Below are positions 1 to 64,000 of a stretch of 64,000 nucleotides of DNA, piece by piece. The position numbers and the translations under genes are program-made. The stretch comes from Candidatus Omnitrophota bacterium (lineage in GTDB: Bacteria > Omnitrophota > Gorgyraeia > Gygaellales > Profunditerraquicolaceae). The stretch lies in the NCBI GenBank assembly GCA_029571225.1, contig JAKPTF010000097.1, positions 417 through 64,416 on the forward strand, in the 5' to 3' direction. Positions within the stretch are counted from its first letter, which is position 1; each line of letters starts with the position of its first letter. The notes beneath the pieces are model-generated. The model did not search any database and was not told where the DNA came from. It was given only the letters and a program-made list of their open reading frames with translations.

Positions 1-2
1 GA

Positions 3-191
3 TGCGGCCGAAGGCCTGAGGTATGCCGCATCGAACGGGTCTGGGTCCCTAATATCGTTTGGAAAGAAAAATTTGTGCCTGAACATAGCGAATTCCGACC
101 GGGCCAGGGGCATATCTGGATAGGCAGCCATTACGAGAAGTATCAGGTTGAAGAGGGGGGGCACTGGGAAGAAGTCCGCACGTGCCGATAA
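3..191 (+). CDS. C-terminal fragment of a gene starting upstream of the window (hypothetical protein)
   Basis: Frame 3 is open from the window edge to TAA at 189-191 (...VPNIVWKEKFVPEHSEFRPGQGHIWIGSHYEKYQVEEGGHWEEVRTCR*). A strong terminator follows. No family recognised. Confidence 0.35.
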   Translation, partial: CGRRPEVCRIERVWVPNIVWKEKFVPEHSEFRPGQGHIWIGSHYEKYQVEEGGHWEEVRTCR

Positions 192-215
192 AGCAATAGA
201 AGAAGATAAAAGTAA

Positions 216-282
216 GAGTGGGGCAGGATTTTGGCAGAGCCGTAAAATCTTAGCCCCGCTCTTTGTTTTTCTTTGTTTTTTT
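216..282 (+). terminator. Intrinsic terminator after the truncated first gene
   Basis: A 9-bp GC-rich stem (gagtggggc/gccccgctc, one G.U) is extended by 8 more bp after a 1-nt bulge (216-261). It is followed by the T-rich run ctttgtttttctttgttttttt (261-282). Confidence 0.7.
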
Positions 283-324
283 ATAATGAGGAGATATAAT
301 ACATAAAATAATAAGAAAAGAACG

Positions 325-834
325 ATGAAACCCAAGATCGTTGTCGTCAATGACCTGATGCAGAAGAATTACCGCTACGAACTGGTCGAACCTGTTGGGA
401 GGAATTTTGACCCTTTGTTTAAGCCTGAACTGACCCCCGCGCAGATGCTGCGCATGGGTATTTTCGGCGGCAGATACATGACGGACTGCCGGAAGGAATT
501 CCCCGCAAGTTGGTTCGCTCACGCCAAACTGTGCAGCCTGCGCCATGATCCTGATCTGAACTATTTCAAGGTGAACGCAAGCCAGCCGCTTTCTGTATGG
601 GTGACGAAGGGATGGATCCATCCCGATGATCCTCGCGGCTGGTTCCAGTGGTACTGCCGCTATTACATGGGCAGGAGGATGCCCGAAGAAGACCGGCGCC
701 AGATCAGGCGCTGGAAGGCCATGGGCAGGCATATCGCGCAGCTCAAGAAATATTGCGCGGGCAGCGGGCCGCACTGCCGGCCCAGGCAGCGCCAGGCACT
801 GCTTCACTGGGCGTACGACAGCAGGAAGATATGA
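325..834 (+). CDS. Conserved hypothetical protein (possibly DUF4385-like; recollection only)
   Basis: 169-aa ORF with distinctive motifs GIFGGRYM, DPRGWFQWYCRYYMGRR and RQIRRW that I recall from a widespread uncharacterised family. The 250-807 minus ORF is its antisense shadow. Confidence 0.65.
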   Translation: MKPKIVVVNDLMQKNYRYELVEPVGRNFDPLFKPELTPAQMLRMGIFGGRYMTDCRKEFPASWFAHAKLCSLRHDPDLNYFKVNASQPLSVWVTKGWIHPDDPRGWFQWYCRYYMGRRMPEEDRRQIRRWKAMGRHIAQLKKYCAGSGPHCRPRQRQALLHWAYDSRKI

Positions 835-911
835 AGAAATTTTGCCTTTGGATTTGTTCCAGGAAGCGGTATAATGCAGGTATTATTAATAAGCTCACAG
901 GGAGGGTAATT

Positions 912-1505
912 ATGAAGACGAACATTACAGTATCAACCGTAGCCGCAGTTATTATCTCCGTATGCTGCGCCCTGAATGCCTGCGCGGCTGATTTTTCCGC
1001 AGATATAGTCAATACGGCTGGCGGAAGAACGACGCAGGGAAAGATCTATATGGCAGGGAATAAGATAAGGATGGAGACGGCAGAAGGGGTCACGATTACC
1101 CGTATGGACAAGAAGGTCGTGTGGATCCTGATGCCCGGGGAAAGGATGTATATGGAGCAGGCCTTCGACCAGTCAAAAGCGCCGCAGACGTCTGAAAGTG
1201 TGACAGGCGAGGTCGAACGCAAGAAGGTCGGCCAGGAAACGATAGAGGGAAAAAAGGCTGACAAATATGAGATCGTGTATATGGCTGATAATAAAAAGGA
1301 GACCATGTACCAGTGGGTCCTCCCAGAGATTAAGATGCCGGTCAAAATGGTCGTGCCCGGCAAAAACGGCTGGTCCATGGAGTATAAGAATCTGAAAATG
1401 GGAAAGCAGCCCGATTCCCTGTTCGAAGTGCCGGCGGGATACGAAAAATTCGCCATGCAGATGCCGTCGATGAAAAATATGTTCAAAAAAGGCTTCGGGC
1501 AATAG
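912..1505 (+). CDS. Periplasmic DUF4412/LolA-like protein
   Basis: ATG at 912 is preceded by GGAGGG. Signal peptide MKTNITVSTVAAVIISVCCALNACA. Motifs GKIYMAGNKIRME, VWILMPGERMYME and LFEVPAGYEKF are typical of DUF4412. The track ORF 648-1505 is an upstream extension. Confidence 0.6.
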   Translation: MKTNITVSTVAAVIISVCCALNACAADFSADIVNTAGGRTTQGKIYMAGNKIRMETAEGVTITRMDKKVVWILMPGERMYMEQAFDQSKAPQTSESVTGEVERKKVGQETIEGKKADKYEIVYMADNKKETMYQWVLPEIKMPVKMVVPGKNGWSMEYKNLKMGKQPDSLFEVPAGYEKFAMQMPSMKNMFKKGFGQ

Positions 1506-1517
1506 GAGGCTCGTTTC

Positions 1518-1874
1518 GTGATAGGAGAAAGAAGGCTTTTTGTACGGTTCGCGATGTCAGGTGCGGTGATCATCCAGGTTGATCCGGCAAAAGCCGTTTC
1601 GATCGAAGGCGAACTGATCGATCTGAGCCTTGACGGCGTAGGCATGTACCTGACAAACCAGCTGGCTGTCGAGTCTAAGGCAAAATTTCTTATCATCAAC
1701 CGTCAACTTAACGTCAATCTCGGCGGTATCGGCAGGGTGGTATATTGCCAGAAGGTTGACACCGATAAGGATTACTACCGTGTCGGCCTTGAATTCATCG
1801 AGGTCGATCGCGCCCAGGTCAAATCAATCCTTTTACAGGTGCGCCAGATCTCGTTGATCAAGGGAGTGAAATAA
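1518..1874 (+). CDS. PilZ domain protein (c-di-GMP receptor type)
   Basis: GTG start. RxxxR motif (RRLFVR) and D/NxSxxG motif (DLSLDG) are in the correct order and spacing for PilZ. Confidence 0.75.
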   Translation: MIGERRLFVRFAMSGAVIIQVDPAKAVSIEGELIDLSLDGVGMYLTNQLAVESKAKFLIINRQLNVNLGGIGRVVYCQKVDTDKDYYRVGLEFIEVDRAQVKSILLQVRQISLIKGVK

Positions 1875-1885
1875 CAACGGTGCTC

Positions 1886-2227
1886 ATGAACAAAGGGCTT
1901 GTGTATTCGACTGACCATGGCTCCATGTGTCCGGACTGCGGCAGGCCTGTGGCCGGATGTTGCTGCGGGGATGTGAACTGGGAAAAAATAGCTCGGACAG
2001 ACGGGACCGTGCGCGTGCGGTATGAAAAGAGCTGCCGCAAAGGCAAGGGTGTTACCGTGATCAGTGGCCTGCCTCTGAATCAGGCCGGCCTCGAAAAGGT
2101 ATCACGGGAGTTCAAAAAAAGATTCGGCGCAGGCGGAACCGTGCACGCGGGCGTGATCGAGGTCCAGGGAGACCGCTGCGATCAGATAACCGGCGAGTTG
2201 AGGAGCCGTGGGTATACGGTAAAATGA
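1886..2227 (+). CDS. yciH: Translation initiation factor SUI1/YciH family
   Basis: LVYSTDHG...VRVRYEKSCRKGKGVTVISGL...FKKRFGAGGTVHAGVIEVQGD matches the YciH/eIF1 layout. ATG 1886 preferred; the track ORF starts at GTG 1880. Confidence 0.85.
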   Translation: MNKGLVYSTDHGSMCPDCGRPVAGCCCGDVNWEKIARTDGTVRVRYEKSCRKGKGVTVISGLPLNQAGLEKVSREFKKRFGAGGTVHAGVIEVQGDRCDQITGELRSRGYTVK

Positions 2228-2766
2228 CCCGGATAGCGCACAGGCAGAGTTTTATTGAGATTCATCGCCTGGTTGTTGCATGCCTGGTGATTTTTTTTGC
2301 CTCGCTAGCCTGCGCCCAGCCGGAGGGCAAGGTAGTCTCGTCTGAAAAAACCGGGTCTCTGGAATTGACCCTGCAGATCAAAGCAAAGAGGCAGGAGCTC
2401 AAGGAGGTAGAAGGCCGAATAAAAGCCCTGCGTAGGGAGCAACGGGCCCAGATGGAATCAGAGCGCGTCAGCCGTAAGGCCCAGTTGCAAACCAGCCTGG
2501 AGACGCTGCGATTGACAGACCCGCAGAAATACGAGCAGGCGGTTGCTGAGAAGTTCAAGCGTGAGAAAGAACGGGAAATGTCCCGCAGGGCACAAGCCGA
2601 CGTGGTTCCTGCCAGGCCGAGGATAACCCATTCCGAATGGCTTGACCAGCTTAAAAGCGAAAATCCTTCTATGTACGATCTTGTTTTGAAGAAGGATATT
2701 CTTGAGGCGGAAATACGGTCGCTGTGCATGATGCGCGACTCCAGGCGGGAACGAAGGCCGGAATGA
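2224..2766 (+). CDS. Secreted/anchored coiled-coil protein, function unknown
   Basis: ATGA overlap with yciH. Hydrophobic N-terminus (LVVACLVIFFASLACA) followed by a K/E/R/Q-rich heptad-like sequence. No family recognised. Confidence 0.5.
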   Translation: MTRIAHRQSFIEIHRLVVACLVIFFASLACAQPEGKVVSSEKTGSLELTLQIKAKRQELKEVEGRIKALRREQRAQMESERVSRKAQLQTSLETLRLTDPQKYEQAVAEKFKREKEREMSRRAQADVVPARPRITHSEWLDQLKSENPSMYDLVLKKDILEAEIRSLCMMRDSRRERRPE

Positions 2767-2770
2767 AAAG

Positions 2771-3391
2771 ATGGGCGGCGGTTATGGAGTGGAAGCGCCT
2801 GAATACGGCCGAGAAGTGACAGCAGCCAGCGATATGATCCGGACGATCTTGAGAGATGCCGATGATTGGTGTAAAGGAAAAAACCGGCTCTACCGTGCAC
2901 CGTTGCTTGCATATTTCGTCTATGTGCTGGCGCGGCATCTTCGGGATCCTCTCTATACGAGCGCGCTAGGCGCTTTAAATCTGGGCATTCATGAGCTCGG
3001 TCACGTTGTTTTCGGCGTTCTGGGCCAGGCCCTGATGATCGCAGGCGGTACGGCCCTTCAACTGGCCGTGCCGGTCATAGCCGTATTCAATTTCTACCGC
3101 CTTCGCGATTATTTCGCTATCGCTTTGTCTTTCGGATGGCTTTCGACGAATTTATTCAACGTTGCCACGTATATGGCCGATGCGCGCAGGCAGGAATTGC
3201 CCCTGGTCGGCATCGGCGGGGAGAGCGTGAACCACGATTGGGAATATATATTTTCGGCGATGAATATCTTGCAATATGATACGGCGATCGCGGCATTCGT
3301 CCGCATGCTTGCGGTTCTGTCCATGCTGTGCTGCTTTGCAGCCGGGGCGTGGCTTTTGTGGCGTATGACGCCTGCGTCAGGTGACGGCTGA
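2771..3391 (+). CDS. Polytopic membrane protein with an HExxH motif (putative membrane metalloprotease-like)
   Basis: 206 aa with several hydrophobic helices. HELGH lies within or next to a helix (LNLGIHELGHVVFG). No family recognised. Confidence 0.5.
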   Translation: MGGGYGVEAPEYGREVTAASDMIRTILRDADDWCKGKNRLYRAPLLAYFVYVLARHLRDPLYTSALGALNLGIHELGHVVFGVLGQALMIAGGTALQLAVPVIAVFNFYRLRDYFAIALSFGWLSTNLFNVATYMADARRQELPLVGIGGESVNHDWEYIFSAMNILQYDTAIAAFVRMLAVLSMLCCFAAGAWLLWRMTPASGDG

Positions 3392-3392
3392 T

Positions 3393-4697
3393 ATGATTTC
3401 CAGAAGGGTTTCCGAAGGCCTGCCTGCGGGGTTCCAGCTTTCTCTGGAGTTTGCCCGAGCGTTCGATCTGATGGAAAATACTGATCAGTGCATCCTTGTT
3501 ACTGGCAAGGCGGGCACAGGCAAATCCACGCTGCTGCAGTTCTTTTTAGAGAACACCGCGAAGCAATGCGTTGTCCTTGCTCCAACCGGCGTTGCAGCCG
3601 TCAACGTGAACGGCCAGACCATTCATTCTTTCTTCGGTTTCCCTCCCAGGTTCATCCATGAAGACTCGATTCGACGCAGGCGAAACCGCAAGATGATCAA
3701 ACGCATCGATACGGTCATCATAGACGAGGTATCCATGGTTAGGGCGGATCTGATGGATGGTATAGATCAGGCCCTTCGCATTAACCGCGACCGGCCGGAC
3801 GAGCCTTTCGGCGGCGCGCAGGTGTTGCTGTTCGGAGACCTTTTCCAGCTGGCGCCGATCGTGGGGCAGGATTTGTCCGGCCTCTATCAGGAACATTACG
3901 CGACGCCTTATTTTTTCAGCGCACACGTTTTCAAGGAAGCCGCTTTTTTGCGGATAGAGCTCACCAGGATCTTCAGGCAGTCAGACGACAGCTTCATCGG
4001 CCTGTTGAACAGGATACGGAACAATCAATGCGACGACGGCGACTTCAGCCTCCTGAACAGCAGGGTCGATAGGTCCATCGGCGACGGCCCGGACCAGTGC
4101 GTCACGCTGACGGCGACCAATTACGACGCGAGGTCTTTGAACCAGAGGCGCCTTGCGAGATTGCCCGGCCGGCTGGTCGAGTATGAGGCGGATATCGCTG
4201 AAGACTTCGACGAGCCGTCATATCCGACCGACCGCATGTTGAGGCTTAAAGCAGGCGCCCAGGTGATGATGCTCAAGAACGACCCGCAGAAACGGTGGGT
4301 AAACGGTTCTATCGGCGTTATCCGGGCGCTTGTCGGCAGCGTTATAAGCGTCGATATCGACGGCAGGATCCGTGAGGTTGAGCCAGTTGAATGGCAGAAG
4401 ATCGTTTATGAATACAATAAAGCGGAGGACCGGATCGAAGAAAAGGTCATCGGGACGTTCACGCAGTATCCGCTCAAGCTCGCCTGGGCGGTTACGATAC
4501 ATAAGAGCCAGGGCCAGACTTTCGATAATGTCGTGATAGACCTGGGCAGGGGAGCGTTTGCCCACGGCCAGGTGTACGTGGCGCTTTCCAGGTGCACGAG
4601 CCTGCAGGGCATAACGCTCAAAAGGCCGGTCACCCCGCGTGATATTGTATTTGATGCCCGTATCCATGAATGCGCCGGCATGATGCCGGCGGGATGA
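3393..4697 (+). CDS. Pif1/RecD-family ATP-dependent DNA helicase
   Basis: Walker A GKAGTGKST, IIDEVSM (Walker B) and the C-terminal AVTIHKSQGQTFD...YVALSRC motif are typical of Pif1/RecD/TraA-like SF1B helicases. An alternative GTG start at 3381 overlaps the upstream gene. Confidence 0.85.
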   Translation: MISRRVSEGLPAGFQLSLEFARAFDLMENTDQCILVTGKAGTGKSTLLQFFLENTAKQCVVLAPTGVAAVNVNGQTIHSFFGFPPRFIHEDSIRRRRNRKMIKRIDTVIIDEVSMVRADLMDGIDQALRINRDRPDEPFGGAQVLLFGDLFQLAPIVGQDLSGLYQEHYATPYFFSAHVFKEAAFLRIELTRIFRQSDDSFIGLLNRIRNNQCDDGDFSLLNSRVDRSIGDGPDQCVTLTATNYDARSLNQRRLARLPGRLVEYEADIAEDFDEPSYPTDRMLRLKAGAQVMMLKNDPQKRWVNGSIGVIRALVGSVISVDIDGRIREVEPVEWQKIVYEYNKAEDRIEEKVIGTFTQYPLKLAWAVTIHKSQGQTFDNVVIDLGRGAFAHGQVYVALSRCTSLQGITLKRPVTPRDIVFDARIHECAGMMPAG

Positions 4698-4732
4698 TGG
4701 GCGGTTTTTTAGACAACGAAGGGAGGATAAGG

Positions 4733-5533
4733 ATGTTAAGGAGTCCTGTGATAGCTCTGATTACGGTGTTGTGCGCAGCTGTCCTGGCGCATGCGTCGGA
4801 CGCGATCGTAGAATTCGAGGGCCGGTATTGGATGCCGGATTTGACAGCAAAGGCGCGCGTGACCGAATCGAACATAATCGGCAGCGATATAAATTTCAAG
4901 TCAGAACTTGGCATCAAGGACGAGGATTTTCCCGAAGGCAGGTTCACCTGGCACGTCAGCCCGAACAGTAAAATCCGCGCGTTCTATACGCAGGCGGAGT
5001 TCAAAGGAGATCAGGTTGTGTCCAGGACGATTACCTTTGACGGAAAGACGTATACCGCAGGTGCGCAGGTCAAGACGGATCTGGATCTGCAGTATTTCGG
5101 CCTCGGATGGGTATGGGAATTCATTGATGTCCTGAACGGCAGGCTCAAGGCAGGCACGATCCTTGAGGCAAAGGGGGTTGCTGGCAAGGCTACACTGGAT
5201 GCGCCCGGGCTCGGGATAAAGGAATCGGCGGATTTTATAGGCGGGTTGCCTACCGTAGGTCTTACACTTGCGATAAACCCGTTCAAAAACAACGCCCCGT
5301 ACGTTTCAAATACCGTCATATCGGACTTAAGCCTGTATGCGGAAGCTGCCGGAATGTCCGCAGGGGAATACGGGTATTTTATCGACGCGGAAGCAGGGAT
5401 TCGCTGGATGCCGGTTAAATATGTCTGCGTCTCAGGAGGTTACCGGGCTGTTTCTTTGAAAGCAGAGGACGACCCTGATTACGCCCGTTTCGAGCTAAAG
5501 GGCCCGTTTGCCGCAGTTGCGATAAGGTTCTAA
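4733..5533 (+). CDS. Outer-membrane beta-barrel protein
   Basis: Signal peptide MLRSPVIALITVLCAAVLAHA, alternating amphipathic strands, and a C-terminal ...AAVAIRF ending in Phe as in OM barrels. The track ORF starts at 4670. Confidence 0.55.
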   Translation: MLRSPVIALITVLCAAVLAHASDAIVEFEGRYWMPDLTAKARVTESNIIGSDINFKSELGIKDEDFPEGRFTWHVSPNSKIRAFYTQAEFKGDQVVSRTITFDGKTYTAGAQVKTDLDLQYFGLGWVWEFIDVLNGRLKAGTILEAKGVAGKATLDAPGLGIKESADFIGGLPTVGLTLAINPFKNNAPYVSNTVISDLSLYAEAAGMSAGEYGYFIDAEAGIRWMPVKYVCVSGGYRAVSLKAEDDPDYARFELKGPFAAVAIRF

Positions 5534-5578
5534 ACACCGTTTGTCCGCAGCGGTGCTGATATTGATGCGAGGATATTC

Positions 5579-6274
5579 GTGAGAGTGAAGCGCATTATCT
5601 GCTTCATGGCGCTGGCCGCGCTGCTGCCCGCTGTTGCCCGGGCCTCAGACACGGACCGCGATGCGTATGCCGGCCGCCTCACCGCGCTTTTAAGAGCCGG
5701 ACAAATGGAATCGGGTGACAGGCAGGCCCGGCTGTTGAACGAGTCCGAACGGGCTTTTGTGAATTTCGCGCAGGAATATCCCGATAGCATATACGCTGAT
5801 GATTCCCTGTTCGTATACAGCCTCATCGAGTTTATGGGAGCTGCGTTGGTTCCTCCGCGCGATATGGATACGGCGCGGCAGATGATCGTGATGATGGACA
5901 GGATGGCCGCGCAATATCCCGGAGGCAGGCTTGAACCGCTGACGTATTCAGTGCTGGAGCGTGAACTCGGCCAAGACGGCTTATCCGGGTCTTTTTACAT
6001 GCCGTACGGCTGCGTCGTCTCCTATATGCGGGCAGTCCTGTGCGGTGCTGAGCGTAATTACATGGAAGCGATCCAGAGGTACAACGAATTGAGGCTTTGC
6101 CTGCGGCCTATCGAGGACGAGAGGATCGCCGCGGAGGTCTATATTCCTTTGTTCCGGGCTTACCTCAAGACCGAGCGAAGCGCTTCTGCGCAGGCCATCG
6201 CGGATGAGGTGTCGCAGCTGTTTCCCGGATCGCGGCTCCAGGCAATATTGCGCAGCGAGAGCGGGCGGGAATAA
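5579..6274 (+). CDS. Secreted helical-repeat protein, function unknown
   Basis: GTG start. Signal peptide MRVKRIICFMALAALLPAVARA. The rest is helix-rich. No family recognised. Confidence 0.5.
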   Translation: MRVKRIICFMALAALLPAVARASDTDRDAYAGRLTALLRAGQMESGDRQARLLNESERAFVNFAQEYPDSIYADDSLFVYSLIEFMGAALVPPRDMDTARQMIVMMDRMAAQYPGGRLEPLTYSVLERELGQDGLSGSFYMPYGCVVSYMRAVLCGAERNYMEAIQRYNELRLCLRPIEDERIAAEVYIPLFRAYLKTERSASAQAIADEVSQLFPGSRLQAILRSESGRE

Positions 6275-6308
6275 CAGAGGCGCCAATATTAAATTTTAAA
6301 AATAGTTG

Positions 6309-6336
6309 TTGACAAAGAATGGATCAATGGTATACT
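6309..6336 (+). promoter_or_regulatory. Sigma70-type promoter of the cold-shock gene
   Basis: TTGACA (6309-6314), 16-nt spacer, TGG-TATACT extended -10 (6328-6336). Confidence 0.7.
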
Positions 6337-6354
6337 TGATTTCAGTAGTGAGTA

Positions 6355-6409
6355 AAGATTAGAAGTCAGTAGCCGAAAAGCTTATGATGTCTAGCCTTTC
6401 GGCTTTTTT
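6355..6409 (+). promoter_or_regulatory. csp 5' leader element: AAGATTAG box plus terminator-like hairpin
   Basis: AAGATTAG at 6355-6362. Hairpin agccgaaaagc/gcctttcggct (6371-6404, one mismatch, 12-nt loop) followed by TTTTTTGTT. It lies between the promoter and the RBS (GAAGGAGG). Confidence 0.55.
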
Positions 6410-6457
6410 GTTGACGGCTTTATTCACTAAAATTCAAGAAGAAGGAGGTAGTGAGCA

Positions 6458-6658
6458 ATGGTTAAGGGAAAAGTAAAGTGGTTCTCGAACGAAAAAGGCT
6501 ACGGTTTTATTACTCCTGAAAACGGTAATGATGTCTTCGTGCATCATAGCGTGATTCAGGGTGAGGGATATAAGACGCTTGCCGAAGGACAGGAAGTTGA
6601 ACTGGAAATAGTTCAGGGTCCGAAGGGCGAACAGGCCTCGAAAGTCGTAAAGCTCTAA
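6458..6658 (+). CDS. cspA: Cold-shock protein (CspA family)
   Basis: 66 aa. RNP1 KGYGFI and RNP2 VFVHHS motifs with a full CSD layout. Confidence 0.95.
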
Positions 6659-6676
6659 TCGCAGCGAGATACACAC

Positions 6677-6709
6677 GGCCCGGCATAGTAATATGCCGGG
6701 CCTTTTTTT
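6677..6709 (+). terminator. Intrinsic terminator of csp
   Basis: Perfect 11-bp stem ggcccggcata/tatgccgggcc, loop gtaa, then T7. Confidence 0.9.
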
Positions 6710-6720
6710 ATGTTTACGGT

Positions 6721-6749
6721 TGATAAAACGAGTGGATAGGTGTAAAATA
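6721..6749 (+). promoter_or_regulatory. Putative promoter of the ktrB operon
   Basis: TTGATA (6721-6726), 17-nt spacer, TAAAAT (6744-6749). Confidence 0.5.
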
Positions 6750-6788
6750 ATAAAAATTATGTCAATACGGGAAAGGTGTTCGTGCTGA

Positions 6789-8483
6789 ATGCTTAATTTT
6801 ATAAAGCGTAAATACGATTATTTCATAGGGTTTACCGCGCTTGTGGCGTTTGCGCTTCTGCTCATCGAGAATTCGGCGTATGTCAGGCCGTACGCGTTCC
6901 TGATAGGAGAGATCAACCTTACGGTAACCCTTATTTTCGTCAGCGACATCCTTCTTCGTTTCTTCGCCGCCCGCGATAAGAAAACGCACCTTTCCCGCAA
7001 CTGGTTGGATCTGATTGTTTTTATTCCGTTCATCCAGCTCATCAGGGGTCTGGAGAATACCGCCGCATTTGTCATCATACGCCAGATTGTCATCATCTTG
7101 ATTCTTTTGTCCCGGATACGCAAATCTACCAGGCTGCTCAATCTGCTCAGCCTCAAACCGGCGCAGATGATGATTGCGACTTTCGCTTTCGCCATCGGCG
7201 TAGGCGCCGTGCTTTTGATGCTGCCTGTCGCTACGAGGACGGGCGTCAGGACATCGTTGACCGACGCGCTGTTCACCGCGACTTCGGCCACGTGCGTCAC
7301 CGGTTTGACCGTTAAGGATACTGCCGTGCATTTCAGCCTGTTCGGCCAGATCGTGATACTTGCACTCATACAGGTCGGGGGTCTGGGTATTATGACGTTT
7401 TCGGTATCCATGGCCCTGATCATGGGCAAGAACATGGACATGAAGCAGCAGGTGGTTATGTCGGATATCCTCGATGAAAGCTCGCTTGCCCGGGTCAAGC
7501 ACATGGTGACGTATATCCTGAAAATGACGCTTTTTTGCGAGGCAGCCGGAGCAGCGTTATTGTTCGCATCGTGGATCGGCAGGACCGGAGGAGTGGTGAA
7601 GACGGCGTATTATTCCGTGTTTCACGCGGTATCAGCATTCTGCAACGCCGGGTTCTCAACTTTCAGCAACAATCTGGTCAGGTTTCATGACGATGTATCC
7701 ACGAATCTTGTCATTTGCGCGCTTATCGTCGTAGGCGGGCTCGGTTTCACGGTTATAAAGGATCTCCACGATAATCTGAATATACGGTTCGATTTTTCGA
7801 TAAGGCGCAAGGTCAAGCTGAAAATGCATACGAAGGTGGCCGTTTTGATGTCCGCAGCTCTCATTATTCTGGGCGCGGCCGCATTCTATCTCCTCGAAAA
7901 GGACGCGCTTTTCGCCGGATACGATCTCAAAGGCCGCGTGTTGTCGTCCCTGTTCCAGTCGGTAACCGCCAGGACAGCGGGGTTCAATACGTGCAGTATA
8001 GCCGGTCTCTCCGGCACATCCTTGCTTGTTATGATGATACTGATGTTTATCGGCGGCTCTCCCGGTTCAACCGCAGGCGGCGTCAAGACGACGACGGTGT
8101 CCGTGCTGTTATCCACGATCATCAGCGAATTTCAGGGTAAGGATAATACCGAGATATTCAGGCGGACGATCTCTCCTGCCCTCATAAAAAAAGCGATGAT
8201 TATCTTTTCGGTGTCCAGCATCCTCGTCGTGGCGTTTGCCGCTGGTTTACTCATGGTGGAGCACAAACAATTCCTGCCTGTTGTTTTTGAATCGGTGAGC
8301 GCCTTCGGCACGGTCGGCCTGTCCGCTGACCTGACCCAGGCGTTGAGCGGCAGAGGCAAGCTTTTGATCACAGTGCTCATGTTCATCGGCAGGCTGGGCC
8401 CGTTGACCGTCGGTTACGCGTTCCTGCGGCGCCACCGCCAGCCGCGGTACGAATACGCCCGGGAGAACCTTGCCATCGGATAA
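6789..8483 (+). CDS. ktrB: KtrB/TrkH-family K+ transporter with an N-terminal ~115-aa four-helix voltage-sensor-like extension
   Basis: The core carries the TrkH/KtrB signature (LFTATSATCVTGL, AFCNAGFS, TARTAGFN, SAFGTVGLS selectivity-filter-like repeats). The N-terminus resembles S1-S4 of the ion_trans family (IFVSDILLRFFAARDKK, NWLDLIVFIPF, IIRQIVIILILLSRIRKSTRLL). Confidence 0.85.
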   Translation: MLNFIKRKYDYFIGFTALVAFALLLIENSAYVRPYAFLIGEINLTVTLIFVSDILLRFFAARDKKTHLSRNWLDLIVFIPFIQLIRGLENTAAFVIIRQIVIILILLSRIRKSTRLLNLLSLKPAQMMIATFAFAIGVGAVLLMLPVATRTGVRTSLTDALFTATSATCVTGLTVKDTAVHFSLFGQIVILALIQVGGLGIMTFSVSMALIMGKNMDMKQQVVMSDILDESSLARVKHMVTYILKMTLFCEAAGAALLFASWIGRTGGVVKTAYYSVFHAVSAFCNAGFSTFSNNLVRFHDDVSTNLVICALIVVGGLGFTVIKDLHDNLNIRFDFSIRRKVKLKMHTKVAVLMSAALIILGAAAFYLLEKDALFAGYDLKGRVLSSLFQSVTARTAGFNTCSIAGLSGTSLLVMMILMFIGGSPGSTAGGVKTTTVSVLLSTIISEFQGKDNTEIFRRTISPALIKKAMIIFSVSSILVVAFAAGLLMVEHKQFLPVVFESVSAFGTVGLSADLTQALSGRGKLLITVLMFIGRLGPLTVGYAFLRRHRQPRYEYARENLAIG

Positions 8484-8504
8484 ACATTTTAACCAGGAGA
8501 AGCC

Positions 8505-9194
8505 ATGCGTCAAGTAGCGGTTATCGGTCTGGGGAAGTTCGGCAGTACCGTCGCGAAGGAGCTGACGGAACGCGGCGCGCATGTGATCGCGGTGGATGAA
8601 AATGCCCAGCGTGTGGAAGAGGTTAAGGAATCCGTGACGTACGCGGTTACGGTGAATTCCGTTGACGAGAACGCCCTGCGGGCAGTCGGCATCCAGAACG
8701 TGGATATTGCTGTGGTTTGCATCGGGGAGGACGTGGAGGCGAATCTGCTGACCACGCTCCTCTTGAAAAAAATAGGCGTCAAGAAGATATGGGCGCGCGC
8801 GATAAGCCCGCTGCAGCAGGAGATCCTCAAGACGATCAAGGTCGATAACATCATCAATCTTGAGGAAGAGATGGGGGATCTGGTCGCCAATAGCCTGATC
8901 TCGCGAAGCATTTCGAAATGCATACCGCTAACGCCGGGCCACAGCATCGCCGAGGTGCCGGTTCCCCGGGCGCTTGTGGGCAGGAACATCAGGTCATTGA
9001 GGCTTCGGGAAAGTTACCGAATCAATGTGGTTGCGGTCAAAAAGAAGAAGCCCAGGATCAATGAGCATGGGGAGCGTATTTTCGAGGAATACATGGAGCA
9101 TGTACCTGAGCCCGGAGCTCCGCTAGAGGAAACAGACGTGTTGATGATAATAGGAAGCGACGCGGATATCGAACGGTTCTCGAACATCTCGTGA
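8505..9194 (+). CDS. ktrA: KtrA/TrkA K+ uptake regulatory subunit (RCK: TrkA-N + TrkA-C)
   Basis: VAVIGLGKFGSTVAKEL Rossmann GxGxxG motif and a C-terminal TrkA-C-like region. It lies directly after ktrB (21-nt gap). Confidence 0.85.
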   Translation: MRQVAVIGLGKFGSTVAKELTERGAHVIAVDENAQRVEEVKESVTYAVTVNSVDENALRAVGIQNVDIAVVCIGEDVEANLLTTLLLKKIGVKKIWARAISPLQQEILKTIKVDNIINLEEEMGDLVANSLISRSISKCIPLTPGHSIAEVPVPRALVGRNIRSLRLRESYRINVVAVKKKKPRINEHGERIFEEYMEHVPEPGAPLEETDVLMIIGSDADIERFSNIS

Positions 9195-9206
9195 AGGAGA
9201 AATAAG

Positions 9207-9902
9207 ATGACCAGGCATACGATAAAGCTCTTATGGCTCTTTGCCGTGCTGTCGTGCGTTGCCGGATATCAGGCGGCGCTGGCCAGGGTCCCCATGCCGG
9301 GCGCCGTTGCTTATCTTTACGGCGTTTTCTTCGCGGCGGGCCTGCTGGCATGGCTGCATTTGACCCTGCGCATATTCACGTTCGGCAGGGACCTGGCGCG
9401 GTTCGCGCGGCGCGTGATCTCCAACGAATACGAAACCGGCGTCAAGGTATCACGGTTGTTTGACGATGAGGTTTCCGTCTTATCACGGCGTATCAACAAA
9501 ATGGCTGAGCAACTGGCTGCGTATGACGGACTGCAACGGGAACGGATATCGGTGGTATCCCGCGCGCTGGACGTCGTATGCCATTCGGTCAAGGATAATA
9601 TCATCATATTCGATATCAAACAGAACGAATTCCGGTTCAATCCCCCTGCCCAGGAGGCATTTGCGGTAGAACAGGAGTCATTCGGGTATAATGCCGTTGC
9701 GATGCGGGCAAACAATGCAGAATTCATCGGGCTTCTGCGGGCTGCGGTCGAAAAGGGCTCTTTCGCCACGAATGCGAGCGTGGACCTGGAGCTTCCCGTC
9801 AGGCAGACCCGCCGCAAGCTTGTTGTGAATATTACGCCGGTCAAAGATAAACATGAGACAGTGGAGTTGTGCCTGATCTTTTTCAAGAGCGCCGGCGCAT
9901 GA
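9207..9902 (+). CDS. Membrane protein with 2 TM helices, a HAMP-like linker and a PAS-like C-terminal domain; no output domain
   Basis: Two hydrophobic helices, then DLARFARRVISNEYETGVKV...DEVSVLSRRINKMAEQL (HAMP pattern), then ~110 aa with a PAS-like pattern (NIIIFD...FRFNPPAQEAF). 12-nt gap after ktrA. Confidence 0.55.
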   Translation: MTRHTIKLLWLFAVLSCVAGYQAALARVPMPGAVAYLYGVFFAAGLLAWLHLTLRIFTFGRDLARFARRVISNEYETGVKVSRLFDDEVSVLSRRINKMAEQLAAYDGLQRERISVVSRALDVVCHSVKDNIIIFDIKQNEFRFNPPAQEAFAVEQESFGYNAVAMRANNAEFIGLLRAAVEKGSFATNASVDLELPVRQTRRKLVVNITPVKDKHETVELCLIFFKSAGA

Positions 9903-10549
9903 GACAAGCTATTTTCGCCGCGTTTTTCTGTCTGGCAATGCCCGCGGCTGCGTGTTGTCATCAGCCGCGTATCTCGTTCGGGCAGAGGCATCCGTTCCTT
10001 CGCCCGGTGGTTATCCGCCAGCCGGAGGTCTCCAGGGCGTATTACGGTATCCTTGAGGGCGAGCCCGATTATTACAGGATAGACAGCGGTTCACCTTACC
10101 AGCTGTACCTGAATATACTTGTTCCTGACCGCAAAGACTCTGTCCTTGACGTTAAAGTAGACGTCGTGACCGGGAATCTGACGCTTCTTTCGCTCAAAGG
10201 CGCTGGGTTCGGGTGGACGCGTTTTTTCGAGCCCTTTGCCCGTGACCGTTATCTCAAAGGCCCTGAGCTTGACTGGCGGCTCAGGCAGGGGACATATTTT
10301 ATCAAAGTTTCCAACAGGGGGAACAGGGGAAGGTACGTGCTGGCTGTCGGCCGCAGAGAGTCGTTCCCCGTCCATGAGGTCGCCAGAATGGCATGGACAT
10401 TGCCGGTTATTAAAAAGCACTTCTTCGGCAAACCAGGGTATTGCGCGTTTTTTTCGCCTGCGGGCTTGATCGTCCTGGGGTATATGACAGTCATCTGTGG
10501 GATTGTGTGGGGCGCTGTCATTGTGATCCGGAGGTATGCATCCAAATGA
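9899..10549 (+). CDS. Exported protein with a C-terminal membrane anchor, function unknown
   Basis: ATGA overlap with the upstream gene. Signal-like N-terminus MRQAIFAAFFCLAMPAAA and a C-terminal TM helix (GLIVLGYMTVICGIVWGAVIVI). No family recognised. Confidence 0.5.
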   Translation: MRQAIFAAFFCLAMPAAACCHQPRISFGQRHPFLRPVVIRQPEVSRAYYGILEGEPDYYRIDSGSPYQLYLNILVPDRKDSVLDVKVDVVTGNLTLLSLKGAGFGWTRFFEPFARDRYLKGPELDWRLRQGTYFIKVSNRGNRGRYVLAVGRRESFPVHEVARMAWTLPVIKKHFFGKPGYCAFFSPAGLIVLGYMTVICGIVWGAVIVIRRYASK

Positions 10550-11769
10550 AACATTCGTTTCTTGCAATACTGATGTGCATGATGAGCGCATGCTGTTTGG
10601 CCGAGGAAACCCGGTCGCAGCCGAAATACGTTATTCTGGCCTGGAGCGGTTCAGGCATGCATTTTTACTCCGAAGATTTCCAGGATGCGGCGATCCTGCC
10701 CCCGAATAATACGCTTATGTGCCAGGTGATCAAAGTCGGGGAGCCTCCGCAAATCGTGAAAAGCGGCGTCATTGTGGAATACCGCTTCAGGGACAATACT
10801 TTTTCTGCGGGCAAGGACAGCAAGCGCGATAAGACCAATTTCTGGAAGTTCGCGCGGAAATTATTCGGCGTAGATGCTGAGGTGAATAAAGGGCTGACCG
10901 GCAAAGGCCTTTCAGGCCTTATGGACGCGGCCGGGGATTATTTTATTGCCCAGGGCATACCTATTACCGAATACCGTGACGGCTCGGTTGCAGATATAGA
11001 CCGGGGCCTATGGGAACGTTATCCGTTTCAGCTGGCTGCCATCGTGGTTAAGGATGAAAAGACCGGCGTTGAACTGGCCCGAACCAGCGTCGTGGCGCCC
11101 GTATCGAGCGAGGTCAATTGCATGCAATGCCACGGGGATGCTGGGGCTGCGACGAAGAAACACGGCATAAAACCGACAGGAAAATATCAGACGAATATCC
11201 TTTCGCTGCACGATAAGCTGAACCCTGATAAGTATCCGGCGCCTTTGATGCACAGCAGGCCGGTATTATGCGCATCCTGCCATGCATCGAACGCGCTCGG
11301 CGCCATGGGCCGCCAGGGCATACCCAGCCTGTCGAACGCCATACACAGAAGGCATCAGGACCTGCCGGAGATGACCCCCGACACAAACGGCTGTTACAAC
11401 TGCCATCCTGGCCCGCGGACGCAATTCCTGCGGGATACGATGTCGGTGAATTATAAACTCAATTGCACGACGTGCCATGGCACGATGTCAACGGTTGCAA
11501 GGAACCTGGAACCGTGGAAGGTGGAGCCGCGATGCGATAACGGCTCATGCCACGGCCAGGGATACGCCCTTGATAAGCCGTTATTCAACCAGTCAAAGTC
11601 TAAAACCGGGATATATTGCGCCGCCTGTCACGACAGCGCGCATGCGATCGCGCCCAGCAGGCAGGAAAGCGATCAAATCAAATTCAAGGACCTTCAGAGT
11701 AGCCCGGGCACTCTGCGCAGCTGCGCTGTCTGCCACGGCAGGGATGTGCAGAAACCCTTCAAACATTGA
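10546..11769 (+). CDS. Periplasmic multihaem c-type cytochrome
   Basis: ATGA overlap with the upstream gene. Signal peptide MKHSFLAILMCMMSACCLA. Six CxxCH motifs (CMQCH, CASCH, CYNCH, CTTCH, CAACH, CAVCH) plus one CDNGSCH lie between 11119 and 11736. The first ~190 aa carry no haem motif. Confidence 0.8.
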   Translation: MKHSFLAILMCMMSACCLAEETRSQPKYVILAWSGSGMHFYSEDFQDAAILPPNNTLMCQVIKVGEPPQIVKSGVIVEYRFRDNTFSAGKDSKRDKTNFWKFARKLFGVDAEVNKGLTGKGLSGLMDAAGDYFIAQGIPITEYRDGSVADIDRGLWERYPFQLAAIVVKDEKTGVELARTSVVAPVSSEVNCMQCHGDAGAATKKHGIKPTGKYQTNILSLHDKLNPDKYPAPLMHSRPVLCASCHASNALGAMGRQGIPSLSNAIHRRHQDLPEMTPDTNGCYNCHPGPRTQFLRDTMSVNYKLNCTTCHGTMSTVARNLEPWKVEPRCDNGSCHGQGYALDKPLFNQSKSKTGIYCAACHDSAHAIAPSRQESDQIKFKDLQSSPGTLRSCAVCHGRDVQKPFKH

Positions 11770-11785
11770 TAAACACGAATACATG

Positions 11786-11813
11786 TTGACAAAACAGGTA
11801 TCGGTGCTATACT
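11786..11813 (+). promoter_or_regulatory. Sigma70-type promoter of the DEAD-box helicase gene
   Basis: TTGACA (11786-11791), 16-nt spacer, TGC-TATACT extended -10 (11805-11813). Nearly the same core as the csp promoter. Confidence 0.7.
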
Positions 11814-11832
11814 TATACCATCTGCAGAGAAG

Positions 11833-11890
11833 AAGATTAGTAATCGTAAAACCGTAAAGGTTAGATAACTAACTTTTACGGTTTTTGTTT
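11833..11890 (+). promoter_or_regulatory. Helicase 5' leader element: AAGATTAG box plus terminator-like hairpin
   Basis: AAGATTAG at 11833-11840. Hairpin aaaccgtaaagg/cttttacggttt (11849-11884, one G.U, 12-nt loop) running into TTTTTGTTTTTT. The RBS AAGGAG follows at 11904-11909. Confidence 0.55.
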
Positions 11891-11916
11891 TTTCACAGAC
11901 CACAAGGAGAACCCAG

Positions 11917-13215
11917 TTGAATACCGCAGGACATCCGCAGCAAGTAACGCCTCAGCCGTCTAGTTTTTACGGCCTTGGCATCGCGCCCAAGATACTTGAG
12001 ATACTAGAGCGCATAAAATTCAAGGTGCCGACGCCGATTCAGCAGAAAGCCATCCCTCCGGCCATACAGGGCAAAGATGTCATCGGCATCGCGCAGACCG
12101 GCACCGGAAAGACCCATGCGTTTGCCATACCCATGGTGCAGCAACTGGCGCAGAAGCAGGGAGTCGGGCTGGTGCTTGCGCCGACACGGGAACTTGCCAT
12201 CCAGATCGAAGAGGCGTTCCGCGCAATTGCCGCGCCGTTCGGCATGAAGACTGCGTGCCTTATCGGAGGGGCGCCAATGTTCGATCAGACTGTTGCCCTG
12301 CGCAGGGGCCCGCGTATCGTCATTGCTACCCCCGGGCGCCTCATAGACCATATGTCGCAATGGAATTTCATGCCCGAAGAGGTTTGCATGCTGGTCCTCG
12401 ACGAAGCTGACCGGATGCTTGACATGGGGTTTGCCCCGCAGATCGACAAAATCCTGAAATTCATCCCGAAGAACAGGCAGACCATGCTTTTCTCCGCGAC
12501 CATGCCGAAAGAAATCATGGAAATGGCATCGAAGAACATGAAATTGCCGGTGTGCGTTGAGATCGCCCCGCAGGGCACTGCGGCCGAGACGGTCACGCAG
12601 GAGCTGTATATCGTCAAACGGGAAGCCAAAGCCAAATTGCTCGGAAAGATACTGGCACAGTATCACGGGCCTATCCTTTTATTTACTCGGACTAAAATCG
12701 GCGCGCGCAAAGTCACCAGGGCTATACAGGCAATGGGGTATAAGGCGGCTGAGATCCATTCCAACCGGTCGCTGACGCAGCGCCGCGAGGCGCTTGAGGG
12801 ATTCAAACGGGGTTTATACCGCGTGCTTGTCGCAACGGACATCGCCTCCCGGGGCATAGACGTCACGGGCATAGAGCTTGTCATTAATTATGATCTTCCG
12901 GAAGACGCGGGCAATTACGTGCATCGTATCGGCCGCACCGGCCGTGCAGGCCTGAAGGGCCGCGCCATATCCATCGCGACCCCTGACCAGAAAACCGACG
13001 TTAGGGATATTGAAAAATTGATCAGGGCATCCCTGCCTGTGATCAAGCATCCGGATTTCCCTGTCGAGCAGTTCTCCGAGCAAGCGGTACAAAATGCCGG
13101 AGGCCACCGAGTGTCACACAGGCCGGGATCGTTCCGCCATCAGGCAAGCAGAAAGCTTGCAAACAGCCATTCCCATCAGCAGGGGCGTTCAAGACCCCAG
13201 ATATATAAAAAATAA
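11917..13215 (+). CDS. DEAD-box ATP-dependent RNA helicase (RhlE/CshA-like)
   Basis: TTG start 7 nt after AAGGAG. Q-motif (FKVPTPIQQKAIP), AQTGTGKT, PTRELA, DEAD (VLDEADRM), SAT, and HRIGRTGRAG. Basic C-terminal tail. Confidence 0.92.
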   Translation: MNTAGHPQQVTPQPSSFYGLGIAPKILEILERIKFKVPTPIQQKAIPPAIQGKDVIGIAQTGTGKTHAFAIPMVQQLAQKQGVGLVLAPTRELAIQIEEAFRAIAAPFGMKTACLIGGAPMFDQTVALRRGPRIVIATPGRLIDHMSQWNFMPEEVCMLVLDEADRMLDMGFAPQIDKILKFIPKNRQTMLFSATMPKEIMEMASKNMKLPVCVEIAPQGTAAETVTQELYIVKREAKAKLLGKILAQYHGPILLFTRTKIGARKVTRAIQAMGYKAAEIHSNRSLTQRREALEGFKRGLYRVLVATDIASRGIDVTGIELVINYDLPEDAGNYVHRIGRTGRAGLKGRAISIATPDQKTDVRDIEKLIRASLPVIKHPDFPVEQFSEQAVQNAGGHRVSHRPGSFRHQASRKLANSHSHQQGRSRPQIYKK

Positions 13216-13236
13216 GGAAGAAGTCTTTTGTCAAAC

Positions 13237-13264
13237 CCGGTCTGCGTAAGACCGGTTTTTTTTT
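13237..13264 (+). terminator. Intrinsic terminator of the helicase gene
   Basis: Stem ccggtct/agaccgg with loop gcgta, followed by T9. Confidence 0.75.
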
Positions 13265-13318
13265 GAGGAACTTTTCTATTACGCATATTGTCCAAGTAAT
13301 AAAGGACATTGAAAATGC

Positions 13319-13347
13319 TTGACATGAAAAGTATGATTTATTATACT
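13319..13347 (+). promoter_or_regulatory. Promoter of the AbrB-like/efflux operon
   Basis: TTGACA (13319-13324), 17-nt spacer, TATACT (13342-13347). Confidence 0.65.
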
Positions 13348-13375
13348 AATTATATAAATTGTATATTTCATGTCA
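13320..13375. promoter_or_regulatory. 10-bp perfect inverted repeat bracketing the promoter core (candidate operator)
   Basis: tgacatgaaa (13320-13329) and tttcatgtca (13366-13375), 36 nt apart. The left arm overlaps the -35 and the right arm abuts the RBS GGGAGG. Confidence 0.45.
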
Positions 13376-13387
13376 GGGAGGTTATTT

Positions 13388-13624
13388 ATGGAGAAAACAT
13401 CGCCTTTACTCAAAGTTTACGGAACCGTGACCGTAGGGGAACGCGGGCAGGTGGTGGTGCCGGCAAAAATACGCAAGATGTACGGTTTGAGCCCAGGGGA
13501 TAAATTGATTGTGCTTGCCAGAGAAGGCGCGCCGATCGGGTTTGTGCCTGTTTCCGCATTCAATGCGTTCATAGAACAGCATGAGCAGTTTATAACTCAG
13601 ATGAAAAAGAATACCGGAGCCTGA
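13388..13624 (+). CDS. AbrB/MazE/SpoVT-family DNA-binding protein
   Basis: VTVGERGQVVVPAKIRKMYGLSPGDKLIV is the swapped-hairpin SpoVT-AbrB motif. ATG at 13388 follows GGGAGG. Confidence 0.75.
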   Translation: MEKTSPLLKVYGTVTVGERGQVVVPAKIRKMYGLSPGDKLIVLAREGAPIGFVPVSAFNAFIEQHEQFITQMKKNTGA

Positions 13625-13629
13625 TTGCA

Positions 13630-14895
13630 ATGAAGCCTGTACGGCTGTATATTCTGGTGCTTGGCATATCCTGTATGGCGGCATGCCGGGCATACTCGCA
13701 GGAGGCCATGACGTGGGATGACTGCGTGAAGGAAGCAGCGCGGAACAATCCCGGGTTGATCTCTGCGATTGAGGCGGTGAAGGCGAGCGAGGCTGCCGGG
13801 AAGGCGACTGCGAGCGGCCAGTATCCTCAAATCGGCGGCCGCGTCAGCGGGACCTTGACGAAATCTACGGGTTCTGCGGCATCCGAGAGCTATGCCGCGT
13901 CGCTGGACGGAAGCCAGCTCGTGTATGACGGAAAAAAGACCGTCAATAACATCAAGGCAGCTCAGGAAAATATTACGGCGTCAAAGCAGAATTTCCGCTA
14001 TACATCAAGCGACGTTCGCAGGTCTTTGCGCAGATCGTTCGTAAACCTTCTTAAGGCTCAGGAGTTGACCCGTATTGCAGAGGAGATATATGAGATCCGC
14101 AGGGGAAGCCTCGAACTGATCACACTGCGATACCAGTCCGGCCTGGAGCACAGGGGGGCTTTGCTGACCGCTGAATCGAACCTGGCGCAGGCGCAATACG
14201 CGGTGAACAGCGCCCGCCGGGATCTTACGGTCGCGCGCAGCGATCTGTGCAAAGAGATGGGCAGGCCCAGAAGCTCGAATATAACGGTCGCCGGAGATTT
14301 CATCGTCCGCGATATCCCTGCCGATGACCTGGATCTGGAGGCAATAGCGGCACGGAATCCGCAGGTATTGAGAGCGGTTGCTCGCAAGAACTCTGCGGAA
14401 TTTGATTTGCGCAGCGCGTACGCCGATTACGCGCCGTCGGTTTCAATTGAGGCGGGCATAGGAAAGACAGGCACGACGTTCCTTCCTCAGAGCACGCAGA
14501 AGAGCGCGGGTTTAACCTTGAGCATGCCCCTGTTGGAGGGAGGACTGCGCCATGCGCAGGTCGCTCAGGCCAGAGCTTCGGTGAACCAGCTTGGGGCAGA
14601 CGAAACAAGCGTGCGGAACACGGCCATCGCCGAACTGGAACAGTATCGCGCAGCTCTTTTTGAAGCGATCGACAACGCGTCCGTGCAGGAAAAAGCCCTG
14701 CGCGCCGCAGAGGAGCGCTCAAGGATAGCAGAGGCGCAATATTCGATCGGGGCCATGGCGTTCGACAGCTGGACGATAATCGAAGATAATCTTGTCAGCG
14801 CAAAAAGGTCCTATTTGAATGCGCGGGCTGCGGCATTGCTCGCCGAAGCGGATTGGGTCAAGGCGAAAGGAGAGACTCTTGAATATGGACAATAA
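13630..14895 (+). CDS. tolC: TolC-family outer-membrane efflux channel
   Basis: Signal peptide. Two repeats of the OEP pattern (A..N..L......V.A.EA....A....YPQI; AR.DL..A...L...). 421 aa. Confidence 0.8.
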   Translation: MKPVRLYILVLGISCMAACRAYSQEAMTWDDCVKEAARNNPGLISAIEAVKASEAAGKATASGQYPQIGGRVSGTLTKSTGSAASESYAASLDGSQLVYDGKKTVNNIKAAQENITASKQNFRYTSSDVRRSLRRSFVNLLKAQELTRIAEEIYEIRRGSLELITLRYQSGLEHRGALLTAESNLAQAQYAVNSARRDLTVARSDLCKEMGRPRSSNITVAGDFIVRDIPADDLDLEAIAARNPQVLRAVARKNSAEFDLRSAYADYAPSVSIEAGIGKTGTTFLPQSTQKSAGLTLSMPLLEGGLRHAQVAQARASVNQLGADETSVRNTAIAELEQYRAALFEAIDNASVQEKALRAAEERSRIAEAQYSIGAMAFDSWTIIEDNLVSAKRSYLNARAAALLAEADWVKAKGETLEYGQ

Positions 14896-15892
14896 GAAAA
14901 CCATCGTTATCATAACGGCACTGGCGGTCATTGGCGCCGGAGCCATTGTGTGGAAAATTGTCCCGAAGCAGGATACGCGGGAAGTGATACGGGAAATATC
15001 CCCTCGCGTGGGTCCCATTGAGGCCATTATTTCATCCACCGGGACCGTTCTGCCCAGGAACCGGCTGGAGATCAAGCCGCCGGTATCAGGCCGCATAGAA
15101 AGCATACTGGTTAAGGAGGGCGATGCGGTCAAGAAAGGGGACACGCTCGGGTGGTTGTCCTCGACGGAACGCGCCGCGCTTCTTGACGCTGCGCAGGGGC
15201 AGGGAGAGGATAAGCTTAAATACTGGCAGGAAGTATATAAGCCGATCGCGCTTGTCGCCCCAATAGACGGGCAGGTCATCGTTGCGACGATACAGCCCGG
15301 CCAGACTGTAACGGCAGCCGACGCCGCGCTTGTTCTTTCGGATATGCTCATCGTGCGGGCGCACGTCGACGAAACGGATATCGGCAAGATCAGCGAAGGT
15401 CAGGAAGCGCGGGTCTTCCTCGATGCGTATCCTGACGAGAAGATCAAGGCAAAGGTCGATCATATCTATTACGAGTCCGAGACGATCAACAATGTCACTA
15501 TATACAAGGTGGACCTCCTGCCGCAGGATATCCCTTCGTTCGTCCGTTCGGGCATGAACGCGACCGTGGATTTTGTGGCGAAGAGAAAAGAAAATGCCGT
15601 GCTTTTGAGCCGGGATGCGGTGTACAGCCAGAACAACGAACATTATGTCCTTGTCAAGAACGGCAGCGGCAGGGAACCCGTCCGGCGCGCTGTTGTGCTC
15701 GGCCTGGAACAGGACAAGAACGTCGAGATAGTTTCCGGCATCGGCCCGGAGGATATCGTGATCGTCAGGTCTAAGAAATACGAACTGCCGGCATCCGTCT
15801 CTGCCGGAAAGAACCCGTTTTTGCCGCAGAGGCCGGCCCGGGCCGCAGGCTCAGGCCAGACCGGGCAAATCCAGGGCGGTTCTTCGCGGTGA
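14885..15892 (+). CDS. macA: MacA/HlyD-family periplasmic adaptor
   Basis: N-terminal TM anchor (IVIITALAVIGAGAIVW). The pattern of a lipoyl-like hairpin, beta-barrel and MP domain (GRIESILVKEGDAVKKGDTL ... VRAHVDETDI) fits. 11-nt overlap with tolC. Confidence 0.8.
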   Translation: MDNKKTIVIITALAVIGAGAIVWKIVPKQDTREVIREISPRVGPIEAIISSTGTVLPRNRLEIKPPVSGRIESILVKEGDAVKKGDTLGWLSSTERAALLDAAQGQGEDKLKYWQEVYKPIALVAPIDGQVIVATIQPGQTVTAADAALVLSDMLIVRAHVDETDIGKISEGQEARVFLDAYPDEKIKAKVDHIYYESETINNVTIYKVDLLPQDIPSFVRSGMNATVDFVAKRKENAVLLSRDAVYSQNNEHYVLVKNGSGREPVRRAVVLGLEQDKNVEIVSGIGPEDIVIVRSKKYELPASVSAGKNPFLPQRPARAAGSGQTGQIQGGSSR

Positions 15893-15911
15893 ACCCGATC
15901 CGGGAAACGTT

Positions 15912-17879
15912 ATGATAGAGATCAAAAACGTCCATAAGACATATATCATGGGAAGTTCACAGGTGAAGGCCCTTGACGGCGTATCCTTGAAGATAGATCC
16001 GGGGGAATTCATCGCGATCATGGGGCCTTCGGGTTCAGGCAAATCCACGCTTATGCACGTGCTGGGCCTCCTTGACCGGCCTGATTCCGGCGAATACCGC
16101 CTCCGGGGCAGGGAAGTCACTACGTTATCCGATGAGGAGCTTGCGGTTGTGCGCAACAGCCTTATCGGTTTTGTATTCCAGCAATTCCACCTGCTGCCGC
16201 GTATGTCCGCGCTGGAGAACGCTGAATTGCCGCTCATCTACGCAGGGAAAAGGCATTTGCGTCTGCGGGCGGAGGAAGAGCTGGCGGCGGTCGGACTCAG
16301 GGATAGGATACTCCATAAGCCTACCGAATTGTCCGGCGGCCAACAGCAGCGCGTGGCCATCGCACGCGCGCTGGTCAACGACCCTGTTATCCTTTTCGCG
16401 GACGAGCCTACCGGAAATCTCGATTCAAAAAGCAAAGATGAGATCATGGGTATCCTTAAAGGGCTCAATGCCAGAGGCAAGACCGTGGTGGTGGTTACCC
16501 ATGAGCATGAGATTGCCGCGCAGGCGTGCCGCGTCATACATATGCGGGACGGCAGGATCGTTTCCGATGAGCGGACGTCCTTGGAAAAGGCCGTCGGCCG
16601 CTGCGGCCCTGGCGGCGAGCGGCATGTCAACGATGTACTTATCGAGCACCGCAGCGCTTCGGGAAAGATAAAATTCATCGATTACGTGCGCCAGGCAATG
16701 TCCGCGATGGTATCGCACAAGATGCGTTCCCTGCTCTCTATACTGGGGATCCTTATCGGCGTTGCGGCGGTTATCGCGATGCTGGCCCTGGGAAGCGGCG
16801 CAAAAGCGTCTATCGGGCAGCAATTAGCGTCTCTTGGATCTAATCTTCTGTGGGTGCATGCGTCTCACGCTCGGTCGCGGGGGGTTTCGGTCCAGGCGAC
16901 GGAGACACGTTTCACTATTAAGGATGTCGATATGATCGCCGGCCTTGCGTCGGTAAAGAGGGTCTATGGATCCGTATCGAGCAGGGGCCAGGTTGTGTTC
17001 GGGAACCGGAATTCCAACACGCAGATCGAAGGGGTCGGCGTAGATTACGCCCCGATGCGCGCATCCGTCCCTGCTGTAGGCAGGTTCTTCACCGAGCAGG
17101 AGCTCCGCAACAAGGAAAAGGTTGCGGTGCTCGGAACGACCGTTGTCAATAACCTGTTCGGCAGCGCGAATCCGGTAGGGGAAAACATCAAGATAAATCT
17201 GATAAACTTTAAAATTATAGGGATACTGCCCATGAAGGGGGGCGGCGGGTTCCGTGACCAGGATGACGTCGTCATCATCCCGCTGACAACGGCCATGTAC
17301 CGGGTCCTCGGTAAACAGTATATCGATTCGATCTATGCTGAGGCGGTCGATACGGGTTCCGTGCAGGCGGCGCAGGAAGAGATAACCGCTGCAATCATAA
17401 AACAGCACCGGTTGACCGGCAAGAACATCGAGGATGCATTCGACATAAGAAACATGTCGGATATCAAAAGTACGCTGGAATCCACCATGCAGACATTATC
17501 GATGCTTCTGGGCTCCATCGCCGCGATTTCGCTTCTGGTCGGTGGCATCGGCATCATGAACATCATGCTCGTCTCCGTGACCGAGCGCACGCGCGAGATC
17601 GGCCTGCGCAAGGCGATTGGCGCCAGTAACAGGGATATCATGGTGCAGTTCCTGATTGAATCGGTGCTCATGTCCTTAATCGGAGGCATAACCGGCATAG
17701 GTATTGGCGCGGGCGCATCCTGGGTTATGTATCTAATGGCCGGGTGGGCAGTCAGAGTGTCTGCCTCATCGGTTTTCCTGGCGACAACATTTTCTCTCGT
17801 CGTCGGCGTCGTTTTCGGTTTGTGGCCGGCGCAAAAAGCCTCACAGCTCAATCCAATCGAAGCCCTCAGGTATGAATGA
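15912..17879 (+). CDS. macB: MacB-type ABC transporter (fused ATPase + FtsX permease)
   Basis: GPSGSGKST, LSGGQQQRVAIARAL and FADEPTGNLD are followed by a 4-TM FtsX-type permease with a large periplasmic loop. 655 aa. Confidence 0.9.
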   Translation: MIEIKNVHKTYIMGSSQVKALDGVSLKIDPGEFIAIMGPSGSGKSTLMHVLGLLDRPDSGEYRLRGREVTTLSDEELAVVRNSLIGFVFQQFHLLPRMSALENAELPLIYAGKRHLRLRAEEELAAVGLRDRILHKPTELSGGQQQRVAIARALVNDPVILFADEPTGNLDSKSKDEIMGILKGLNARGKTVVVVTHEHEIAAQACRVIHMRDGRIVSDERTSLEKAVGRCGPGGERHVNDVLIEHRSASGKIKFIDYVRQAMSAMVSHKMRSLLSILGILIGVAAVIAMLALGSGAKASIGQQLASLGSNLLWVHASHARSRGVSVQATETRFTIKDVDMIAGLASVKRVYGSVSSRGQVVFGNRNSNTQIEGVGVDYAPMRASVPAVGRFFTEQELRNKEKVAVLGTTVVNNLFGSANPVGENIKINLINFKIIGILPMKGGGGFRDQDDVVIIPLTTAMYRVLGKQYIDSIYAEAVDTGSVQAAQEEITAAIIKQHRLTGKNIEDAFDIRNMSDIKSTLESTMQTLSMLLGSIAAISLLVGGIGIMNIMLVSVTERTREIGLRKAIGASNRDIMVQFLIESVLMSLIGGITGIGIGAGASWVMYLMAGWAVRVSASSVFLATTFSLVVGVVFGLWPAQKASQLNPIEALRYE

Positions 17880-17992
17880 TGGGGACTGGTCTTTGAGCGT
17901 TTTTCTTCTCAAATACCTCCGACCGTAGTATAATGAGGTCAAAGGCACGTTCTATCCGGCCAGGATCACCTTCGACAAAAAAAGGGCGCCAG

Positions 17993-18754
17993 ATGAAGAT
18001 ATTGCTCACCAATGACGACGGGATTTATGCCGAAGGAATCCGCGCACTCTATAATGCGCTAACGGACCTCGGTGATATTACCGTCGTCGCTCCGGACACG
18101 GAACGCAGCGCCGTCGGTCATGCGATCACGCTGTCAGATCCTCTGCGCGTAAAAAACGTGAACCGCGGAGGAAAATTTTTCGGCTACGCGGTGACCGGCA
18201 CGCCTGCCGATTGCGTCAAGATCGCAATCCGGGCCATTCTAAGGGACAGGCCGGACATCGTCGTATCAGGTATCAACCTCGGGCCCAACGTCGGTTATAG
18301 TGTCCTTTATTCCGGAACGGTGTCTGGCGCCACCGAAGGCGCCATGCTCGGTATTCCGTCTATCGCCGTGTCCCTGGGGACCTTCGAGGATCCCGATTAC
18401 TCGTACGCTGCCGAATTCGCGAAAAAGGCAGTGCTTCTGGTAGCCGGCAACAATGGATTGCCGAAAGGAACGCTTCTGAACGTTAATGTCCCCGCGGTCG
18501 CCCGAGAACAGATAAAGGGGGTGCGCGTGGTAAAGCAGAGCGCGCGCGCGATAGAGGAACGGTTCGATAAACGCCAGGATCCGCGCAGAAGAACCTATTA
18601 CTGGCTGACCGGGGAGGTCATAGGATCAGACGGGCAGGAAGATGCGGATCTGGAGACTTTGCGCCGCAATTACGTAACCGTCACCCCGATCCATTGCGAT
18701 ATGACCGATTACGGTTTCTTGCAGCTCCTTAAAGAATGGAAATTCGAACTATGA
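17993..18754 (+). CDS. surE: 5'/3'-nucleotidase SurE
   Basis: MKILLTNDDGIYAEGI...SGINLGPN...YSGTVSGA signature. The track ORF starts earlier, at 17933. Confidence 0.9.
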   Translation: MKILLTNDDGIYAEGIRALYNALTDLGDITVVAPDTERSAVGHAITLSDPLRVKNVNRGGKFFGYAVTGTPADCVKIAIRAILRDRPDIVVSGINLGPNVGYSVLYSGTVSGATEGAMLGIPSIAVSLGTFEDPDYSYAAEFAKKAVLLVAGNNGLPKGTLLNVNVPAVAREQIKGVRVVKQSARAIEERFDKRQDPRRRTYYWLTGEVIGSDGQEDADLETLRRNYVTVTPIHCDMTDYGFLQLLKEWKFEL

Positions 18755-19605
18755 TGGGAAAGATCGGCTTTAGCGTCCTGATGTGTCTGGCCTTATTTCT
18801 GGGCGGCTGTACGGTTTCGCACTGGATCGGCAGCGGCCAGTTTGTAGATGAAAAGGGCATTGCGATCCATAGGGCCGAAGACATTGTCATCGCTGTCCCC
18901 AACCAGCGCCTCCCCGATTATGAGATGCTTACGTTCAACCTGAAATGGGTGGGCATTCCGGTGGGCTCTGTCACCTTGACGGTGAACGGCATACGCAACA
19001 TCAACGGCAGGGACGCATACATGCTCGAGGCCCGTTTCAAATCTAACAAGTTCCTTTCCGCGATATACAATATCGATGACCGTTTTGTTTCCTATATGGA
19101 TGTGGAGAAGCTATATTCGTTGCGCCAGGAGGTGTACCGCAATGAGGGTAATTACCGCAAGGAGGCGGTGACGGATTTTGACCAGATAAACCATAAGGCG
19201 TATTTCAAAAACGCGGTTGATAAATCGACGAAAGTCCTGGATATCCCTCCAGGCGTTCAGGACACGGTTAGCGCCTGTTATTATTTTCTTATGTTGCCTT
19301 TGAAGGTGGGGGACCGGATAGATTTTTACGTGTACAACAGCGAGCAGACATATCAGCTTATCGGCGTAGTAGAGGAAAAGCTTTTCATGCGAACCCCCGC
19401 GCTCGGAATCAAAGAGGCGTTCCGCATGCAGCCCTATGTGAAACAGAACGGCAAGCAGGTGGAGAAGGGCACGCTCGTGGCGTATTTCAGCTGTGATAAA
19501 CGCCGCATTCCCCTGATGGGAAAGCTTAAAGGGGTGATCTTCACCGAGGCGGTATTCACGCTCGGCAAAATCATATCGTCGCAAGCTGCCGTCGGAGAGC
19601 GTTGA
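18751..19605 (+). CDS. DUF3108-family lipoprotein
   Basis: ATGA overlap with surE. Lipobox LFLGGC. Motifs AYMLEARFKSNKFLSAIYNIDDRFVSYMD are as in DUF3108. Confidence 0.6.
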   Translation: MMGKIGFSVLMCLALFLGGCTVSHWIGSGQFVDEKGIAIHRAEDIVIAVPNQRLPDYEMLTFNLKWVGIPVGSVTLTVNGIRNINGRDAYMLEARFKSNKFLSAIYNIDDRFVSYMDVEKLYSLRQEVYRNEGNYRKEAVTDFDQINHKAYFKNAVDKSTKVLDIPPGVQDTVSACYYFLMLPLKVGDRIDFYVYNSEQTYQLIGVVEEKLFMRTPALGIKEAFRMQPYVKQNGKQVEKGTLVAYFSCDKRRIPLMGKLKGVIFTEAVFTLGKIISSQAAVGER

Positions 19606-19644
19606 GGCGCACGGACCCGTATCTGTGGGTGATAATCCATGTAA

Positions 19645-20427
19645 ATGCTAAAATTACGCAGGCTTGAGCATATACTGCAGGGCATGGGGCCTGCGCTTGT
19701 CGCATTTTCCGCAGGCGTAGATTCGTCTTTTCTTGCGGCAGCGGCTCGACAGGCGCTTGGCAAGAACGCGGCTGCGGTCACGGTCCTGTCGCCGTTTGTC
19801 CCTTCAAACCTGGCAGAAAGATCTGCGTCGCTGGCCAGGCTGATAGGTATCAATCATTTCTTGTTGCGGCAGGAGCTTCCCCTGCGCTGCTTGCAGAACA
19901 ATCCTGACAGATGCTATTTGTGCAAAAAGACGATATTCTCCCGCATCGCGGCTGCTGCGAAAAAAAAAGGATTCCGTTTTGTAATAGAAGGTTCGAATGT
20001 TGACGACATGATCGACTTTCGTCCGGGCGCACGGGCTCTGCAAGAATTGGGTGTTGCCAGCCCTTTGCAAACGGCCGGATTCTCCAAGGACGACATTCGC
20101 CGCGCGTCCCGCCGCATGGGGTTGCCGACCTGGAATATGGAATCCTCGCCGTGCCTGGCAACGCGGGTGCCGTACGGACAGAAGATTTCGCGCGAGTCAT
20201 TGGAGACGATAGAGCGCGCTGAAACATATCTTCGGAGCCTTGGCGCCAGGTCCGTGCGGGTGCGTTGTCACGCCCGCGCAGCGAGGATAGAGGTTGACCG
20301 GAGAGATATTCCCGTTATGGTTAAGCACAGGCAGGGCATTGTCAGAAGGCTAAAGGCGTTAGGTTTCGCGTATGTCAGCCTTGATCTGGAAGGGTATCGT
20401 TCAGGCGCGATGAATGAGGCAGCCTAA
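19645..20427 (+). CDS. larE: LarE-type PP-loop ATP-dependent sulfur transferase (nickel-pincer cofactor pathway)
   Basis: PP-loop AFSAGVDSS. CYLC plus SPCLATRVPYG give three conserved Cys. ARIEV near the C-terminus. Confidence 0.75.
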   Translation: MLKLRRLEHILQGMGPALVAFSAGVDSSFLAAAARQALGKNAAAVTVLSPFVPSNLAERSASLARLIGINHFLLRQELPLRCLQNNPDRCYLCKKTIFSRIAAAAKKKGFRFVIEGSNVDDMIDFRPGARALQELGVASPLQTAGFSKDDIRRASRRMGLPTWNMESSPCLATRVPYGQKISRESLETIERAETYLRSLGARSVRVRCHARAARIEVDRRDIPVMVKHRQGIVRRLKALGFAYVSLDLEGYRSGAMNEAA

Positions 20428-21182
20428 TGGATAGAGAAAAAATCATAAGGCTTTTGAACAGGGTCAGACAGAAGAAAATTTCGGTTGAGGACGCGTTTTG
20501 CGCATTACGCGAATTCCCGTATGAGGATATCGGTTTTGCCAAGGTTGACCATCTCCGGGCGATGCGCACCGGCATGCCGGAGGTCGTGTTCTGCCAGGGA
20601 AAGACCATCGGTCAAATCGTTTCGATATGCAGGGCTGTGGCGAAAAAAAACAACGCGGTCCTTTTGACCAGGGCCGATGCGGCCGTCTTCAAAGCCGTAA
20701 AACGCGCGTTTCCCTCTGCCGTATATGACAAACTTGCCGGGACGATTGCCATACGCAAAAAGAAAACCGGGCTGCACGGCAAGATCTCGGTTGTCTGCGC
20801 AGGCACAGCTGACATTCCCGTTGCCCAGGAAGCGGCTGTGACCGCGCAGATATTCGGCAACCGGGTCGAGCGGCTGTATGATGTCGGCGTCGCCGGCCTG
20901 CATCGCCTGCTGGATCGTTTTGACCGGATATCGGACAGCTCATGTATAATCGTGTGCGCGGGTATGGACGGAGCACTGCCCTCTGTGATCGGCGGCCTGT
21001 CATCGTGCCCTGTTATTGCGGTGCCGACCTCGATCGGATACGGCGCGAATTTCAAAGGTATCGCGCCTCTTTTGACCATGCTCAACAGCTGCAGCCCGAA
21101 CGTATCTGTCGTGAACGTCAATAACGGTTTCGGGGCAGGATATATAGCGTCGCTTATCAACCGGAAAAATGAGAGATTCTAA
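20427..21182 (+). CDS. larB: LarB (NaAD carboxylase/hydrolase, AIR-carboxylase fold)
   Basis: FAKVDHLRAMRTGMPEVVFCQGKT and the C-terminal PurE-like ISVVCAGTADIPVAQEA...AGMDGALPSV...VIAVPTS. TAATG junction with larE. Confidence 0.8.
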   Translation: MDREKIIRLLNRVRQKKISVEDAFCALREFPYEDIGFAKVDHLRAMRTGMPEVVFCQGKTIGQIVSICRAVAKKNNAVLLTRADAAVFKAVKRAFPSAVYDKLAGTIAIRKKKTGLHGKISVVCAGTADIPVAQEAAVTAQIFGNRVERLYDVGVAGLHRLLDRFDRISDSSCIIVCAGMDGALPSVIGGLSSCPVIAVPTSIGYGANFKGIAPLLTMLNSCSPNVSVVNVNNGFGAGYIASLINRKNERF

Positions 21183-21516
21183 GGTTCAAATCATCCCTTT
21201 CGACGGCGATCAGAGGTATCTGCGGCTGCTCGGCGGCATTCCGCAAACGCGCGGCATGCGGTCGGGGTATGTTGTATTACAGCCGGGGGAATCGGTGGGC
21301 GAACACAGTACGCAGGATAAGGAAGAAGCGGTCATCGTTCTTGAAGGCAGCGTGCAGGTCGTGGCTGACGGTCAGGCCGCCGGCGTTGCCCGGAAGGGCC
21401 AGCTCGTGTATATACCGCCGAGAACCAGCCATGACTTGTCCAATGAGGGGAATGTCGCGGCAAGGTACGTGTACGTGGCCGCGCCGGTGAACGAGCATCA
21501 GTCCGGGGCAACGTAA
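21169..21516 (+). CDS. Cupin-domain protein
   Basis: 115 aa. GESVGEHSTQDKEEAVIVLEG...YIPPRTSHDLSN is the two-motif cupin pattern. 14-nt overlap with larB. Confidence 0.7.
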   Translation: MRDSKVQIIPFDGDQRYLRLLGGIPQTRGMRSGYVVLQPGESVGEHSTQDKEEAVIVLEGSVQVVADGQAAGVARKGQLVYIPPRTSHDLSNEGNVAARYVYVAAPVNEHQSGAT

Positions 21517-21533
21517 AATTTTTTACAAATTTA

Positions 21534-21561
21534 TTGACATCACAGAAGGTTTTAATATAAT
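21534..21561 (+). promoter_or_regulatory. Promoter placed so that the downstream mRNA would be leaderless
   Basis: TTGACA (21534-21539), 16-nt spacer, TATAAT (21556-21561). The ATG of the next gene is at 21568, 7 nt after the -10, and there is no SD. Confidence 0.55.
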
Positions 21562-21567
21562 AAATTC

Positions 21568-22011
21568 ATGCCAAGAGCATTAGTGCTTGAAAATATAGTT
21601 CAGGAGAAACCGGTCAGGCTGAACAAGACCCATAAGACACAGGCATTCGGTTTCGAACTCCTGCTTGATCTTTATAACTGCAAGAAAGGCGCTTGCGACG
21701 ATCTGGCGCTGTGTTACCGGTTCCTCGATGAGTGCGTCACGTACCTCGGCATGGAGAAACAGTCCCCGCCGAGTATTTTTTTTACTGACGCGAGCCGTTT
21801 CCCCGACAAGGCGGGATTGTCCGGTTGGGTGCCGCTTGTCGAGAGCTCAATCGTTATCCATACGCTGAGCGTCAAGGATTATATCTCCATCGACGTGTAT
21901 TGCTGCAGGGAGTTCGATATTGACAAGGCAAAGGATTTCGCCCGCAGGTTCTTCTCCCCGGAGCGCATGGATGCCCAGTATGTCCTGCGCGGCCTGGACT
22001 ACTATAAGTAA
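21568..22011 (+). CDS. speH: S-adenosylmethionine decarboxylase-like proenzyme (pyruvoyl class 1)
   Basis: FGFELLLDLYNC and VESSIVIHT (ES self-cleavage site context), then ISIDVYCC. This is the SpeH/SpeD small-form pattern. Confidence 0.6.
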   Translation: MPRALVLENIVQEKPVRLNKTHKTQAFGFELLLDLYNCKKGACDDLALCYRFLDECVTYLGMEKQSPPSIFFTDASRFPDKAGLSGWVPLVESSIVIHTLSVKDYISIDVYCCREFDIDKAKDFARRFFSPERMDAQYVLRGLDYYK

Positions 22012-22023
22012 GAAATTCCCTTT

Positions 22024-22386
22024 ATGGAAAAAATAGATTGCAACAAGTGTCCGCAGCAAAGCACGTGCTGTCAGACAGGCGTGTGGGTGGACCTCGAAGA
22101 AGCCAAGAGAATACTTACCTCGGGGCATAAGTTCCCGGGTTCTTTTTTTGAATTCGAGAAAGACGACTCTTACCCTTCGGGATTCCGTGTCGGGACCAGC
22201 CTCGGAGACAATCCCTGTACCTTCCTGACCGAAGACGGCCTGTGTTCCATCCATAAGATCAGCTATGACCTGAAGCCGGCGTCATGCAAGGAATTCCCTC
22301 TGGAACATGGCAAACCTGCTCCATACCTTGATGAATTGTGCTATCTGATAACCAAGAAGAATCCTTTGAGGGAAGCCAAGGTTTAA
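22024..22386 (+). CDS. YkgJ-family cysteine-cluster protein
   Basis: CNKCPQQSTCC ... NPCTFLTEDGLCSIH ... PASCKEFP matches the UPF0153/YkgJ Cys pattern. Confidence 0.7.
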   Translation: MEKIDCNKCPQQSTCCQTGVWVDLEEAKRILTSGHKFPGSFFEFEKDDSYPSGFRVGTSLGDNPCTFLTEDGLCSIHKISYDLKPASCKEFPLEHGKPAPYLDELCYLITKKNPLREAKV

Positions 22387-22407
22387 GGCGAGCAACATTT
22401 CAGGAGC

Positions 22408-22911
22408 ATGATCAAGAAAATATTCCCCTTCCTCGTATGGTCCTTTATCTACGCGTCGTGCGCATATGCCCAGATCGGGACTTCCGTCAAGGCATTCAAG
22501 GCGGGTTCGTTTGCGCGCGCCGAGGGTTTTACGCTGCAGGGCTCCTATCTGATCACCGAAGACCCCGCTTTTGAGGGTAAATACGCCTATAATTTCTTCA
22601 CAGAAGATAACCGTTACAGGATTCAGCTCATTGCGGATAAGAAAGGCAATAACATCGTTTTTGAATATCTTATGTATCCGTTCGCGGAAGATCCTGATCT
22701 TGCGATGAAAGACGGCTCGATAGCGATATCCTTTGTCTCTCAGGCTTCGGCACAGGCTGTCACGCCCGATGAATTCGTATCCCTGGTGTCGGAGGCGAAC
22801 AAAGGGGCGCCTAATGTCAGATATACGAAAGTCATCAGGGGCTATACCGTTAGCATGACGCGCCACCGTACAGAGATTTTGACGGGCTGGAGCATAGGGG
22901 TCCGCAGGTAG
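22408..22911 (+). CDS. Secreted protein, function unknown
   Basis: Signal peptide MIKKIFPFLVWSFIYASCAYA. The composition looks coding, whereas the overlapping minus ORF 22282-22866 is Arg-rich and antisense-like. Confidence 0.5.
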   Translation: MIKKIFPFLVWSFIYASCAYAQIGTSVKAFKAGSFARAEGFTLQGSYLITEDPAFEGKYAYNFFTEDNRYRIQLIADKKGNNIVFEYLMYPFAEDPDLAMKDGSIAISFVSQASAQAVTPDEFVSLVSEANKGAPNVRYTKVIRGYTVSMTRHRTEILTGWSIGVRR

Positions 22912-23003
22912 CCATACTTTTTTCGGCTCGGTTTCGCAGGTTCATAGTATGATCTTCGATTCCCTTTGCAGCTACGGGTTGATTGCCCAAAAGAGGGGGC
23001 GTT

Positions 23004-23798
23004 ATGCCGGATCGCCTGAAGATACGAATTGCCGCAGTTGTTCTTGCCGTATGCTTCGCTTCCGCCGCATCGGCCAGGGAGGATCTTGAACTGCGCATGA
23101 TCAGGATAGCCCATGGCGACGGCGCTTCCATCTGCGCTACCGCTCAGGCTGCGTTGAGCCCGGACGGCAGAATATCCTATGACGCCCGGACTTCAACTCT
23201 GGTCGTCGTGGACAGGCCGGGGTATCTTCCCCATATCGAGGAACTCGTGGCATCCCTTGACGTGAAGGTCCCGACGGTCAGGATGGCCGTCCGCCTTACC
23301 GAGGTCACGGACGATTTCCTCAGGGAGGCAGGGATCCATTCGGCGCAGATCATATTCCCCCGAGGTTCGTTTGCCGCGGTGTTGCGGTTGTTGAACGCGG
23401 GCGCCGGCGCGTTCACCAGGTCAGAGATGTCGCTATCGACAGCCAGCGGCAGCCCAGCGCAGCTTCAGGTGAGCAGGGAGGCTCTTTACGGCGTGGCAGC
23501 TGCAGAATACCAGGATGCTTCATTACCCCTCGTCGAGAGGCGCAGCGTAGGAGATTTCCTTGAGGTCCTGCCAACGGCCAATTATGACAATACCGTTACC
23601 GTCAAGATAATGCCACGGCGCTCGAGCGTGCAGGAGGGCGAGACGATATCCGAGAGCACTGTGTTGACGCAGGTGACTCTGCACGGCGGAGATACGCTTG
23701 CGATTGCCGGCATTCGCAAAGAGCAAGACCGGGATCCTTCCGCCTCCTGCCGGCGCACCACCATAATGTTTCTTACCGCCGAAATAATCTATCCATGA
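23004..23798 (+). CDS. Short secretin-like protein (one Secretin_N-type domain + truncated secretin domain)
   Basis: Signal peptide. LRMIRIAHGDG...ISYDARTSTLVVVDRPGYLPHIEELVASLD is an N1-type domain. VRMAVRLTEV... through ...GGDTLAIAGI...IMFLTAEII is a secretin-core pattern, but the PxLGxIPxxGxLF segment is missing. 264 aa. Confidence 0.55.
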   Translation: MPDRLKIRIAAVVLAVCFASAASAREDLELRMIRIAHGDGASICATAQAALSPDGRISYDARTSTLVVVDRPGYLPHIEELVASLDVKVPTVRMAVRLTEVTDDFLREAGIHSAQIIFPRGSFAAVLRLLNAGAGAFTRSEMSLSTASGSPAQLQVSREALYGVAAAEYQDASLPLVERRSVGDFLEVLPTANYDNTVTVKIMPRRSSVQEGETISESTVLTQVTLHGGDTLAIAGIRKEQDRDPSASCRRTTIMFLTAEIIYP

Positions 23799-24343
23799 CA
23801 ACGATTGAGTGTATCCAGGGCGACATAACAAAAGTTCGCGTTGATGCAATTGTGAACGCGGCGAACAGGTCTCTGTCGGGCGGCGGCGGCGTTGACGGCG
23901 CAATTCACCGTGCCGCAGGCCCGAGGCTCCTGGATGAATGCAGGACGCTTGGAGGCTGTGAGACAGGGCAGGCAAAGATAACTGGCGGTTACGGCCTCCC
24001 TGCGAAATTCGTCATCCATACGGTCGGACCGGTATGGTATGGCGGTTCCCATGACGAAGAGAAGCTGCTGGCCGATGCGTACCGCAATTCTCTGGCGCTT
24101 GCCGTTTCACGCGGCCTGAAAAGCATCGCGTTCCCGGCCATATCGGCCGGAGCATACCGGTTTCCGTTCGAAAAGGCGGCCGGGATCGCTTTGTCAACGG
24201 TTAAAAAGTTCATCGAAAGCCATCCGGATTCTCTGGAACGCGTCGTGTTCGTCCTGTTCTCCCGAAGCGATTACGATGTTTACCTGCGCCTGCGCGGCGA
24301 ATTATTCCCCGGATTATCCCCGGACCCTTCCGGCAAAGACTGA
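23795..24343 (+). CDS. ymdB: Macrodomain O-acetyl-ADP-ribose deacetylase (YmdB-like)
   Basis: GDITKVRVDAIVNAAN..L.GGGGVDGAIHRAAG and AFPAISAGAYRFP. ATGA overlap with the upstream gene. Confidence 0.85.
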   Translation: MTTIECIQGDITKVRVDAIVNAANRSLSGGGGVDGAIHRAAGPRLLDECRTLGGCETGQAKITGGYGLPAKFVIHTVGPVWYGGSHDEEKLLADAYRNSLALAVSRGLKSIAFPAISAGAYRFPFEKAAGIALSTVKKFIESHPDSLERVVFVLFSRSDYDVYLRLRGELFPGLSPDPSGKD

Positions 24344-24370
24344 TTGAAATATTCCCCGTTTGGCTGTAAA

Positions 24371-25003
24371 ATGATACCCGATATGGCACTATCAACTGCA
24401 CTTTCCGCAGCGGCTGTGCTGCTGGTCTGGATGGTAATACTTTTCGATCTGTCAGCGCGTCTGCGCAGGATCGGAGAACGGTTGTCTCTTCTGCAGCGGC
24501 AGATACCCGATTCCAGGCGTTTCGGATTATGGGCATACTGCGGCCTGAAGGGCACGCTGTCGGGGATGCCGTTTGTCATGACCGTTACTTCTGGCGGCAA
24601 CAGGTCCCGGCCGAAGATCGTGATTTCCTGCAGGCAGAAAACCCCTTTCAAGCTGATAATCCTTCACAGGGAATCGCAATCCGATTTTTTTACGAGGCTG
24701 GCGCACGTTCCCGTGATGAGTGCGCTGGTCAAGACCAACGACCCTTATTTCGACGAGCGTTTTTCCATCTATTCGCATAATACGACCGATATCGCGGGTT
24801 ACTTCTATAATACGGGCCGCAAAGATGCGGTGCGGGGTATTTTCGAACTGGGGTATAACCTTCTTGAGTTCAAAGGCACTGAGGTTACTGCGCAGAAATA
24901 CGAATATGATACCGAGCGAGATCTTCACCCGGACGCGCTGAAGGCAGTCCTTGGGAAAGTCATCGTTCTTGCAAAGGGATTCCGGAAAGGAGGCGACCGG
25001 TGA
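24371..25003 (+). CDS. Single-pass membrane protein, function unknown
   Basis: N-terminal TM helix (LSTALSAAAVLLVWMVILF). The stop overlaps the next start (GTGA). The start is uncertain: the track begins at TTG 24344. No family recognised. Confidence 0.45.
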   Translation: MIPDMALSTALSAAAVLLVWMVILFDLSARLRRIGERLSLLQRQIPDSRRFGLWAYCGLKGTLSGMPFVMTVTSGGNRSRPKIVISCRQKTPFKLIILHRESQSDFFTRLAHVPVMSALVKTNDPYFDERFSIYSHNTTDIAGYFYNTGRKDAVRGIFELGYNLLEFKGTEVTAQKYEYDTERDLHPDALKAVLGKVIVLAKGFRKGGDR

Positions 25004-25479
25004 GCGGCCCTGCCCATGCGCGATTCATGAGAATTGCGGTTAGGGAAGCGCGCAAGAACCTTGTCTTGCCTGACGGAGGTCCCTTCGGCGCGTGCATCGT
25101 CAGCAAAGGCAAGGTGATTGCCCTGGCGCGCAATACCGTATTAAAAGAGGACGCGACCTGCCATGCGGAGATCAATGCCATACGAAAGGCCTCCAGACGG
25201 CTCGGGACGTTTGATCTTTCAGGATGCCGCATCTATTCGACCACAGAGCCCTGCCCCATGTGTTTCAGCGCGATACACTGGGCACGCATAGAAGAGGTTT
25301 TCTACGGCACCACAATTTCCGATGCCCGCAGGATCGGTTTCAATGAACTGCGCATCAATGCAAGGTTCCTTAAGAAAACGGGCGGCAGCCCTGTAAGGAT
25401 AACATCCGGATTGCTGCGGACGGAATGCAGGGCGTTATTAAACGACTGGCTGAGTATGCCGTCAAGGCGCGTGTATTGA
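25000..25479 (+). CDS. CDA-fold nucleoside/guanine deaminase
   Basis: GGPFGACIV, CHAEINAI (H/C-A-E) and PCPMCFSAI (PCxxC) zinc motifs. Confidence 0.8.
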   Translation: MSGPAHARFMRIAVREARKNLVLPDGGPFGACIVSKGKVIALARNTVLKEDATCHAEINAIRKASRRLGTFDLSGCRIYSTTEPCPMCFSAIHWARIEEVFYGTTISDARRIGFNELRINARFLKKTGGSPVRITSGLLRTECRALLNDWLSMPSRRVY

Positions 25480-25504
25480 AATGTCAATCCGTTACGGAGG
25501 TCGC

Positions 25505-25660
25505 ATGAAAATAGGTCATCTGGATGTGCGGATCTTCAAGATCAAGAACCGCCGGGGATATGCCGCCGTGTGCTGTGATCATCTGACCGAAGGCAGGACA
25601 CAGCAGGAGGCGTATGACCGCATGGTCAAGGCAGTGCGCCGCACGGAACGAAGGAAATAG
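25505..25660 (+). CDS. Small 51-aa protein, weakly HicB/UPF0150-like
   Basis: My own translation; it is below the track's size cut-off. MKIGHLDVRIFKIKNRRGYAAVCCDHLTEGRTQQEAYDRMVKAVRRTERRK. It fills the gap between two coupled genes. The ...GY.A.C.DL.....T..EA...M..AV pattern resembles HicB-type folds. Confidence 0.3.
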   Translation: MKIGHLDVRIFKIKNRRGYAAVCCDHLTEGRTQQEAYDRMVKAVRRTERRK

Positions 25661-25681
25661 CTATGCCACAGGACATGGAGG

Positions 25682-25924
25682 ATGCCGATGCGGATGCTGA
25701 TCGCGTGCATCGCTGTATGTTCGCTCGTAGCGGGCGTCGTATTAATAAAGGCGCCGGCCCGCGCGATCGAGCTTCAGAAGAGATTTTATCTATTGATCAA
25801 CTGGCGCATTGAGCCTGTCGATTACGCCAGGGAAATTCGCAATACCCGCGCCATGGGTATTTTTCTTATCGCGGCCGTGATCGCATCTCTGTTTTACGGC
25901 GCATGGCAGAGGCTGCTGCCGTGA
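25682..25924 (+). CDS. Small two-helix membrane protein
   Basis: 80 aa with two hydrophobic helices. Its stop overlaps the Sir2 start region. Confidence 0.4.
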   Translation: MPMRMLIACIAVCSLVAGVVLIKAPARAIELQKRFYLLINWRIEPVDYAREIRNTRAMGIFLIAAVIASLFYGAWQRLLP

Positions 25925-26721
25925 GCGCCGGGCCAGGATGCGCGGTTGACCCGGAATCGATACGCAGGATCGCCGGATATATGAAGCGGGCCCGCAGCGT
26001 GCTGTTCATAACCGGAGCGGGGATTTCAGCGGATTCGGGGCTTCCGACCTACCGCGGCATCGGCGGCCTTTATAACGATTCTGTGACGGATGAGGGTATC
26101 CCAATTGAGACGGCGCTCGCGGGCAAGACCCTTGCTTCCCATCCGGAGGTGACGTGGAAATATCTGGCCCGGATCGAAGAGCGCTGCCGCAATGCCCGTT
26201 ACAACCGCGCGCATGAGGTGATCGCCCTGGCGCAGGAAAGATTCGAGCGCGTGTGCGTCCTGACCCAGAACATCGACGGTTTCCATCAGGCCGCAGGTTC
26301 ACGCAACGTCATAGATATCCACGGGGATCTGCACGATATATTCTGCCCCGCCTGCGGCTGGAGGGTGAAGGTAAAGGATTATTCAGGGATAAGCGTGCCT
26401 CCCGCGTGCCCGCGCTGCGGCTCGATCGCAAGGCCCGATGTCGTTTTGTTCGGCGAAATGCTTCCTGCCCGTAAATACGACGACCTGGTCCGCCAGCGCC
26501 GCGAAGGGTTTGATCTGTATTTCACAATCGGCACGACGAGCGTGTTCGGGTATATCGCGGAACCCGTCATCGAAGCTAAAGCACTGGGCAGGCCGTCAGT
26601 GGAGATAAATCCCGCCCATACTGCAGTTTCGGACTATGTGGACGTGCGGCTTCGCATGGGGGCGGCAGCTGCTCTTGACGCCATATGGAGCTTATATGAT
26701 GCAGAAATGCCCCGGGACTGA
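25903..26721 (+). CDS. cobB: NAD-dependent protein deacylase (Sir2/CobB)
   Basis: GAGISADSGLPTYRG, QNIDGFH (catalytic His), and Zn ribbon CPACG...CPRCG. An alternative GTG start at 25921 gives a GTGA overlap. Confidence 0.85.
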   Translation: MAEAAAVSAGPGCAVDPESIRRIAGYMKRARSVLFITGAGISADSGLPTYRGIGGLYNDSVTDEGIPIETALAGKTLASHPEVTWKYLARIEERCRNARYNRAHEVIALAQERFERVCVLTQNIDGFHQAAGSRNVIDIHGDLHDIFCPACGWRVKVKDYSGISVPPACPRCGSIARPDVVLFGEMLPARKYDDLVRQRREGFDLYFTIGTTSVFGYIAEPVIEAKALGRPSVEINPAHTAVSDYVDVRLRMGAAAALDAIWSLYDAEMPRD

Positions 26722-26778
26722 TTCCCGGAACTTGAAAGTCGAGATTATCCGTATCAATCCAAAAGAAGGGAAACAGCC

Positions 26779-28860
26779 ATGAGCCCGGCCGGGTATATGG
26801 CATCGGGTTGCAGGATACTCTCCGATCCCCGTATAATCATTGCCTACCTGTGTTATGTCGTCGGCGTTTCTTACGCCGCCGAATATGTATTGCCTGTACA
26901 GATCGCCGCGACTCTTTTGGTCGAGCCGCTTGTGTTCTCTTATATTGCCTCCAGGTTTTTCATAGAGGTTGTTGGCCCTTCTCGGCTGCCTGAGCACCGT
27001 TCAATGCGCTGGCGGCTTTACGGGCCTTTTATGGCGATATTCGCCATGCTGTTTGCCGGAACCGTCGCGTTCCAGGCCGCATATTTCTTTTTTTTCCGAC
27101 GCGACGTCCCCGTATCGATGCCGTTGCTCGCCTGGTACGGTGTGCTTTCGACCATGGTCGTGTTCTGGATGACCGGAGTTTTGTTCTGCCGCGGCAGTGT
27201 ATGGAGAGGGTTGGTTGCGGCTTTCCGGCTGGCTGGGAAATATCCGGCTGCGGCGGCAATGTTTTTTGCCGGATATTTTTTGTTCGAGGTCTTCCATGAG
27301 TCATTCGGTTTCGGCTCCCTGCGAAGCGCTAATCCCGGCGCGTTCGTTATCCTTCACTCGGCGTATGCGTTCTTTGATCTTTACGTAACCAGGGCCGCGG
27401 TAGAGATCGCGGCTTTATCCGGCTTCTTTGCCGACTCTCTTGCTGTGCTCGATGAATATGTTTCGGTGCGGCCGCAGGCAGCCGCAATTGACAACCACCG
27501 CTCGCAGATGAGAAGGGCGAATGTCTGCCTGTTTCTGGGATGCATATCGTTCATTCCCGTCATCCACCTCTTTGCCGCGGTTCTCGGATGGAAGCGCTTC
27601 AGGAACCAGGAATACGGCCGTTTTCGTTCAGTAGTCGGGGCAGCCCTGGGGGTATTCTTTACCGCAATCTATGCCTGCGCCCTTGCAGGCAATCTGCTCT
27701 TTCCTGAAACAAAGTTCAGGGCTCAGGAGCATGTGGCGAGCCTCGAGGTATTTATGCGGGATCCCGCAGTTTCAACACGCGTTAAACAGGCCATCCGACT
27801 CTTACAGTCGAAGAAAGGGGCAAATCCTGCGGTTGTGGCTGCCAGGCTCGAAGAATCCGCAGGCGATCAGAGCCAGGCACGTTATTTTGCCCTGGGCCTG
27901 GCGCACAGCCGGGCGTATCAGCCGAAAGAGGCCCTCGCCGCCTTCAAGAAATGCCTGGAACTTCCGGGCTGGAGCCCGGAGGTATTGTTCCATATCGGCA
28001 GGATTCATCTTTTCCAGACCCATGATTTTTCCGAGGCCCGCAGCAATCTCGTCAGGTTTATGGGTTTGCGTCCTGATGACAGGACAGCAGCGCTGTATAT
28101 TGCCCTCATCGACAACAGGGTCTCTTGGGACAGGAATTGGGCCATCAGCCTTATGTCCGTGATCGCGCTTCTGATCGCCATTACCTGTCATGAATTCGGC
28201 CACAGTTATGCCGCGTATAAATGCGGGGATAGGACGCCGAAAGATGCTGGCCGTTTGTCCCTGAACCCGGCAGTGCATCTGGACCTTTTCGGATCCATTA
28301 TCCTGCCTGCATCGCTGATCCTTACGCGCAGCGGAATCGTAGTCGGGTGGGCAAAGCCTGTTCCGGTCAACCCTGAAAATTTCAGGGACCGGAAACGCGA
28401 TACGGCGCTGGTATCGGCCATGGGATGCTGCACGAACTTCGCGATTGCCTTTGCAGCAACGATCGTGCTTGCCTTTGCCGGTGCGTGCCTGACGGTTCTG
28501 GCACCTGATTTCGTATCGTTTCACTGGCTTTTTCCATCCGGATTCGTATCGGCTGCGGGCGTGCCGTTTGCGCGTTTATGGATTTACGGGGTCATATTCA
28601 CCAGCCTCTTGATAATGGTTAACATAGCCATCGGGGTGTTCAATCTTATTCCGATTCCGCCGCTTGACGGGGCGTGGGTCGTAGAACAAAGGCTGCGGTC
28701 CGCCCTGAAGGGTTATTATGCCGCATATCATCAATTCGCTTTTCTGCTGATCCTGGTTTTACTCTATGCAAATGTCATCGATACCGTGATCGGGTTTATC
28801 GTGAACTCGTATTTTGCATACCTGCAGGCTGTCCTGGCGCCAGCGCTGTACCTGACATGA
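26779..28860 (+). CDS. Large fusion: polytopic N-terminal membrane region + TPR-like segment + C-terminal M50-type (site-2 protease family) domain
   Basis: 693 aa. HEFGH at 28189-28203 is followed by GRLSLNPAVHLDLFGS and NLIPIPPLDG, the pattern of the small stand-alone 'site-2 protease family' proteins. It is preceded by ~330 aa of TM helices and a TPR-like stretch (ARYFALGLAHSRAYQPKEALAAFKKCLEL). Confidence 0.7.
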   Translation: MSPAGYMASGCRILSDPRIIIAYLCYVVGVSYAAEYVLPVQIAATLLVEPLVFSYIASRFFIEVVGPSRLPEHRSMRWRLYGPFMAIFAMLFAGTVAFQAAYFFFFRRDVPVSMPLLAWYGVLSTMVVFWMTGVLFCRGSVWRGLVAAFRLAGKYPAAAAMFFAGYFLFEVFHESFGFGSLRSANPGAFVILHSAYAFFDLYVTRAAVEIAALSGFFADSLAVLDEYVSVRPQAAAIDNHRSQMRRANVCLFLGCISFIPVIHLFAAVLGWKRFRNQEYGRFRSVVGAALGVFFTAIYACALAGNLLFPETKFRAQEHVASLEVFMRDPAVSTRVKQAIRLLQSKKGANPAVVAARLEESAGDQSQARYFALGLAHSRAYQPKEALAAFKKCLELPGWSPEVLFHIGRIHLFQTHDFSEARSNLVRFMGLRPDDRTAALYIALIDNRVSWDRNWAISLMSVIALLIAITCHEFGHSYAAYKCGDRTPKDAGRLSLNPAVHLDLFGSIILPASLILTRSGIVVGWAKPVPVNPENFRDRKRDTALVSAMGCCTNFAIAFAATIVLAFAGACLTVLAPDFVSFHWLFPSGFVSAAGVPFARLWIYGVIFTSLLIMVNIAIGVFNLIPIPPLDGAWVVEQRLRSALKGYYAAYHQFAFLLILVLLYANVIDTVIGFIVNSYFAYLQAVLAPALYLT

Positions 28861-28876
28861 GTAAGAAGGAGGGGTA

Positions 28877-29824
28877 ATGGCTATATGTTCAAGAAGGAAA
28901 TTCCTTAAAATTGTTGCTGCCGGCATCGGGTCTGCGGCGGCCTTGAGATTTTTTTCCCGCGCGGGTATCGCGCAGGCAGTCAGATCGTCGAACGGTCGGA
29001 AGCGGCGCACTATAACGGCAGATCATGATCTCGTCGCGGTTAAAGGTTCCGACCCGGCTGCGATGACGCGCGCGGCTGTTAAGGCTCTGGGAGGGATGGC
29101 GAAGTTCGTCCCCCGGGGAAGCACTGTCGTCGTCAAGCCGAACATCGGCTGGGACCGAAGTCCTGAGACCGGGGCAAACACGAATCCGGATGTCGTCGCG
29201 GCCCTTGTCGAGATGTGTTATGAAGCCGGGGCAAAGAGGGTCAATGTGTTCGACAATACCTGCAACACGGCGCAGCGATGTTATGAGACAAGCGGCATCA
29301 GGCGCCTGGCGGAAAGTAAAGGCGCGCGGGTGTACCATACCGACGCCTGGAATTTCGTCAGGGCGCAGTTCCCCTATGAAAGCCCGATGGAAGGGTGGCC
29401 CGTGTTCCGTGACGCGATCGAATGCGATACGTTCATAAACGTGCCGGTCCTGAAGCATCATGGCCTGACCGGGTTGACTCTGGGCATGAAGAACCTTATG
29501 GGCGTTTGCGGCGGATCGCGCGGGCAGATCCATTTCAACATAGGCCGGAAGCTGGTCGATATGGCTGATTTCATCAAGCCGGAACTTACCGTGATAGACG
29601 GATTCAGGTATCTTGCGCGCAACGGCCCAACAGGCGGCAATTTAGCTGACGTGCTGGCCCTGGGCACCGTCATCGCTTCGCCCGATATAACGCTGGCTGA
29701 TGTGTACGCTGCGCGTCTTGTCGGCAGGGATCCTAATTCCATCCCTTATATCGCCAATGCGATCGAGCGCGGCCTTGGTAGTCCGTATTACGCGGGCAAA
29801 GACGTCGTGGAACTGTCGGTATGA
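28877..29824 (+). CDS. DUF362-family protein with a twin-arginine (Tat) signal peptide
   Basis: MAICSRRKFLKIVAAGIGSAAALRFFSRAGIAQA is a Tat signal. VVVKPNIGW...NTNPDVV...LKHH...MKNLMG is the DUF362 pattern (COG2006-like). Confidence 0.8.
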   Translation: MAICSRRKFLKIVAAGIGSAAALRFFSRAGIAQAVRSSNGRKRRTITADHDLVAVKGSDPAAMTRAAVKALGGMAKFVPRGSTVVVKPNIGWDRSPETGANTNPDVVAALVEMCYEAGAKRVNVFDNTCNTAQRCYETSGIRRLAESKGARVYHTDAWNFVRAQFPYESPMEGWPVFRDAIECDTFINVPVLKHHGLTGLTLGMKNLMGVCGGSRGQIHFNIGRKLVDMADFIKPELTVIDGFRYLARNGPTGGNLADVLALGTVIASPDITLADVYAARLVGRDPNSIPYIANAIERGLGSPYYAGKDVVELSV

Positions 29825-29834
29825 CCCTGTAAAA

Positions 29835-31367
29835 ATGAAAAAACTCGTTGTTGCTAAAAGGGCGTCGCAGGCTGTTTTCTTATCGATGTTCGTCTATATA
29901 CTCTGGTCCACGACCTATCCGCTTACCGGGCCAGTTTCTCCGCAGCTATTGTTCAAGGCGGACCCGCTTCTTGTGCTGGCAACGGCGGTCAGCGAACGCG
30001 CGGCAGTGCCGGGTATAGCGTGGGCGCTGGCGATGTGCTTCCTGACGCTTGTAGCCGGGAGGTTTTTTTGCGGGTGGATGTGCCCGCTGGGTTCGCTCAT
30101 AGATATGGCAGGGGCAGAGAAGAAGGACAGGCCGTTATCCGACAAACGGAACCGCCGTCTGCGCAGGGTAAAATACTGGCTTCTTGCCTGCATTCTTGCG
30201 GCTGCCGGAGCAGGGATCCAGCTCGCATGGCTGTTCGATCCTGTAGTAATATTCGGACGTTTCGTTTCCCTGAACCTTATACCGGCGATTACGTTCGCTT
30301 TTGACGCCGCGTTTTCTTCGTTGATCCGAGGCTTCCATCTTTACGGCCCGGTTTATGACCTGTATCGTTACCTCAAGACAACAATCCTGGGGGTCCAGGT
30401 GCGGTATGTCGCCCACGCGGCTGCCGTGTTCGCGTATATACTTTCCATCGTCATTGCCGCTGACCTGTTGAAACGGTCATGGTGCAGGATCTGCTGTCCG
30501 CTCGGAGCGCTGTACGGCCTGATCGGGCGGTTTACTTTGCTTGAGCGCTCGGTCGATAGATGCTCGCACTGCGGAAATTGCTCTTCTTCCTGCCGCATGG
30601 GCGCAATCACAAAAGACGCCGGTTATGTCAAATCCGAATGCATCCTGTGCATGGATTGCGTCTATGATTGTCCTTCGAAGGGGACACGGTTCGGGTTCCC
30701 TTTAGGTCCTGAAGCCGGGGAGATCGGCGGAAGCTCCGTAAACCGCAGGCAATTCCTGGCGCTGGGACTTTTGTCTCTGCCGTCTTTACTTGGTTTCAGG
30801 GTCGCCTATCCTGGCAGGCCCGGTTCACAAAGAAGGCGAGTGATCAGGCCGCCCGCAGCGCTTGAGGAAGAGGAATTCCTTAACCGGTGCGTGCGGTGCG
30901 GCAATTGCATGAAGGTTTGCGTCACCAACGGCCTTCAGCCCGCGTTTCTGGAATCTGGTATCGGAGGCATCTGGACTCCGCATCTGGTCCCCGAAATCGG
31001 GTATTGCGAATACCATTGCACTCTTTGCGGCAGCGTATGCCCCACAGGCGCCATCCCGCGCCTTACAGAAGAGCAGAAGCTCAAGACAAGGCTCGGGATC
31101 GCCCGGATCGACCGATCCCTGTGCCTGCCGTGGATAAAAAAACAGGAATGCCTTGTTTGCGAGGAGCATTGTCCGATTGCCAGCAAGGCGATACAATTGC
31201 GCCCGACCACGGTAAACGGCAAGGCGTTATTGCGGCCGTATATCAATGAGCGGCTGTGCATAGGCTGCGGCATATGCCAGACAAAATGCCCTGTGCGCCC
31301 TGATAGGGCAATTAAAATATATCCCGTGCGTGTGACGCGCGGCATAAAAAAAAGGCAAAAGCCATGA
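29835..31367 (+). CDS. Membrane polyferredoxin: NapH-like (2x Cx3CP, 2 Fe-S motifs) fused through an RR-containing helix to a NapG-like 4-cluster ferredoxin
   Basis: CGWMCPLGS and CRICCPLGA lie in the TM region. Cys motifs: CSHCGNCSSSC, CILCMDCVYDCP | NRRQFLALGLLSL | CVRCGNCMKVC, CTLCGSVCP, CLVCEEHCP, CIGCGICQTKCP. The track ORF starts at 29700. Confidence 0.8.
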   Translation: MKKLVVAKRASQAVFLSMFVYILWSTTYPLTGPVSPQLLFKADPLLVLATAVSERAAVPGIAWALAMCFLTLVAGRFFCGWMCPLGSLIDMAGAEKKDRPLSDKRNRRLRRVKYWLLACILAAAGAGIQLAWLFDPVVIFGRFVSLNLIPAITFAFDAAFSSLIRGFHLYGPVYDLYRYLKTTILGVQVRYVAHAAAVFAYILSIVIAADLLKRSWCRICCPLGALYGLIGRFTLLERSVDRCSHCGNCSSSCRMGAITKDAGYVKSECILCMDCVYDCPSKGTRFGFPLGPEAGEIGGSSVNRRQFLALGLLSLPSLLGFRVAYPGRPGSQRRRVIRPPAALEEEEFLNRCVRCGNCMKVCVTNGLQPAFLESGIGGIWTPHLVPEIGYCEYHCTLCGSVCPTGAIPRLTEEQKLKTRLGIARIDRSLCLPWIKKQECLVCEEHCPIASKAIQLRPTTVNGKALLRPYINERLCIGCGICQTKCPVRPDRAIKIYPVRVTRGIKKRQKP

Positions 31368-32437
31368 AGAACTGTGTTTTCTTTGCGCCGGTATCAGGCG
31401 AGGAAGCGGAGCCGGCGGTGCGCGCCAGGCTGGATGAGTTGATACGCCGTAGCGGCTGCAATTCCGTGATAAGCTCCGGAGACAGAGTCGTGCTTAAACT
31501 TCATTTCGGGGAACAGGGCAATAAGGGTTTTGTGCGGCCGTCGTATGTATCAGCGATTGCGCAGGCGGCGGCGCGCGCGGGCGGAGAACCGGTCGTTTCC
31601 GACACCAATACCCTGTACCGCGGCAGGCGTATGAATTCAACGGATCATTTGAAGCTTGCGTATGAGCATGGTTTTACGCCTGACGCGCTCAAGGCGCAGG
31701 TCGTAGTTCCCGATGACACCAGGCCGGAGAATGTCCGCGCCATAGAAGCCAACGGCGAGTACGTGAAGACCGCCAAGATTGCGGCGATATATGCCGGGGC
31801 GGACGCCTTGATCGGAATAACTCATTTCAAGGGCCATCTTATGACAGGTTTCGGCGGCGCGGTGAAGAATATCGGAATGGGATGCGCGACCCGGGAGGGC
31901 AAGCTTTTTCAGCATTCGGATCTCTCGCCGATCGTGGTTATAAAAAAGTGTACCGGCTGCAAGGCATGCGTGTCCGTGTGCCCAGCCGGGGCCATTACCA
32001 TGAAGAACGGCATGGCGGCGGTGGATACGGCAAGATGCATCGGCTGCGCTAGCTGTATCCCCGCATGCAAATTCAGGGCCATCGATCTTGACTGGGAGGG
32101 AGGCGGCATGTCCATCCAGGAAAAGATGGCAGAATACGCCATGGCTGTTTTGGGCAATAAAAAAGGCAAGGCCTTTTTCTTTAATTTTCTTATAAAGATT
32201 ACAAAGGAATGCGATTGCCTGGCGAAAGACGATCCCCGCATCGTGCCGGATATCGGCATCCTTGCGTCGGAGGATCCGGTTGCCGTGGACCAGGCAAGCC
32301 TGGACCTGGTAATTGCCAGAGCAGGCGAGGATATCTTAAGGAAGCTCCATCCTCATCGCGACGGCACCAGGCAGCTGGCGCACGCTGCAAAGATAGGCAT
32401 GGGAAGCAGGGAATACCTGCTGGAGACGATCAACTGA
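31364..32437 (+). CDS. Cytoplasmic DUF362-family protein with an inserted 2x[4Fe-4S] ferredoxin domain
   Basis: ATGA overlap with the upstream gene. VLKLHFGE...THFKGH...GGAVKNIGMG with CTGCKACVSVCP and CIGCASCIPAC (COG2768-like). No signal peptide. Confidence 0.8.
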   Translation: MKNCVFFAPVSGEEAEPAVRARLDELIRRSGCNSVISSGDRVVLKLHFGEQGNKGFVRPSYVSAIAQAAARAGGEPVVSDTNTLYRGRRMNSTDHLKLAYEHGFTPDALKAQVVVPDDTRPENVRAIEANGEYVKTAKIAAIYAGADALIGITHFKGHLMTGFGGAVKNIGMGCATREGKLFQHSDLSPIVVIKKCTGCKACVSVCPAGAITMKNGMAAVDTARCIGCASCIPACKFRAIDLDWEGGGMSIQEKMAEYAMAVLGNKKGKAFFFNFLIKITKECDCLAKDDPRIVPDIGILASEDPVAVDQASLDLVIARAGEDILRKLHPHRDGTRQLAHAAKIGMGSREYLLETIN

Positions 32438-32453
32438 CAGTGAAGGAGGCAGG

Positions 32454-33683
32454 ATGAAGAACGTATTGAGCGTCATACTCGGCGGGGGCAGGGGGACGCG
32501 CCTGTACCCTTTAACCAAATACCGCGCAAAGCCGGCTGTGCCTCTCGCCGGGAAATACAGGCTTATCGACATTCCAATAAGCAATTGCCTGAACTCCGGC
32601 CTGCAGAAGATATTCGTTTTGACCCAGTTCAATTCGGTATCCCTGAACCGGCACATTTTCCGCGCGTATAAATTCGATACATTCTCTCAGGGTTACGTCG
32701 AGATCCTCGCCGCGGAGCAGAGTATGGAGCACGGGGACTGGTTCCAGGGGTCTGCCGACGCCGTGCGGAAATGCCTGCGCCATTTCTCGGATCCGCGCAT
32801 CGAATATATCCTGATCCTTTCCGGAGACCAGCTGTATAAGATGAATTTCATCTCGATGCTTAATTTTCATTTCGAGAAACGCTCGGATATCACTATCGCA
32901 TGCAATCCGGTTGAGCCCGAAGAGACGCGCGATCTGGGGATCATGGGAATCGATAAGACACGCCGCATCAGGCGTTTTATCGAGAAGCCCGGCCATAAGA
33001 AAGAGATCGCCGGGATGGAGATTGAGTCCGAAGGCAGAAAAAAATACCTCGCGTCCATGGGGATCTACATCTTCAAGAAGGAGGTCCTGACAGAGTTGCT
33101 GACCTCCAGCAACAAAGCGGATTTCGGCAAAGAGGTCATCCCCGACGCGCTCGCCCAACGCCGCGCCTTTGCCTATGTGCACACAGGATACTGGAAGGAC
33201 ATTGGATCTATCACTTCGTTCTACGAAGAGAACATGGCCTTTACCCGGGCGAGGCCGCCCATAGACCTGTTTGATGAGAAATGGCCGTTCTTCACCAGGC
33301 CCAGGTATCTGCCTCTTTCAAAGATCAGCGATGCCGTGATCAAGGATTCGGATATCGCCGAAGGCACGGTCATCGCCTCGGCCGAGGTCCGCCGTTCGAT
33401 CATCGGCCTGCGCAGCAGGATCGGCGGAGGGTCGCGTATCGAGGATTCGATCATCATGGGCAACGATTATTATGACAACAGCCGTCAGGCCCCAACTCTG
33501 GGCATAGGAAAAAACTGCCACATACGCAAGGCCATCATAGACAAGAACGTGCGCATGGGGGACAATGTGAGGATTATAAACCGCGACAGGCTCGTTGATT
33601 TCGAAAATGAGTTTTGCGTGATCCGCAACGGGATCGTCATCATCCCTAAGGCCGCGGTCATACCGTCGGGAACGGTGATCTGA
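32454..33683 (+). CDS. glgC: Glucose-1-phosphate adenylyltransferase
   Basis: ILGGGRGTRLYPLTKYRAKPAVPLAGKYRLIDIPISNCLNSG and a C-terminal left-handed beta-helix repeat region. Confidence 0.9.
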   Translation: MKNVLSVILGGGRGTRLYPLTKYRAKPAVPLAGKYRLIDIPISNCLNSGLQKIFVLTQFNSVSLNRHIFRAYKFDTFSQGYVEILAAEQSMEHGDWFQGSADAVRKCLRHFSDPRIEYILILSGDQLYKMNFISMLNFHFEKRSDITIACNPVEPEETRDLGIMGIDKTRRIRRFIEKPGHKKEIAGMEIESEGRKKYLASMGIYIFKKEVLTELLTSSNKADFGKEVIPDALAQRRAFAYVHTGYWKDIGSITSFYEENMAFTRARPPIDLFDEKWPFFTRPRYLPLSKISDAVIKDSDIAEGTVIASAEVRRSIIGLRSRIGGGSRIEDSIIMGNDYYDNSRQAPTLGIGKNCHIRKAIIDKNVRMGDNVRIINRDRLVDFENEFCVIRNGIVIIPKAAVIPSGTVI

Positions 33684-33691
33684 AAATATGC

Positions 33692-33720
33692 TTGCTATGG
33701 AGCGTAAAATTTCATATAAT
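33692..33720 (+). promoter_or_regulatory. Putative promoter of the glucan phosphorylase gene
   Basis: TTGCTA (33692-33697), 17-nt spacer, TATAAT (33715-33720). Confidence 0.5.
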
Positions 33721-33752
33721 ACTGTGCCACAGACAACAAAAGGGGTTGGCGC

Positions 33753-35762
33753 ATGCCTGGCAAGCAATTATTAACGGAATTCCTCTCGCTTGTACAGATC
33801 GACGGATTCGAGGACGTATTCATCAACGATATCGTCCACGACAAGTTTTTCGGCCTGCCTTTGGAACCCATCATCGCGGCGGAAAAACGCCTGCGCGATC
33901 CCGCCAGCCGTTCCATTGCGTATTTTTCCATGGAATACGGCCTTGCCACGAGCTTCTATAATAAATTCTCCGCGACAAAGCCCCTGCATTATAATAACAA
34001 GATACAGGAGACGGAGGTCTTTTCGAACTTCCGGCTCGCCGATTATTTCTTCACCCTTAAGACGGATTCTATCATAGACCTTCCTATATATAGCGGCGGG
34101 CTGGGTGTCCTCGCGGGGGACACGGTCAAGACCATGGCGGATTATAAGCTCCCTGTCGTGGCGATCGGCATGCTCTGGAACACCGGTTATTTCAGGCAGA
34201 AATTCTGGTTCAAATACGGCCAGATGCCCGAAGCGATGCACTGGGACCTGTATTCGTATCCCGGTCTGATCCCCCTCAAGAACAAGGTCAAGATATCTCT
34301 GAAGGACGAGGAGATATACCTTCGTTTATGGAAATATTACGTCTACAGCTACCGGCACGACGCAGTCGTGCCTTTGATCCTTCTGGATTCCAACGCCAAT
34401 GAGAACATCGAGAAGAACAGGCGGCTTACCGATCAGCTTTACCGCAGCGACAACAACTGGATCAAGATCATGCAGCGGGTCATCCTGGGCATGGGCGGAG
34501 TAGCTGCCCTTAAGGAGCTGGGCTATCAGATCGACCTGTTCCATCTTAATGAAGGCCATGCGGTCTTCGCGTTCGTTGAAAAAGCCCGCGGCCTTCCTGC
34601 CGAGGGTGTCAGGGACCTTAAAAGGCATTTCGTTTACACCTGCCATACTCCCGTTGACGCGGGCCATGACCGTTTTCCGTCGGACGAATTGAACCGTATA
34701 TTGAAACGGGAGGATTTCGAGATCACCGATACGTTCGGCAGGGATAAAGGCGGTGTCATCAATCTCACCCTGCTGTCCATGAACATTGCTTCGTGCATTA
34801 ACGCCGTTTCGCATAATCATCAGAAGGTCATGCATATCCAGTTTCCAAAATACAAAGAACAGATCAAATACGTGACAAACGGCGTGCATTCCCATACCTG
34901 GATGTCTGACCGTTTCAAGGGAGTTTTTGAAAAATTTGCAAAAGAATTCGGGGACGTCAGGGCAAATCCTATGGCGCTCTCAAGGGCGCGGGACCTGCGA
35001 GCGAACAGGGACTTCCGTCAGGCGGTCTGGGATGCCCATCAGGCGAACAAACAGGACCTGTGCGACCTGCTGGGGAAATGGAAGCTTGACAAGGACGCCT
35101 TCACGATCTGCTGGGCCCGGCGCGTCGCCGCATATAAACGGCCGAGCCTGATCCTGCAGGATGTCAAAGCGCTTGTTGAGATCGGGAAAAAATTCGGCCA
35201 GGTCCAGATAATATTCGCCGGAAAAGCGCATCCGAACGATAACCTCGGGTTTACCTTCATCAACGAGATGCTCGACCGCGTCGACGAGCTGACCGATGTA
35301 TATGATTATCTGCGGTTCATAATGCTGGAGAATTACGAGATCTCGACTGCCAAAATGCTTGTCTCGGGCGTGGACGTGTGGCTGAACAACCCTTTGCCGC
35401 CTTTCGAGGCGTCGGGCACCAGCGGCATGAAGGCGATTATGAACGCGGTGGTCCAGGTTTCGACGATCGACGGCTGGATTGCCGAGGCGACCGAAATGGA
35501 TATCGGGCGGCTGTTCGGGTATGTCAACGAAGAGGGGACGATCGGCAACGAGCACGATCTGCACATGCGCGAGGATTCGGTCATGCTCTACAAGGCCCTT
35601 GAAGAGATGGTCTCATTGTATTATCAGTCCAACAGGAATGGGGTTATGGACGTATCCTCCGCCTGGATAGACCTCATGATCAACTGCCTGGCCGCGTCAG
35701 CCCGATTCAATACGTATCGCATGCTCGATCAGTATAAATCACTTGTCTGGAACATCCCATAG
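33753..35762 (+). CDS. glgP: Alpha-glucan phosphorylase (GT35, short 'alpha-glucan family' type)
   Basis: YFSMEYGL, GGLGVLAGD and EASGTSGMK (PLP-Lys motif). 669 aa. Confidence 0.85.
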   Translation: MPGKQLLTEFLSLVQIDGFEDVFINDIVHDKFFGLPLEPIIAAEKRLRDPASRSIAYFSMEYGLATSFYNKFSATKPLHYNNKIQETEVFSNFRLADYFFTLKTDSIIDLPIYSGGLGVLAGDTVKTMADYKLPVVAIGMLWNTGYFRQKFWFKYGQMPEAMHWDLYSYPGLIPLKNKVKISLKDEEIYLRLWKYYVYSYRHDAVVPLILLDSNANENIEKNRRLTDQLYRSDNNWIKIMQRVILGMGGVAALKELGYQIDLFHLNEGHAVFAFVEKARGLPAEGVRDLKRHFVYTCHTPVDAGHDRFPSDELNRILKREDFEITDTFGRDKGGVINLTLLSMNIASCINAVSHNHQKVMHIQFPKYKEQIKYVTNGVHSHTWMSDRFKGVFEKFAKEFGDVRANPMALSRARDLRANRDFRQAVWDAHQANKQDLCDLLGKWKLDKDAFTICWARRVAAYKRPSLILQDVKALVEIGKKFGQVQIIFAGKAHPNDNLGFTFINEMLDRVDELTDVYDYLRFIMLENYEISTAKMLVSGVDVWLNNPLPPFEASGTSGMKAIMNAVVQVSTIDGWIAEATEMDIGRLFGYVNEEGTIGNEHDLHMREDSVMLYKALEEMVSLYYQSNRNGVMDVSSAWIDLMINCLAASARFNTYRMLDQYKSLVWNIP

Positions 35763-35763
35763 T

Positions 35764-36513
35764 ATGCGGTTTCCCCCAGCCATCCTTGCCGTCCTGCCGA
35801 TTATTGCGTGTTCCTGCGCGCGTGCGCCCGTAATCCCGAGCACACCGTATTCCACAGGCCCGGCTTATTCGGGGCCGTCAGCCCCGGCCATGCGCCAGGA
35901 CATGTATCATGTCGTGGGCCCTTCCGAAACGCTCTGGCGCATCAGCAAAATGTACGACGTGAAGATCGAAGACATCATGCGCGCCAACGGCCTCTCTAGC
36001 AGAGAAGTCCTTGCCCGCGGACAGCGCCTTCTGATACCCCGCGCGGCTCCCTTGCGGCCGGTTATAGCACTTTATCCTTCGTCAAAATGGAAGTATATCA
36101 TAATCCATCACAGCGCGACCGACGAAGGCACCGCCAATTCGCTGTTCGATCTGCACAACCGGCGCGGGTTCGACGGCCTCGGATATGATTTCATTATCGA
36201 TAACGGGACCGGCGGGAAACAAGACGGCCAGATCGAGGTGTCCGGGCGCTGGGTAAAACAGATAGACGGGGCGCATTGCCGGGCCGCGGGCATGAACCAT
36301 CAGGGCATAGGCATCTGTTTGGTGGGCAATTTCAGCAGGGAGCGGGTGTCCCAGAAACAAATGGATTCGCTGGTCTATCTGGTAGATCTTCTGCGCAAGT
36401 ATTACAGTGTGCCCAGAAGCCGTATTCTCGGCCACGGCCAGGTGCCGGGCGCAGCGACCGAGTGCCCGGGGCTGAAGTTTCCCTGGGACGAATTCTGGTC
36501 TAAATTGAAATAA
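35764..36513 (+). CDS. LysM-domain N-acetylmuramoyl-L-alanine amidase (Amidase_2/AmpD-like) lipoprotein
   Basis: Lipobox IIACSC. LysM YHVVGPSETLWRISKMYDVKIEDIMRANGL. Amidase_2 IIIHHSAT...GYDFIIDNG...HCRAAGMNHQGIGICLVGNF. Confidence 0.8.
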   Translation: MRFPPAILAVLPIIACSCARAPVIPSTPYSTGPAYSGPSAPAMRQDMYHVVGPSETLWRISKMYDVKIEDIMRANGLSSREVLARGQRLLIPRAAPLRPVIALYPSSKWKYIIIHHSATDEGTANSLFDLHNRRGFDGLGYDFIIDNGTGGKQDGQIEVSGRWVKQIDGAHCRAAGMNHQGIGICLVGNFSRERVSQKQMDSLVYLVDLLRKYYSVPRSRILGHGQVPGAATECPGLKFPWDEFWSKLK

Positions 36514-36534
36514 CGGAGGGAGTCTTTTTATTCT

Positions 36535-36563
36535 TTGAACTTTGACTGAAAGTGTGATATACT
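36535..36563 (+). promoter_or_regulatory. Putative promoter of the signalling operon
   Basis: TTGAAC (36535-36540), 17-nt spacer, TGA-TATACT extended -10 (36555-36563). It is flanked by the short inverted repeat ctttgaa...ttcaaag. Confidence 0.5.
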
Positions 36564-36640
36564 TTTTTCAAAGTGCGGCTTTACGACAGGAGTGAAAGGT
36601 GGCTCCGGACAAACATACGCATACAGCCCGCAGAATGGTA

Positions 36641-36664
36641 CCCAGGATATCCTCCTGGGTTTTT
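36641..36664 (+). promoter_or_regulatory. Terminator-like hairpin in the leader of the signalling operon
   Basis: Perfect 7-bp stem cccagga/tcctggg, 5-nt loop, then TTTTT. It ends 17 nt before ATG 36682. Confidence 0.45.
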
Positions 36665-36681
36665 CTATTGTTGGGGGAAAT

Positions 36682-37440
36682 ATGCCCGATAAGATATTGA
36701 TCGTCGATGATGATGCGGAATTCCGGTCAGAGCTGCGGTCGGCGCTTGATTGTTATCAGGTGGTAGAGGCATCCAGCGGCAAAGACGCCATGCATCTTCT
36801 GCGCAAGCCCAATGACATAGACGTGGTGCTTCTTGACGTTATGATGCCCGGTTTAAGCGGGACCGAGGTCCTACGGGAAATAAAGCGTTTGTCTCCCGAC
36901 CTGTCTATCGTCATGCTGACCGGCTACAGCTCAAAGGATGTAGCCGTGGAATCTTTGAAGGGCCACGCGGACGAATATATCGAAAAACCCCCGGATATCG
37001 ATAAGACCAAGGAGATCATCGATCGCCTGCTACAGAAGAAGCGGGGCGGCCCTGATGCGTGCGCTTACAGCCGCGAGGACAAGATCGAGCAGGTCAAGAG
37101 GTTCGTCGAACGCAACTACCAGAAAAAGGTGACGCTGAAGGACGCGGCGCAAGCGGTGTTTTTAAGCCCCAAATATCTCAGCAGGATTTTCAAGGAACAA
37201 ACGCGTATGGGGTTCAACGACTATAAACTTCGATTCGTTTTGATCCGCGCCAAAGAATTGCTCTCCAGGACCGGATTTACCATAAACCAGATATCCGACC
37301 AGATGGGGTATCAGAACGCCGAATCGTTCATACGGATCTTCGAGAAACTTACTGGCATGACCCCTACCGGATACCGCAAGCAATGCAGGCTTCGCAGACA
37401 AAAAATCCGCAATAACTCCTCGAAACGAAAGATAAGGTGA
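36682..37440 (+). CDS. Response regulator, REC + AraC-type HTH
   Basis: ILIVDDD, VLLDVMMPG, MLTG and IEKP form a canonical receiver. The C-terminus has an AraC HTH (ISDQMGYQNAESFIRIFEKLTGMTPTGYR). Confidence 0.85.
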   Translation: MPDKILIVDDDAEFRSELRSALDCYQVVEASSGKDAMHLLRKPNDIDVVLLDVMMPGLSGTEVLREIKRLSPDLSIVMLTGYSSKDVAVESLKGHADEYIEKPPDIDKTKEIIDRLLQKKRGGPDACAYSREDKIEQVKRFVERNYQKKVTLKDAAQAVFLSPKYLSRIFKEQTRMGFNDYKLRFVLIRAKELLSRTGFTINQISDQMGYQNAESFIRIFEKLTGMTPTGYRKQCRLRRQKIRNNSSKRKIR

Positions 37441-40199
37441 ACAGGGCTCAAAAAAAGGGGGCGGATGGGATGCGCGACCCAAAGGCAAAATGGTTCTCTG
37501 ACCGCGGCAATCCGAAGCGCCGGAGTTCCGCGCGCCTTCAGGCCGAGATGATTGATGAACTCAAGGCCCTCCTTGACGTCGATCGCGATATTATCATCAT
37601 CCGCGACATGGAGGGCCGTATTGTTTTCTGGAACCGCGGGGCGCAGGATGTCTTCGGCTGGGAAAAGGATTACGCTGTCGGCAGGCTCTACAGCGAGCTG
37701 GAGGGCATCAGGTATCCATGTCCGGCAGAGGAGATCATGCGCTGTCTTGACAGAGAGGGCAGATGGGAGGGAGAGATTACGTATGCCCCCGAGGGCCGCG
37801 ATCCGGTGTATCTTGAAAGCAGGTTGTGCGTGCAGAAGGATGATGCGGGGGTCCCGATCGGTATCATGGAGGTCCATAACAATATTTCAGACCGCAGGAA
37901 GGCTGAAAGACTCCTGCGAGCAAGCGAAGCGCACTACCGTTTGCTAACCGATAATATATCGGATATCGTGGGTATCATCGACCGGAATATGCATTTCACC
38001 TTTGTCGGCAGCAATGCAAGCCGTCTGGTAGGTTTTACCGCGGATGAGGTGATGCGCAGGGACGTTTCGGGCATGTTGACCCCTGAATCGTTCGAGCACG
38101 CCCGTAAGATTATTGCCCATCAATTCGAGATAGACGGTAGGCCTGGCCAGGATCCTGACAGGAGTTTCCTGATCGAGGTAGAGATTCTGACAAAAAACGG
38201 TGAGGCCAGGCTTTTCGAGCTGAAGGTAAACTTCATCCGCGACGAAGCGGGTGCCCCTGCGAGCCTCCTGGGCATCGGCCGCGATATAACGGCCCACAAG
38301 GCGTTAGAAAGGAAGCTTAAGGAAAACGAGAACCTATACCACTCTTTTTTGAAAAACTTTCCGGGCATTGCGTATCGCGGCCTGATAGACGGATCTGTCC
38401 TGTTCTTTGAAGGCCGGGTTGAGGAGATTACGGGGTATCGCGGCGATGATTTTTCCGCATCCAGGGTCCGCTGGAAGGACCTTATATTCCCGGAAGACCT
38501 GCCGGGAATACGGCAGTCGTGGGACCGGATCCACGAAGAGGCAGGTTGTTCCCTTGAGCGCGAATACCGCATTATTCGCAAGGACCGCCAGGTCAGATGG
38601 GTCCGTGAGCATATCCAGAACAGATCCGATGATTCCGGCAAGCCGGCCTTTGTGGAAGGCGTTATCCAGGATATAACCGATCTTAAGAAATCATATGAAG
38701 AACAGCTGTGGCTGGCGTCTTTCCCTGAACTGGACCCCCATCCGGTCGTAGAAGCCGATATCGCCGGAAATGTGTATTATATGTCCCCTGCCGCACTTGC
38801 CCTTTTCCCTGACCTTGCGGCCAAAGGCCTCAAACACGGCTATCTGTCGGGAGCCGGATGGATTCTTGACCGGATCAAGACCGAGAAACGTGAGCCCTTC
38901 ACGCGCGAGGTCGAGGTAAACGGCCTCTGGTACTTGCAGAAGATTTTTGCCGTAGAGAATGGCACGCGGTTGAGAATATACGGATCGGATATAAGCGAAA
39001 GCAAGCTGATAACCCAGCGCCTGCGCGCGGTCAATCAACAACTGATGGATATCATAGACTTCCTGCCTGACGCGACGTTCGTCGTCGACCGGCACAGGCG
39101 CATCATCGCCTGGAACAGGGCGCTGGAAGAGATGACCGGCGCGAAAAAAGAGGAGATGGTTGGCAGGGGGGACTACGCATACGCGGTCCCGTTTTACGGC
39201 AAGGCTCGGCCGATTGCGCTCGATCTGCTCTTTGAACCCGATAAAGAGACAGAATCCCTATATACGTATGTAAAAAGAAAAGATACCCGCCTTGTAGCCG
39301 AAGTTTTCTTGCCCAGGCTCAATCACGGCAAGGGTCTTTTTGTATGGGTTAATGTCGCGCCTTTCTACGACGAGAAAGGCGCGCTCATAGGCGCTATCGA
39401 ATCCATCCGCGATATCACGGAGCATAAAGAGGCGGAGGCGATCCTGCGCCAGGACCGCCAGGCGTTCGAGCAGCTGGTAAAGAGCAAGACCGAGGAGCTG
39501 CTGCGTGTGCAGAAGGAACTGGCGGATTCCAGGCATCTCTCCGAGATCGGCGCGCTGGCGGCGACCATCGCGCATGAACTGCGCAATCCCCTGGCTGCGA
39601 TCAGGACAGCAGCCTACAACATCCGGCGGAAATCCGCAGACAGCAGGCTTGCGAGCCATCTGGACAATATAGACAAAAAGATCATAGAAAGCGATCAGAT
39701 CATTAATAATCTTCTGTCATATTCCCGCATCAAGACGCCCAGGCTCGAGGCGGTCAGGATCCGTATGATTCTGGAGGAGTGTCTGAAGGCAGCCGCTGAC
39801 CGTTTTGCCAAGTATAAGGTTAAGGTACGGCTGAAATGTGCCTGCGGGAAAGATGATATGATCCTCGCCGATCCTTTACATATGAGGGAGTTGTTCAATA
39901 ATATCCTCAACAACGCATATGAGGCGCTTGAAAACAAGAAAGGTATCATCACGATCACGGCCGATTATGAGCCCAGGAGCGTTTTTACGGTTTCTTTCAC
40001 GGATAACGGGGCCGGCATAAGCCCCGACATCCTGGAAAAAATATCGCGGCCTTTCTTTACGACAAAATCAAAAGGCACGGGGTTGGGCCTGGCCGTATGC
40101 CATCAGCTGCTTGCTTTGCATAACGGCAGCATGCAGATCAAGAGCGCGATAGGAAAGGGAACAACCGTGACCGTTACCCTGCCCGTAGGTATCCAATGA
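37437..40199 (+). CDS. Cytoplasmic sensor histidine kinase with about five PAS-like domains
   Basis: GTGA overlap with the upstream gene. Repeated PAS patterns. H-box IAHELRNPLAAI, N-box NNILNNAYEA, G1 DNGAGI, G2 GTGLGLAV. 920 aa with no TM helix. Confidence 0.85.
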   Translation: MNRAQKKGADGMRDPKAKWFSDRGNPKRRSSARLQAEMIDELKALLDVDRDIIIIRDMEGRIVFWNRGAQDVFGWEKDYAVGRLYSELEGIRYPCPAEEIMRCLDREGRWEGEITYAPEGRDPVYLESRLCVQKDDAGVPIGIMEVHNNISDRRKAERLLRASEAHYRLLTDNISDIVGIIDRNMHFTFVGSNASRLVGFTADEVMRRDVSGMLTPESFEHARKIIAHQFEIDGRPGQDPDRSFLIEVEILTKNGEARLFELKVNFIRDEAGAPASLLGIGRDITAHKALERKLKENENLYHSFLKNFPGIAYRGLIDGSVLFFEGRVEEITGYRGDDFSASRVRWKDLIFPEDLPGIRQSWDRIHEEAGCSLEREYRIIRKDRQVRWVREHIQNRSDDSGKPAFVEGVIQDITDLKKSYEEQLWLASFPELDPHPVVEADIAGNVYYMSPAALALFPDLAAKGLKHGYLSGAGWILDRIKTEKREPFTREVEVNGLWYLQKIFAVENGTRLRIYGSDISESKLITQRLRAVNQQLMDIIDFLPDATFVVDRHRRIIAWNRALEEMTGAKKEEMVGRGDYAYAVPFYGKARPIALDLLFEPDKETESLYTYVKRKDTRLVAEVFLPRLNHGKGLFVWVNVAPFYDEKGALIGAIESIRDITEHKEAEAILRQDRQAFEQLVKSKTEELLRVQKELADSRHLSEIGALAATIAHELRNPLAAIRTAAYNIRRKSADSRLASHLDNIDKKIIESDQIINNLLSYSRIKTPRLEAVRIRMILEECLKAAADRFAKYKVKVRLKCACGKDDMILADPLHMRELFNNILNNAYEALENKKGIITITADYEPRSVFTVSFTDNGAGISPDILEKISRPFFTTKSKGTGLGLAVCHQLLALHNGSMQIKSAIGKGTTVTVTLPVGIQ

Positions 40200-40594
40200 A
40201 AAAGCCCAGGATATTGCTCGTAGATGATGATGAAGAGATCTGCGAAGAGATCGGAGGACTTCTTAAAGATTCAGGATTCAAAATCATGATCGCACATGAA
40301 GGCAGCGCCGCCGTCAGGCTGCTCGAAGGCAATAGCTTTGATCTATTGATCCTTGATCTGAAAGTGCCCGGGATGTCAGGTATCGAGATACTCCGGCATG
40401 TCAGGGGCAGGCGCCTGCCCGTCAAGGTCCTGATTGTGACCGGTAAACCGTTGAAAGACATGTATGAACAGGACGAATCTCCGCTACCCGAAGATCCAGA
40501 GCAGGATGAACTGTTCCAGTTAGCCGACGGCTTTGTCGGAAAACCGTTTGAAATTGAGGTTCTGCTTGCCCGCATCAAAACGCTCACCTTATAA
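40196..40594 (+). CDS. Single-domain response regulator (REC only)
   Basis: ATGA overlap with the upstream gene. ILLVDDD, LLILDLKVPG, IVTG and GKPF, with an acidic insertion before the last strand. Confidence 0.85.
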   Translation: MKKPRILLVDDDEEICEEIGGLLKDSGFKIMIAHEGSAAVRLLEGNSFDLLILDLKVPGMSGIEILRHVRGRRLPVKVLIVTGKPLKDMYEQDESPLPEDPEQDELFQLADGFVGKPFEIEVLLARIKTLTL

Positions 40595-40721
40595 AGGCAA
40601 CCCGGGTAGAAAAAAGTCAGAAAAAAGGTGAAACCTGCCATAGACAACCCTCAGTATGTAATTTAATATATGTAAGTCGGAGTTATATATCTTTTTAAAA
40701 TTAGAGCGAAAGGATTGCCAA

Positions 40722-41111
40722 ATGGCCCAAAAAAGCATCCTTATAGTTGATGACGATCCGGAGTTCCTCCAGGAAATGCAGGAAACGCTGCGGCTCAGCG
40801 GGTATAAGGTGGATTCCCTGGACAGGGCAAATTCCGTTGTGGACCACGCGGCAAAAAATCCTCCAGACCTTATTCTGCTGGACTTGAAAATGTCCGGCAT
40901 GACCGGGTTTGAAGTTATCAAAGGCCTGCGGGGATCTCCCCGGACCGCTCAAATACCGATCATTGCGATGTCCGGGTATTTCAGTGAGCAGAAGGATTGC
41001 ACATTATTCGATTTTTTCCAGATAAAGCAATGCCTCCAGAAACCGTTTCATCCGCTTGATGTGATATCCCATATCGAAAGCACGCTTAAAGATGCCGACA
41101 TCTCTATCTGA
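40722..41111 (+). CDS. Single-domain response regulator (REC only)
   Basis: ILIVDDD, LILLDLKMSG, AMSG and QKPF. Paralogue of the gene at 42239-42616. Confidence 0.85.
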   Translation: MAQKSILIVDDDPEFLQEMQETLRLSGYKVDSLDRANSVVDHAAKNPPDLILLDLKMSGMTGFEVIKGLRGSPRTAQIPIIAMSGYFSEQKDCTLFDFFQIKQCLQKPFHPLDVISHIESTLKDADISI

Positions 41112-42222
41112 ACCGCCACCCTGTGCGTATCATGCATGCGCCCCGCAGGAGAGACAGCGTATTAATGAGCTCACCAGGAGCTTTGTAAAAGGGTCCCTGA
41201 GGATCCTGATGAGGGCCCTCGGTTCCGGGGCAGGGGCACTTTTCCTTTTCGATCCTGAAGCGCGTTCGCTTGTCCTTGAATCTTTCCTCGGAAGTTTGCC
41301 GGATAGCGCTGTGAGGTATTCCTGGCCGGGTAGAAGGCCGTGTTTGTCGATCCCGCTTCTTGCCGGAGGGTATTTGTTCGGCCTGGTGAAAATCGGAACC
41401 CGGCAGGACGGCGCAAGATTCTCGGCCCAGGACCTGCGGTATGCCAGCACGCTGTGCGGATATATCTGCAGAATAGTAGAGGACCAGTTACGCTTCAGTC
41501 TCCAGCGCGGCGAGCTCGATAGAGCCCGTTGCGAAAAGATGGCGCTTGAAAAATATGCTTCGGTCGGCAGCCTCGCTGCGGGTATCGTGGGCCAGATCAA
41601 CAGCCCCCTTGACGCCGCGCTTCGTTACACCGGCCTTGTGCGCCCGCATCTCGACTTTGACGGTCGCGGCTCCGAATATCTGTCCCTGGTGCGCGCCGGC
41701 CTTGAACATATTTCTGATATTACCGCATCGCTATCCGGCCTGTACGCTTTGCCTGGTGACCCTGCGGTTACCCTGGACGTCGTTGATATTCATGGCCTGA
41801 TCGATGAGGCGGTTTCGGTGTTCCGCAGTCAGCGCCGGCATCAGGTGAGGATCAACGTCTGTCACGGCGGGCCGCTGCTGGTCCGCGCTGACAGGGCGCT
41901 GCGCCATGTTTTCACCAATATCATCAAAAATGCCTTTGAGGCGATGCCCGGCGGCGGCGAACTGAACATCAGCTCCGAGATCAAACAGGCAGGGCTGCAG
42001 ATCGTGTTTCATGATACGGGATGCGGCATAACGAGCCATGATCAAAAGAGGCTTTTTGAGCCTTTTTTCACGACAAAACCGGAAAAAGCCGGCAACGGGA
42101 TCGGCCTTTCGTTCTGCAAGGATATCATAGAGCGCTACGGCGGGCGTATCGTCGTAAAAAGTGCTCCTGGTGAGGGAAGCACGTTTACCGTTCTGTTTCC
42201 CAGGTCTGTGCTTGTACAGTAG
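41092..42222 (+). CDS. GAF-like + histidine-kinase-like protein lacking the phospho-accepting His (pseudo-kinase with an intact ATP-binding domain)
   Basis: The H-box position reads LAAGIVGQINSPL instead of ..AHEI.NPL (Gly codon at 41590-41592). The N-box (NIIKNAFEAM), G1 (HDTGCGI), F (FEPFFTTK) and G2 (GNGIGLS) are intact. The start is uncertain (41092 or downstream). Confidence 0.7.
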   Translation: MPTSLSEPPPCAYHACAPQERQRINELTRSFVKGSLRILMRALGSGAGALFLFDPEARSLVLESFLGSLPDSAVRYSWPGRRPCLSIPLLAGGYLFGLVKIGTRQDGARFSAQDLRYASTLCGYICRIVEDQLRFSLQRGELDRARCEKMALEKYASVGSLAAGIVGQINSPLDAALRYTGLVRPHLDFDGRGSEYLSLVRAGLEHISDITASLSGLYALPGDPAVTLDVVDIHGLIDEAVSVFRSQRRHQVRINVCHGGPLLVRADRALRHVFTNIIKNAFEAMPGGGELNISSEIKQAGLQIVFHDTGCGITSHDQKRLFEPFFTTKPEKAGNGIGLSFCKDIIERYGGRIVVKSAPGEGSTFTVLFPRSVLVQ

Positions 42223-42238
42223 GAAAGGGGCGTGTGAG

Positions 42239-42616
42239 GTGGCGAAGGGGCGTATTTTGATAGTTGACGACGATAAAGAATTCAGGGAAGAGCTTCGGGA
42301 AACGCTGGACCTGTCAGGTTATGAGGTGATCGAAGTCGAGGATGCCCGGGTGGTGCAGGATACAGCAAGCCACACGAGCCCGGATGTGATCGTCCTTGAC
42401 CTGAAAATGGACGATATGAACGGTTTTGAGGTGGCCGAAGAACTTAAGCGTTTCACCTCGACCGTGAGCATCCCTGTCATCGCTATGACAGGATATTTCA
42501 GAGAGGACGAGCATGCCCCGCTCATGAACATCTGCGGAATCACCAAGTGCATCAAAAAGCCCTTCAATCCGCTTGACGTCATCGCCGCAATCGAAGCGGC
42601 GATGCACGGCGTCTAA
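42239..42616 (+). CDS. Single-domain response regulator (REC only)
   Basis: GTG start after AGGAAAGGGG. ILIVDDD, VIVLDLKMDD, AMTG and KKPF. The track ORF starts at 42161. Confidence 0.8.
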   Translation: MAKGRILIVDDDKEFREELRETLDLSGYEVIEVEDARVVQDTASHTSPDVIVLDLKMDDMNGFEVAEELKRFTSTVSIPVIAMTGYFREDEHAPLMNICGITKCIKKPFNPLDVIAAIEAAMHGV

Positions 42617-42627
42617 TCTGATTTCTA

Positions 42628-42656
42628 TTGCCTAAAAAATCCCCCCGCGATATAAT
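42628..42656 (+). promoter_or_regulatory. Putative internal promoter for the GGDEF gene
   Basis: TTGCCT (42628-42633), 17-nt spacer, TATAAT (42651-42656). Confidence 0.45.
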
Positions 42657-42682
42657 ATTCGAATATAACCCGAGGAGGTTCC

Positions 42683-43585
42683 ATGGACCGTGAGAAGATC
42701 ATTGTGGTTCGGGCAGGCCCGTATGTATCCAAGACGATGAACGAGAGCTTGAAGGATTACGATATATATAATCTGGAGTCGCTCGATAAGGCCCAGGAAC
42801 TTTACAAAAGCGGCAATTTTCATACCATCGTGACCGAATTGGACCCGAAAGAGGGCAATGCGGTCGAAATGGTCACCAAACTGCAGGCGAATGATTCCGA
42901 CGTCCCGATCATCGTGGTAACCACGCACGATTCTGTCCCTGTCGCCGTAGAGGCTATGAAGGCTGGTGCGTATGACTATATCACGACGCCTTTCAATCTT
43001 GACGAGCTGAAGCTTGTGGTACAGCATGCGCTGGAGCGAAAAAAGCTGAAAGAGGAGGTTAAGGAAAAACGTCATTTCCAGGAAATGGCTATTACGGACG
43101 GCCTGACCATGATATACAACCGCGCGTATTTCGACGAATTGCTCCGCAGGGAAGAGGACCGAGCTCGCCGGTATCCGCAAAAATTCTCTCTTCTCATGAT
43201 GGATCTGGACGATTTCAAGAAATACAACGATTCATACGGCCATACCGCCGGGGATTTAATCTTGAAGCATGTCGCACAGCTTTTTCAGAGGACGATCCGC
43301 ACCTCGGATTTTGTGGCGCGGTACGGAGGGGAGGAATTCGTTATCATCACGCCGCATACGGATAAGATCCATGCGTCGGTCCTGGCGTCTAGGCTTCTCT
43401 CAATGGTGAACAGGTCCGTGATTCAGGTCAATGAGAAAACACAGCTGTCGGTATCCATTTCTATCGGCCTGGCCACGTTCGGGGACGACGCCACGACCAG
43501 GGACGTATTGGTCCAGAGCGCTGACAAGGCGCTGTACCAGGCCAAGCAGCTGGGGAAGAACCGGGTTTGCCTTTTTGGGACATGA
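42683..43585 (+). CDS. Diguanylate cyclase: degenerate receiver domain + GGDEF (GGEEF, with RxxD I-site)
   Basis: GGEEF at 43325-43339 with RTSD five residues upstream. The receiver fold lacks the N-terminal acidic pair (IIVVRAG) and the conserved Lys (YITTPF). Confidence 0.85.
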   Translation: MDREKIIVVRAGPYVSKTMNESLKDYDIYNLESLDKAQELYKSGNFHTIVTELDPKEGNAVEMVTKLQANDSDVPIIVVTTHDSVPVAVEAMKAGAYDYITTPFNLDELKLVVQHALERKKLKEEVKEKRHFQEMAITDGLTMIYNRAYFDELLRREEDRARRYPQKFSLLMMDLDDFKKYNDSYGHTAGDLILKHVAQLFQRTIRTSDFVARYGGEEFVIITPHTDKIHASVLASRLLSMVNRSVIQVNEKTQLSVSISIGLATFGDDATTRDVLVQSADKALYQAKQLGKNRVCLFGT

Positions 43586-43598
43586 ATATCCGCCACCG

Positions 43599-44426
43599 AT
43601 GACCGCCGCCAGCTTTGCGAGCATGAGCTACCGGCAGTGGGATGGGGCAGGAGAGAATGCCGTGCTTCTACTTGTCCACGGCCTCGGCGGGCATACGGGC
43701 AGGTGGGAGCCTCTGGCCGTGTTTTGTGCGCAGCGGGGCATCTCTTCCTACGCGCTTGCCCTGAGGGGTTTTGGTGACGCCCCAGGGATCCCGGGGCACA
43801 TCGATTCGTTCGGCACATACCTCTCGGATATAGAAGCCCTCGCCGGCGTCATCCGTGACCGGCATCCGCATCACAAAATATACCTTCTGGGCGAAAGCCT
43901 GGGCGGCCTCATCTGCTTTCTTGCCGCCGCCCGTATTCCCGGCCTTTGTTCCGGACTGATCTGCCTGTCGCCTGCGTTCAAGAGCACGCTTAAGATCGGC
44001 TCTGCGGCGCGCGCGGGCATCCTGTTCTCCGCTTTTTTCTCGCCGGAGCGCCAGTTTACCATGCCGTTTTCTTTGACATGCTGCAGCCGTGATGAATCGC
44101 TCGTGGAACGTTTTGAAAAAGACACCCGCGAGCACCGGTTTGCTTCCGCGCGGCTGCTTTTCGAGACGAGGCTTGGCCAGGCGACTGCGCGGCGCCTGAG
44201 GGGCAAAATAACCGTGCCTGTTCTCTTTCTGGTGAGCGGCCGCGATACGATGGTCAGTACAGAGGAGAGCGTCAGGATTTTCAAAGCGTTGAACGTGAAA
44301 GACAAAACCATAAACGTTTACCCGGACATGTATCATGCGCTTTCGATCGATCTGGGCAGGGAAAAAGTTTTTGAGGATATCATCGGGTGGGTTAATGCCC
44401 ATTCATTAAAGGGGGCCGAGGCATGA
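43599..44426 (+). CDS. Alpha/beta hydrolase (lysophospholipase/monoacylglycerol-lipase-like)
   Basis: LLVHGLGGHTGRW, nucleophile elbow GESLGG, and a C-terminal ...MYHAL (His). The track ORF starts at 43431. Confidence 0.7.
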   Translation: MTAASFASMSYRQWDGAGENAVLLLVHGLGGHTGRWEPLAVFCAQRGISSYALALRGFGDAPGIPGHIDSFGTYLSDIEALAGVIRDRHPHHKIYLLGESLGGLICFLAAARIPGLCSGLICLSPAFKSTLKIGSAARAGILFSAFFSPERQFTMPFSLTCCSRDESLVERFEKDTREHRFASARLLFETRLGQATARRLRGKITVPVLFLVSGRDTMVSTEESVRIFKALNVKDKTINVYPDMYHALSIDLGREKVFEDIIGWVNAHSLKGAEA

Positions 44427-45922
44427 AATATATACTGGCGATTGACCAGGGTACGACCGGCAGCCGGGCCGTCGCATATGACGCCCGGGGCCGCTGTGTG
44501 GCCAGCTCCTACGAGGAGTTCAGGCAGTATTTCCCTGCGCCTGGCTGGGTGGAACATGATCCGCAGGAGATCTGGCGCAGCGTCAAGAATTCGGTAGTTG
44601 CTGTGCTGAAGAAAATCCCTTCGTCATCCATCGCGGCCATAGGCATAACCAATCAGCGTGAGACCACGGTAATATGGGACCGAGATACCGGCACCCCTGT
44701 ATACCGCGCAATCGTATGGCAATGCCGCAGGACAGCAGGCAGGTGCAGGGCGCTGCGGGCACGCGCGGGCATGAGCGAATGGTTCCGCGCCAGGACCGGC
44801 CTTCCGATAGACGCATATTTCTCTGCCACGAAGATCGAGTGGATATTAAAGAACGTTCCTGGTGCCAGCAAGAAAGCGGCCGCGGGAAGGCTGTGCTTCG
44901 GCACGACGGACAGCTGGGTATTATGGAAGCTTACCGGCGGCAGGGTTCACGCCACAGATTACACGAATGCGTCCCGCACCATGCTTTTTAATATAGCCGG
45001 TCTGGAGTGGGACAGGGATATCCTCAAGAAATTCTCGGTACCATTAGGTATGCTGCGGTCTGTCAAACGTTCATCGGGCGTGTTCGGACACACGGCCGGT
45101 TCAGGGCCACTTCCCCCTGGCATTCCCATATCGGGTATAGCAGGCGATCAGCAGGCGGCGTTGTTCGGCCAGGCATGCTTTGAACCGGGATCCGTGAAGA
45201 ACACATACGGCACCGGCGCATTTCTGCTCTTGAACACGGGGGCCAGGCGCATCATGTCGGGATACGGCCTGATAACCACGCTCGCGTGCGGCGCTGACGG
45301 CGGCCCGGTGTATGCCCTGGAAGGGCCGATATTCATCGCCGGGGCAGCGGTCCAATGGTTCCGCGACGGGCTTAAGGTCATACGCGCGGCAGCCGATTCC
45401 GAAAAGATCGCCTATTCCGTAAAAGATACGGCAGGCGTGTATTTCGTTCCGGCGCTGGTCGGCATGGGAGCGCCGTACTGGGACCCTGACTGCAGGGGTA
45501 CGATAACGGGCATTACGCGGGGCACTACCGCGGCGCATATCGTGCGCGCCGGCCTTGAGGCAATGTGTTTTCAAACCCGTGACGTTCTTGATGCGATGCG
45601 CCGGGATTCAGGCCTCAAAATCGATCAATTAAAGGTCGACGGAGGCGCTGCGAAGAACGATTTCATTCTCCAGTTTCAGGCTGATATCACCGGATTGCGG
45701 GTCATCCGGCCGGTCGTGGTCGAAAGCACTTCGCTGGGCGCGGCGTATCTGGCAGGGCTCGCTGTGCGTTTCTGGAAAGGGACCGGCGAGATTTCCGCGT
45801 GCTGGCGCAGGGATAAAGTTTTCATCCCGCGCATGGCAGCCTCCAGAGCCAGGTCCTTATATTCCGGATGGCGCAAGGCAGTCAGCATGACCTTATCCGG
45901 GCAAAGAAAGGATCTCTTGTGA
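44423..45922 (+). CDS. glpK: Glycerol kinase
   Basis: YILAIDQGTTGSRA, GITNQRETT, GDQQAALFGQ and VDGGAAKND. ATGA overlap with the upstream gene. Confidence 0.92.
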   Translation: MKYILAIDQGTTGSRAVAYDARGRCVASSYEEFRQYFPAPGWVEHDPQEIWRSVKNSVVAVLKKIPSSSIAAIGITNQRETTVIWDRDTGTPVYRAIVWQCRRTAGRCRALRARAGMSEWFRARTGLPIDAYFSATKIEWILKNVPGASKKAAAGRLCFGTTDSWVLWKLTGGRVHATDYTNASRTMLFNIAGLEWDRDILKKFSVPLGMLRSVKRSSGVFGHTAGSGPLPPGIPISGIAGDQQAALFGQACFEPGSVKNTYGTGAFLLLNTGARRIMSGYGLITTLACGADGGPVYALEGPIFIAGAAVQWFRDGLKVIRAAADSEKIAYSVKDTAGVYFVPALVGMGAPYWDPDCRGTITGITRGTTAAHIVRAGLEAMCFQTRDVLDAMRRDSGLKIDQLKVDGGAAKNDFILQFQADITGLRVIRPVVVESTSLGAAYLAGLAVRFWKGTGEISACWRRDKVFIPRMAASRARSLYSGWRKAVSMTLSGQRKDLL

Positions 45923-47373
45923 GATCGTGCGACGCGCTTATCATCGGCGGAGGGGTCACCGGCACCGCAATCGCCAGAGAACTTTCGCAGTATCGCCTGA
46001 AGGTAATTTTGTGCGAAAAGGAAGAAGAGCTTGCGTTCGGCGTATCAAAATCGAACAGCGGTATCATCCATCCGGGCACGCAGAACGTCCCGGGGTCTTT
46101 GAAAGGCAGGCTGTGCGTCGAAGGTAATGCCCTGACGAAAGCGATCGCGCGCGAGCTGGATGTCGATTTCAAACAGGTCGGCGAATTGATCGTGGCGTTC
46201 TCGCAGTCCGAAGTCGGGCGCCTTATCCGGATAAAAGAGGATGCGCAGCGTCTAGGCGTTAAGGGCCTCCGCATGGTCGATAATGCGTGGTTGAGGGATC
46301 ACGAGCCGAATCTGAATCCCGATATACCCGCGGCGCTTTTTGCACCTAGCGCAGGCATCATCAGCCCGTACCGCTGGGTTTACGCCCTTGCCCTTAACGC
46401 ACAGCAGAACGGCGTCGAGATAATGACCCGCACTCGTGTGGCTGCTATCGAACGGCTTTCAGGAGCGGGCCGCGGCGGAATGTTTTTGCGCGTCATGACC
46501 ACATCGGCAGAATATGACGCGCGGTTCGTCATTAATTGCGCCGGATTGCACGCGGACGCGGTTGCGCGCATGGCGGGGATCGACGACTTTTCCATAAGGC
46601 CGCGCAAAGGCGAGGAATTCATTCTGGATAAGAAACGCGAGCATCTGACGAATCATCTGATTTTCCCGCTGCCGACCCCGGTATCGAAAGGCGTGCTCAT
46701 GATAAAGACCTCTGACGGTAATCCTATGATCGGGCCGTCAGCTTTAGATACAGAGGATAAAGACGACCTTTCAACGACCGAGGGAGGCCTGCGCACGGTG
46801 CTGGCTGATGCTCGCAGGCTCGTGCCTTCGGTCAGCGAGCGGGATATTATAGCTTATTTTGCCGGGTTGAGGCCCGTGGCAGGAGATGATTTCATCATAC
46901 GCCACGAGGATCGCGCTTCTGGAATGGTCACGGTCGCCGGCATACAGTCGCCGGGGCTGACGTGCGCGCCGGCCATAGCAAAGCTGGTCAGCCGGCTGCT
47001 CAAGGAGCACGGCCTGGACCTGCGCAGGAAAATATTCTTTCGACGCCATCGCCGCGCGATGAACCATCTGTTCTCGATACCGCTTTCCAGGACTGCCCGT
47101 CTTGTGCGCCTGGACCCCTCGTACGGCGATATCGTGTGCAGATGCGAGATGGTATCTGCCCGGGAGATATCGGACGCGATCGCAGAGGGCGCTACCACGA
47201 TGGACGGGATCAAGTTCAGGACGCGAGCGCAGGCAGGCAGGTGCCACGGTAGCTTCTGTACGTGCCGATTGATGAAAATCCTCGCGGATGAGACCGGCAG
47301 GAAGGTCATTGAGGTTACAAAGCGCGGCGAGTGTTCAGAGATCGTGTTAAAGGACAGGGGAGATGATCAATAA
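45919..47373 (+). CDS. FAD-dependent glycerol-3-phosphate dehydrogenase-like oxidoreductase with a BFD-type [2Fe-2S] domain
   Basis: GTGA overlap with the upstream gene. DALIIGGGVTGTAIAREL dinucleotide fold. C-terminal CRCEMVSAREISDAI...CHGSFC. Confidence 0.8.
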   Translation: MRSCDALIIGGGVTGTAIARELSQYRLKVILCEKEEELAFGVSKSNSGIIHPGTQNVPGSLKGRLCVEGNALTKAIARELDVDFKQVGELIVAFSQSEVGRLIRIKEDAQRLGVKGLRMVDNAWLRDHEPNLNPDIPAALFAPSAGIISPYRWVYALALNAQQNGVEIMTRTRVAAIERLSGAGRGGMFLRVMTTSAEYDARFVINCAGLHADAVARMAGIDDFSIRPRKGEEFILDKKREHLTNHLIFPLPTPVSKGVLMIKTSDGNPMIGPSALDTEDKDDLSTTEGGLRTVLADARRLVPSVSERDIIAYFAGLRPVAGDDFIIRHEDRASGMVTVAGIQSPGLTCAPAIAKLVSRLLKEHGLDLRRKIFFRRHRRAMNHLFSIPLSRTARLVRLDPSYGDIVCRCEMVSAREISDAIAEGATTMDGIKFRTRAQAGRCHGSFCTCRLMKILADETGRKVIEVTKRGECSEIVLKDRGDDQ

Positions 47374-48340
47374 GGACCTGGTAATCGTCGGCGGGGGGCC
47401 TGCCGGCATGGCAGCGGCATTGAGTGCCCGCGATGCGGGCGTGCGCGATATCCTGCTTCTTGAACGCGACCAATATCTGGGCGGAATACTCAACCAGTGC
47501 ATCCACACTGGATTCGGCATATATCATTTCAAGGAGCTTTTGACCGGGTGCGAATACGCCGGAAGGTTCATTTCCCTGGTTGAACGGTCGCGAGAGATAG
47601 ACGTAAGCCTCAAGTCCTTCGTCGTCAGGCTGACCAATGACCGCGTTTTGACCTTTTTGAAACCCGGCAAGATGGAGACCGTTCGGGCAAAGGCCCTTAT
47701 CATGGCAACGGGATGCCGCGAGCGGACGAGGGAGATGATACACATCCCGGGGACGCGTCCGGCGGGCGTCTTCTCCGCGGGGCTAGCGCAGAAGCTGATC
47801 AATATCGAGGGCCTTTTGCCCGGCAAGGAAGTTGTTATTGTCGGCTCCGGAGATATCGGGCTTATCATGGCGCGCAGGTTTACCCTCGAAGGCGCGCGCG
47901 TCAAGGCCGTTATAGAGATCCAGAAGCAGAGCCGCGGGTTGATGCGCAACGTGGTCCAGTGCGTGCATGATTTCGATATCCCGCTGTATTTCAGCCACCG
48001 CATATCCCGCATCAGCGGCCGTGACAGGGTCGAGAAGGTCGAGGCGGTCCGCGTTGACGAACAGGGAAATGACGTGGACGGTTCGCGCTTCGAAATACTC
48101 TGTGACACGATACTGGTTTCCGTGGGATTGATCCCGGAGAACGAGCTTATAGAGATGGCAGGCGCAAAGATTGACAGCGCGACCAACGCCCCTCTCTCAA
48201 AGGAGCTAAACACTACGTCGATCCCGGGCGTGTTCGCGTGCGGTAATTGTTACCGCGTGTATGATCTTGTAGATTCGGTGACCAGAGACGCGCAGGTTTG
48301 CGGCCGCATGGCTGCGGAGTTCCTGGCAGGGGCGCGATGA
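47363..48340 (+). CDS. Pyridine-nucleotide-disulfide-type FAD oxidoreductase (second subunit of the G3P dehydrogenase-like set)
   Basis: LVIVGGGPAGMAAAL and a second GxGxxG (VVIVGSGDIGL). 11-nt overlap with the upstream gene. Confidence 0.7.
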   Translation: MINKDLVIVGGGPAGMAAALSARDAGVRDILLLERDQYLGGILNQCIHTGFGIYHFKELLTGCEYAGRFISLVERSREIDVSLKSFVVRLTNDRVLTFLKPGKMETVRAKALIMATGCRERTREMIHIPGTRPAGVFSAGLAQKLINIEGLLPGKEVVIVGSGDIGLIMARRFTLEGARVKAVIEIQKQSRGLMRNVVQCVHDFDIPLYFSHRISRISGRDRVEKVEAVRVDEQGNDVDGSRFEILCDTILVSVGLIPENELIEMAGAKIDSATNAPLSKELNTTSIPGVFACGNCYRVYDLVDSVTRDAQVCGRMAAEFLAGAR

Positions 48341-48699
48341 AGAAAGAAATGATCTGCATAGAATGCCCGAAAGGGTGCAGGATGGAAGTGTATTACGGGG
48401 ACGGGAAAACCGTAGAAGTCAACGGCAACATGTGCCCGAGGGGCAGAGAATACGCCGCCTCCGAGATTGAAGATCCGAGGCGCATATTGACCTCGTCGGT
48501 CCTGTGCGAAGGGCTGGACCTGCGCATGCTGCCTGTCAGGACAGATAAGCCTATTCCTAAGCAGGCGCTTTTGCAGGCAATGGAGCGGATCAGAAAGATC
48601 AGGGTCAAGGAACCAGTGCGAGCGGGAGATGTAATCGCGCAGGACTTTTTCGGCGCGAACCTTATCGCCACACGCAGTGCTACCAGGGAGAACGTATGA
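48337..48699 (+). CDS. DUF1667-domain protein
   Basis: ATGA overlap with the upstream gene. ICIECPKGCRMEV...GNMCPRGREYA...EDPRRILTSSV is the DUF1667 pattern that accompanies this oxidoreductase pair. Confidence 0.75.
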   Translation: MKKEMICIECPKGCRMEVYYGDGKTVEVNGNMCPRGREYAASEIEDPRRILTSSVLCEGLDLRMLPVRTDKPIPKQALLQAMERIRKIRVKEPVRAGDVIAQDFFGANLIATRSATRENV

Positions 48700-49907
48700 A
48701 TGCTCGAAGATCGGCTATTCATCTTATTTTGCTGTTTGGGCTAGTGAGCCTGTTCGGCGATATCATCTATGAGGGCGCGCGCAGCGTCAACGGCCCGTAT
48801 TTGAAGACGCTCGGCGCAAATGCCGCCGTGGTCGGCTTGATCGCAGGTATCGGCGAATTTTTGGGATACGCTATTCGCCTGGCGACGGGTTATTTTGCCG
48901 ACCGGACCAGAGGTTACTGGGTTTTCACGTTTCTGGGATACGGCATGCTTATCAGCGTTCCGCTGCTTGCGTTGACAGGCACATGGCAACTGGTCGCTTT
49001 ATTGATCGTGTGCGAGCGCATAGGCAAAGCGGTCAGGGCTCCGGCGAAAGACACGATCGTATCGCAGGCGAGCAAACAGGTCGGGACCGGCTTCGGATTC
49101 GGATTGCAGGAGGCGATGGATCAGATTGGCGCGACCGCAGGACCGTTGATCTTTTCAATCCTCTTTTTGAGTCTGGGAAAAGGCTACAGAAACGTAGCGG
49201 ATTATCAATACGGCTACAGCCTGCTCTGGCTTCCCTTCGTACTGCTCATGGTTTGCGTGGTGCTGGCGTATATCCGCGTGCCTGATCCCGCAGTCCTGGA
49301 GATTCCGGCCGCGGGCAAACAGGAGCAGGATAAGCTCTCAAAAGTATTCTGGATATATACCTTGTTCAGCTTTGTCGCGACTGCGGGATTTGCGAATTTC
49401 GTTCTTATCGCCTACCATCTCAAGGACAAGCACATTCTTTCCGATGCGCAGATACCGCTCTTTTACGCGGTCGCGATGGCCGTTGACGGCGTAGTGGCGC
49501 TCTTAATCGGAAGGATGTACGATGTTCTCAAGAAAAAGCGCCGGAACGACAGGGCCGGCCTGTCCACGCTCGTGCTGATACCGGCGTGCTCCATTCTTGT
49601 CCCGGTGTTCGGTTTCTCCTTCAATCCCGCGCTTGCCGTAGCGGGCATCCTGTTGTGGGGAGTAGTTATGGGTATTCACGAAACGATCATGAAATCAGCC
49701 ATAGCGGACCTGACGCCTTTGAAGAAGAGGGGCACCGGTTACGGTATCTTCAACACGAGCTACGGCCTTGCCGTGTTCGCCGGCAGTGCATTGATGGGGA
49801 TATTTTATGATATTTCCATAACGCTTGTGATCTGGTTCGCCGTTGCCGTGCAGGCCGCATCGGTGCCGCTGTTCATCGCCCTGCGGAGAAGCATACGGGA
49901 AACATAA
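48696..49907 (+). CDS. MFS transporter
   Basis: ATGA overlap with the upstream gene. About 12 hydrophobic helices and 403 aa. GYFADRT-type loop between TM2 and TM3. Confidence 0.75.
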   Translation: MNARRSAIHLILLFGLVSLFGDIIYEGARSVNGPYLKTLGANAAVVGLIAGIGEFLGYAIRLATGYFADRTRGYWVFTFLGYGMLISVPLLALTGTWQLVALLIVCERIGKAVRAPAKDTIVSQASKQVGTGFGFGLQEAMDQIGATAGPLIFSILFLSLGKGYRNVADYQYGYSLLWLPFVLLMVCVVLAYIRVPDPAVLEIPAAGKQEQDKLSKVFWIYTLFSFVATAGFANFVLIAYHLKDKHILSDAQIPLFYAVAMAVDGVVALLIGRMYDVLKKKRRNDRAGLSTLVLIPACSILVPVFGFSFNPALAVAGILLWGVVMGIHETIMKSAIADLTPLKKRGTGYGIFNTSYGLAVFAGSALMGIFYDISITLVIWFAVAVQAASVPLFIALRRSIRET

Positions 49908-49923
49908 TACATGAGGAGGGTGT

Positions 49924-50886
49924 ATGGCCCGCATTTTTGACGATATCACTCAGACGACCGGGAATACCCCGCTGGTGAAGCTGAACCGCATCACCGAGGG
50001 AGCGTACGCGTCCGTGCTGGTCAAGATGGAGTCGTTCAATCCGCTTGCAAGCGTGAAGGACCGCGTGGGCGTCGCGTTGATCGAAGACGCCCGCAGGAGA
50101 GGCGTCCTGCAGCCGGGTTCGGTCATCGTAGAGCCGACGAGCGGCAATACGGGAATCGCGCTGGCGTTTGCCGCTGCGGCAAAAGGATACCGTTTGATTT
50201 TGACCATGCCTGATACCATGTCGATCGAGCGGCGTCAGCTGCTTGCGGCATTCGGGGCTGAGATCGTCCTGACCCCTGGAAGCGAGGGCATGAACGGGGC
50301 CATCAAGAGCGCGCAGTCTCTGGCGTCATCGATTCCGAACGCGGTCATGCTGAAGCAGTTCGAGAATCCCGCAAATCCCGGGATACACAGGGACACGACG
50401 GCGCGGGAGATATGGAATGATTCGGGCGGAAGGATCGATGTTCTCGTAGCCGGAGTAGGCACAGGCGGCACGATCACCGGCACGGGCGAAGCGCTCAAGA
50501 AAAAAAAGAGGGGCTTGAAGGTCATCGCGGTCGAACCCGAAACTTGCCCTGTCCTGTCAGGGGGCAAACCAGGCCCTCATCGGATCCAGGGCATCGGCGC
50601 CGGCTTCATCCCGGCGGTTCTAAACAGAGATATCATAGACGAAGTTATCAGGGTCAAAGACAGCGACGCGGGAGAAACGAGCCGCAGGCTTGCCAGGCTC
50701 GAGGGGATTCTCGCAGGAATCTCGGGCGGAGCCGCGGTATGGGCAGGGCTTCAGGTCGCCTGCAGGCCGCAGAACAAGGGGAAAACGGTCGTCGTTATCC
50801 TTCCTGACAGCGGTGAACGGTATCTTTCGACGTGGCTTTTCAAAGATGCGCCGGACACAGGTTTGTCCGGGACCGGCCAACGGTAA
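49924..50886 (+). CDS. cysK: Cysteine synthase A (O-acetylserine sulfhydrylase)
   Basis: GNTPLVKLNRI, ESFNPLASVKDR (PLP Lys), TSGNTGIALA and GVGTGGTITG. Confidence 0.9.
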   Translation: MARIFDDITQTTGNTPLVKLNRITEGAYASVLVKMESFNPLASVKDRVGVALIEDARRRGVLQPGSVIVEPTSGNTGIALAFAAAAKGYRLILTMPDTMSIERRQLLAAFGAEIVLTPGSEGMNGAIKSAQSLASSIPNAVMLKQFENPANPGIHRDTTAREIWNDSGGRIDVLVAGVGTGGTITGTGEALKKKKRGLKVIAVEPETCPVLSGGKPGPHRIQGIGAGFIPAVLNRDIIDEVIRVKDSDAGETSRRLARLEGILAGISGGAAVWAGLQVACRPQNKGKTVVVILPDSGERYLSTWLFKDAPDTGLSGTGQR

Positions 50887-50898
50887 GGGAGATTTTCT

Positions 50899-51726
50899 AT
50901 GGCAGCACAGAAGATCCAGGCATACGACATTCTCTGCAGGATGAGGCAGGTCAAACCGGTCGTCCATCATATGACCAACTGGGTTACGATCTACGATTGC
51001 GCCCACATCGTCAAGGTCTTTGGTGGATCTCCCGTCATGGCTCATGCGCCGGAGGAAGCGGCGGAAATGACGCTGATCGCCGCAAGCCTGGTGCTTAACA
51101 TCGGGACGCTCACGACCGGAATGGTCGAGGCCATGAAGATTTCTGCTCGGACCGCCAACGAAAAAGGGACTCCGGTGCTCCTTGACGCGTGCGGCGCAGG
51201 CGCGACATCGTTCCGCGACCGCAAGAGCTTTGAATTACTGCAGGCTGCGCATATCGATATACTCAAAGGGAACGCCTCTGAGATCGCTCGGCTTTGCGGC
51301 GAAGCTATCAGGACCAAGGGAGTCGATGCGTCAAAGGTTTTCAAGGACATGAAGATGCTTGCCGGACAGTTTGCCTGCCGCTATAAATGCGTCGTGGTGG
51401 TAACCGGGCCGGAAGATATAGTAACAGACGGTTCAAACGGGTACCTGGTGAAGAACGGCCACCCGATGATGGCGGATATCGTTGGTACCGGATGTATGGC
51501 CGCGTCCGTTATCGGCGCCTTTGCCGCAGTCGAAAAGGACCTGCTCAGGGCTGCCGCTGCCGGACTTTCGTGTTTCGGCATCGCCGCTCAGATAGCGGCT
51601 AAGTCAGCCAGGGGCCCGGGCACCTTCAAGGAAAAACTTTTCGACAGCGCATACAATCTGAATAAGAAGACGGTATGCCGTTTGCAGAGGATAGATCCTC
51701 TGAAGCTGAAAAAGGCGGGCCGGTGA
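50899..51726 (+). CDS. thiM: Hydroxyethylthiazole kinase
   Basis: VHHMTNWVTIYDCAHIVKVFGGSPVMA, LVLNIGTL, ILKGNASEI and GTGCM. Confidence 0.85.
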   Translation: MAAQKIQAYDILCRMRQVKPVVHHMTNWVTIYDCAHIVKVFGGSPVMAHAPEEAAEMTLIAASLVLNIGTLTTGMVEAMKISARTANEKGTPVLLDACGAGATSFRDRKSFELLQAAHIDILKGNASEIARLCGEAIRTKGVDASKVFKDMKMLAGQFACRYKCVVVVTGPEDIVTDGSNGYLVKNGHPMMADIVGTGCMAASVIGAFAAVEKDLLRAAAAGLSCFGIAAQIAAKSARGPGTFKEKLFDSAYNLNKKTVCRLQRIDPLKLKKAGR

Positions 51727-52718
51727 CGCAGAAAGACATTGTCCGATATCTGCTGGAACACGATCGCTCTGTTGTAACCAGCCTGTTTGCCCGGGCTGAC
51801 AGGGTGCGTAGCAGATTTGTTGGCTCCGGTGTTCATCTGCGCGGCCTCATCGAGTTCTCTAACTACTGTTGTCAGGACTGCCTTTATTGCGGATTGCGCC
51901 GGTCTAACCGCAGGGTCAAACGGTATCGCATGTTGTATGCGCAGATATTCGACGTGTGCAGGCAGGCTAAGGCCCTGGGGATTAAAACGATTGTCCTGCA
52001 ATCCGGTGAGGACCGCAGGTACAGGGTGCGCGACCTGTGCGGCCTGGTTACGGACATAAAAAAACTCGGCCTTGCCGTCACGCTTTCGATCGGCGAACTG
52101 TCTTATGCCCAATACCGTCAACTGCGCCTGGCAGGCGCTGACAGGTATCTTTTGAGATTCGAGACGTCTGACCCGAAGCTTTACGCGTCTCTGCGGCCTG
52201 GCCGGACGCTGGCACAGAGGCTTCGGTGCCTTTCGTGGCTTCATAAGCTTGGATATGAAACAGGTTCAGGCATGATGACCGGCCTGCCGGGCCAGACAGC
52301 CGGCAGTATTGCCGACGATATATGCCTGTTCGGAAAACTGGATTTAGATATGATCGGCATTGGGCCGTTTATCCCGCATCCGCACACGCCGCTTGCGAAG
52401 GCGCGGCCCGGGTCCCTGGAGCTTGTGCTTAAGGCAATAGCATTGACGCGCATCATGACGAGTGATACGAATATCCCTGCGACAACGGCTGCAGGCACCA
52501 TTGACCCTCGCGGCAGGGAAAAGGCATTGCGATGCGGTGCCAATGTGCTCATGCCGAATATGACCCCGCCGCCATACCGGAGGTTGTATGAGATATATCC
52601 TGATAAGGTCTGTATCAACGAAGGCGAATTCTCGCGCGGCGCGTATCTTGCCCGTATGATTCGCAGGATCGGCCGCACGATATCATCAGACTACGGATAT
52701 CGCAAAGGAGACAGATGA
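51723..52718 (+). CDS. hydE: HydE-like radical SAM enzyme (HydE/PylB/BioB clade)
   Basis: SNYCCQDCLYCGLRRSN (Cx3Cx2C), RFETSD, MMTGLPGQT, DMIGIGPFIPHPHTPL and NIPATTA...GANVLMPNMTPPPYRRLYEIYP. GTG 51723 gives a GTGA overlap; the track's ATG 51675 would overlap thiM by 52 nt. Confidence 0.7.
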   Translation: MTQKDIVRYLLEHDRSVVTSLFARADRVRSRFVGSGVHLRGLIEFSNYCCQDCLYCGLRRSNRRVKRYRMLYAQIFDVCRQAKALGIKTIVLQSGEDRRYRVRDLCGLVTDIKKLGLAVTLSIGELSYAQYRQLRLAGADRYLLRFETSDPKLYASLRPGRTLAQRLRCLSWLHKLGYETGSGMMTGLPGQTAGSIADDICLFGKLDLDMIGIGPFIPHPHTPLAKARPGSLELVLKAIALTRIMTSDTNIPATTAAGTIDPRGREKALRCGANVLMPNMTPPPYRRLYEIYPDKVCINEGEFSRGAYLARMIRRIGRTISSDYGYRKGDR

Positions 52719-53788
52719 AGCATAAGGTCCTGGTTGCCATGTCAGGCGGCCTCGATTCTTCGGTTGCGGCGTATCTCCTGGCCAGCAAAGGGTATGACGT
52801 TTCAGGGGTCACGATGTGCCTGGGGTTCGGTCGGCGCGGCTCGCAAAAAGAACGCCGGGCAGGCTCGGTCGACATCGAGGATGCCCGCAGGGTTTGCCGC
52901 ATGCTCGGCATCAAACATCATATCGTGGACCTGGGCGATATGTTCGAACGCAGGGTTATCAATTACTTTGCCGCCGAATATGCAGCTGGCAGGACGCCGA
53001 ATCCATGCGTCCAGTGCAACCGGCATCTCAAGTTTGGTGCGCTCGTAAAGCTATCGGTCAGAATGGGGTTTGACTTTCTTGCAACGGGACATTATGCGGC
53101 CATCGGGTCATATAAAGGGCAAATAGTGATCAGGAAGCCCCGTGATTTGCGAAAGGACCAGACATATTTTCTTTACGGCATACCCCAGGACGCATTGCCC
53201 AGGATCATGTTCCCTCTGGGATGCCTGACCAGGGACCAGGCGGGAAGGATCGCTTCTGCAGCCGGCCTTTCCGTAGCTGAAAAACCTCAGAGCCAGGATA
53301 TCTGTTTTGTCCCGGACGGGGATTACGCGAGTTTTCTTTTGCTGCGGGGGCATGATGCCTCTCCCGGCGATATCGTGGATGAGGACGGCCGCGTGATCGG
53401 CCGGCATCCGGGCACCATTCATTATACAATCGGGCAGCGTTCCGGACTGGGCATAAGCTCTGCTTATCCTCTTTATGTTCGCGCGATCGACGCGGCTCAT
53501 AACAGGCTCGTCGTGTGCGCCAGGCAGGGGCTGCGCGCGGACGGGCTGGTAGCCTGTAAAGTGAATTTACACGTCAAAGATTTTCCGCGCCGCGCCATGG
53601 TCAAGATCCGCTACGGACATGCCGCGGTGGCCGCGCAGGTTACGCTGCGCAAGGGAAGATTGCGCGTCATGTTCGCTTCGCCCCAGGAATCCGTGACGCC
53701 GGGACAGTCGGCCGTTTTGTACGACCGCGATGCGCTTTTAGGGGGCGGGCTCATAGAACGCGTGATACGGAGGGGACATGGGAGATGA
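52715..53788 (+). CDS. mnmA: tRNA 2-thiouridine(34) synthase
   Basis: ATGA overlap with the upstream gene. VLVAMSGGLDSSVAAYLL PP-loop, NPCVQCN, ATGHYA and KDQTYFL. Confidence 0.9.
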   Translation: MKHKVLVAMSGGLDSSVAAYLLASKGYDVSGVTMCLGFGRRGSQKERRAGSVDIEDARRVCRMLGIKHHIVDLGDMFERRVINYFAAEYAAGRTPNPCVQCNRHLKFGALVKLSVRMGFDFLATGHYAAIGSYKGQIVIRKPRDLRKDQTYFLYGIPQDALPRIMFPLGCLTRDQAGRIASAAGLSVAEKPQSQDICFVPDGDYASFLLLRGHDASPGDIVDEDGRVIGRHPGTIHYTIGQRSGLGISSAYPLYVRAIDAAHNRLVVCARQGLRADGLVACKVNLHVKDFPRRAMVKIRYGHAAVAAQVTLRKGRLRVMFASPQESVTPGQSAVLYDRDALLGGGLIERVIRRGHGR

Positions 53789-54797
53789 TGCCAGGATCTG
53801 CTCGCGATGCGTGCTGCCGCATTCGCCGCCGCATATCGTTCTGGACGATTCCGGCGTGTGCAGTATCTGCCGTGAACATGAAAAAAAATCCGGTGCAAAA
53901 CAAACGCCGTTGCTTGAGACCGATTTTATTAATATATTAAACCGCCATAAGGGCAGAGGTTCATACGACTGTCTTGTCATGTGTTCGGGCGGCAAGGACT
54001 CAACGGCGGCGCTGTATTATATGAAAAGAAGGTACCGGCGCCGGGTCCTTGCCTTTACCTTCGACCACGGCTTCGAGACCGAAGAGGCGGTGTCGAACGT
54101 CCGCAACGCGGTCGAGATACTCGGCGTGGACCATCTTTATTTCAGGTCGGACCATATGAAAGAGATGTTCGCTGACATCGTAAGGTCAGGCTCGAATGCG
54201 GTGCTGTGCCATGTATGCTCGATCTGGTATATGCAGGTCACCTTCGATATCGCCCGGCGGTACGATATTCCGGTCATCATCGCGGGGTGGACCAGGGGCC
54301 AGGCCGCCAGCCGCGACGCATCAGCCGGGTACTCCTATAACGGCCGCCAGCCTGAGTTCGCGGCCATGGCCGCGGCGACGCGGGCGTTCCTCGACGATTA
54401 CGCACGGAGAAATTCCCGGTATCGGGATTTTCCGCGCAGCATGGACGAGGCCGTGGCGCGCGCTTCGAAAAGACACCGGTGCCTGGTTCTGTCCCCGCAC
54501 TGGTTCCTGCCCGTGGACAGCGATTCGTATACGGCGCTCCTGGAAAAGGAGCTGCGATGGAAAATGCCTTCAGAAAGTTATCCGGCGCGTTCGACCAACT
54601 GCATGCTGAATTTTCTGTCGGTCCATAATTCGATGAAACATTTCGGTTATACCCATTACCATGTGGAGATGAGCAAGATGATCAGGGAAGGGGTTCTTTC
54701 CCGGGAAGAGGCGCTTGACCTGTTGAAGGTCGGATTTGAAGAAAAGGTCCTGGACAGCGTGAGGCAGCGGCTTGGTTGCGGCCTCAGCGCGACGTGA
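53778..54797 (+). CDS. PP-loop ATPase with N-terminal Cys4 ribbon (N-acetyl-sugar amidotransferase WbuX/PseA-like)
   Basis: CSRCVLP...GVCSICREHE followed by CLVMCSGGKDST (PP-loop SGGxDS). 11-nt overlap with mnmA. Confidence 0.5.
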   Translation: MGDDARICSRCVLPHSPPHIVLDDSGVCSICREHEKKSGAKQTPLLETDFINILNRHKGRGSYDCLVMCSGGKDSTAALYYMKRRYRRRVLAFTFDHGFETEEAVSNVRNAVEILGVDHLYFRSDHMKEMFADIVRSGSNAVLCHVCSIWYMQVTFDIARRYDIPVIIAGWTRGQAASRDASAGYSYNGRQPEFAAMAAATRAFLDDYARRNSRYRDFPRSMDEAVARASKRHRCLVLSPHWFLPVDSDSYTALLEKELRWKMPSESYPARSTNCMLNFLSVHNSMKHFGYTHYHVEMSKMIREGVLSREEALDLLKVGFEEKVLDSVRQRLGCGLSAT

Positions 54798-54822
54798 CCC
54801 GGCGGATAAAAAAGGAGGAGTC

Positions 54823-55383
54823 ATGATAGGATGGATTATTCTGGCGTTACTTGTCGCTGCGGGGCTGTGGCTCGCGGGCGCGTACAACCACCTGGTCGCG
54901 CTCAAGAACGAGGTCCTGAACGGCTGGAAGCAGATCGACGTGCAATTGAAGCGCCGCTATGACCTGATCCCGAACCTGGTCGAGACGGTCAAAGGCATTA
55001 TGAAATTCGAACAGGACACCTTTACCAGGGTAATCGAGGCCCGTAACAAGGCGGTATCCGTGCAGGGTATCGCGGACAAGGCGGTCCAGGAGAATATACT
55101 CTCAGGCGCCCTTCGCCAGCTTTTCGCGCTTGTCGAGAACTATCCGCAGCTGAAATCCAACGAGAACGTGGCCAGGCTTCAGGAGGAGCTCGTATCTACG
55201 GAGAACCGCATAGGTTTCGCTCGGCAGTTCTATAACGACATCGCCACAAAATTCAACATCGCGATCCAGAGTTTCCCGTCGAACCTGATAGCCGGCATGT
55301 TCAATTTCAAGACTGCCGAACTATTCGAAGTCTCCGACGAGGCGCAGAAACAGGCGCCGAAGGTGGACCTGAACCTGAAATGA
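54823..55383 (+). CDS. lemA: LemA-family protein
   Basis: N-terminal TM helix, then YNHLVALKNEV...W.QIDVQLKRRYDLIPNLVETVK...ENYPQLKSNENV...E..I..AR..YN. Confidence 0.85.
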   Translation: MIGWIILALLVAAGLWLAGAYNHLVALKNEVLNGWKQIDVQLKRRYDLIPNLVETVKGIMKFEQDTFTRVIEARNKAVSVQGIADKAVQENILSGALRQLFALVENYPQLKSNENVARLQEELVSTENRIGFARQFYNDIATKFNIAIQSFPSNLIAGMFNFKTAELFEVSDEAQKQAPKVDLNLK

Positions 55384-56309
55384 ACATATACGAGCAGATC
55401 GCGCATAACAGGCGCATGACGTGGCTGGTAGTTTCCCTGTTCGTGATCTTTTTTTTGTTCATCGGAGCGATGTTCGATATGCTTTATACCGGCATTCCGT
55501 TCTTCTCAGTGATCGCGCTTTTGACCGCGGGCTTCTCGAGCTTTATGTCCTACCGCTACGGCGATAAAATGGTCCTGGCGTCGTGCGGGGCGCATCCGCT
55601 CGACCTTGATGACCCTGCCCAGCGCCAATGGCAGAATGTGGTCGAAGAGATGTCAATCGCCGCGGGGCTGCCCGTGCCAGCGACCTTCATCATAGACGAG
55701 GAAGACCCCAATGCCTTTGCGACCGGACGGGGTCCTGGGCATTCTTCGATCGCGGTGACGCGAGGCCTGCTCGCCCGCCTTAACCGCGAAGAACAGCAGG
55801 CCGTCGCAGGGCATGAGATGTCCCATATCATGAACTACGATATCAGGCTGATGCTCATCATATCATCCCTGGTCGGCGCAGTCGCCCTGATCTCGGACTG
55901 GGCGAACCGGTCGCTCTTCAGATCCCGCAGAAGGTCGTCGTCGGGCTCAGATTCCTCATACAGCATCATTATTCTGGCAATATGGCTGATCACCGCGGTT
56001 CTTGCGCCGTTTGTCTCCAGGGTCCTGGCGATGCTTGTGTCACGCGCGCGCGAATATCTCGCGGACGCCTCGGGCGCCCGGATCACCAGGAATCCGCTCG
56101 CACTGGCGAGCGCTCTGGAGAAGATCGAAATGGCCGTCAAACCCACTACAAGCGGGAACCACGGCCACGCGCATTTATGGATTGTTGATCCAAGAGGCAG
56201 CAACATGGGCATGCGCCAGGGCAGGGTTGCCGACCTGTTCGCGACTCATCCTCCCATTGAGTTGCGCATCGCCGCGTTGAAGAAGATGGCGTATGAACCG
56301 TCAGGTTAA
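55380..56309 (+). CDS. htpX: M48 zinc metalloprotease HtpX homologue
   Basis: ATGA overlap with lemA. HEMSHIMNYD (HExxH), EYLADASGA and THPPIELRI. Confidence 0.85.
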   Translation: MNIYEQIAHNRRMTWLVVSLFVIFFLFIGAMFDMLYTGIPFFSVIALLTAGFSSFMSYRYGDKMVLASCGAHPLDLDDPAQRQWQNVVEEMSIAAGLPVPATFIIDEEDPNAFATGRGPGHSSIAVTRGLLARLNREEQQAVAGHEMSHIMNYDIRLMLIISSLVGAVALISDWANRSLFRSRRRSSSGSDSSYSIIILAIWLITAVLAPFVSRVLAMLVSRAREYLADASGARITRNPLALASALEKIEMAVKPTTSGNHGHAHLWIVDPRGSNMGMRQGRVADLFATHPPIELRIAALKKMAYEPSG

Positions 56310-56314
56310 TCTCC

Positions 56315-56343
56315 TTGATAGCAGATGTGTTTTGCGGTAAAAT
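56315..56343 (+). promoter_or_regulatory. Putative promoter
   Basis: TTGATA (56315-56320), 17-nt spacer, TAAAAT (56338-56343). Confidence 0.45.
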
Positions 56344-56388
56344 ACGGCTGATGACACAAATAATATCCCCTTTGCAAGGAGGTCTTCG

Positions 56389-56760
56389 ATGGCTGGCAGG
56401 AAAATTCTGGTGGTGGATGATGAAGTCGACGTCCGCGACATCCTGAGCAAAAAACTGACCGAGAGCGGCTATGACGTCAAAGTCCTGTCCGCGGGCAAGG
56501 ATGTCCTCCAACATTGCAGGGTGAGCCCCCCGGATCTTCTCCTTCTGGATATCGTACTCAACGACACGGACGGATATTCTGTCGCCGAAGAACTGCGCAG
56601 GGATAAATCAATACCCAAAGTCCCCATTATCTTCATGACAGGCCAGGACCTCGATGTCCCCGAAATGGCAAGGAACAGCGCGCGCTTCGGCGTGTGCGAT
56701 TTTATCACCAAGCCGTGCGCCTTCGCTGACGTGCTGGAGAAGATCCGTCTCTTCATATGA
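56389..56760 (+). CDS. Single-domain response regulator (REC only)
   Basis: ILVVDDE, LLLLDIVLND, FMTG and TKPC. Confidence 0.85.
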   Translation: MAGRKILVVDDEVDVRDILSKKLTESGYDVKVLSAGKDVLQHCRVSPPDLLLLDIVLNDTDGYSVAEELRRDKSIPKVPIIFMTGQDLDVPEMARNSARFGVCDFITKPCAFADVLEKIRLFI

Positions 56761-57371
56761 GCAAAAAAGACAAGAAGATCGTCCTTATCGCACAGTGCCT
56801 GGTCAATCCGTACTGCCGCGTTCATATCCTCGGCCAGAATTTCCCTTTATCGAAAAAGCTCATGGATTATCTGCTCGACCATAAGGTCGGCGTCATCCAG
56901 TATTCCTGCCCGGAAACGACCGCGATGGGGCTCATGCGCAATCCGCAGGGCAGGCAGCAGTATGACAATATATTCTTTCGCAGCCATTGCAAGGAATTGC
57001 TTAAAACCCCGATGCTCATGGTACGCGAGTTCATCAAGAACGGATACCGGCTATGCTGTTTTATCGGCCTGGAAAACAGTCCTACCTGCGGCATCCACTG
57101 GGGCAGGCATAAGGTCAACAGGTATCAGACAGAGTCGCCGAATCCGGTCGAGAATCCCGGGCCGGATGATCCTGTGCTCATGGGCATCATGGCCGAGATC
57201 ATAAAGGAGGAACTCGGGGCGGACGCAGGAAAAGTGCCTTTTCTTGAATTCCCCGCGCTTGAACCTGACACGTCCGAGCGCGTCGAGCGGTTCTGGCAGG
57301 AATTGGCAAAACTGGTCCAGCCTCCGTTGCCAGCGGCTGATTCGTCTGCGACCGGAAGCATGCCCTCATGA
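56757..57371 (+). CDS. DUF523/TudS-related predicted Fe-S protein
   Basis: ATGA overlap with the REC gene. AQCLVNPYCR, QYSCPETTAMGL and NSPTCG resemble the three-Cys DUF523 (2-thiouracil desulfurase-related) layout. Assignment is tentative. Confidence 0.45.
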   Translation: MSKKDKKIVLIAQCLVNPYCRVHILGQNFPLSKKLMDYLLDHKVGVIQYSCPETTAMGLMRNPQGRQQYDNIFFRSHCKELLKTPMLMVREFIKNGYRLCCFIGLENSPTCGIHWGRHKVNRYQTESPNPVENPGPDDPVLMGIMAEIIKEELGADAGKVPFLEFPALEPDTSERVERFWQELAKLVQPPLPAADSSATGSMPS

Positions 57372-58258
57372 AACGCGTTACATCATGCATGATCCTGTGC
57401 GCGGCGCTTCTGTGCAACTGCCGGTGTCTTGCGCTTGATTGGAAGGCATTGCATGAGCAGGCTGACCGCACTGACCTGCGCACTGCGTTGATGCGCGTTG
57501 ACAAAGACCCACGTTCCGTCCCTGACCTGTACCTGCTTGGATTGGTGTATCTTGAAACGTATCAGCCCGACAAGGCGGGGGAGGTTTTCGGCCGGCTTCT
57601 GTCAGTGGACCCACAGTCCGTAGAAGGTATCTGGGGCAAGGCTGAAGTCATGCGCAGGGATCACCGGTATGACCAGGCTGAAGACCTGCTGGTAGGGATT
57701 ATCGAGATAGACCCGGATTTCTGTCCCGCATACCTGTCTCTTGCTTATATTCGGTTTGCCCAGGCACGGTTCGAGGATTCAGCCAACTATGCACTGACGG
57801 TCGTGCGCAAAAATTCCCGTGACGTCGATACGAGCACGTATGCGCGGGCGCACCTGATTTATGCCGGCGCCAAAGGGATGATCTCTTACTTCGGCGGCCC
57901 CATGTCGCATTTTATCAACGGCATAATCGTTATGCCGACTCTTAGGGAGGCGCAGGAGATGAAACCTGATAGCCCGGAGGTCCTGTTTGGTTTCGGCTGC
58001 TATTATCTGCTTGCCCCGCGGGGCATGGGCAAGAACATCCGCCTGGCCCAATATTATCTCGAGCGGCTCGTGGAAGACGAGCCGTTGTTTCCTGACGGAT
58101 TTGCGCGGCTGGCCCAGGTGTATAAGATCCAGGGCGATCAGAAGCGGTATGAGCAGATGCTCAATACCGCGCTTGAGCTTGACCCCCGTTGCGAACTGGC
58201 CCTTGATATAAAAAACGGTTGGTGCAGATTCATTTGTCCCGAGAAGAAAATGCGTTGA
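57368..58258 (+). CDS. Secreted TPR-repeat protein
   Basis: ATGA overlap with the upstream gene. Signal-like N-terminus and several 34-aa TPR-like repeats (YLLGLVYLETYQPDKAGEVFGRLLSVDP etc.). Confidence 0.6.
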   Translation: MKRVTSCMILCAALLCNCRCLALDWKALHEQADRTDLRTALMRVDKDPRSVPDLYLLGLVYLETYQPDKAGEVFGRLLSVDPQSVEGIWGKAEVMRRDHRYDQAEDLLVGIIEIDPDFCPAYLSLAYIRFAQARFEDSANYALTVVRKNSRDVDTSTYARAHLIYAGAKGMISYFGGPMSHFINGIIVMPTLREAQEMKPDSPEVLFGFGCYYLLAPRGMGKNIRLAQYYLERLVEDEPLFPDGFARLAQVYKIQGDQKRYEQMLNTALELDPRCELALDIKNGWCRFICPEKKMR

Positions 58259-58267
58259 AAGGAGCGT

Positions 58268-58885
58268 ATGAAAAGGTTATGTATATGGGGATATGCGCTT
58301 ATATTCATGTTATTTCAGGCGGCGACGGCATGGGCGACGAATCCCGGCAATAAACTGGTTCGGGGTATTATCAATATACCCACGAGCCTCATAGAGATCC
58401 CTCACGCGTATTCCCGTTCGAAAGAAGTCCTGTCCGATTTCAGCAGGAAGCATCCTGAGGAGTTCCTGACGCCGACGGTCAATACCCCGTATCAGTATTT
58501 GGTCAGGGCTCCGCTTACGGGCATCACGAAAATGGTGTGCCGGCTGCTTGCAGGCTGTTACGATATCGTGACATTCCCGTTTTCGATGCCTAGGTATTAT
58601 GCGCCCCTTTATGAGCCGGAGTTCGTGTTTGACACCATGCCCTACGCGTTCAAGATCTACGAGCAGGGCCTTGTATACATGAACCGCGGCCGGTACCGCG
58701 CCGCCGCAGCCCGGTTCAGTGAGGCCATCAAGGTCGATCCTGCCAACGGCCAGGCTTTCTATCAGCGAGGCAGGGCCTATGGCCTTATTGACAGGTACCG
58801 CGAATCGGTGGATGACCTGAACACGGCGGATTCTCTCGGGTATCATCCGGAACTCGAGCATATCGCGTCCCCGGACGACGATTGA
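58268..58885 (+). CDS. TIGR04073-like ('exosortase-system-associated') domain fused to a C-terminal TPR
   Basis: Signal peptide. KLVRGIINIPTSLIEIP and GITKMVCRLLAGCYDIVTFPFSMP...YEPEFVF recall TIGR04073. Then AARFSEAIKVDPANGQAFYQRGRAY (TPR). Confidence 0.5.
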   Translation: MKRLCIWGYALIFMLFQAATAWATNPGNKLVRGIINIPTSLIEIPHAYSRSKEVLSDFSRKHPEEFLTPTVNTPYQYLVRAPLTGITKMVCRLLAGCYDIVTFPFSMPRYYAPLYEPEFVFDTMPYAFKIYEQGLVYMNRGRYRAAAARFSEAIKVDPANGQAFYQRGRAYGLIDRYRESVDDLNTADSLGYHPELEHIASPDDD

Positions 58886-58908
58886 ATTGTCTTCGATGAG
58901 TATTAGAT

Positions 58909-59091
58909 ATGTCTGAACATATTTGCCCCCATTGCAAAAAGCCCATATACGACGATGAGGCGCTTCTGTGCCTGTACTGCGGAGAGAGCCTCGGGCGCCC
59001 CAAATATTTCCTGAAACCCAGGATCGTATTCATTTTTATCGTGATCGTTTTGCTTTTGAGCTTTCTTGCCCTGGCAATCAGGACGTTCTAA
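58909..59091 (+). CDS. Small zinc-ribbon protein with a C-terminal TM helix
   Basis: CPHCKKPI...CLYCG followed by [19 protein letters not shown]. 60 aa. Confidence 0.45.
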
Positions 59092-59102
59092 AGGAGGATG
59101 TT

Positions 59103-61481
59103 ATGGCCGCAAAGCCTTTATCGGCAGACGAACTTCGAAGGATGGACGCGTACTGGCGGGCCGCGAATTATCTTTCAGTGGGCCAGATTTACCTGCTCGA
59201 CAACCCTCTGTTAAAGGAGCCGCTTTCGCTCAAGCATATCAAACCGCGCCTCCTCGGCCACTGGGGCACGACCCCGGGACTGAATTTCATTTACGTGCAC
59301 ATGAACCGCGCAATCAGAAAATTCGACCTCAACGCTATTTATATCACAGGGCCGGGCCACGGCGGGCCGGCTCTTGTGGCCAATACGTACCTGGAAGGCA
59401 CCTACAGCGAATATTACCCGGATGTTTCGCAGGACGAAGAGGGCATGCGCAAATTATTCAAGCAATTCTCGTTTCCGGGCGGCGTGCCGAGCCATGTTGG
59501 CGCAGAAACCCCGGGGTCCATCCATGAAGGGGGTGAACTGGGATATTCGGTCGCGCACGCGTTCGGCGCGGCATTCGACAACCCGGACCTGTTCGTCGTT
59601 TGTGTAGTAGGGGACGGAGAGGCTGAAACCGGGCCGCTTGCCACAGCGTGGCATTCGAATAAATTCCTGAATCCTGCCAGGGACGGCGCAGTCCTGCCCA
59701 TCCTGCATCTGAACGGCTACAAGATCGCCAATCCGACTGTGCTGGCGCGCATAGACAAGGCCGAGCTCAAGAGCCTGTTAGCAGGGTACGGGTATGAACC
59801 GTATTTTGTCGAAGGTTCCGATCCTAAGGCCATGCATCAGCTTATGGCAAAAACGATGGATTCTGTCATTTCGCGCATAAAGGGCATACAGAAACGTGCA
59901 CGAACCGCGCGATCAAAACGTGTAGCTCGTCCGGTATGGCCGATGATCGTCCTGAATACTCCCAAGGGCTGGACCGGGCCGAAAAGCATCGACGGCCTCA
60001 AGACAGAGGGATACTGGAGGTCGCATCAGGTCCCGTTTTCAGAAATGGCAGAGAAGCCGGGGCATATCGCAGCGCTTGAGCGCTGGATGAAGAGTTACCG
60101 TCCGGAGGAATTGTTCGACAAAAAAGGCAGGTTATTGCCTGAACTGGCTTCGCTTGCGCCCAGGGGTAGGCGACGCATGGGCGACAATCCCAACGCCAAC
60201 GGAGGAGAACTTTTGCGCGATTTGAAAATGCCGGATTTCCGCAAATACGCCGTGCGAGTCGATGCGCCTGGCGTAGCTGAGTCGGAACCGACGCGCGTCA
60301 TGGGGTATTTCCTTCGCGATATCATGAAGGCCAATTTGAAGTCCCGGAATTTCCGGGTTTTCGGCCCGGACGAGACGACGTCGAACCGCCTGGGTGCTAT
60401 ACTCGAAGCCACGGACCGGACATGGCTGGCAAAAATCCTTCCCGAAGACGACCGTCTTGCACCTGACGGCCGGGTCATGGAGATATTGAGCGAACACACC
60501 TGCCAGGGATGGCTGGAGGGGTATCTTCTGACAGGCAGGCACGGGCTGTTCTCCTGCTACGAGGCGTTCATCCATATCGTCGATTCCATGTTCAACCAGC
60601 ACGCGAAATGGCTAAAGATTTCGCGCAACATACCCTGGCGCAGGCCCATCGCGTCGCTCAACTATCTTTTGACCTCGCATGTCTGGCGGCAGGACCATAA
60701 CGGTTCCTCCCACCAGGACCCGGGCTTTATCGACCACGTCGTAAACAAGAAGGCCCAGATCATCAGGGTATATCTTCCGCCTGATACGAATACGCTGTTA
60801 TCGGTCACGGACCATTGCCTGCGGTCCAGGCACTATGTGAACGTGATTATTGCCGGAAAACACTCCGGCTTGCAATACCTCGATATCGATGCCGCGGTCC
60901 GGCATTGCACCAAAGGCATCGGGATATGGGACTGGGCATCTAACGACCGCACCGGCAGCCCGGATGTTGTCATGGCCTGCGCAGGCGACGTCCCGACTTT
61001 GGAAACTCTTGCCGCGGTGGATATACTGCGGCAGCGATTTCCAGAACTGAAGGTGCGCGTTGTGAACGTCGTAGATCTTATGACACTCCAGCCGCAGAGC
61101 GAGCATCCGCACGGCCTGTCCGACAGGGATTTCGACAGCCTCTTCACCACTGATAAGCCGATCATCTTTGCGTTCCACGGATACCCCTGGCTAATCCACC
61201 GGCTCATATACCGCCGGACCAATCACCGGAACCTTCACGTGCGAGGCTACAAAGAGGAAGGCACGACTACTACCCCGTTCGACATGGCGGTCATGAACGA
61301 GATCGATCGTTTCAATCTCGTTGACGACGTTATCGACCGCGTTGAAAAACTCCATGCCACAGCGGGCCGAGTCAAGGAATGGCTTCACGACAAGCTGGTA
61401 GAGCATAAACAGTATATCTCGGTCCACGGCGAAGACATGCCCGAGATCCGGAACTGGAAATGGCCTTATGGCGTGAACTGA
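59103..61481 (+). CDS. xfp: Xylulose-5-P/fructose-6-P phosphoketolase
   Basis: [37 protein letters not shown] and GDGEAETGP. 792 aa. The track ORF 58968 is an upstream extension. Confidence 0.92.
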
Positions 61482-61596
61482 CGGCATGAAAAGATATACG
61501 TCCAGTGAAACCCGGCATTCATAAGGCTATCCCAGATAACGGCCGTTTCAGCCTGCAGCACGCTTCCTCAATCCCATTTCATTTTCTTTCCGGGCG

Positions 61597-61605
61597 TGGT
61601 ATAAT
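61597..61605 (+). promoter_or_regulatory. Extended -10 element (TGG-TATAAT)
   Basis: TGGTATAAT lies 31 nt upstream of ATG 61636. The -35 is weak. Confidence 0.4.
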
Positions 61606-61635
61606 AACATCGCATTACTAATGCGGAGGTTATGC

Positions 61636-62211
61636 ATGAAAGTTCTGGCTTTCAACGGGAGCGGCCGCAAAGACGGCAATACGGCCATACTGATAAGGCG
61701 CGTTTTTGCGGAACTGGAAAAAGAAGGTATATCGACTGAGTTGATCCAGCTTGCCGGGCTGAACATCCAGGGCTGTGCGGCCTGTTATCGATGCGTTGCA
61801 GCCAAAAACAGGCAATGCGCGGTTAGAGATGACGCTGTCAACGGATTTATTGCCAGGATGGCCGAAGCCGACGGCATCATCCTTGGTTCACCGACTTATT
61901 TCGCCGACTGTACGGCCTCGATGAAGGCGCTTATCGACCGCGCCGGATTCGTATCACGGGCAAACGGCCAGATGTTCAGGCGAAAGGTCGGAGCCGCGGT
62001 TGTGTCAGTCAGGCGCGCCGGCGCGATCCACGCCTTCGACACGATCAACCATTTCTTCACGATCAACGAGATGATTGTCGTAGGCTCGTCATACTGGAAC
62101 GTAGGCATCGGCCGAAATGCCGGGGATGTAGAAAAAGACGATGAGGGCGTGATGACTATGGCGCGGCTGGGGGAAAACATGGCATGGCTTTTGAAAAGGG
62201 TGGCGGGATGA
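61636..62211 (+). CDS. NADPH-dependent FMN reductase / iron-sulfur flavoprotein-like
   Basis: MKVLAFNGSGRKDGNT, CAACYRC and IILGSPTYF. The RBS GGAGG is 6 nt upstream. Confidence 0.8.
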   Translation: MKVLAFNGSGRKDGNTAILIRRVFAELEKEGISTELIQLAGLNIQGCAACYRCVAAKNRQCAVRDDAVNGFIARMAEADGIILGSPTYFADCTASMKALIDRAGFVSRANGQMFRRKVGAAVVSVRRAGAIHAFDTINHFFTINEMIVVGSSYWNVGIGRNAGDVEKDDEGVMTMARLGENMAWLLKRVAG

Positions 62212-62882
62212 GATGCGGCCGGTTTCTGTCAGCGCTGCTTGTTGTCGGCATTGCCGCTGCGGCCTTTTTTTTTCTGGCATACCGCTTTTTTTCCCAGGAC
62301 AGGATGCTGCGCGCGGTCATCGATCGTTTATCAGCGGATACGCGGATTGCCGATATCGTGGTAACGTCAGTCCGGACCGATGCGGCGACCAATAAGACCT
62401 GGACGACCATCAAATTTCTGGAATATGACACGCGGCTCAAGCCTCTTGCCGCAAAGTATTTCACGTTCTCGGGCAATATCATTCAGTTCCAGTCGCTGGT
62501 TATCAGGTTTGACGACGCATACGTCAAGGCGGGCCATCCGTTAAAGGGCAAAAGCGCGTATATTTTTCTCAAGGCGTTTGTCCTTGACGGCTCGAAAACG
62601 GAATCTTTTGATATCAACAATAAGCACGAAGTGCCGACCGGCTATGAGGTGGAAGGTGTATCTAAAGAGTTCCAGCGAAGGCTCTGGCGGCAGTTCTGGG
62701 ATTATGCCCTTGACCCCGCCACGGCCGGCCGCATGGGCATCAAGAACGCGCAACTCGAGGCGCCCGGCACGAAGTTCATCCCCGGCAAGCTGTATTCTTT
62801 GAAGATCGAGCACGACGGCGGCATGCGCATAGATGTTCAGGACCTGCCGCTTATCCTCAAAGGGGAAAGGGCGGTATTTTGA
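62208..62882 (+). CDS. N-terminally anchored protein, function unknown
   Basis: ATGA overlap with the upstream gene. TM helix LSALLVVGIAAAAFFFLAY. No family recognised. Confidence 0.5.
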   Translation: MRCGRFLSALLVVGIAAAAFFFLAYRFFSQDRMLRAVIDRLSADTRIADIVVTSVRTDAATNKTWTTIKFLEYDTRLKPLAAKYFTFSGNIIQFQSLVIRFDDAYVKAGHPLKGKSAYIFLKAFVLDGSKTESFDINNKHEVPTGYEVEGVSKEFQRRLWRQFWDYALDPATAGRMGIKNAQLEAPGTKFIPGKLYSLKIEHDGGMRIDVQDLPLILKGERAVF

Positions 62883-62905
62883 CACCACGGATAAAGGAGC
62901 GTTAT

Positions 62906-63640
62906 ATGAGAGGTATATTCCAGTATGCGGCAAGCGCGGTTTTATTCGCGTTCGCGGCAGGATGCGCGTCAATGTCACAGCCGACCGCCAGGGTTGATAT
63001 TGACGCGGGAACTACGCCGCTTCCGCCGTATTCGGGGCCCAAGGCCCGCATCGCCATTGCTGAATTCGAGATCAAAGCGGCGAAGGCTCATCGGTCCATC
63101 GGCACCGGGCTGCGGGAGATGCTGATCACCTCTCTGGTGAACAGCAATCGTTTTAGCGTGATGGAGCGCCAGGCATTGCAGGCGGCAATGCAGGAACAGG
63201 AGCTTGCTGCGTCGGGCGCGGCATCGCCGGGCGGGGTGAAGCGCGGAGCCATAAAGACGGCTGATCTAATTGTGACGGCGGCGGTGACGGAGTTTGAACC
63301 GAGATCCGTGGGTGGCGGCAGCGCGGTCGGCGCAGGCGGCAGTATCGGTTCGGTCATCCTCGGCGGTATTATCGCCGGTTCCATGAACAAGGCGCATATG
63401 GCCCTTGATATTCGCGTAATCGACGCGTCGACTTCCGAGATACTTTCAGCCACGCGCGTCCAGGGCAAGGCTTCGGATTTTGCCGGCGGCTTCGGCGTAG
63501 CGATATTCGGCGAAGGCGCGCTAGGTACGGGTTTGAGCGGCTACGCGAAGACGCCTATGGAGAAGGCCATACGCGTGTGCATCATTGAGGCGGTAAAATA
63601 CATCGCGCAGACGGTGCCGGCGAATTATTTTAAATATTAA
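62906..63640 (+). CDS. CsgG-family (curli-type secretion channel-like) lipoprotein
   Basis: Lipobox FAAGC. ARIAIAEFEIK..., GTGLREMLITSLVNSNRFSVMERQAL and DLIVTAAVTEFEP match the CsgG/COG1462 pattern. The RBS AAAGGAG is upstream. Confidence 0.7.
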   Translation: MRGIFQYAASAVLFAFAAGCASMSQPTARVDIDAGTTPLPPYSGPKARIAIAEFEIKAAKAHRSIGTGLREMLITSLVNSNRFSVMERQALQAAMQEQELAASGAASPGGVKRGAIKTADLIVTAAVTEFEPRSVGGGSAVGAGGSIGSVILGGIIAGSMNKAHMALDIRVIDASTSEILSATRVQGKASDFAGGFGVAIFGEGALGTGLSGYAKTPMEKAIRVCIIEAVKYIAQTVPANYFKY

Positions 63641-63651
63641 GGGAGGGGGGC

Positions 63652-64000
63652 ATGAAGGTCCTTCGAGTCATCGGGATCTCTTTATTCGCGCTGGTCATTG
63701 TTTTGACCGCGGCGGTCGTCATTATAATCAAGACGTTCGATGTCAACAGATACAAGCCGCAGATCACCGCCCAGGCAAAAGCTGCGTTGGGCCGCGATTT
63801 CGACTTTGACCGGGCTAGGCTCGATATCTCCTTTACCCGGGGTATAAGCGTGAAGGTTTCGAACCTGGTGATTGGCGACGACCGTGGTTTCCAGGAGGGG
63901 GATTTCCTGAGGGTCAAGGAGATCTCCGTCAGTATGGACGTGCTGGGGTATCTGCTGCGGAAAAAGATCAACGTCCACGGGATCGTAATCGATACGCCCC
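63652..64000 (+). CDS. AsmA-family protein, N-terminal part (runs off the window)
   Basis: My own translation: MKVLRVIGISLFALVIVLTAAVVIIIKTFDVNRYKPQITAQAKAALGRDFDFDRARLDISFTRGISVKVSNLVIGDD... This is a typical AsmA N-terminus. The RBS GGGAGGGGGG is upstream. Confidence 0.6.
   Translation, partial: MKVLRVIGISLFALVIVLTAAVVIIIKTFDVNRYKPQITAQAKAALGRDFDFDRARLDISFTRGISVKVSNLVIGDDRGFQEGDFLRVKEISVSMDVLGYLLRKKINVHGIVIDTP

Follow-up and report, generated by a model that had tools for sequence, protein, structure and literature searches.

A conserved leader with a probable termination switch precedes cold-shock protein and DEAD-box helicase genes in Omnitrophota

The closest described analogues of the leaders reported here are the Rho-dependent leader switches of E. 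coli and Salmonella. These comprise the switches of cspA/B/G, nsrR-rnr and deaD (Delaleau et al. 2024, as summarised in PMC12360218). The E. coli cspA/B/G and deaD leaders are subject to premature termination that is relieved by cold (Delaleau et al. 2024 in PMC12360218; PMC7430678). Binding of CspA then restores termination, as described for cspA/B/G but not for deaD. Autoregulation by DeaD is the subject of PMC7430678. In B. subtilis, CspB and CspD favour termination, and mutations in the cold-shock boxes of the cspB/cspC 5' UTRs alter csp expression (PMC8307031). Every RNA thermometer known by 2016 acted on translation (PMC4914106). The involvement of Csp chaperones in such leaders has a precedent, since CspE acts on lpxP (PMC13271884).

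Here we describe a leader shared by a csp gene and a DEAD-box helicase gene in a stretch of Omnitrophota DNA. We refer to the whole stretch analysed, of 64,000 nucleotides, as the window. The likeness to the Rho-dependent switches extends to the gene set (csp paralogues and a cold-shock DEAD-box helicase) and to the point of control, which is premature termination within the 5' leader. The logic that we propose would be alike too, in that cold would restructure the leader and so block termination and accumulating Csp would restore it. Conversely, in E. coli the switches depend on Rho and on Rut sites within leaders of more than 150 nt, whereas the Omnitrophota leader is ~60 nt long and has an intrinsic terminator with a U-run. 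The box and the antiterminator pairing are unrelated in sequence to the E. coli elements. The E. coli cold box (an UGACGUACAGA-like 11-mer with up to 2 mismatches) was not found at positions 6300-6460 or 11780-11920, and the total of such matches in the window is at the chance level. Like the cspA-family 5' UTR RNA thermometers (RF01766; cspG, cspI and lpxP, PMC13271884), the element is a cis-acting csp leader with alternative folds. However, those thermometers act on translation and mRNA stability through a UTR of ~160 nt, whereas the Omnitrophota element is built around a terminator. With the B. subtilis cspB/cspC 5' UTRs it shares the use of short conserved boxes common to the cold-shock leaders of one lineage (PMC8307031). 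The B. subtilis boxes differ in sequence and lineage, and neither a combination of box and terminator nor an extension to helicase genes is described in that paper.

The original prediction was that the helicase leader repeats the architecture of the csp leader. Indeed, promoter, box, hairpin, U-run and RBS could all be located in the same order at both genes (Table 1). Both promoters are of the σ70 type with an extended −10 element; each matches 11 of 12 consensus positions and has the TG. The likeness between the two promoters is largely generic, both being near-consensus extended −10 promoters. The distance between the −10 hexamer and the box does differ by 1 nt, as predicted, but the counts are corrected to 19 nt for the helicase and 18 nt for csp. 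The strings following the box had been assigned the wrong way round; AAGATTAGTAATCG... follows the helicase box and AAGATTAGAAGTCAG... the csp box. The helicase hairpin, predicted to have 12 bp and a 12-nt loop, is present, and that reading is conservative. RNAfold predicts a longer stem, of 17 bp, and a 4-nt loop (11848-11885; −20.6 kcal/mol, z = −5.2), a stability reached by 0 of 200 shuffles. Its arms equivalent to those of the wider family are ACCGTAAAGG and CTTTTACGGT. The csp terminator stem has 10 bp (6372-6403).

Table 1. Coordinates of the csp and helicase leaders and genes in the window.
Feature	Position	Strand	Details
csp promoter	6309-6336	+	−35 TTGACA 6309-6314; 16-nt spacer; TG 6328-6329; −10 TATACT 6331-6336
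csp helix P0, 5' strand UAGUGAGUAAAG	6346-6357	+	csp-specific; covers first 4 nt of box; pairs with 6418-6429
csp leader box AAAGATTAG	6354-6362	+	proposed antiterminator 5' strand, a; complementary to 6391-6399; 8-mer AAGATTAG 6355-6362
csp inner antiterminator strand b, GUCA	6365-6368	+	pairs with UGAU 6385-6388; in nascent-RNA MFE
csp leader intrinsic terminator	6372-6409	+	GCCGAAAAGC 6372-6381; loop; GCCTTTCGGC 6394-6403; T6 6404-6409
csp a' strand CTAGCCTTT	6391-6399	+	complementary to box; overlaps terminator 3' arm
csp helix P0, 3' strand CTTTATTCACTA	6418-6429	+	3' of U-run
csp RBS GAAGGAGG	6441-6448	+	
csp gene	6458-6658	+	ATG 6458; stop 6658; 66 aa
helicase promoter	11786-11813	+	−35 TTGACA 11786-11791; 16-nt spacer; TG 11805-11806; −10 TATACT 11808-11813
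helicase leader box GAAGATTAG	11832-11840	+	family consensus AAAGATTAG; 8-mer AAGATTAG 11833-11840
helicase antiterminator 5' strand UUAGUAAUC	11837-11845	+	pairs with GAUAACUAA 11864-11872
helicase leader intrinsic terminator	11848-11893	+	hairpin 11848-11885, then TTTTTGTTTTTT 11882-11893; terminator-scan match
helicase a' strand CTAACTTTT	11869-11877	+	complementary to box; overlaps terminator 3' arm
helicase RBS AAGGAG	11904-11909	+	
helicase gene	11917-13215	+	TTG start 11917; stop 13215; 432 aa; RhlE-like DEAD-box

The distance from the U-run to the start codon is only 48 nt at csp and only 23 nt at the helicase, and neither window leader has a second promoter between terminator and CDS. 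The stretch ahead of the RBS is too short to hold a second promoter, so the gene would be expressed only if RNA polymerase reads through the terminator. The csp product consists of a single CSD (PF00313, E = 1.1e-27; Pfam). The helicase has DEAD (PF00270, E = 2.5e-50) and Helicase_C (PF00271, E = 1.7e-27) domains in Pfam. An identical helicase protein was called on the contig of the source MAG, and its Omnitrophota orthologues are annotated as RhlE or DEAD/DEAH box helicases. Each leader follows an ORF on the same strand, ending at 6274 upstream of csp and at 11769 upstream of the helicase, that has no terminator of its own before the leader promoter.

The 8-mer AAGATTAG alone is not enriched in the window; its 3 copies compare with an expectation of 1.44, and as many are seen in 17 of 100 shuffles. 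It was therefore rejected as a stand-alone genome-wide signal. The third copy (16840-16847, minus strand) is without a flanking promoter, hairpin or T-run. The window also has a third near-consensus promoter, at 13319-13347, with no box and no hairpin. Conversely, TTGACAAA-N-TATACTT occurs 2 times against 0.00 expected, as does AAGATTAG-N20-40-CTARCYTTT. Hence, the concern that the motif occurs at random frequency was borne out in the 64-kb window for the 8-mer, but not for the composite motif, which is far above chance. The composite motif, unlike AAGATTAG alone, is usable as a genome-wide signal. A covariance model of the leader family was scanned against the modelled strand of the window. 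It matched the helicase (62.9 bits, 11830-11891, E = 1.3e-9) and csp (46.6 bits) sites, with E values of ~1e-9 and 1e-6 for the two leaders, and no further copy.

We compared the leaders with known RNA families. Rfam gave no match at gathering thresholds in the whole window and, at E <= 10, returned only noise and nothing relevant on both leaders. For ten related loci, the only matches were to rRNA and, below threshold and away from the leader motif, to cspA (RF01766; 45.7 and 25.5 bits against a required 78). The latter probably lie over csp coding sequence. No Rfam riboswitch model matched the two leaders or the related loci, even weakly. As far as we found, no Omnitrophota csp or helicase leader motif is described in the literature. 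Thus, the leader does appear to be previously undescribed, as had been supposed.

Among other Omnitrophota MAGs, a leader with box and terminator is present at 12 of 23 loci carrying helicase orthologues of 65-86% protein identity. These 12 protein-anchored loci contain 14 strong matches, all upstream of csp, a small ORF or the helicase. A further candidate, L006:5528 (28.6 bits), lies directly after a stop codon, has no recognisable box and was not counted. We also scanned metagenomes by RNA pattern alone, fixing AGATTAG and CTARCCTTT and making no use of gene identity, and recovered at least 120 stretches. Overall, there are 134 distinct leader copies among the matches listed, and 127 of these 134 are upstream of one of six gene classes. 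Among the same 134 listed copies, the first downstream gene is most commonly a small Cys/His ORF (77 copies), usually with the helicase next. It is Csp1 in 27 copies, Csp2 (a second CSD protein) in 11, the helicase itself in 8, a FabK/NMO-like gene in 2 and a second small, zinc-ribbon-like ORF in 2. No gene class was recognised for 7 of the 134; the contig continues for less than 100 nt downstream in five of these and for 181 nt in a sixth. The small Cys/His ORF, the commonest downstream gene among the matches listed, is Lys/Arg-rich and uncharacterised and has no Pfam family. It is absent from the 64-kb window, though both leaders are there.

Almost all related copies have a near-consensus promoter ahead of the box, and the order of promoter, box, terminator and gene is kept whatever lies upstream. 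In many small-ORF leaders the box begins 7 nt after the −10 element and so lies at the very start of the transcript. Two loci, L008 and L013, have tandem copies of the box. We found the leader solely in genomes labelled Omnitrophota and in unassigned metagenome contigs. Judged by sequence and gene context, it is a conserved RNA family that recurs across the phylum before a small set of RNA-chaperone genes. The Omnitrophota loci and metagenome copies support a lineage-specific leader common to csp and helicase genes, and the genes that follow the 127 classified copies among the matches listed indicate that a regulon can be defined from it. Both had been put forward in the original prediction.

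The terminator stem of the family is conserved as a structure. Across the alignment, 91% of its cells are paired, compared with 31-59% when the 3' partner is slid, and the stem covaries. For example, pair 31:58 is UA in 42 sequences, CG in 36, UG in 23 and GC in 5. Changes on both sides are seen in 59 cells, whereas shuffles give 5.4, and none of 500 shuffles reaches 59. A U-run of 4-8 follows the stem in all copies. By standard sequence features, hairpin and U-run together are an intrinsic terminator. The AGATTAG of the box does not vary across the alignment, and A or G occupies the two positions before it in nearly all sequences. The sequence of the terminator arm and the CUAA are conserved beyond the needs of a plain hairpin.

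The box (AAAGAUUAG) is complementary to CUAACCUUU at 8 of 9 positions, with one conserved A·C mismatch, and CUAACCUUU overlaps the 3' arm of the terminator. The predicted antiterminator and terminator folds cross and therefore cannot coexist. The columns of the box:CUAACCUUU helix (a:a') are 98.9% paired across 125 sequences, and the same helix is the RNAalifold consensus. All changes seen keep the pairing; A to G gives G·U, and CUAA to CUAG gives U·G. Because both strands are invariant, the helix is without two-sided covariation, and the invariance in the metagenome set is partly due to ascertainment, since the search pattern fixed both motifs. In the helicase leader of the window, the antiterminator helix formed by UUAGUAAUC and GAUAACUAA has 8 bp and one A·A mismatch, and it is the MFE of the nascent RNA from 4 to 37 °C. 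The L003 orthologue retains this helix with a change from U-A to U·G.

A variable inner helix extends the box:CUAACCUUU pairing in csp-type leaders and in both window leaders. For 26 Csp1 leaders we used a MAFFT alignment, which was not fitted to structure. Here, the inner helix is 87.9% paired (81.8 ± 0.9 in shuffles), has 17 cells changed on two sides (7.3 in shuffles) and a covariation score of 0.215 (0.127 in shuffles); in each case 0 of 500 shuffles reach the observed value. Slid controls are 21-52% paired. Pairs 16:40, 18:38 and 19:37 covary. Over all 125 sequences, with MAFFT columns, the inner helix is 63% paired, and the observed values are reached by 10 and 31 of 500 shuffles. When partners were swapped by permutation, p was ~0.06 for Csp1 and DEAD leaders, 0.035 for all leaders and 0.38 for the small-ORF class. 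As isolated duplexes, real partners beat cross partners in energy over all sequences (0 of 5000 permutations), an effect that disappears when 9 single-linkage cluster representatives are used. Energies of constrained hairpins at 37 °C (p = 0.39) were uninformative, because most were 0. Outside csp-type leaders, sequence support for the inner helix is weak.

We also considered folding during transcription. When the nascent RNA ends at CCUUU, 5 of 6 representative types have the antiterminator as their MFE. The probability that UUAG:CUAR forms is ~0.9 for Csp1 leaders and ~0.7 for helicase-direct leaders. Before CCUUU has been transcribed, Csp1 and helicase-direct leaders are predicted to form the antiterminator, whereas in small-ORF and Csp2 leaders a local box hairpin wins. 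In the nascent RNA of small-ORF leaders, this hairpin is predicted as AAGAUU:AAUCUU, and the probability of UUAG:CUAA is <0.05. Hence, the antiterminator model is not uniform across classes. The csp leader of the window is bistable at 37 °C (antiterminator −13.8 and terminator −14.1 kcal/mol); at 15 °C the values are −25.6 and −21.9 kcal/mol, respectively. For most sequences, the terminator is ~10 kcal/mol more stable than the antiterminator at every temperature and there is no crossover. Because the csp leader of the window alone shows a thermodynamic crossover, an equilibrium RNA-thermometer model was dropped, and thermosensing, if any, has to be kinetic.

Conservation of the leader, its terminator, the complementarity and the gene association are established at the level of sequence. 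We consider it reasonably probable that the csp and helicase leaders constitute a terminator/antiterminator attenuator for an RNA-chaperone regulon. A strong σ70 promoter would start an RNA with the box AAAGAUUAG near its 5' end. Some 10 variable nucleotides would separate the box from the terminator, made up of (R)CCGNAAAGG, a loop with CUAR at its end, CCUUUNCGG(Y) and U6-8. The box may pair with CUAACCUUU, a segment composed of the loop's end and the first half of the terminator 3' arm. The long box hairpin so formed would exclude the terminator, because the terminator 5' arm is held in its apical loop, and would thus be the antiterminator. Hence, the leader is probably an on/off termination switch. 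Its input is probably cold-dependent RNA folding with feedback from Csp and helicase. The antiterminator, AU-rich and weakened by mismatch, may form first in transcription and last longer in the cold, giving read-through. Accumulating Csp and helicase may then help the RNA into the thermodynamically favoured terminator fold, which would be negative feedback. In this way, the leader would act as a readout of the status of RNA folding or of the RNA chaperones. Gene content and the E. coli precedent suggest that csp and helicase are co-regulated by cold. Only tentatively do we take the further step to a protein-independent cold-sensing switch, in which a weak antiterminator is kinetically trapped in the cold and resolved by the very chaperones under its control. 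If this is true, a single RNA of ~60 nt detects misfolded RNA and at the same time delimits the entire cold-shock regulon of an uncultured phylum; the small Cys/His protein would belong to that regulon, as a new cold-shock factor or as the trans-acting partner of the switch.

Alternatively, the attenuator could be operated by a protein, which we regard as less likely. The box, and possibly CUAACCUUU, would be the site for an RNA-binding protein that chooses between terminator and read-through, and temperature would have no direct role. This reading is modelled on PyrR, TRAP and LicT-type systems, with Csp itself or the small basic Cys/His protein as candidates, and it and the antiterminator model could both hold. 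A single-stranded 9-nt box is conserved irrespective of its predicted structural context, and such strict conservation of a single-stranded 9-mer is equally expected of a protein-binding site. The tandem boxes at two loci, the box at the extreme RNA 5' end in many small-ORF leaders and the Lys/Arg-rich, Pfam-less nature of the commonest downstream gene point the same way. We also count here strand b as it occurs in csp leaders (GUCUU), which presumably resembles the pyrimidine-rich heptamers preferred by B. subtilis CspB. However, complementarity of the box to another invariant block at 8 of 9 positions is not predicted by a protein site alone, and the small ORF is absent from the window despite the presence of both leaders.

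It is unlikely that the leader is unregulated, that is, a constitutive leaky terminator or a stabilising 5' stem-loop in which the box is a processing, stability or seed element. Variants of this idea make the hairpin the terminator of the upstream operon or the source of a trans-acting short RNA of 60-75 nt. The terminator fold is thermodynamically dominant, both window leaders follow same-strand ORFs lacking their own terminator, and csp helix P0 would build a stable 5' domain in the full-length mRNA. Against this, promoter, box, terminator and gene keep their order regardless of upstream content, and the tight tie to one functional gene class points to regulation and not to a generic terminator. 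The terminator arm and CUAA are more conserved than a plain hairpin needs, and in csp leaders there is covariation in the inner helix of the alternative fold. A small-molecule riboswitch, with box, loop and CUAA region as a compact aptamer whose ligand controls the terminator, is more improbable still. Its size (~45 nt), terminator expression platform and several invariant unpaired nucleotides recall small riboswitch classes. However, the downstream genes are for RNA chaperones and not for the enzymes or transporters of one metabolite, the motif has two mutually exclusive hairpins and no conserved multi-helix junction or pseudoknot besides, and even weak relevant matches to Rfam riboswitch models are lacking. 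We give practically no weight to a chance resemblance between two near-consensus promoters, each with an unrelated hairpin. The chance frequency of AAGATTAG in the window and the third promoter without box or hairpin would fit. Conversely, the composite motif occurs twice against an expectation of 0.00 and is found again in more than 130 distinct sequences, associated with the same genes; metagenome copies, covariance-model specificity, protein-anchored loci and gene association together refute the idea.

The favoured terminator/antiterminator attenuator has much in common with classical attenuators (trp, pyr and bgl/sac leaders, and transcriptional riboswitch platforms). Both have a promoter-proximal terminator and an upstream segment complementary to a terminator arm, so that the helices are mutually exclusive, and some classes have a third hairpin that sequesters the antiterminator strand. 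Unlike those systems, the Omnitrophota leader has no leader peptide and no known ligand or binding protein, and it would regulate RNA chaperones. Its antiterminator pairs with the terminator 3' arm and loops out the 5' arm, whereas classical cases pair with the 5' arm. The comparison with enterobacterial Rho-dependent switches suggests that termination-based control of csp and helicase genes arose independently, here with an intrinsic terminator. If so, premature termination would be a general design of cold-shock circuits.

The leader offers a sequence-defined regulon for an uncultured phylum, comprising two Csp types, a DEAD-box helicase, a small zinc-finger-like protein and FabK-like genes. 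It is also a cheap annotation handle for probable stress and RNA-chaperone genes in Omnitrophota MAGs. Being short and self-contained, it is directly testable in vitro and, if temperature-responsive, could serve as a compact cold-inducible transcriptional part.

Helix P0 of the csp leader is part of the MFE fold of the whole leader. Its 3' strand would be present only in read-through transcripts, because it is located downstream of the U-run. An equivalent pairing, GUAGUAAAUAA:UUAUUUACUA, occurs with compensatory differences in about half of the 26 Csp1 leaders.

In both window leaders, AAGATTAG is placed 18-19 nt past the -10 hexamer and is followed by a hairpin, a T-run and the RBS. The original prediction held that the leader elements occur in equal order at csp and helicase, and all of them were found in the sequence at both. 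Its description of the leaders was otherwise accurate, but the two strings given for the text after the box, the conserved 9-nt leader element, had been exchanged. Both promoters are near-consensus (11/12 positions), with a 16-nt spacer and an extended -10 TG. On folding, the hairpin of the helicase leader has 17 bp (-20.6 kcal/mol, z = -5.2), and a terminator scan called it terminator-like. A protein identical to the helicase is called on Candidatus Omnitrophota MAG GCA_035419745.1 (contig DAOLTP010000005), and every one of its best homologues is an Omnitrophota DEAD/DEAH-box (RhlE-like) helicase. The upstream same-strand ORFs, for a YfiO-like lipoprotein and a multihaem cytochrome, have no terminator of their own ahead of the leader promoters. 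Hence, the leader terminators may double as the ends of upstream transcripts. Coordinates are listed in the table.

Features of the window and of related loci, with the first gene downstream of each leader copy
Feature	Position or loci	Details
csp ORF	6458-6658	66 aa; cold-shock-domain protein
Helicase ORF	11917-13215	TTG start, 432 aa; DEAD + Helicase_C domains
Gaps at upstream same-strand ORFs	6274-6309; 11769-11786	
Helicase terminator	13237-13255 plus T9	
Third near-consensus promoter	13319-13347	TTGACA-17-TATACT
MazE/AbrB-type ORF (PF04014)	13389-13625	78 aa; behind third promoter
P0, window	6346-6357 with 6418-6429	
P0, other loci	L003, L004, L008, L030, L032, L063, L071, L116, L129, L136	
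Small Cys/His ORF	L006:7836-7988, L096, L127 (examples)	77 of 134 copies listed; helicase usually next
Csp1 (canonical Csp)		27 of 134 copies listed
Csp2, divergent CSD protein (MHTGKIKK…GFGFISD…)	L023, L043, L047, L056, L060, L081, L094, L097, L118, L124, L145	11 of 134 copies listed
Helicase directly		8 of 134 copies listed
NMO/FabK-like gene	L083:6536, L139:11207	2 of 134 copies listed
Second, zinc-ribbon-like small ORF	L075:2322, L132:902	2 of 134 copies listed
No recognised gene		7 of 134 copies listed; 5 with <100 nt of contig downstream, a sixth with 181 nt

The 8-mer by itself is not enriched in the window (3 copies against 1.44 expected), and its third copy lacks a flanking promoter, hairpin or T-run. 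Composite signals are significant, unlike the lone 8-mer; TTGACAAA-N-TATACTT and AAGATTAG-N20-40-CTARCYTTT each occur twice against 0.00 expected. Random frequency, raised in the original prediction, thus applies to the 8-mer alone and not to the composite motif, and chance is a less likely source of the resemblance. The covariance-model scan proposed there was also run. Unfiltered, R1, our model of the leader family, found just the helicase and csp sites on the modelled strand of the 64-kb window (62.9 bits, E = 1.3e-9; 46.6 bits, E = 1.3e-6). Next in rank came these palindromic hairpins read again on the reverse strand, and afterwards noise. The promoter likeness of csp and helicase is partly mere consensus. 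A third near-consensus promoter lies directly past the helicase terminator, and no box or leader hairpin was found downstream of it. The MazE/AbrB-type ORF behind this promoter is followed by an OEP/RND/MacB-type efflux operon.

Scanning GTDB genomes with the helicase protein gave 23 loci, nearly all from Omnitrophota MAGs (65-86% identity). The leader was found in 12 of these, with 14 matches at E ≤ 5e-5, each 5' of csp, helicase or a ~50-aa Cys/His ORF. It was absent from the other 11 orthologue loci, an Elusimicrobia-labelled locus included; the taxonomic range is that of labelled MAGs only. Metagenomes were scanned with the RNA pattern alone (AGATTAG-N20-40-CTARCCTTTNCGGNTTTTT), which returned at least 120 stretches. 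Adding the genome loci and the window brings the total to at least 134 distinct copies. Helicase and csp therefore share a lineage leader element, as had been proposed. The consensus order is promoter, AAAAGATTAG, AAAATCTTAA, GCCGTAAAGG, AAGACAA, CTAA, CCTTTGCGGC and T6-8. Invariance of the box and 3' arm is partly circular, since the metagenome pattern fixes both, but their conservation is alike in the 14 protein-anchored copies. In the closest relative (L003:7873-7990, 86% identity), the leader terminator is separated from the start of the helicase gene by an inserted ~44-nt direct duplication, in which …GGCGCAATACCACGTCAGCGCCAGCCATGTGCCGGAGGGCACAT… occurs two times.

Gene association was scored as the first gene ≤700 nt downstream (see table). 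The metagenome scan was blind to gene identity; on these counts, the motif defines a small regulon of RNA-chaperone genes. A regulon definable from the motif had been anticipated. The small Cys/His ORF (~50 aa, Lys/Arg-rich, MKKVKTSHKGRKCKFPHCKHILSIYNHExYCHVHL…) lies between leader and helicase in most relatives (L005-L013 and ~85 metagenome loci among the matches listed); it was absent from the 64-kb window. It matched no Pfam family (best zf-TAZ, E = 0.022, sub-threshold); its product may be a cold-shock or RNA-binding zinc protein that has escaped recognition, or a trans-acting factor of the switch. Csp2 (MHTGKIKKVVRERGFGFISDTDGREVFFHQ…, 68 aa; Pfam CSD E = 1e-18) bears the leader as well, and its gene and canonical csp often stand in tandem. 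It is missing from the window, where the sole tblastn match was canonical csp (40% identity). The NMO/FabK-like gene (PF03060, E = 1.7e-10, first 60 aa) also occurs 3' of Csp2 in one locus. If this enzyme is an enoyl-ACP reductase II, the regulon would be tied to fatty-acid or membrane adaptation. The zinc-ribbon-like ORF (MHSCMRCGNKLQHNYLVTFFKVTKEKRERMIVCLRCRDILKQQ…) gave sub-threshold Pfam matches only.

In a MAFFT alignment of 125 copies the terminator stem is 91% paired, and pair 31:58 occurs as UA (42), CG (36), UG (23) and GC (5). Two-sided changed cells numbered 59 against 5.4 in shuffles (reached by 0/500); shuffle controls, here and below, leave phylogenetic relatedness in. With the 3' partner slid, pairing was 31-59%. 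Covariation is thus clear and, judged from sequence, the hairpin and U-run between promoter and RBS have the anatomy of an intrinsic terminator. In one subtype, to which many small-ORF-type leaders belong (e.g. L005, L011, L012, L028, L073), the 5' arm is GCCGCCAAGG, the stem contains a C.U mismatch, and the leader lacks an evident inner antiterminator helix. Its box begins exactly 7 nt past TATAAT, and so should be the extreme 5' end of the transcript.

Two unpaired blocks are conserved above all others: the box, AAAGAUUAG, and CUAACCUUU (loop end and first half of the 3' arm). Of 9 positions, 8 are complementary between the two. The outer helix that they form is the RNAalifold consensus choice and is 98.9% paired. 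All variants seen keep the pair (G.U where A becomes G; U.G where CUAA becomes CUAG). No copy repairs the central A.C mismatch; the sole variant box, AGUUUAG (L010), retains a mismatch there. In a variable inner helix, the post-box segment pairs with the 5' part of the loop (by lineage UCUU:AAGA, AACUU:AAGUU, AUCGC:GCGAU, GUCUA:UAGAU or UCUUA:UAGGA; UUAGUaAUC:GAUaACUAA in the window helicase leader). The whole alternative fold was tested in 26 Csp1-type leaders using an unfitted MAFFT alignment. Pairing was 87.9% against 81.8 ± 0.9 shuffled, with 17 two-sided changes against 7.3 and a covariation score of 0.215 against 0.127 (each 0/500); slid controls were 21-52% paired. Across all classes, inner-helix support is weak (partner-swap p = 0.035 overall, 0.38 in the small-ORF class). 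Because its apical loop holds the 5' terminator arm and it consumes CCUUU, the alternative hairpin excludes the terminator, and hence is a predicted antiterminator. The looped-out 5' arm reads CC-GNRA-GG in many copies, a putative mini-hairpin that could cap the antiterminator.

For RNA cut just past CCUUU, the antiterminator was the MFE structure in 5 of 6 representative types, both window leaders included. For RNA ending at CUAR, the UUAG:CUAR probability was ~0.9 in Csp1 leaders and ~0.7 in helicase-direct leaders. It was <0.05 in the small-ORF and Csp2 classes, since the box is captured there by a local hairpin, AAGAUU:AAUCUU, a possible anti-antiterminator. Once complete, leaders were ~10 kcal/mol more stable in the terminator fold at all temperatures between 4 and 45 °C. 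The window csp leader alone departs from this: it is bistable (antiterminator -13.8, terminator -14.1 kcal/mol, 37 °C) and prefers the antiterminator below ~30 °C. With no crossover elsewhere, an equilibrium thermometer was rejected as a general explanation.

A kinetic switch fits these calculations. The antiterminator would form first and would have to give way while polymerase was still at the U-run. Low temperature would prolong the AU-rich, mismatch-weakened antiterminator, giving read-through. Accumulating Csp and helicase would then hasten conversion to the stable terminator fold, in a negative feedback loop. Both the cold-dependent read-through and this feedback are what we infer. The main rival is a protein-operated switch, where Csp or the small Cys/His protein would bind to the invariant box; this version is compatible with the RNA-only model. 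Tandem boxes (ATATTAG-AGATTAG at L008:7198-7211; AGATTAG-AATAA-AGATTAG at L013:464-482) occur in two lineages; they are unexplained by pairing, and would be easier to grasp if the box also served as a binding site. The sequences show a conserved promoter-proximal hairpin and U-run of intrinsic-terminator type, a conserved complementary box that allows a mutually exclusive fold, and a specific link to Csp and helicase genes. A constitutive leader or sRNA is less likely, as is a riboswitch.

The proposed cold/Csp logic would have direct precedent in E. coli and Salmonella. According to Delaleau et al. (2024), as summarised in PMC12360218, Rho terminates transcription prematurely in the cspA/B/G and deaD leaders at 37 °C, and cold restructuring lifts this termination; CspA binding restores it at cspA/B/G, the deaD mechanism being given there as undetermined. 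DeaD is also autoregulated by Rho-dependent termination in its own 5' UTR (PMC7430678), and in B. subtilis CspB and CspD act in favour of termination (PMC8307031). In kind, the leader would be a terminator/antiterminator attenuator for cold-shock genes, a concept known, with Rho, in enterobacteria. Whereas the enterobacterial switches are Rho-based, the Omnitrophota leader has a predicted intrinsic terminator. What appears new, from sequence, is an RNA family built on such a terminator, with antiterminator pairing to the 3' arm, in an uncultured phylum. All RNA thermometers known in 2016 act on translation initiation (PMC4914106), so an intrinsic terminator that responds to cold in nature would still be unusual. 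The leader had been called previously undescribed; consistent with this, no Rfam family matched the motif in the window, both leaders or related loci, and literature searches turned up no account of a csp or helicase leader from Omnitrophota. The Rfam cspA thermoregulator stayed below threshold; in related loci it gave sub-threshold matches at sites other than the motif, probably over csp coding sequence. The E. coli cold box was absent from both window leaders.

Csp-type leaders have a further long-range helix, P0. In it, UUAUUUACUA, which lies 7-12 nt past the U-run, base-pairs with the sequence flanking the box on its 5' side (GUAGUAAAUAA, or UAGUGAGUAAAG in the window leader), with compensatory differences between lineages. 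P0 overlaps the box AAAG and is possible in read-through transcripts only; it may serve as an mRNA 5'-end stabiliser or a post-read-through leader lock.

Follow-up and report, generated by a model that had tools for sequence, protein, structure and literature searches.

The locus raises the question of why a polytopic iron-sulfur protein should carry a twin-arginine motif in the middle of its chain, and whether such a polypeptide may be brought into the membrane by two different translocases. The window, that is, the whole stretch of 64,000 nucleotides that was analysed, encodes this protein on the + strand at 29835..31367, and its homology and sequence features point, with a probability of roughly 0.8, to a NapH-NapG fusion polyferredoxin that would be inserted by two translocases in turn. 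Polytopic polyferredoxins were proposed as a dual Sec/Tat family in the study of Tooke, Babot, Chandra, Buchanan, and Palmer (eLife 2017; PMC5449189), and the statement of the sequence-only reading that multi-TM polyferredoxins had been put forward as a further class of this kind was correct.

The 510 aa product is identical to the database protein P0001, annotated as "4Fe-4S binding protein [Candidatus Omnitrophota bacterium]". The twin-arginine codons are in frame with the open reading frame 29700..31367; the start at 29700 was rejected, as it would run 125 nt into the upstream gene and P0001 begins at 29835, and the start codon is likely the ATG at 29835 (MKKLVVAKR...), 10 nt past the stop of the upstream gene. 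The N-terminal half matches the NapH profile TIGR02163 (E 4e-26) and the C-terminal half the NapG profiles NF007012 (E 5e-29) and TIGR00397 (E 1e-24). The curated equivalog cut-offs of the stand-alone proteins were reached neither with the NapH models (92 vs 213 bits for TIGR02163 and 89 vs 234 bits for NF007013), so that this relationship is one of domain-level homology only, nor with the NapG models (101 vs 269 bits for NF007012 and 87 vs 179 bits for TIGR00397). The NapG alignment begins in the signal-peptide region of NapG itself, with model position 9 falling on residue 302 of the polyferredoxin, and the NapG-type signal is here internal, at residue 303, and not N-terminal. Family members of about 800 aa, which were expected to be DUF362 fusions, carry DUF6599 instead. 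In a Foldseek search of the AF2 model against PDB nothing was found below E 0.06, the hits being generic polyferredoxins only, and the modelled membrane module appears by this comparison to have no solved relative.

The NapH-like membrane module (29865..30470, + strand) comprises four segments in the hydropathy scan, TM1 (aa 11-31), TM2 (58-78), TM3 (114-134), and TM4 (191-212), and its helices have a pLDDT of ~90 in AF2. It includes a K/R-rich loop (aa 85-113), and the K/R counts along the sequence match the positive-inside rule for a four-TM topology with the N-terminus inside. A long AF2 helix (aa 136-167) contains an additional hydrophobic stretch (aa 138-156) that a predictor might call transmembrane; the count of four helices before the twin arginine, with the N-terminus and the motif on the cytoplasmic side, is favoured by hydropathy, K/R distribution, the published NapH-type module, and the argument that the two CX3CP motifs must share one side of the membrane. 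The first of these motifs, C79-G-W-M-C83-P84 (30069..30086, + strand), is placed at the predicted cytoplasmic end of TM2 and the second, C217-R-I-C-C221-P222 (30483..30500, + strand), at that of TM4; both fall in Pfam Fer4_5 matches, and C79, C83, P84, C217, C221, and P222 are invariant. Then follows a predicted cytoplasmic ferredoxin-type domain (30561..30674, + strand) with two CxxCxxCxxxC motifs (C243-C253 and C269-C279-P280), of which 8/8 cysteines are invariant; Pfam detected Fer4_9 here (aa 287-327 of the long open reading frame) in addition to the two Fer4_5 matches and dicluster domains.

Behind the ferredoxin motifs the order is the twin arginine, the uncharged stretch QFLALGLLSLPSLLGF, the tail RVAYPGRPGSQRRRVIRPP, and then 16 cysteines in four cluster motifs (C352...C485). 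Hydropathy and motif scans in this way bore out the architecture described by the sequence-only reading, with a NapH-like TM block and two Cys motifs before the arginines and a hydrophobic segment and four Fe-S motifs after them. Its statement that an even number of preceding helices would leave the C-terminal domain cytoplasmic was, on the other hand, inverted: with the N-terminus inside and four helices the twin arginine would come to lie on the cytoplasmic side, the one from which TatC has to recognise it, and the fifth segment would carry the C-terminus out.

The motif itself, N303-R304-R305-Q306-F307-L308, is encoded at 30741..30758 (with the preceding V codon, gta aac cgc agg caa ttc ctg on the + strand, V-N-R-R-Q-F-L), and the R-R-Q-F-L codons occupy 30744-30758 in frame, exactly as had been claimed. 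In alignments it falls on the RR of the tested MLMS-1 polyferredoxin and on the NapG signal region, and it fits the TatP default pattern RR.[FGAVML][LITMVF]. By itself this pattern gives 23% false positives among RR-containing TM proteins, and a loose scan for RR followed by an uncharged stretch matched 7 of the 121 long open reading frames of the window; the motif alone is weak evidence, and it is conservation that gives it significance. Such a frequency would suit a reading in which the fifth segment owes its insertion to Sec or YidC, the C-terminal domain passes through the membrane in unfolded form, and the arginines have no targeting role.

The properties of the fifth segment speak against that reading. 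The uncharged stretch (30750..30797, + strand), which forms the h-region and putative fifth membrane segment, consists of 16 residues without an AxA site and is weakly hydrophobic: its additive Hessa sum is +4.1 compared with +0.4 to +1.4 for TM2-4, on a simple additive and approximate scale, the delta-G server being the tool of Tooke et al. AF2 presents it as an isolated helix (304-318) with low-confidence or disordered linkers on either side. The Arg-rich tail RVAYPGRPGSQRRRVIR behind it (30798..30848, + strand; 17 residues with 6 R and no D/E) is the counterpart of the "C-terminal positive charges" by which Sec insertion is blocked in the prototype. Since proteins acquire [4Fe-4S] clusters in the cytoplasm and a periplasmic route of [4Fe-4S] assembly is not known, a domain with four of them cannot cross in an unfolded state. 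The fifth segment is also the least Sec-competent one of the protein, with six Arg behind it, and in the prototype, extra leucines and the loss of one positive charge were needed before Sec inserted TMD5 (PMC5449189), so that insertion by Sec or YidC is scarcely credible.

The NapG/MauM-like domain (30846..31304, + strand), which is predicted to be periplasmic, matches NapG NF007012 and TIGR00397, opens at an invariant R338-P339-P340 (the NapG hallmark IRPP), and possesses four [4Fe-4S] motifs (C352...C485-P486) with all 16 Cys invariant; it aligns with the C-terminal domain of the MLMS-1-type polyferredoxin. Stand-alone NapG reaches the periplasm by way of Tat according to Tooke et al. (PMC5449189), and the DUF362 neighbours discussed below have AxA-type sites past the h-region, for example AQA and AFAK, which could point to a cleavable internal signal, where signal peptidase would free a soluble periplasmic NapG-like ferredoxin and leave a NapH-like stub in the membrane. 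However, the h-region of the polyferredoxin has G-F-[RK] at its end and no small-x-small site in the window protein and most orthologues, and the segment was treated as the TMD5 membrane anchor by Tooke et al. (PMC5449189), which makes the release of a soluble ferredoxin very improbable. Because of its internal position and the lack of a cleavage site, the segment is classed as a predicted signal-anchor variant and not as a canonical Tat signal, despite the motif fit and the weakly hydrophobic h-region.

Experimental evidence for insertion by two translocases comes from the prototype Q1NSB0 of delta proteobacterium MLMS-1, which was tested in E. coli with MBP, AmiA, and Bla fusions; reporters fused after its TMD5 were exported in a Tat-dependent way, and the handover from Sec to Tat was controlled by low TMD5 hydrophobicity together with C-terminal positive charges (PMC5449189). 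The window protein matched residues 1-363 of this polyferredoxin (sequence in the supplement of that paper) with E 2e-29 and the full-length MLMS-1-type protein P0391 with E 9e-96 and 37% identity over aa 37-507; P0391 is 99% identical to the 1-363 fragment, and the RR, RPP, and all Cys motifs align with the window protein. One more protein, P0134, was matched by both queries, the window protein and the MLMS-1 polyferredoxin. Common to the prototype and the window protein are a NapH-like block, predicted to have four TMs, with two CX3CP motifs, two ferredoxin motifs of predicted cytoplasmic location, a fifth segment of weak hydrophobicity with RR directly ahead of it and positive charges past it, and then RPP and four cluster motifs, and in the closest cultured relative, Desulfurivibrio alkaliphilus, a Tat-signal DUF362 gene likewise adjoins the polyferredoxin gene. 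The window protein differs in coming from Omnitrophota, in the shorter linker between the ferredoxin motifs, and in belonging to a clade that often loses the second Arg, and its export would follow by analogy. Both handover determinants of Tooke et al. are present in the window protein and in 85 related loci. Homology to the tested protein, full-length and with the RR aligned, thus supports the proposal that Sec would handle the early helices and Tat the last helix with the folded domain, and it is on homology that the Tat dependence and topology suggested for the window protein are based.

The RR was described as conserved in the polyferredoxin family (PMC5449189), Omnitrophota not being among the taxa named there, and strict conservation of the pair, which the sequence-only reading had named as a check, held for its first member only. 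Among 88 aligned sequences (52-87% identity) R304 never changes and F307 is kept in at least 90%, within a linker that otherwise varies; the S/T cap before the motif and L/I/M after F are conserved in orthologues. The second position is R in ~126 of 149 diverse family representatives (about 85%), the rest being mostly KR or RK, and the second Arg is kept, according to alignment-based extraction, in only about half of the Omnitrophota species, with RK in 25/86 and RG/RA/RS/RQ/RT/RN in 16/86. The surrounding properties are more constant: the fifth segment is the least favourable when compared with TM2-4 in 85/85 loci, the h-region has a median of 15 uncharged residues, and the tail is net positive in 82/85 loci (median 5 K/R vs 1 D/E).

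The loss of the second Arg in many Omnitrophota orthologues could also mean that the segment is a fossil NapG signal peptide left by a napH-napG fusion, which does not cross the membrane and leaves all seven clusters in the cytoplasm. Such a relic would be in agreement with the short h-region of just ~15 uncharged, weakly hydrophobic residues and with the low AF2 confidence around it, and an Arg-rich tail kept inside would satisfy the positive-inside rule. But a fossil would not be expected to keep an invariant first R, the S/T cap, F, and L/I/M within a free-running linker, nor an uncharged stretch of constant length in 85/85 loci, and the homologous MLMS-1 segment exports reporters Tat-dependently (PMC5449189). 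The gene neighbourhood, with tatAC co-clustered and a co-encoded DUF362 protein whose own Tat signal would place the partner in the periplasm, also contradicts the fossil, which is unlikely.

Immediately upstream of the polyferredoxin gene lies a gene (28877..29824, + strand) for a DUF362 protein of 315 aa (Pfam DUF362, E 2e-49) with an N-terminal Tat signal, MAICSRRKFLKIVAAGIGSAAAL...AQA, whose SRRKFLK corresponds to codons 28889-28909; this protein is likely a soluble periplasmic partner. A Tat-signal DUF362 gene occupies the same place in 79/86 loci, and the pair also occurs in Desulfurivibrio alkaliphilus and Nitrospiraceae, both proteins there having canonical RR. In Omnitrophota the N-terminal signal of DUF362 shows the same second-arginine drift as the polyferredoxin; the DUF362 motifs were read by the same alignment-based extraction, in which the DUF362 protein of locus L010 was entered as RM and its sequence reads SRRQFLK. 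No significant association was found between RR in the polyferredoxin and RR in the neighbouring DUF362 (17/20 vs 9/23, Fisher p = 0.14). The genes tatA and/or tatC are located directly upstream of the polyferredoxin locus, on the same strand, in 29/86 loci. Since the DUF362 signal drifts likewise and tatAC is often in the same cluster, the drift of the second Arg is no argument against Tat.

In the window itself phmmer, given TatA and TatC of Omnitrophota as queries and the six-frame open reading frames as targets, detected no tatA or tatC, and the canonical SRRKFLK of the neighbouring gene suggests that a Tat system is present in this genome. The TIGR01409 Tat-signal model was left out as a test because even the canonical DUF362 signal scored under its cut-off (12 vs 16.7 bits). 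The DUF362 protein gave no match at E <= 0.01 to PDB sequences. Downstream, a gene at 31364..32437 (+ strand), whose start overlaps the polyferredoxin stop (ATGA), encodes another DUF362 protein, into which a 2x[4Fe-4S] ferredoxin domain is inserted (Pfam DUF362 and Fer4) and which has no signal peptide and is predicted to be cytoplasmic; the position immediately behind the polyferredoxin gene is restricted to the closest relatives, and in several others this gene is found ~2 kb off on the other strand.

For the polyferredoxin of the window, insertion by Sec and then Tat may be pictured as follows. Sec would insert the four NapH-like helices co-translationally with the N-terminus inside, and the CX3CP motifs and the two ferredoxin-type clusters would stay in the cytoplasm. 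The fifth segment, being too short and too weakly hydrophobic and followed by the Arg-rich tail, would fail to be inserted by Sec and would remain on the cytoplasmic side, where the NapG-like C-terminal domain would fold and take up its four [4Fe-4S] clusters. TatC would then read S/T-R-R-x-F-L before the fifth segment in the manner of an N-terminal Tat signal, and Tat would move the folded domain across, leaving this segment, which has no signal-peptidase site behind it, as the fifth transmembrane anchor. In the product, one polypeptide would carry Fe-S clusters in a chain, on either face of the membrane. By analogy with NapGH, electrons likely pass through it between the cytoplasm or quinone pool and the Tat-exported periplasmic DUF362 protein encoded upstream, and the downstream cytoplasmic DUF362-ferredoxin may dock on the inner face, these partners being suggested by the gene neighbourhood only.

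Among other known systems the NapH/NapG quinol dehydrogenase of the E. coli and Wolinella succinogenes periplasmic nitrate reductase systems resembles the window protein in that both halves match the respective profiles, the likeness to NapG includes its Tat-signal region and the (L/I)RPPGA at which the mature domain begins, and the predicted placement of clusters, those of NapH inside and those of NapG outside, is the same (PMC5449189, discussion). Unlike the two polypeptides of NapGH, the window protein is one, so that its Tat signal would be internal and uncleaved, and instead of nap genes it has DUF362 proteins as neighbours. The actinobacterial Rieske proteins (QcrA, Sco2149) and the heme-MoCo protein Sco3746 are alike in route, with early helices inserted by Sec, RR before a weakly hydrophobic last helix, and insertion of this helix by Tat together with the folded cofactor domain (PMC5449189); they are unrelated in sequence and cofactor, having three or five TMs and a 2Fe-2S Rieske or MoCo domain, and Pfam and profile searches of the window protein gave no match to Rieske or MoCo families. 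The membrane modules of NosR and RdhC (PceC) are linked to the window protein by weak NosR profile matches, but these proteins have an N-terminal periplasmic FMN-binding domain of their own and lack an RR-preceded exported C-terminal Fe-S domain.

The losses of the second Arg may be set beside a 2026 structure of E. coli TatBC with substrate, in which H12, L13, E15, and F94 of TatC hold the first arginine and the consensus phenylalanine, and Y100 and E103 hold the second arginine. The TatC proteins encoded beside the Omnitrophota polyferredoxin and DUF362 genes keep H12, L13, E15, and F94, and none keeps Y100 or E103; correspondingly, the Omnitrophota polyferredoxin and DUF362 keep S/T-R-x-x-F-L, the second position drifting to K, G, A, S, W, E, or I. 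It is possible, though doubtful at present, that both proteins are served by a naturally single-arginine Tat system in Omnitrophota and that the DUF362(Tat)-polyferredoxin pair, found in three phyla, is an uncharacterised periplasmic redox module. If this were true, the RR of the window protein would be a retained ancestral state and not a requirement.

In summary, the window locus adds an Omnitrophota member to an already tested polyferredoxin family, which alone is confirmation and not discovery; membrane proteins seldom take the dual Sec/Tat route, for which only a few families are established. That both substrates have often lost the second arginine, and the adjacent TatC the two residues contacting it, would offer a natural test of the recently solved signal-recognition mechanism. 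The near-constant pairing with a Tat-exported DUF362 protein in Omnitrophota, Desulfobacterota, and Nitrospirota may be the first handle on the purpose of the polyferredoxin, and it would give DUF362, a family of no known function, a location and, from its neighbourhood, a redox partner.

The N-terminal half of the polyferredoxin matches the NapH/MauN profile TIGR02163 (E 4e-26), and the C-terminal half matches the NapG profiles NF007012 (E 5e-29) and TIGR00397 (E 1e-24). All these scores fall far under the curated cut-offs, which excludes a NapH or a NapG in the strict sense. The NapG profile alignment begins within the NapG signal peptide (model position 9), opposite residue 302, which makes the internal twin-arginine motif the NapG Tat signal, placed mid-chain in a NapH-NapG fusion. 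In Tooke et al. study (eLife 2017, PMC5449189) genomes were mined for polytopic proteins with a Tat motif preceding the last helix, and a “complex polyferredoxin” of delta proteobacterium MLMS-1 (Q1NSB0) was reported, which was described as a fusion of NapH and NapG with five TMDs, three clusters inside and four outside, and with homologues in Chloroflexi, Nitrospirae, and Euryarchaeota. Placed behind TMD5 of this protein, MBP and AmiA were exported Tat-dependently, and the handover from Sec to Tat was set by the low hydrophobicity of TMD5 and the positive charges after it (PMC5449189).

The tested fragment (residues 1–363), taken from the supplementary file of the same study (PMC5449189), aligned with the window protein at E 2e-29 with the RR pairs matched, and database search with it found P0391, a 99% identical protein of 550 aa. 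The window protein shares 37% identity with this MLMS-1-type protein over aa 37–507 (E 9e-96), with RR, RPP, and all Cys motifs in register, and another database protein, P0134, was matched by both queries. The family counts 1216 clusters (50% identity) at E ≤ 1e-30. Judged by these alignments, the window protein is a further member of an already described family, and its homology to this experimentally tested family supports the dual Sec/Tat insertion proposed in the sequence-only reading.

The polyferredoxin gene (29835..31367, plus strand) probably starts at ATG 29835, 10 nt past the stop of the upstream DUF362 gene; the resulting 510-aa product is identical to P0001, the database entry “4Fe-4S binding protein [Candidatus Omnitrophota bacterium]”. 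No clear Shine-Dalgarno sequence was seen ahead of this ATG (upstream bases ccctgtaaaa). The start of the longest ORF at 29700 was rejected, as it overlaps the DUF362 gene by 125 nt and the database protein begins at 29835. The chain opens with a basic N-terminus (MKKLVVAKR), followed by TM1 (aa 11–31) and a periplasm-type loop with few charges, TM2 (aa 58–78) with CGWMCP at its end, a loop carrying about ten K/R, TM3 (aa 114–134) with a segment of ~55 residues behind it, and TM4 (aa 191–212) with WCRICCP after it. Two CxxCxxCxxxC motifs (C243–C253 and C269–C279) and a variable linker precede the twin-arginine motif N303-R304-R305-Q306-F307-L308, after which come an uncharged h-region of 16 residues (QFLALGLLSLPSLLGF), a tail (RVAYPGRPGSQRRRVIRPP) free of acidic residues and containing six Arg, and sixteen Cys in four motifs from C352 to C485.

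On the plus strand 30738–30758 reads gta aac cgc agg caa ttc ctg (V-N-R-R-Q-F-L), with the RRQFL codons at 30744–30758 and in frame with the ORF 29700..31367. The motif NRRQFL fits the default TatP pattern, which by itself gives 23% false positives on RR-containing membrane proteins (PMC1182353), and a loose RR pattern matches 7 of 121 long ORFs in the window. Taken alone, the motif would not stand beyond chance, and its weight comes from conservation: R304 never changes among 88 homologues (52–87% identity) and conservation of F307 is 90% or higher, the linker before the motif and the stretch past the h-region vary freely, and the next invariant residues are R338-P339-P340. The initial observation of the motif was confirmed, codons and frame included.

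Hydrophobicity was calculated with the additive Hessa 2005 scale, an approximation which differs from the server used in Tooke et al. study (PMC5449189). The best 19-mer of the RR-preceded segment in the window protein gave +4.1 versus +0.4 to +1.4 for TM2–4; in 85 related loci the median was +7.5 for this segment and −1.5, 0.0, and −0.5 for TM2, TM3, and TM4, respectively, and the RR-preceded segment was less favourable than each of TM2–4 in 85/85. In the same loci the uncharged stretch has a median of 15 residues, and the tail up to the RPP motif has medians of 5 K/R and 1 D/E, being net positive in 82 of 85. By these calculated values both determinants of the Sec-to-Tat handover are present in the window protein. 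The h-region terminates in G-F-[RK] without a small-x-small site, so the segment should remain an uncleaved anchor, and the AF2 model (mean pLDDT 82.7) contains an isolated helix 304–318 flanked by two low-confidence linkers.

In the sequence-only reading the C-terminus was expected to stay inside if the helices ahead of the motif were even in number, which inverts the topology: the motif is read by TatC on the cytoplasmic face, and with an inside N-terminus the model requires an even count (four) of helices ahead, the fifth segment then carrying the C-terminus out. Four helices appear to be favoured by the basic N-terminus, by about ten K/R in the loop after TM2 and the K/R-rich segment after TM4, and by the two CX3CP motifs, which must share one side. 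The AF2 model also has a long helix (aa 136–167) with a hydrophobic stretch (aa 138–156) that a predictor might call TM; variable predictor calls for TMD2–4 were also reported by Tooke et al. (PMC5449189). In family members of about 770–930 aa (database proteins P0141, P0197, P0201, P0204, P0225, P0227, P0229, P0238, P0247, and P0262) the four-cluster domain is followed by an extra C-terminal DUF6599 domain, which would also be periplasmic on the predicted topology.

In a diverse set of 150 representatives (35–55% identity, 149 assessable) RR was found in about 126 of 149, KR in about 11, RK in 3–4, and R followed by A, G, T, S, or L in 9. The Omnitrophota set comprised 86 loci, 80 of them one per species, where the internal polyferredoxin motif [ST]-R-x-x-F-[LIM] has RR in 44, RK in 25, RG in 8, RA, RS, and RQ in 2 each, and RT and RN in 1 each, with 16 of 86 carrying a non-basic second residue (G, A, S, Q, T, or N). 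The N-terminal motif [ST]-R-x-x-F-[LIM]-K of the neighbouring DUF362 protein has RR in about 27, RK in 27, and RG in 7, the other pairs being RS, RE, RW, RI, and RA. In both motifs of these loci the first R never varies, and the S/T cap and F-[LIM] are kept; the window motifs lie at 28889–28909 (DUF362) and 30741–30758 (polyferredoxin), the latter with canonical RR. The second arginine is thus often replaced in Omnitrophota, which could speak against Tat by the refuting criterion of the sequence-only reading, an RR pair not conserved among homologues.

This drift is no argument against Tat, because the neighbouring DUF362 signal drifts likewise, because tatA and/or tatC immediately precede the DUF362-polyferredoxin pair, in the same orientation, in 29 of 86 Omnitrophota loci, SRG and SRW loci such as L004 included, and because outside Omnitrophota both proteins have canonical RR (Desulfurivibrio alkaliphilus, Nitrospiraceae, and Dissulfurispiraceae). 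According to DeLisa et al., as quoted in PMC1182353, an E. coli Tat signal with the second arginine changed to K, N, or Q was still exported. The gene order is tatA-tatC-DUF362-polyferredoxin in locus L004 (1358–4783), and the linked loci further include L007 (2144–6518), L024, L030, L031, L034, L037, L040, L042, L046, L049, L052, L061, L069, L071, L074, L085, and others; neither tatA nor tatC was found within the 64,000-nt window.

TatC positions follow E. coli numbering, and Aquifex TatC as deposited in the PDB served to check the register (PALYSHEKR versus PAVTGGLKK in L004). The TatC encoded beside the pair (for example, 1564–2292 in L004) keep H12, L13, E15, R17, F94, P97, and D211 in 25/25 loci, while Glu at 103 and Tyr at 100 were each found in 0/25. 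In the substrate-bound E. coli TatBC complex (cryo-EM structure of 2026) the first arginine makes a water-mediated bond to TatC E15 and is stacked under F94, the second is salt-bridged to E103 and lies packed against Y100, and the consensus Phe pocket consists of F94, L9, H12, and L13 (PMC13323110). Among the 120 closest database homologues of L004 TatC (P0271–P0390) E at 103 and Y at 100 were likewise absent (0/120 each), and E or D stands at position 100 in 84/120, which may mean no more than a shifted acidic residue; in many TatC of the 25 loci and 120 homologues such a residue is found at position 100–102. In the 25 loci TatC loops 98–106 with an acidic residue go with a basic second motif residue in 17 cases and a non-basic one in 4, and loops without it in 12 and 16, respectively (Fisher p = 0.009, uncorrected for phylogeny and with the two motifs of one locus being non-independent). 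The link between loop acidity and second motif residue is suggestive only, and single-arginine Tat recognition in Omnitrophota is possible, the TatC data coming from loci other than the window.

The polyferredoxin stop codon and the start codon of the following gene overlap in ATGA, which makes 28877..29824, 29835..31367, and 31364..32437 a tight three-gene unit. Directly upstream of the DUF362 gene a 693-aa protein is encoded (26779–28860, plus strand), polytopic in its N-terminal part and with TPR repeats and an M50 (site-2 protease) domain at the C-terminus, an arrangement repeated in the close relative L001. Just 3′ of the unit (32454–35762, plus strand) lie a glucose-1-phosphate nucleotidyltransferase-like gene (409 aa) and a gene for a 669-aa protein, whose L001 counterpart is a glycogen-phosphorylase-family protein in the same gene order.

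In 79 of 86 loci the polyferredoxin gene adjoins a DUF362 gene whose product has a Tat signal plus a cleavage-type site. The adjacency also occurs in Desulfurivibrio (L088, 5055–7680, same protein as in Desulfurivibrio alkaliphilus), where the tested MLMS-1 polyferredoxin has its nearest cultured relative, and in Nitrospiraceae (L090, 5108–7545); in Dissulfurispiraceae (L089) the two genes lie at 1745–2647 and 6001–7542. This recurrence outside Omnitrophota suggests that the two genes form a conserved periplasmic redox module. DUF362 and the LarA N-terminal domain belong to the same Pfam clan (PMC11770544), and DUF362 has no solved relative. The product of the downstream gene (31364–32437, plus strand) is a DUF362 protein that lacks a signal peptide and contains a 2x[4Fe-4S] insert, and the gene is translationally coupled (ATGA) to that of the polyferredoxin; such a gene adjoins the polyferredoxin only in the closest relatives, and about nine other loci have a similar gene on the opposite strand, some 2 kb further downstream. 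From gene neighbourhood and NapGH analogy, the simplest proposal is that the periplasmic DUF362 enzyme would be wired by the polyferredoxin to the quinone pool or to a donor in the cytoplasm. The polyferredoxin itself is of modest interest; its DUF362 pairing and the possible single-arginine Tat recognition are worth pursuing.

Follow-up and report, generated by a model that had tools for sequence, protein, structure and literature searches.

Genomes commonly encode pseudo-histidine kinases and pseudo-receivers, and to our knowledge mechanisms are known for only a handful of them, namely DivL, RedE, PsmA and the second receiver of PleD. Response regulators of the YesN type are usually paired with YesM-type kinases. 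The closest described systems include the RedCDEF four-component system of Myxococcus xanthus, in which the kinase-like RedE, itself unable to autophosphorylate, takes phosphate away from RedF (PMC2755868), and the DivL-DivK pair of Caulobacter crescentus, in which the DHp-CA part of DivL senses DivK~P and two or more PAS domains of DivL are needed for phospho-specific binding (PMC4211667). Work on CrdS has established that the His and the acid at His+1 are dispensable for the phosphatase activity of HisKA proteins and that Asn or Thr at His+4 is required (PMC3510030). Among pseudo-receivers, those with Glu at the Asp position are the commonest type described (PMC12632262).

Here we describe a signalling locus at positions 36535–43585 of a stretch of 64,000 nucleotides (the window) from a Candidatus Omnitrophota bacterium. 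Seven ORFs (g1 to g7), all on the + strand, were confirmed, and profile searches with Pfam and NCBIfam showed that they encode, in this order, a REC-AraC regulator, a soluble multi-PAS HisKA kinase, two REC proteins, a His-less kinase-like protein, a further REC protein and a pseudo-receiver–GGDEF protein. ORFs, domains and key residues thus agree with the seven-gene layout of canonical and degenerate two-component parts proposed in a sequence-only reading. The 7-kb cluster holds five of the six REC-encoding ORFs of the window, both of its HATPase ORFs and its sole GGDEF ORF, and this clustering of signalling genes is not due to chance. The genes overlap at g1/g2 and g2/g3 (4 nt each) and at g4/g5 (20 nt), and gaps of 16, 127 and 66 nt separate g5/g6, g3/g4 and g6/g7, respectively; the count of four junctions that overlap or lie within 16 nt is borne out when g2 starts at GTG 37437, and a start at ATG 37470 would leave a 29-nt gap between g1 and g2. 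Almost the entire window is co-directional, and the shared strand of g1–g7 therefore carries little weight. A scan found no terminator-like site between g3 and g4 or between g6 and g7, so that read-through across either junction is possible. An Rfam search of positions 35500–44600 gave no match at E ≤ 1, including no c-di-GMP riboswitch in the g1 leader, and no hydrophobic 19-mer of transmembrane strength was present in any cluster protein (Kyte-Doolittle). The PilZ gene at 1518–1874, earlier mentioned together with the cluster, scores 35.9 bits (cut-off 22.5) and is real; at a distance of 35 kb, it has no visible link to the cluster.

The kinase gene g2 (37437–40199, + strand) encodes 920 aa from GTG 37437 or 909 aa from ATG 37470, with PAS domains, a HisKA domain (47 bits, Pfam) carrying the H-box IAHELRNPL, and a HATPase_c domain which, like that of g5, scored 87–88 bits. 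The phospho-acceptor, His713 in the 920-aa numbering, is invariant in 10 orthologues, and the DHp specificity positions His+8/+11/+15 read A/T/N. With a maximum Kyte-Doolittle value of 0.96 (19-mer), g2 has no transmembrane segment. Four PAS domains passed Pfam; residues 419–532 gave neither a Pfam match nor an hhalign match to the other four PAS units, gave a weak profile match to the TyrR PAS domain (E 0.04) and showed PAS strand/helix order at a pLDDT of 70–80 in an AlphaFold model, which comprises five PAS-like units, DHp and CA. Of the soluble kinase with five PAS domains that had been described, the solubility and four of the PAS domains stand, and the fifth comes from the AlphaFold model.

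Receiver key residues were aligned to D12/D13/D57/T87/K109 of CheY. All five (DD/D/T or S/K) are present in g1 (36682–37440, + strand; REC and HTH_18/AraC by Pfam; 252 aa, with orthologues called at 252–254 aa) and in the stand-alone receivers, called by Pfam, g3 (40196–40594), g4 (40722–41111) and g6 (42239–42616), all three on the + strand. With g2 as the sole protein with an intact H-box, alongside four phosphorylatable receivers, the earlier idea of one active kinase is supported. The g3 receiver has a conserved acidic insertion between beta4 and beta5. The proteins g4 and g6 are 48.8% identical, versus 16–32% for other receiver pairs, as expected of the paralogues they had been taken for, and both stayed below threshold on a DVU0259/DivK-type model (57 bits, cut-off 160). 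At the helix-1 kinase-contact positions (13/14/17/21 of RR468, as named in PDB 4jav and read from the receiver alignment), g1 has E-F-E-A, g4 and g6 both have E-F-E-T, g3 has E-I-E-L and g7 has Y-V-T-S.

The kinase-like protein g5 (41092–42222, + strand), whose start at ATG 41092 is backed by the N-termini of homologues and the L081 reading frame, matched HATPase_c (88 bits) and did not match HisKA in Pfam. It has Gly167 where relatives have the phospho-His (AAGIVGQINSPL in g5 versus AAGIVHEVNNPL in relatives), and only the C-terminal part of a GAF domain is matched, below threshold; of the GAF kinase-like protein lacking the phospho-His that had been described, the missing His is confirmed and the GAF domain proves to be a remnant with a deletion of about 36 residues. 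Gly replaces His in 10 of the 11 members of the g5 clade (one has Glu), no other conserved His occurs in the DHp of the clade, His+1 varies between E, Q and R, and His+4, Asn in the sister kinases, is Ser in 11/11 (Ser171 in g5). Gly167, Ser171 and the GAF deletion are common to about eleven clusters at 47–83% identity. The N, G1, F and G2 boxes of g5 are intact, the CA motifs NIIKNA, DTGxGI, FEPFFTTK and GxGxGL are conserved across the clade, and the best-conserved parts are DHp helix 1 (71%) and CA (68%). In an AlphaFold model, g5 has what is left of a sensor, a helix that runs on unbroken into the DHp, and a CA domain; in Foldseek the model matched sensor-DHp-CA kinases. Since the ATP-binding motifs are kept and the protein is conserved, g5 is, as judged from its sequence, a functional pseudo-kinase and not a decaying gene, in keeping with the ATP-binding pseudo-kinase envisaged before. 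A reading as phosphatase is uncertain because His+4 is Ser and not Asn or Thr, and Ser was outside the His+4 panel in which Gln, Asp and Ala were inactive (PMC3510030).

An origin of g5 as a duplicate of g2 was considered and rejected, as their DHp-CA regions are 28% identical, versus 50–57% between g5 and its sister clade. The DHp specificity positions His+8/+11/+15 of g5 (A/R/L) are the same as those of the sister-clade kinases and unlike those of g2; because those kinases pair with NtrC-type regulators, docking of g5 to g4 and g6 is not demonstrated by sequence. In a scan of genome contigs with g5, the best matches were canonical His-bearing kinases of the sister family at 31–35% identity and no close relative was found; a scan of metagenome contigs with the g5-clade alignment, which queried generic back-translated CA motifs, gave among the matches listed only relatives at 24–37% and nothing on synteny.

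Gene order was kept, as a gene-order check showed, in the related loci L081, L082 and L083 and in contigs of P0004, P0007 and P0008. In the window, L081, L082 and the P0004 contig, all seven genes follow one another on the same strand; L172–L174 retain g1, g2, g4, g5 and g6 without g3 and g7. In the deepest comparison (g5 at 40% identity) the conserved core thus consists of these five genes, g4 being among those kept in all relatives including L172, and not of the seven that had been taken as one unit: g3 is an accessory gene absent in L172, the most distant relative, and three of the seven relatives in which the g7 junction can be read (L172 and the contigs of P0007 and P0008) lack g7. Because synteny extends to the flanking housekeeping genes in all these relatives, the conserved order is in part general inherited synteny. 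Compared with L172, g5 is 40% identical and the other cluster genes 51–82%, with glycerol kinase at 70% and glucan phosphorylase at 83%; the upper value belongs to g6, the slowest-evolving of the cluster genes present in L172, and its rate, close to that of the flanking glucan phosphorylase, would fit a hub protein with several partners. All cluster genes are under purifying selection (dN/dS 0.03–0.26 at dS 0.33–0.52); these rates come from the comparison with L081 only, and those against L082 and L083 were left out as unreliable because dS exceeded 1.

Promoter-like sites are present before g1, g4 and g7, as had been reported in part, and as a class such sites are not enriched (11 found, 7.1 ± 3.0 expected). 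The site upstream of g1 (P1, 36535–36563, + strand; TTGAAC-17-TATACT, TG-extended) is retained in L081; at the corresponding position, L082 and L172 carry different −10-like sequences, TATACT/TATAAT. It is followed in the g1 leader by a terminator-like hairpin with a T-run (36640–36669, + strand; scan and fold), which ends about 12 nt before the g1 ATG. A hairpin and T-run occur at the same place in L081, L082 and L172 with differing stems (CCCAGG/CCTGGG, CCAGGG/CCCTGG and ACCCGT/ACGGGT, respectively); the four leaders were compared by eye because indels prevented an RNAalifold alignment. Before g4 lies a conserved cis element (40605–40669, + strand) with an A-rich direct repeat of 11-bp period, AGAAAAAAG-TC-AGAAAAAAG, the motif CAT.GAC and, 3′ of both, the −35/−10-like pair TAGACA-17-TAATAT (P2). 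The element is conserved in five lineages (an alignment of four, plus L172), and its pattern occurs once per cluster-bearing locus, in 0/168 other loci, and once in the window versus 0.08 expected. No further copy of the repeat that could serve as a g1 regulon signal was found in the 64-kb window, so that binding of g1 to the repeat is without regulon-level support. Every relative for which DNA was available retains the sites before g4 and g7.

What was observed here, from domain content and key residues to conservation, varying gene content and conserved non-coding elements, is best explained by a lineage-specific two-component cluster of Candidatus Omnitrophota with a five-gene core, in which g5 would be a kinase-dead modulator and g7 would stand apart; as a whole, we give this explanation about an even chance, and each phosphotransfer, docking and DNA-binding step within it is one that we infer. 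The cytoplasmic g2, with four or five PAS domains, would be the sole cluster protein able to autophosphorylate and would most likely pass phosphoryl groups to g1, g4 and g6, and in most lineages probably to g3 as well. The pseudo-kinase g5 would descend from a GAF-type NtrB-like kinase that lost its phospho-acceptor His (now Gly) and the GAF core and kept the receiver-docking DHp helix 1 and the nucleotide-binding CA domain. It would most likely dock g4 and/or g6, and may either drain their phosphoryl groups, as RedE does, or read their phosphorylation state, as DivL does; either way, it would modulate the phosphate that reaches g1. Against the second option, DivL depends on at least two PAS domains to bind in a phospho-specific way, and g5 has no more than a GAF remnant. 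Transcription may be divided into one unit with P1, the leader hairpin and g1-g2(-g3), a second in which P2, behind the A-rich repeat as a candidate g1 site, would drive g4-g5-g6, and a third with its own promoter-like site (P3), g7 and the hydrolase/glycerol genes.

The separate promoter-like site and upstream element before g4, conserved in five lineages, would also suit two independent modules whose proximity is inherited, g1-g2(-g3) being an ordinary two-component system and g4-g5-g6 being fed by a kinase elsewhere or by acetyl phosphate; the descent of g5 from a different kinase family than g2, and DHp specificity positions unlike those of g2, point the same way. However, in every relative, down to 40% g5 identity, g4-g5-g6 was seen only beside g1-g2, over the same span in which g3 and g7 were gained or lost; orthologues of g2 and g5 have an equally narrow distribution of about ten clusters each; and g1, g4 and g6 have the kinase-contacting residues E-F-E-A/T of helix 1 in common. 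On this evidence we consider two independent modules unlikely.

Within the five-gene explanation, the place of g7 (42683–43585, + strand; REC 51 bits, GGDEF 163 bits, Pfam) differs from that in the sequence-only reading, which had all seven genes form one branched phosphorelay with AraC-dependent transcription and c-di-GMP made by g7 as its outputs. That g1–g7 are contiguous and co-directional in four of the loci, that no terminator-like site separates g6 from g7 and that both have the same very low dN/dS (0.03–0.05) are all compatible with a single relay, the first of these in a window that is nearly all co-directional. The g7 receiver, however, reads R/A/E/T/T at the five CheY positions and is a pseudo-receiver because the acidic pair, the Asp and the Lys are all missing, which speaks against phosphotransfer as a means of dividing the output between AraC and c-di-GMP. 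Glu occupies the Asp position in 77 of the 111 full-length members of the g7 family; Glu-type pseudo-receiver cyclases account for more than 70 clusters, g7 among them, and the two members examined (56–58% identity) lie in unrelated neighbourhoods, away from any kinase gene. Besides being absent in three of the seven informative relatives, g7 has its own promoter-like site, P3 (42628–42656, + strand; TTGCCT-17-TATAAT), which L081 and L082 have retained before g7 and which, in L172 with its missing g7, immediately precedes the hydrolase gene; its membership in the unit is accordingly not upheld. Only 13 nt separate g7 from the downstream hydrolase gene, and g7 is probably the first gene of a downstream hydrolase/glycerol operon, outside the phosphorelay. 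Since g7 belongs to a pseudo-receiver family, is found in unrelated contexts and has its own conserved promoter, a c-di-GMP output driven by phosphotransfer is not supported, and the seven-gene relay appears distinctly improbable. The GGDEF domain itself is active-looking from its motifs (TIGR00254, 189 bits, cut-off 37.4): GGEEF is present and the I-site (RTSD-FVARY-GGEEF, with RxxD five residues before GGEEF) is intact, RxxD being found in 110 of the 112 aligned family sequences, g7 included. We thus picture g7 as a putative non-phosphorylatable diguanylate cyclase of the Glu type, beside the relay and not in it, which would make the cluster an example of gene adjacency wrongly suggesting a cyclase as relay output.

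A link between g5 and g7 by binding would be of another kind, the two forming a phosphorylation-dead cognate pair in which g5 docks the g7 pseudo-receiver and controls c-di-GMP, with g4 and g6 competing for the site. In its DHp specificity residues g5 still matches the sister-clade kinases, which are partnered by NtrC-type regulators; the receiver of g7 is of an NtrC-like kind, with NCBIfam and PDB matches to FixJ, NtrX, AtoC and NtrC1, and its helix 1 (GPYVSKTMNESL) resembles that of the partner regulator in L001 (EPLIRKSLYESL). Against such a pair, the g1 receiver is closer to those partner regulators (70–85 bits, versus 55–75 bits for g7), the helix-1 contact positions are variable in the g7 family, with Pro at +2 in 7 of 77 members, three relatives have g5 with no g7 next to it, and the family members examined lie away from kinase genes. 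The pair is therefore held to be very improbable, and we attach equally little probability to a relay from g2 to g4/g6 that controls c-di-GMP without any phosphoryl group reaching g7, through g4~P or g6~P displacing or competing with the pseudo-receiver on the g5 DHp. The idea that the g7 receiver descends from the ancestral partner of g5 was likewise weakened by the higher scores of g1 and the variable helix-1 contacts. That g5 is a decaying, non-functional kinase remnant, as its standing as the fastest-evolving cluster gene, its loss of the His and of part of the GAF domain and its shortening by gene callers in two relatives might suggest, appears extremely improbable, given an intact frame in every relative, a dN/dS of 0.17–0.26, the clade-wide sharing of Gly167, Ser171 and the deletion, and the high conservation of the ATP-binding motifs and DHp helix 1.

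In the five-gene explanation, g5 emerges as a small, soluble and evolutionarily stable pseudo-kinase of independent origin, Gly-substituted and GAF-truncated, always bracketed by two paralogous receivers and always near one true kinase and a transcription factor. It is thus a clean test case for the role of kinase-dead transmitters, be it that of a phosphatase, of a sink or of a sensor that reads whether receivers are phosphorylated. The cluster is one of only a few signalling modules in the uncultured phylum Omnitrophota whose conserved core has been defined. The closest canonical relatives of g5, at 35–40% identity, are the sister clade of PrsK/PrsR-like PEP-CTERM GAF kinase and NtrC-type pairs, which have the DHp helix 1 motif AAGIV.E.N.PLDG..RY and the CA motifs in common with g5; they differ from g5 in possessing the His, an intact GAF domain, a neighbouring σ54 regulator and a PocR-GAF gene, and g5 scored below the equivalog level on TIGR02916 (87 bits, cut-off 300), with no NtrC-type or PEP-CTERM neighbour in the window. 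The RedCDEF system, compared here without any claim of orthology, likewise encodes a true kinase, a kinase-like protein and several receivers together, and its kinase-like protein acts on a stand-alone receiver, as is proposed for g5 (PMC2755868); it differs in that RedE, whose His can still be phosphorylated, accepts phosphate from RedD, whereas g5 has Gly, and in that the Red cluster includes a dual-receiver protein and encodes no DNA-binding output. With DivL (PDB 4q20), g5 shares a kept fold, a replaced phospho-His whose replacement is conserved, retained N/G1/F/G2 boxes and an association with a stand-alone receiver, but DivL has Tyr at the His position where g5 has Gly, and is a multi-PAS, membrane-anchored, alphaproteobacterial protein, whereas g5 has a GAF remnant and no PAS domain (Pfam). 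Among structures, 4q20 (83 bits) scored far below ZraS (156 bits), KinB and HK853, and by these comparisons the origin of g5 is independent of DivL, its nearest relatives being GAF/NtrB-like kinases of Omnitrophota. The regulator g1 resembles CheY-AraC (YesN-type) regulators in its REC domain followed by a tandem AraC HTH and differs from them in its partner, a HisKA/NtrB-like kinase with PAS sensors. The separate g7 aligns end to end with DgcR of Leptospira (PDB 6zxm/6zxc/6zxb; E 1e-39) and with a part of PleD (PDB 1w25) made up of its second receiver, which is not phosphorylated, and GGDEF; DgcR is activated through a phospho-Asp, where g7 has Glu and lacks the acidic pair and the Lys. Because g7 is probably a unit separate from the cluster of one kinase, four receivers and a pseudo-kinase, the locus is a modest variation on known bacterial signalling and no new kind of system.

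Seven consecutive open reading frames (ORFs), termed g1 to g7 in 5' to 3' order, occupy 36.5–43.6 kb of the window, all on the + strand, and their domain content according to Pfam and NCBIfam agreed with that proposed from the sequence alone (the sequence-only reading), as did the junction lengths on recheck. The products are a 252-aa receiver (REC) protein with an AraC-type HTH (g1, 36682–37440), a histidine kinase with PAS domains, HisKA (H-box IAHELRNPL) and HATPase_c (g2, 37437 or 37470–40199), three stand-alone receivers (g3, 40196–40594; g4, 40722–41111; g6, 42239–42616), a kinase-like protein with a strong HATPase_c match, no HisKA match and, for GAF, nothing beyond a sub-threshold match to its C-terminal third (g5, 41092–42222), and a cyclase with REC (51 bits) and GGDEF (163 bits) domains (g7, 42683–43585). 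Alignment to CheY revealed the full catalytic quintet in g1, g3, g4 and g6; g7 has R/A/E/T/T at D12/D13/D57/T87/K109, in line with the degenerate receiver noted previously. The receivers g4 and g6 were rightly recognized as paralogues, sharing 48.8% identity versus 16–32% for every other receiver pair. Of the six REC ORFs in the 64-kb window, five lie within these 7 kb, as do its two HATPase ORFs and its sole GGDEF ORF, and the clustering is therefore not due to chance. The only REC ORF outside the cluster is a stand-alone receiver gene (Response_reg, 83 bits; 56341–56757), with an ORF lacking a Pfam match and two TPR proteins on its 3' side. Since the + strand holds nearly every substantial gene or ORF of the window, across which (1–64000) the cumulative GC skew climbs throughout, co-directionality is no evidence for operon membership. 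The PilZ gene put forward as a c-di-GMP receptor (1518–1874) is real (35.9 bits), but 35 kb separate it from the cluster and nothing visible connects the two; it has a DUF4412 protein gene on its 5' side and a PIF1-like helicase gene nearby, these neighbours being at 648–1505 and 3381–4697.

In line with the description of g2 as a soluble multi-PAS kinase, no membrane-grade hydrophobic segment was found in any of the seven cluster proteins. Four PAS domains of g2 exceeded the Pfam cut-off. The supposed fifth, a PAS-sized segment (residues 419–532), gave neither a Pfam match nor a profile match to the other four and matched the TyrR PAS domain weakly (E 0.04); when modelled by AlphaFold with ten orthologues, it has the same two-strand/helices/three-strand order as the others (pLDDT 70–80), and one orthologue lacks it as a single discrete block. 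PAS number differs among g2 orthologues (PAS1 is absent from P0395 of locus L172, PAS2 from P0393, PAS1 and the fourth unit from P0396), and the dimerizing-phospho-acceptor and ATP-binding parts (DHp-CA) are almost invariant.

Homologues of g5 in the protein database formed about eleven clusters (47–100% identity), none with a HisKA match and with all named members assigned to Candidatus Omnitrophota; g2 orthologues formed an equally narrow set of about ten clusters, and no close g5 relative was present among GTDB species representatives. All seven genes were found in the related loci L081 and L082 (g5 83% and 66% identical) and on the contig encoding the g5 homologue P0004 (56%), and L083 is a partial copy of the cluster. 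The contigs of two further homologues, P0007 and P0008 (54–56%), carry g1–g6 with a hydrolase gene directly 3' of g6, and L172–L174 (40–41%) contain only g1, a 790-aa g2, g4, g5 and g6. The core of the cluster therefore comprises g1, g2, g4, g5 and g6, with g3 (absent from L172–L174) and g7 (absent from L172–L174 and the P0007 and P0008 contigs) as accessory genes, which does not support the treatment of all seven as a single unit. The flanks are conserved on all these contigs as well, with glucan phosphorylase and LysM amidase genes upstream and hydrolase, glycerol kinase and glycerol-3-phosphate dehydrogenase genes downstream; conservation of gene order, although it holds for the five-gene core, is therefore in part synteny by descent. 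What is informative is differential retention rather than shared order: g4–g5–g6 were kept with g1–g2, whereas gain or loss affected g3, g7 and single PAS domains of g2. Where g3 is present in L081, L082 and L083, it retains an acidic insert some 12 residues long (EQDESPLPEDPEQDE, residues ~85–108) between beta4 and beta5; the L172 lineage lacks the entire gene.

The phospho-acceptor position of g5 is occupied by glycine (Gly167), as in 10 of 11 members of its clade, the remaining one having Glu. The kinase-specific acid at His+1 is variable (E/Q/R), and His+4 is Ser in all 11 members and Asn in all nine His-bearing kinases aligned alongside (seven sister-clade members and two more distant relatives). 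All nucleotide-binding boxes of the clade are intact, and conservation within g5 is highest in DHp helix 1 (mean identity 71%) and the CA domain (68%). Its dN/dS ratios, the highest in the cluster, were 0.26 versus L081 and 0.17 versus L082 (the latter unreliable, dS > 1), clearly pointing to purifying selection. Intact ATP boxes, purifying selection and clade-wide loss of the histidine thus bear out the earlier view of g5 as a pseudo-kinase; its GAF domain, by contrast with that view, is a remnant with about 36 core residues deleted relative to canonical relatives, modelled as one helix and four strands followed by a continuous helix turning into DHp helix 1. A profile search of 1.8 billion representatives added P0241 (Gly, truncated GAF), P0251 (Pro) and P0244 (Glu, full GAF) to the relatives that lack the histidine; P0244, P0251 and P0011 are more distant and have Glu or Pro at the His position. 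A DHp-CA identity of only 28% rules out g5 being a copy of g2. The sister clade of g5 consists of canonical GAF kinases encoded beside a PocR-GAF protein and a sigma54 regulator of the NtrC type; at the DHp specificity positions, g5 has the residues of these sister kinases, not of g2. The triad is conserved in L084, L085, L086 and L001, with the sigma54 gene itself nearby in the first three; PEP-CTERM/exosortase-type genes lie near it in two of three loci examined (L085, L086). By sequence and fold, the nearest solved structures to g5 were the ordinary sensor-DHp-CA kinases ZraS, KinB, HK853 and YF1, with DivL and RetS ranking lower. The g5 protein is an independently evolved His-to-Gly pseudo-kinase encoded between the paralogous receivers g4 and g6.

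Upstream of g4, five lineages share the block GT[AG]GAAAAAAGTCA.AAAAAAG..GAAA.....CAT.GAC, which contains two copies of AGAAAAAAG as an A-rich direct repeat with a period of 11 bp, and a −35/−10-like pair with 16–17 nt spacing (window, 40605–40669; L081, 9264–9282; L082, 4163–4181; L083, 3649–3667; L172, 6279–6297). Both persist where g3 is absent. The core pattern occurred once in the window, once per cluster-bearing locus and in 0 of 168 other loci, a restriction in favour of a genuine internal promoter before g4, with a site for protein binding upstream of it. Being the sole DNA-binding protein of the cluster, g1 is the obvious candidate to bind it. The g1 leader (36565–36681) contains a terminator-like hairpin and T-run (36640–36669 in the window) 12–25 nt before the start codon, present in four lineages (window, L081, L082 and L172) with stems that differ and are still complementary; it had no Rfam match and may either attenuate transcription or terminate that of the amidase gene upstream. 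An AGGAG-like motif also occurs in each g1 leader, along with a short ORF that is not conserved. Given the separate promoter before g4 and the separate origins of g5 and g2, it is possible that g1–g2(–g3) and g4–g5–g6 are two independent modules; however, g4–g5–g6 was never found away from g1–g2 in the relatives examined.

The cyclase g7 aligned end to end with DgcR (Rec-GGDEF) and with the second receiver and GGDEF domain of PleD, and has GGEEF and RxxD I-site motifs. It belongs to a large family of proteins of roughly 300 residues, mostly from Omnitrophota; 77 of the 111 full-length members have Glu in place of the phospho-Asp together with a degenerate acidic pair, and GG[DE]EF and RxxD are kept in nearly all members. 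Related Glu-type pseudo-receiver GGDEF proteins are widespread in Omnitrophota (>70 clusters). Glu is the commonest substitution of the Asp in pseudo-receivers and may mimic phosphorylation (PMC12632262); the g7 receiver is predicted to be unable to accept phosphotransfer. A promoter-like TTGCCT-17-TATAAT site precedes g7 and is conserved in L081 and L082, and in L172, which lacks g7, the same site lies directly 5' of the hydrolase gene. As g7 ends 13 nt before the hydrolase gene, which overlaps the glycerol kinase gene, the simplest reading places it at the head of this downstream operon. A cognate pairing of g5 with g7, both dead to phosphorylation, is weakly suggested by the NtrC-like receiver of g7 and the resemblance of its helix 1 to that of the sister clade's regulators, but the g1 receiver is closer to these regulators, members of the g7 family differ at the contact positions, and g5 has been kept where no g7 lies next to it. 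A single relay of all seven genes, with output divided by phosphotransfer between AraC and c-di-GMP, is disfavoured by the non-phosphorylatable quintet of g7, its own conserved promoter, its absence from several relatives and the two family members examined, which at 56–58% identity stand alone between unrelated genes (L087, 4328–5254; L089, 7001–7912). Decay of g5 is contradicted by its conservation.

The locus as a whole is a lineage-restricted, conserved multi-receiver two-component cluster, next to which g7, from an orphan pseudo-receiver family, is probably transcribed from its own promoter; the sequence-only reading stands as an observation, with minor corrections to the PAS count and the GAF remnant, and as an interpretation is supported in part. 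In the best-supported reading, the PAS array of g2 would integrate cytoplasmic signals, g2 would autophosphorylate on His713 and then phosphorylate g1 and the stand-alone receivers, and g5, a kinase-dead transmitter still docking receivers and binding nucleotide, would modulate phosphate flow. Sharing of one kinase by several receivers is indirectly suggested by the four helix-1 positions that set partner specificity in the HK853–RR468 pair (PDB entry 4jav), which read E-F/I-E-A/T/L in g1, g4, g6 and g3 and Y-V-T-S in g7. Moreover, g6 matches the flanking glucan phosphorylase in its slow evolution, as expected of a protein with several partners. The sister-kinase specificity residues of g5 count against its docking to g4 and g6. 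Although unlikely to surprise a specialist, the cluster might be useful as a compact model of how pseudo-kinases work. In the NtrB-like CrdS, the His and adjacent acid are dispensable for phosphatase activity and the Asn/Thr at His+4 is essential (PMC3510030), whereas g5 lacks the His and adjacent acid and has a fixed Ser at His+4, a pattern that would fit a tuned phosphatase or complete loss of catalysis alike. Mechanistic templates for g5 are provided by RedE, a kinase-like protein that is unable to autophosphorylate and takes phosphate off the receiver RedF (PMC2755868), and by DivL, whose DHp-CA has been repurposed as a sensor of DivK~P (PMC4211667).
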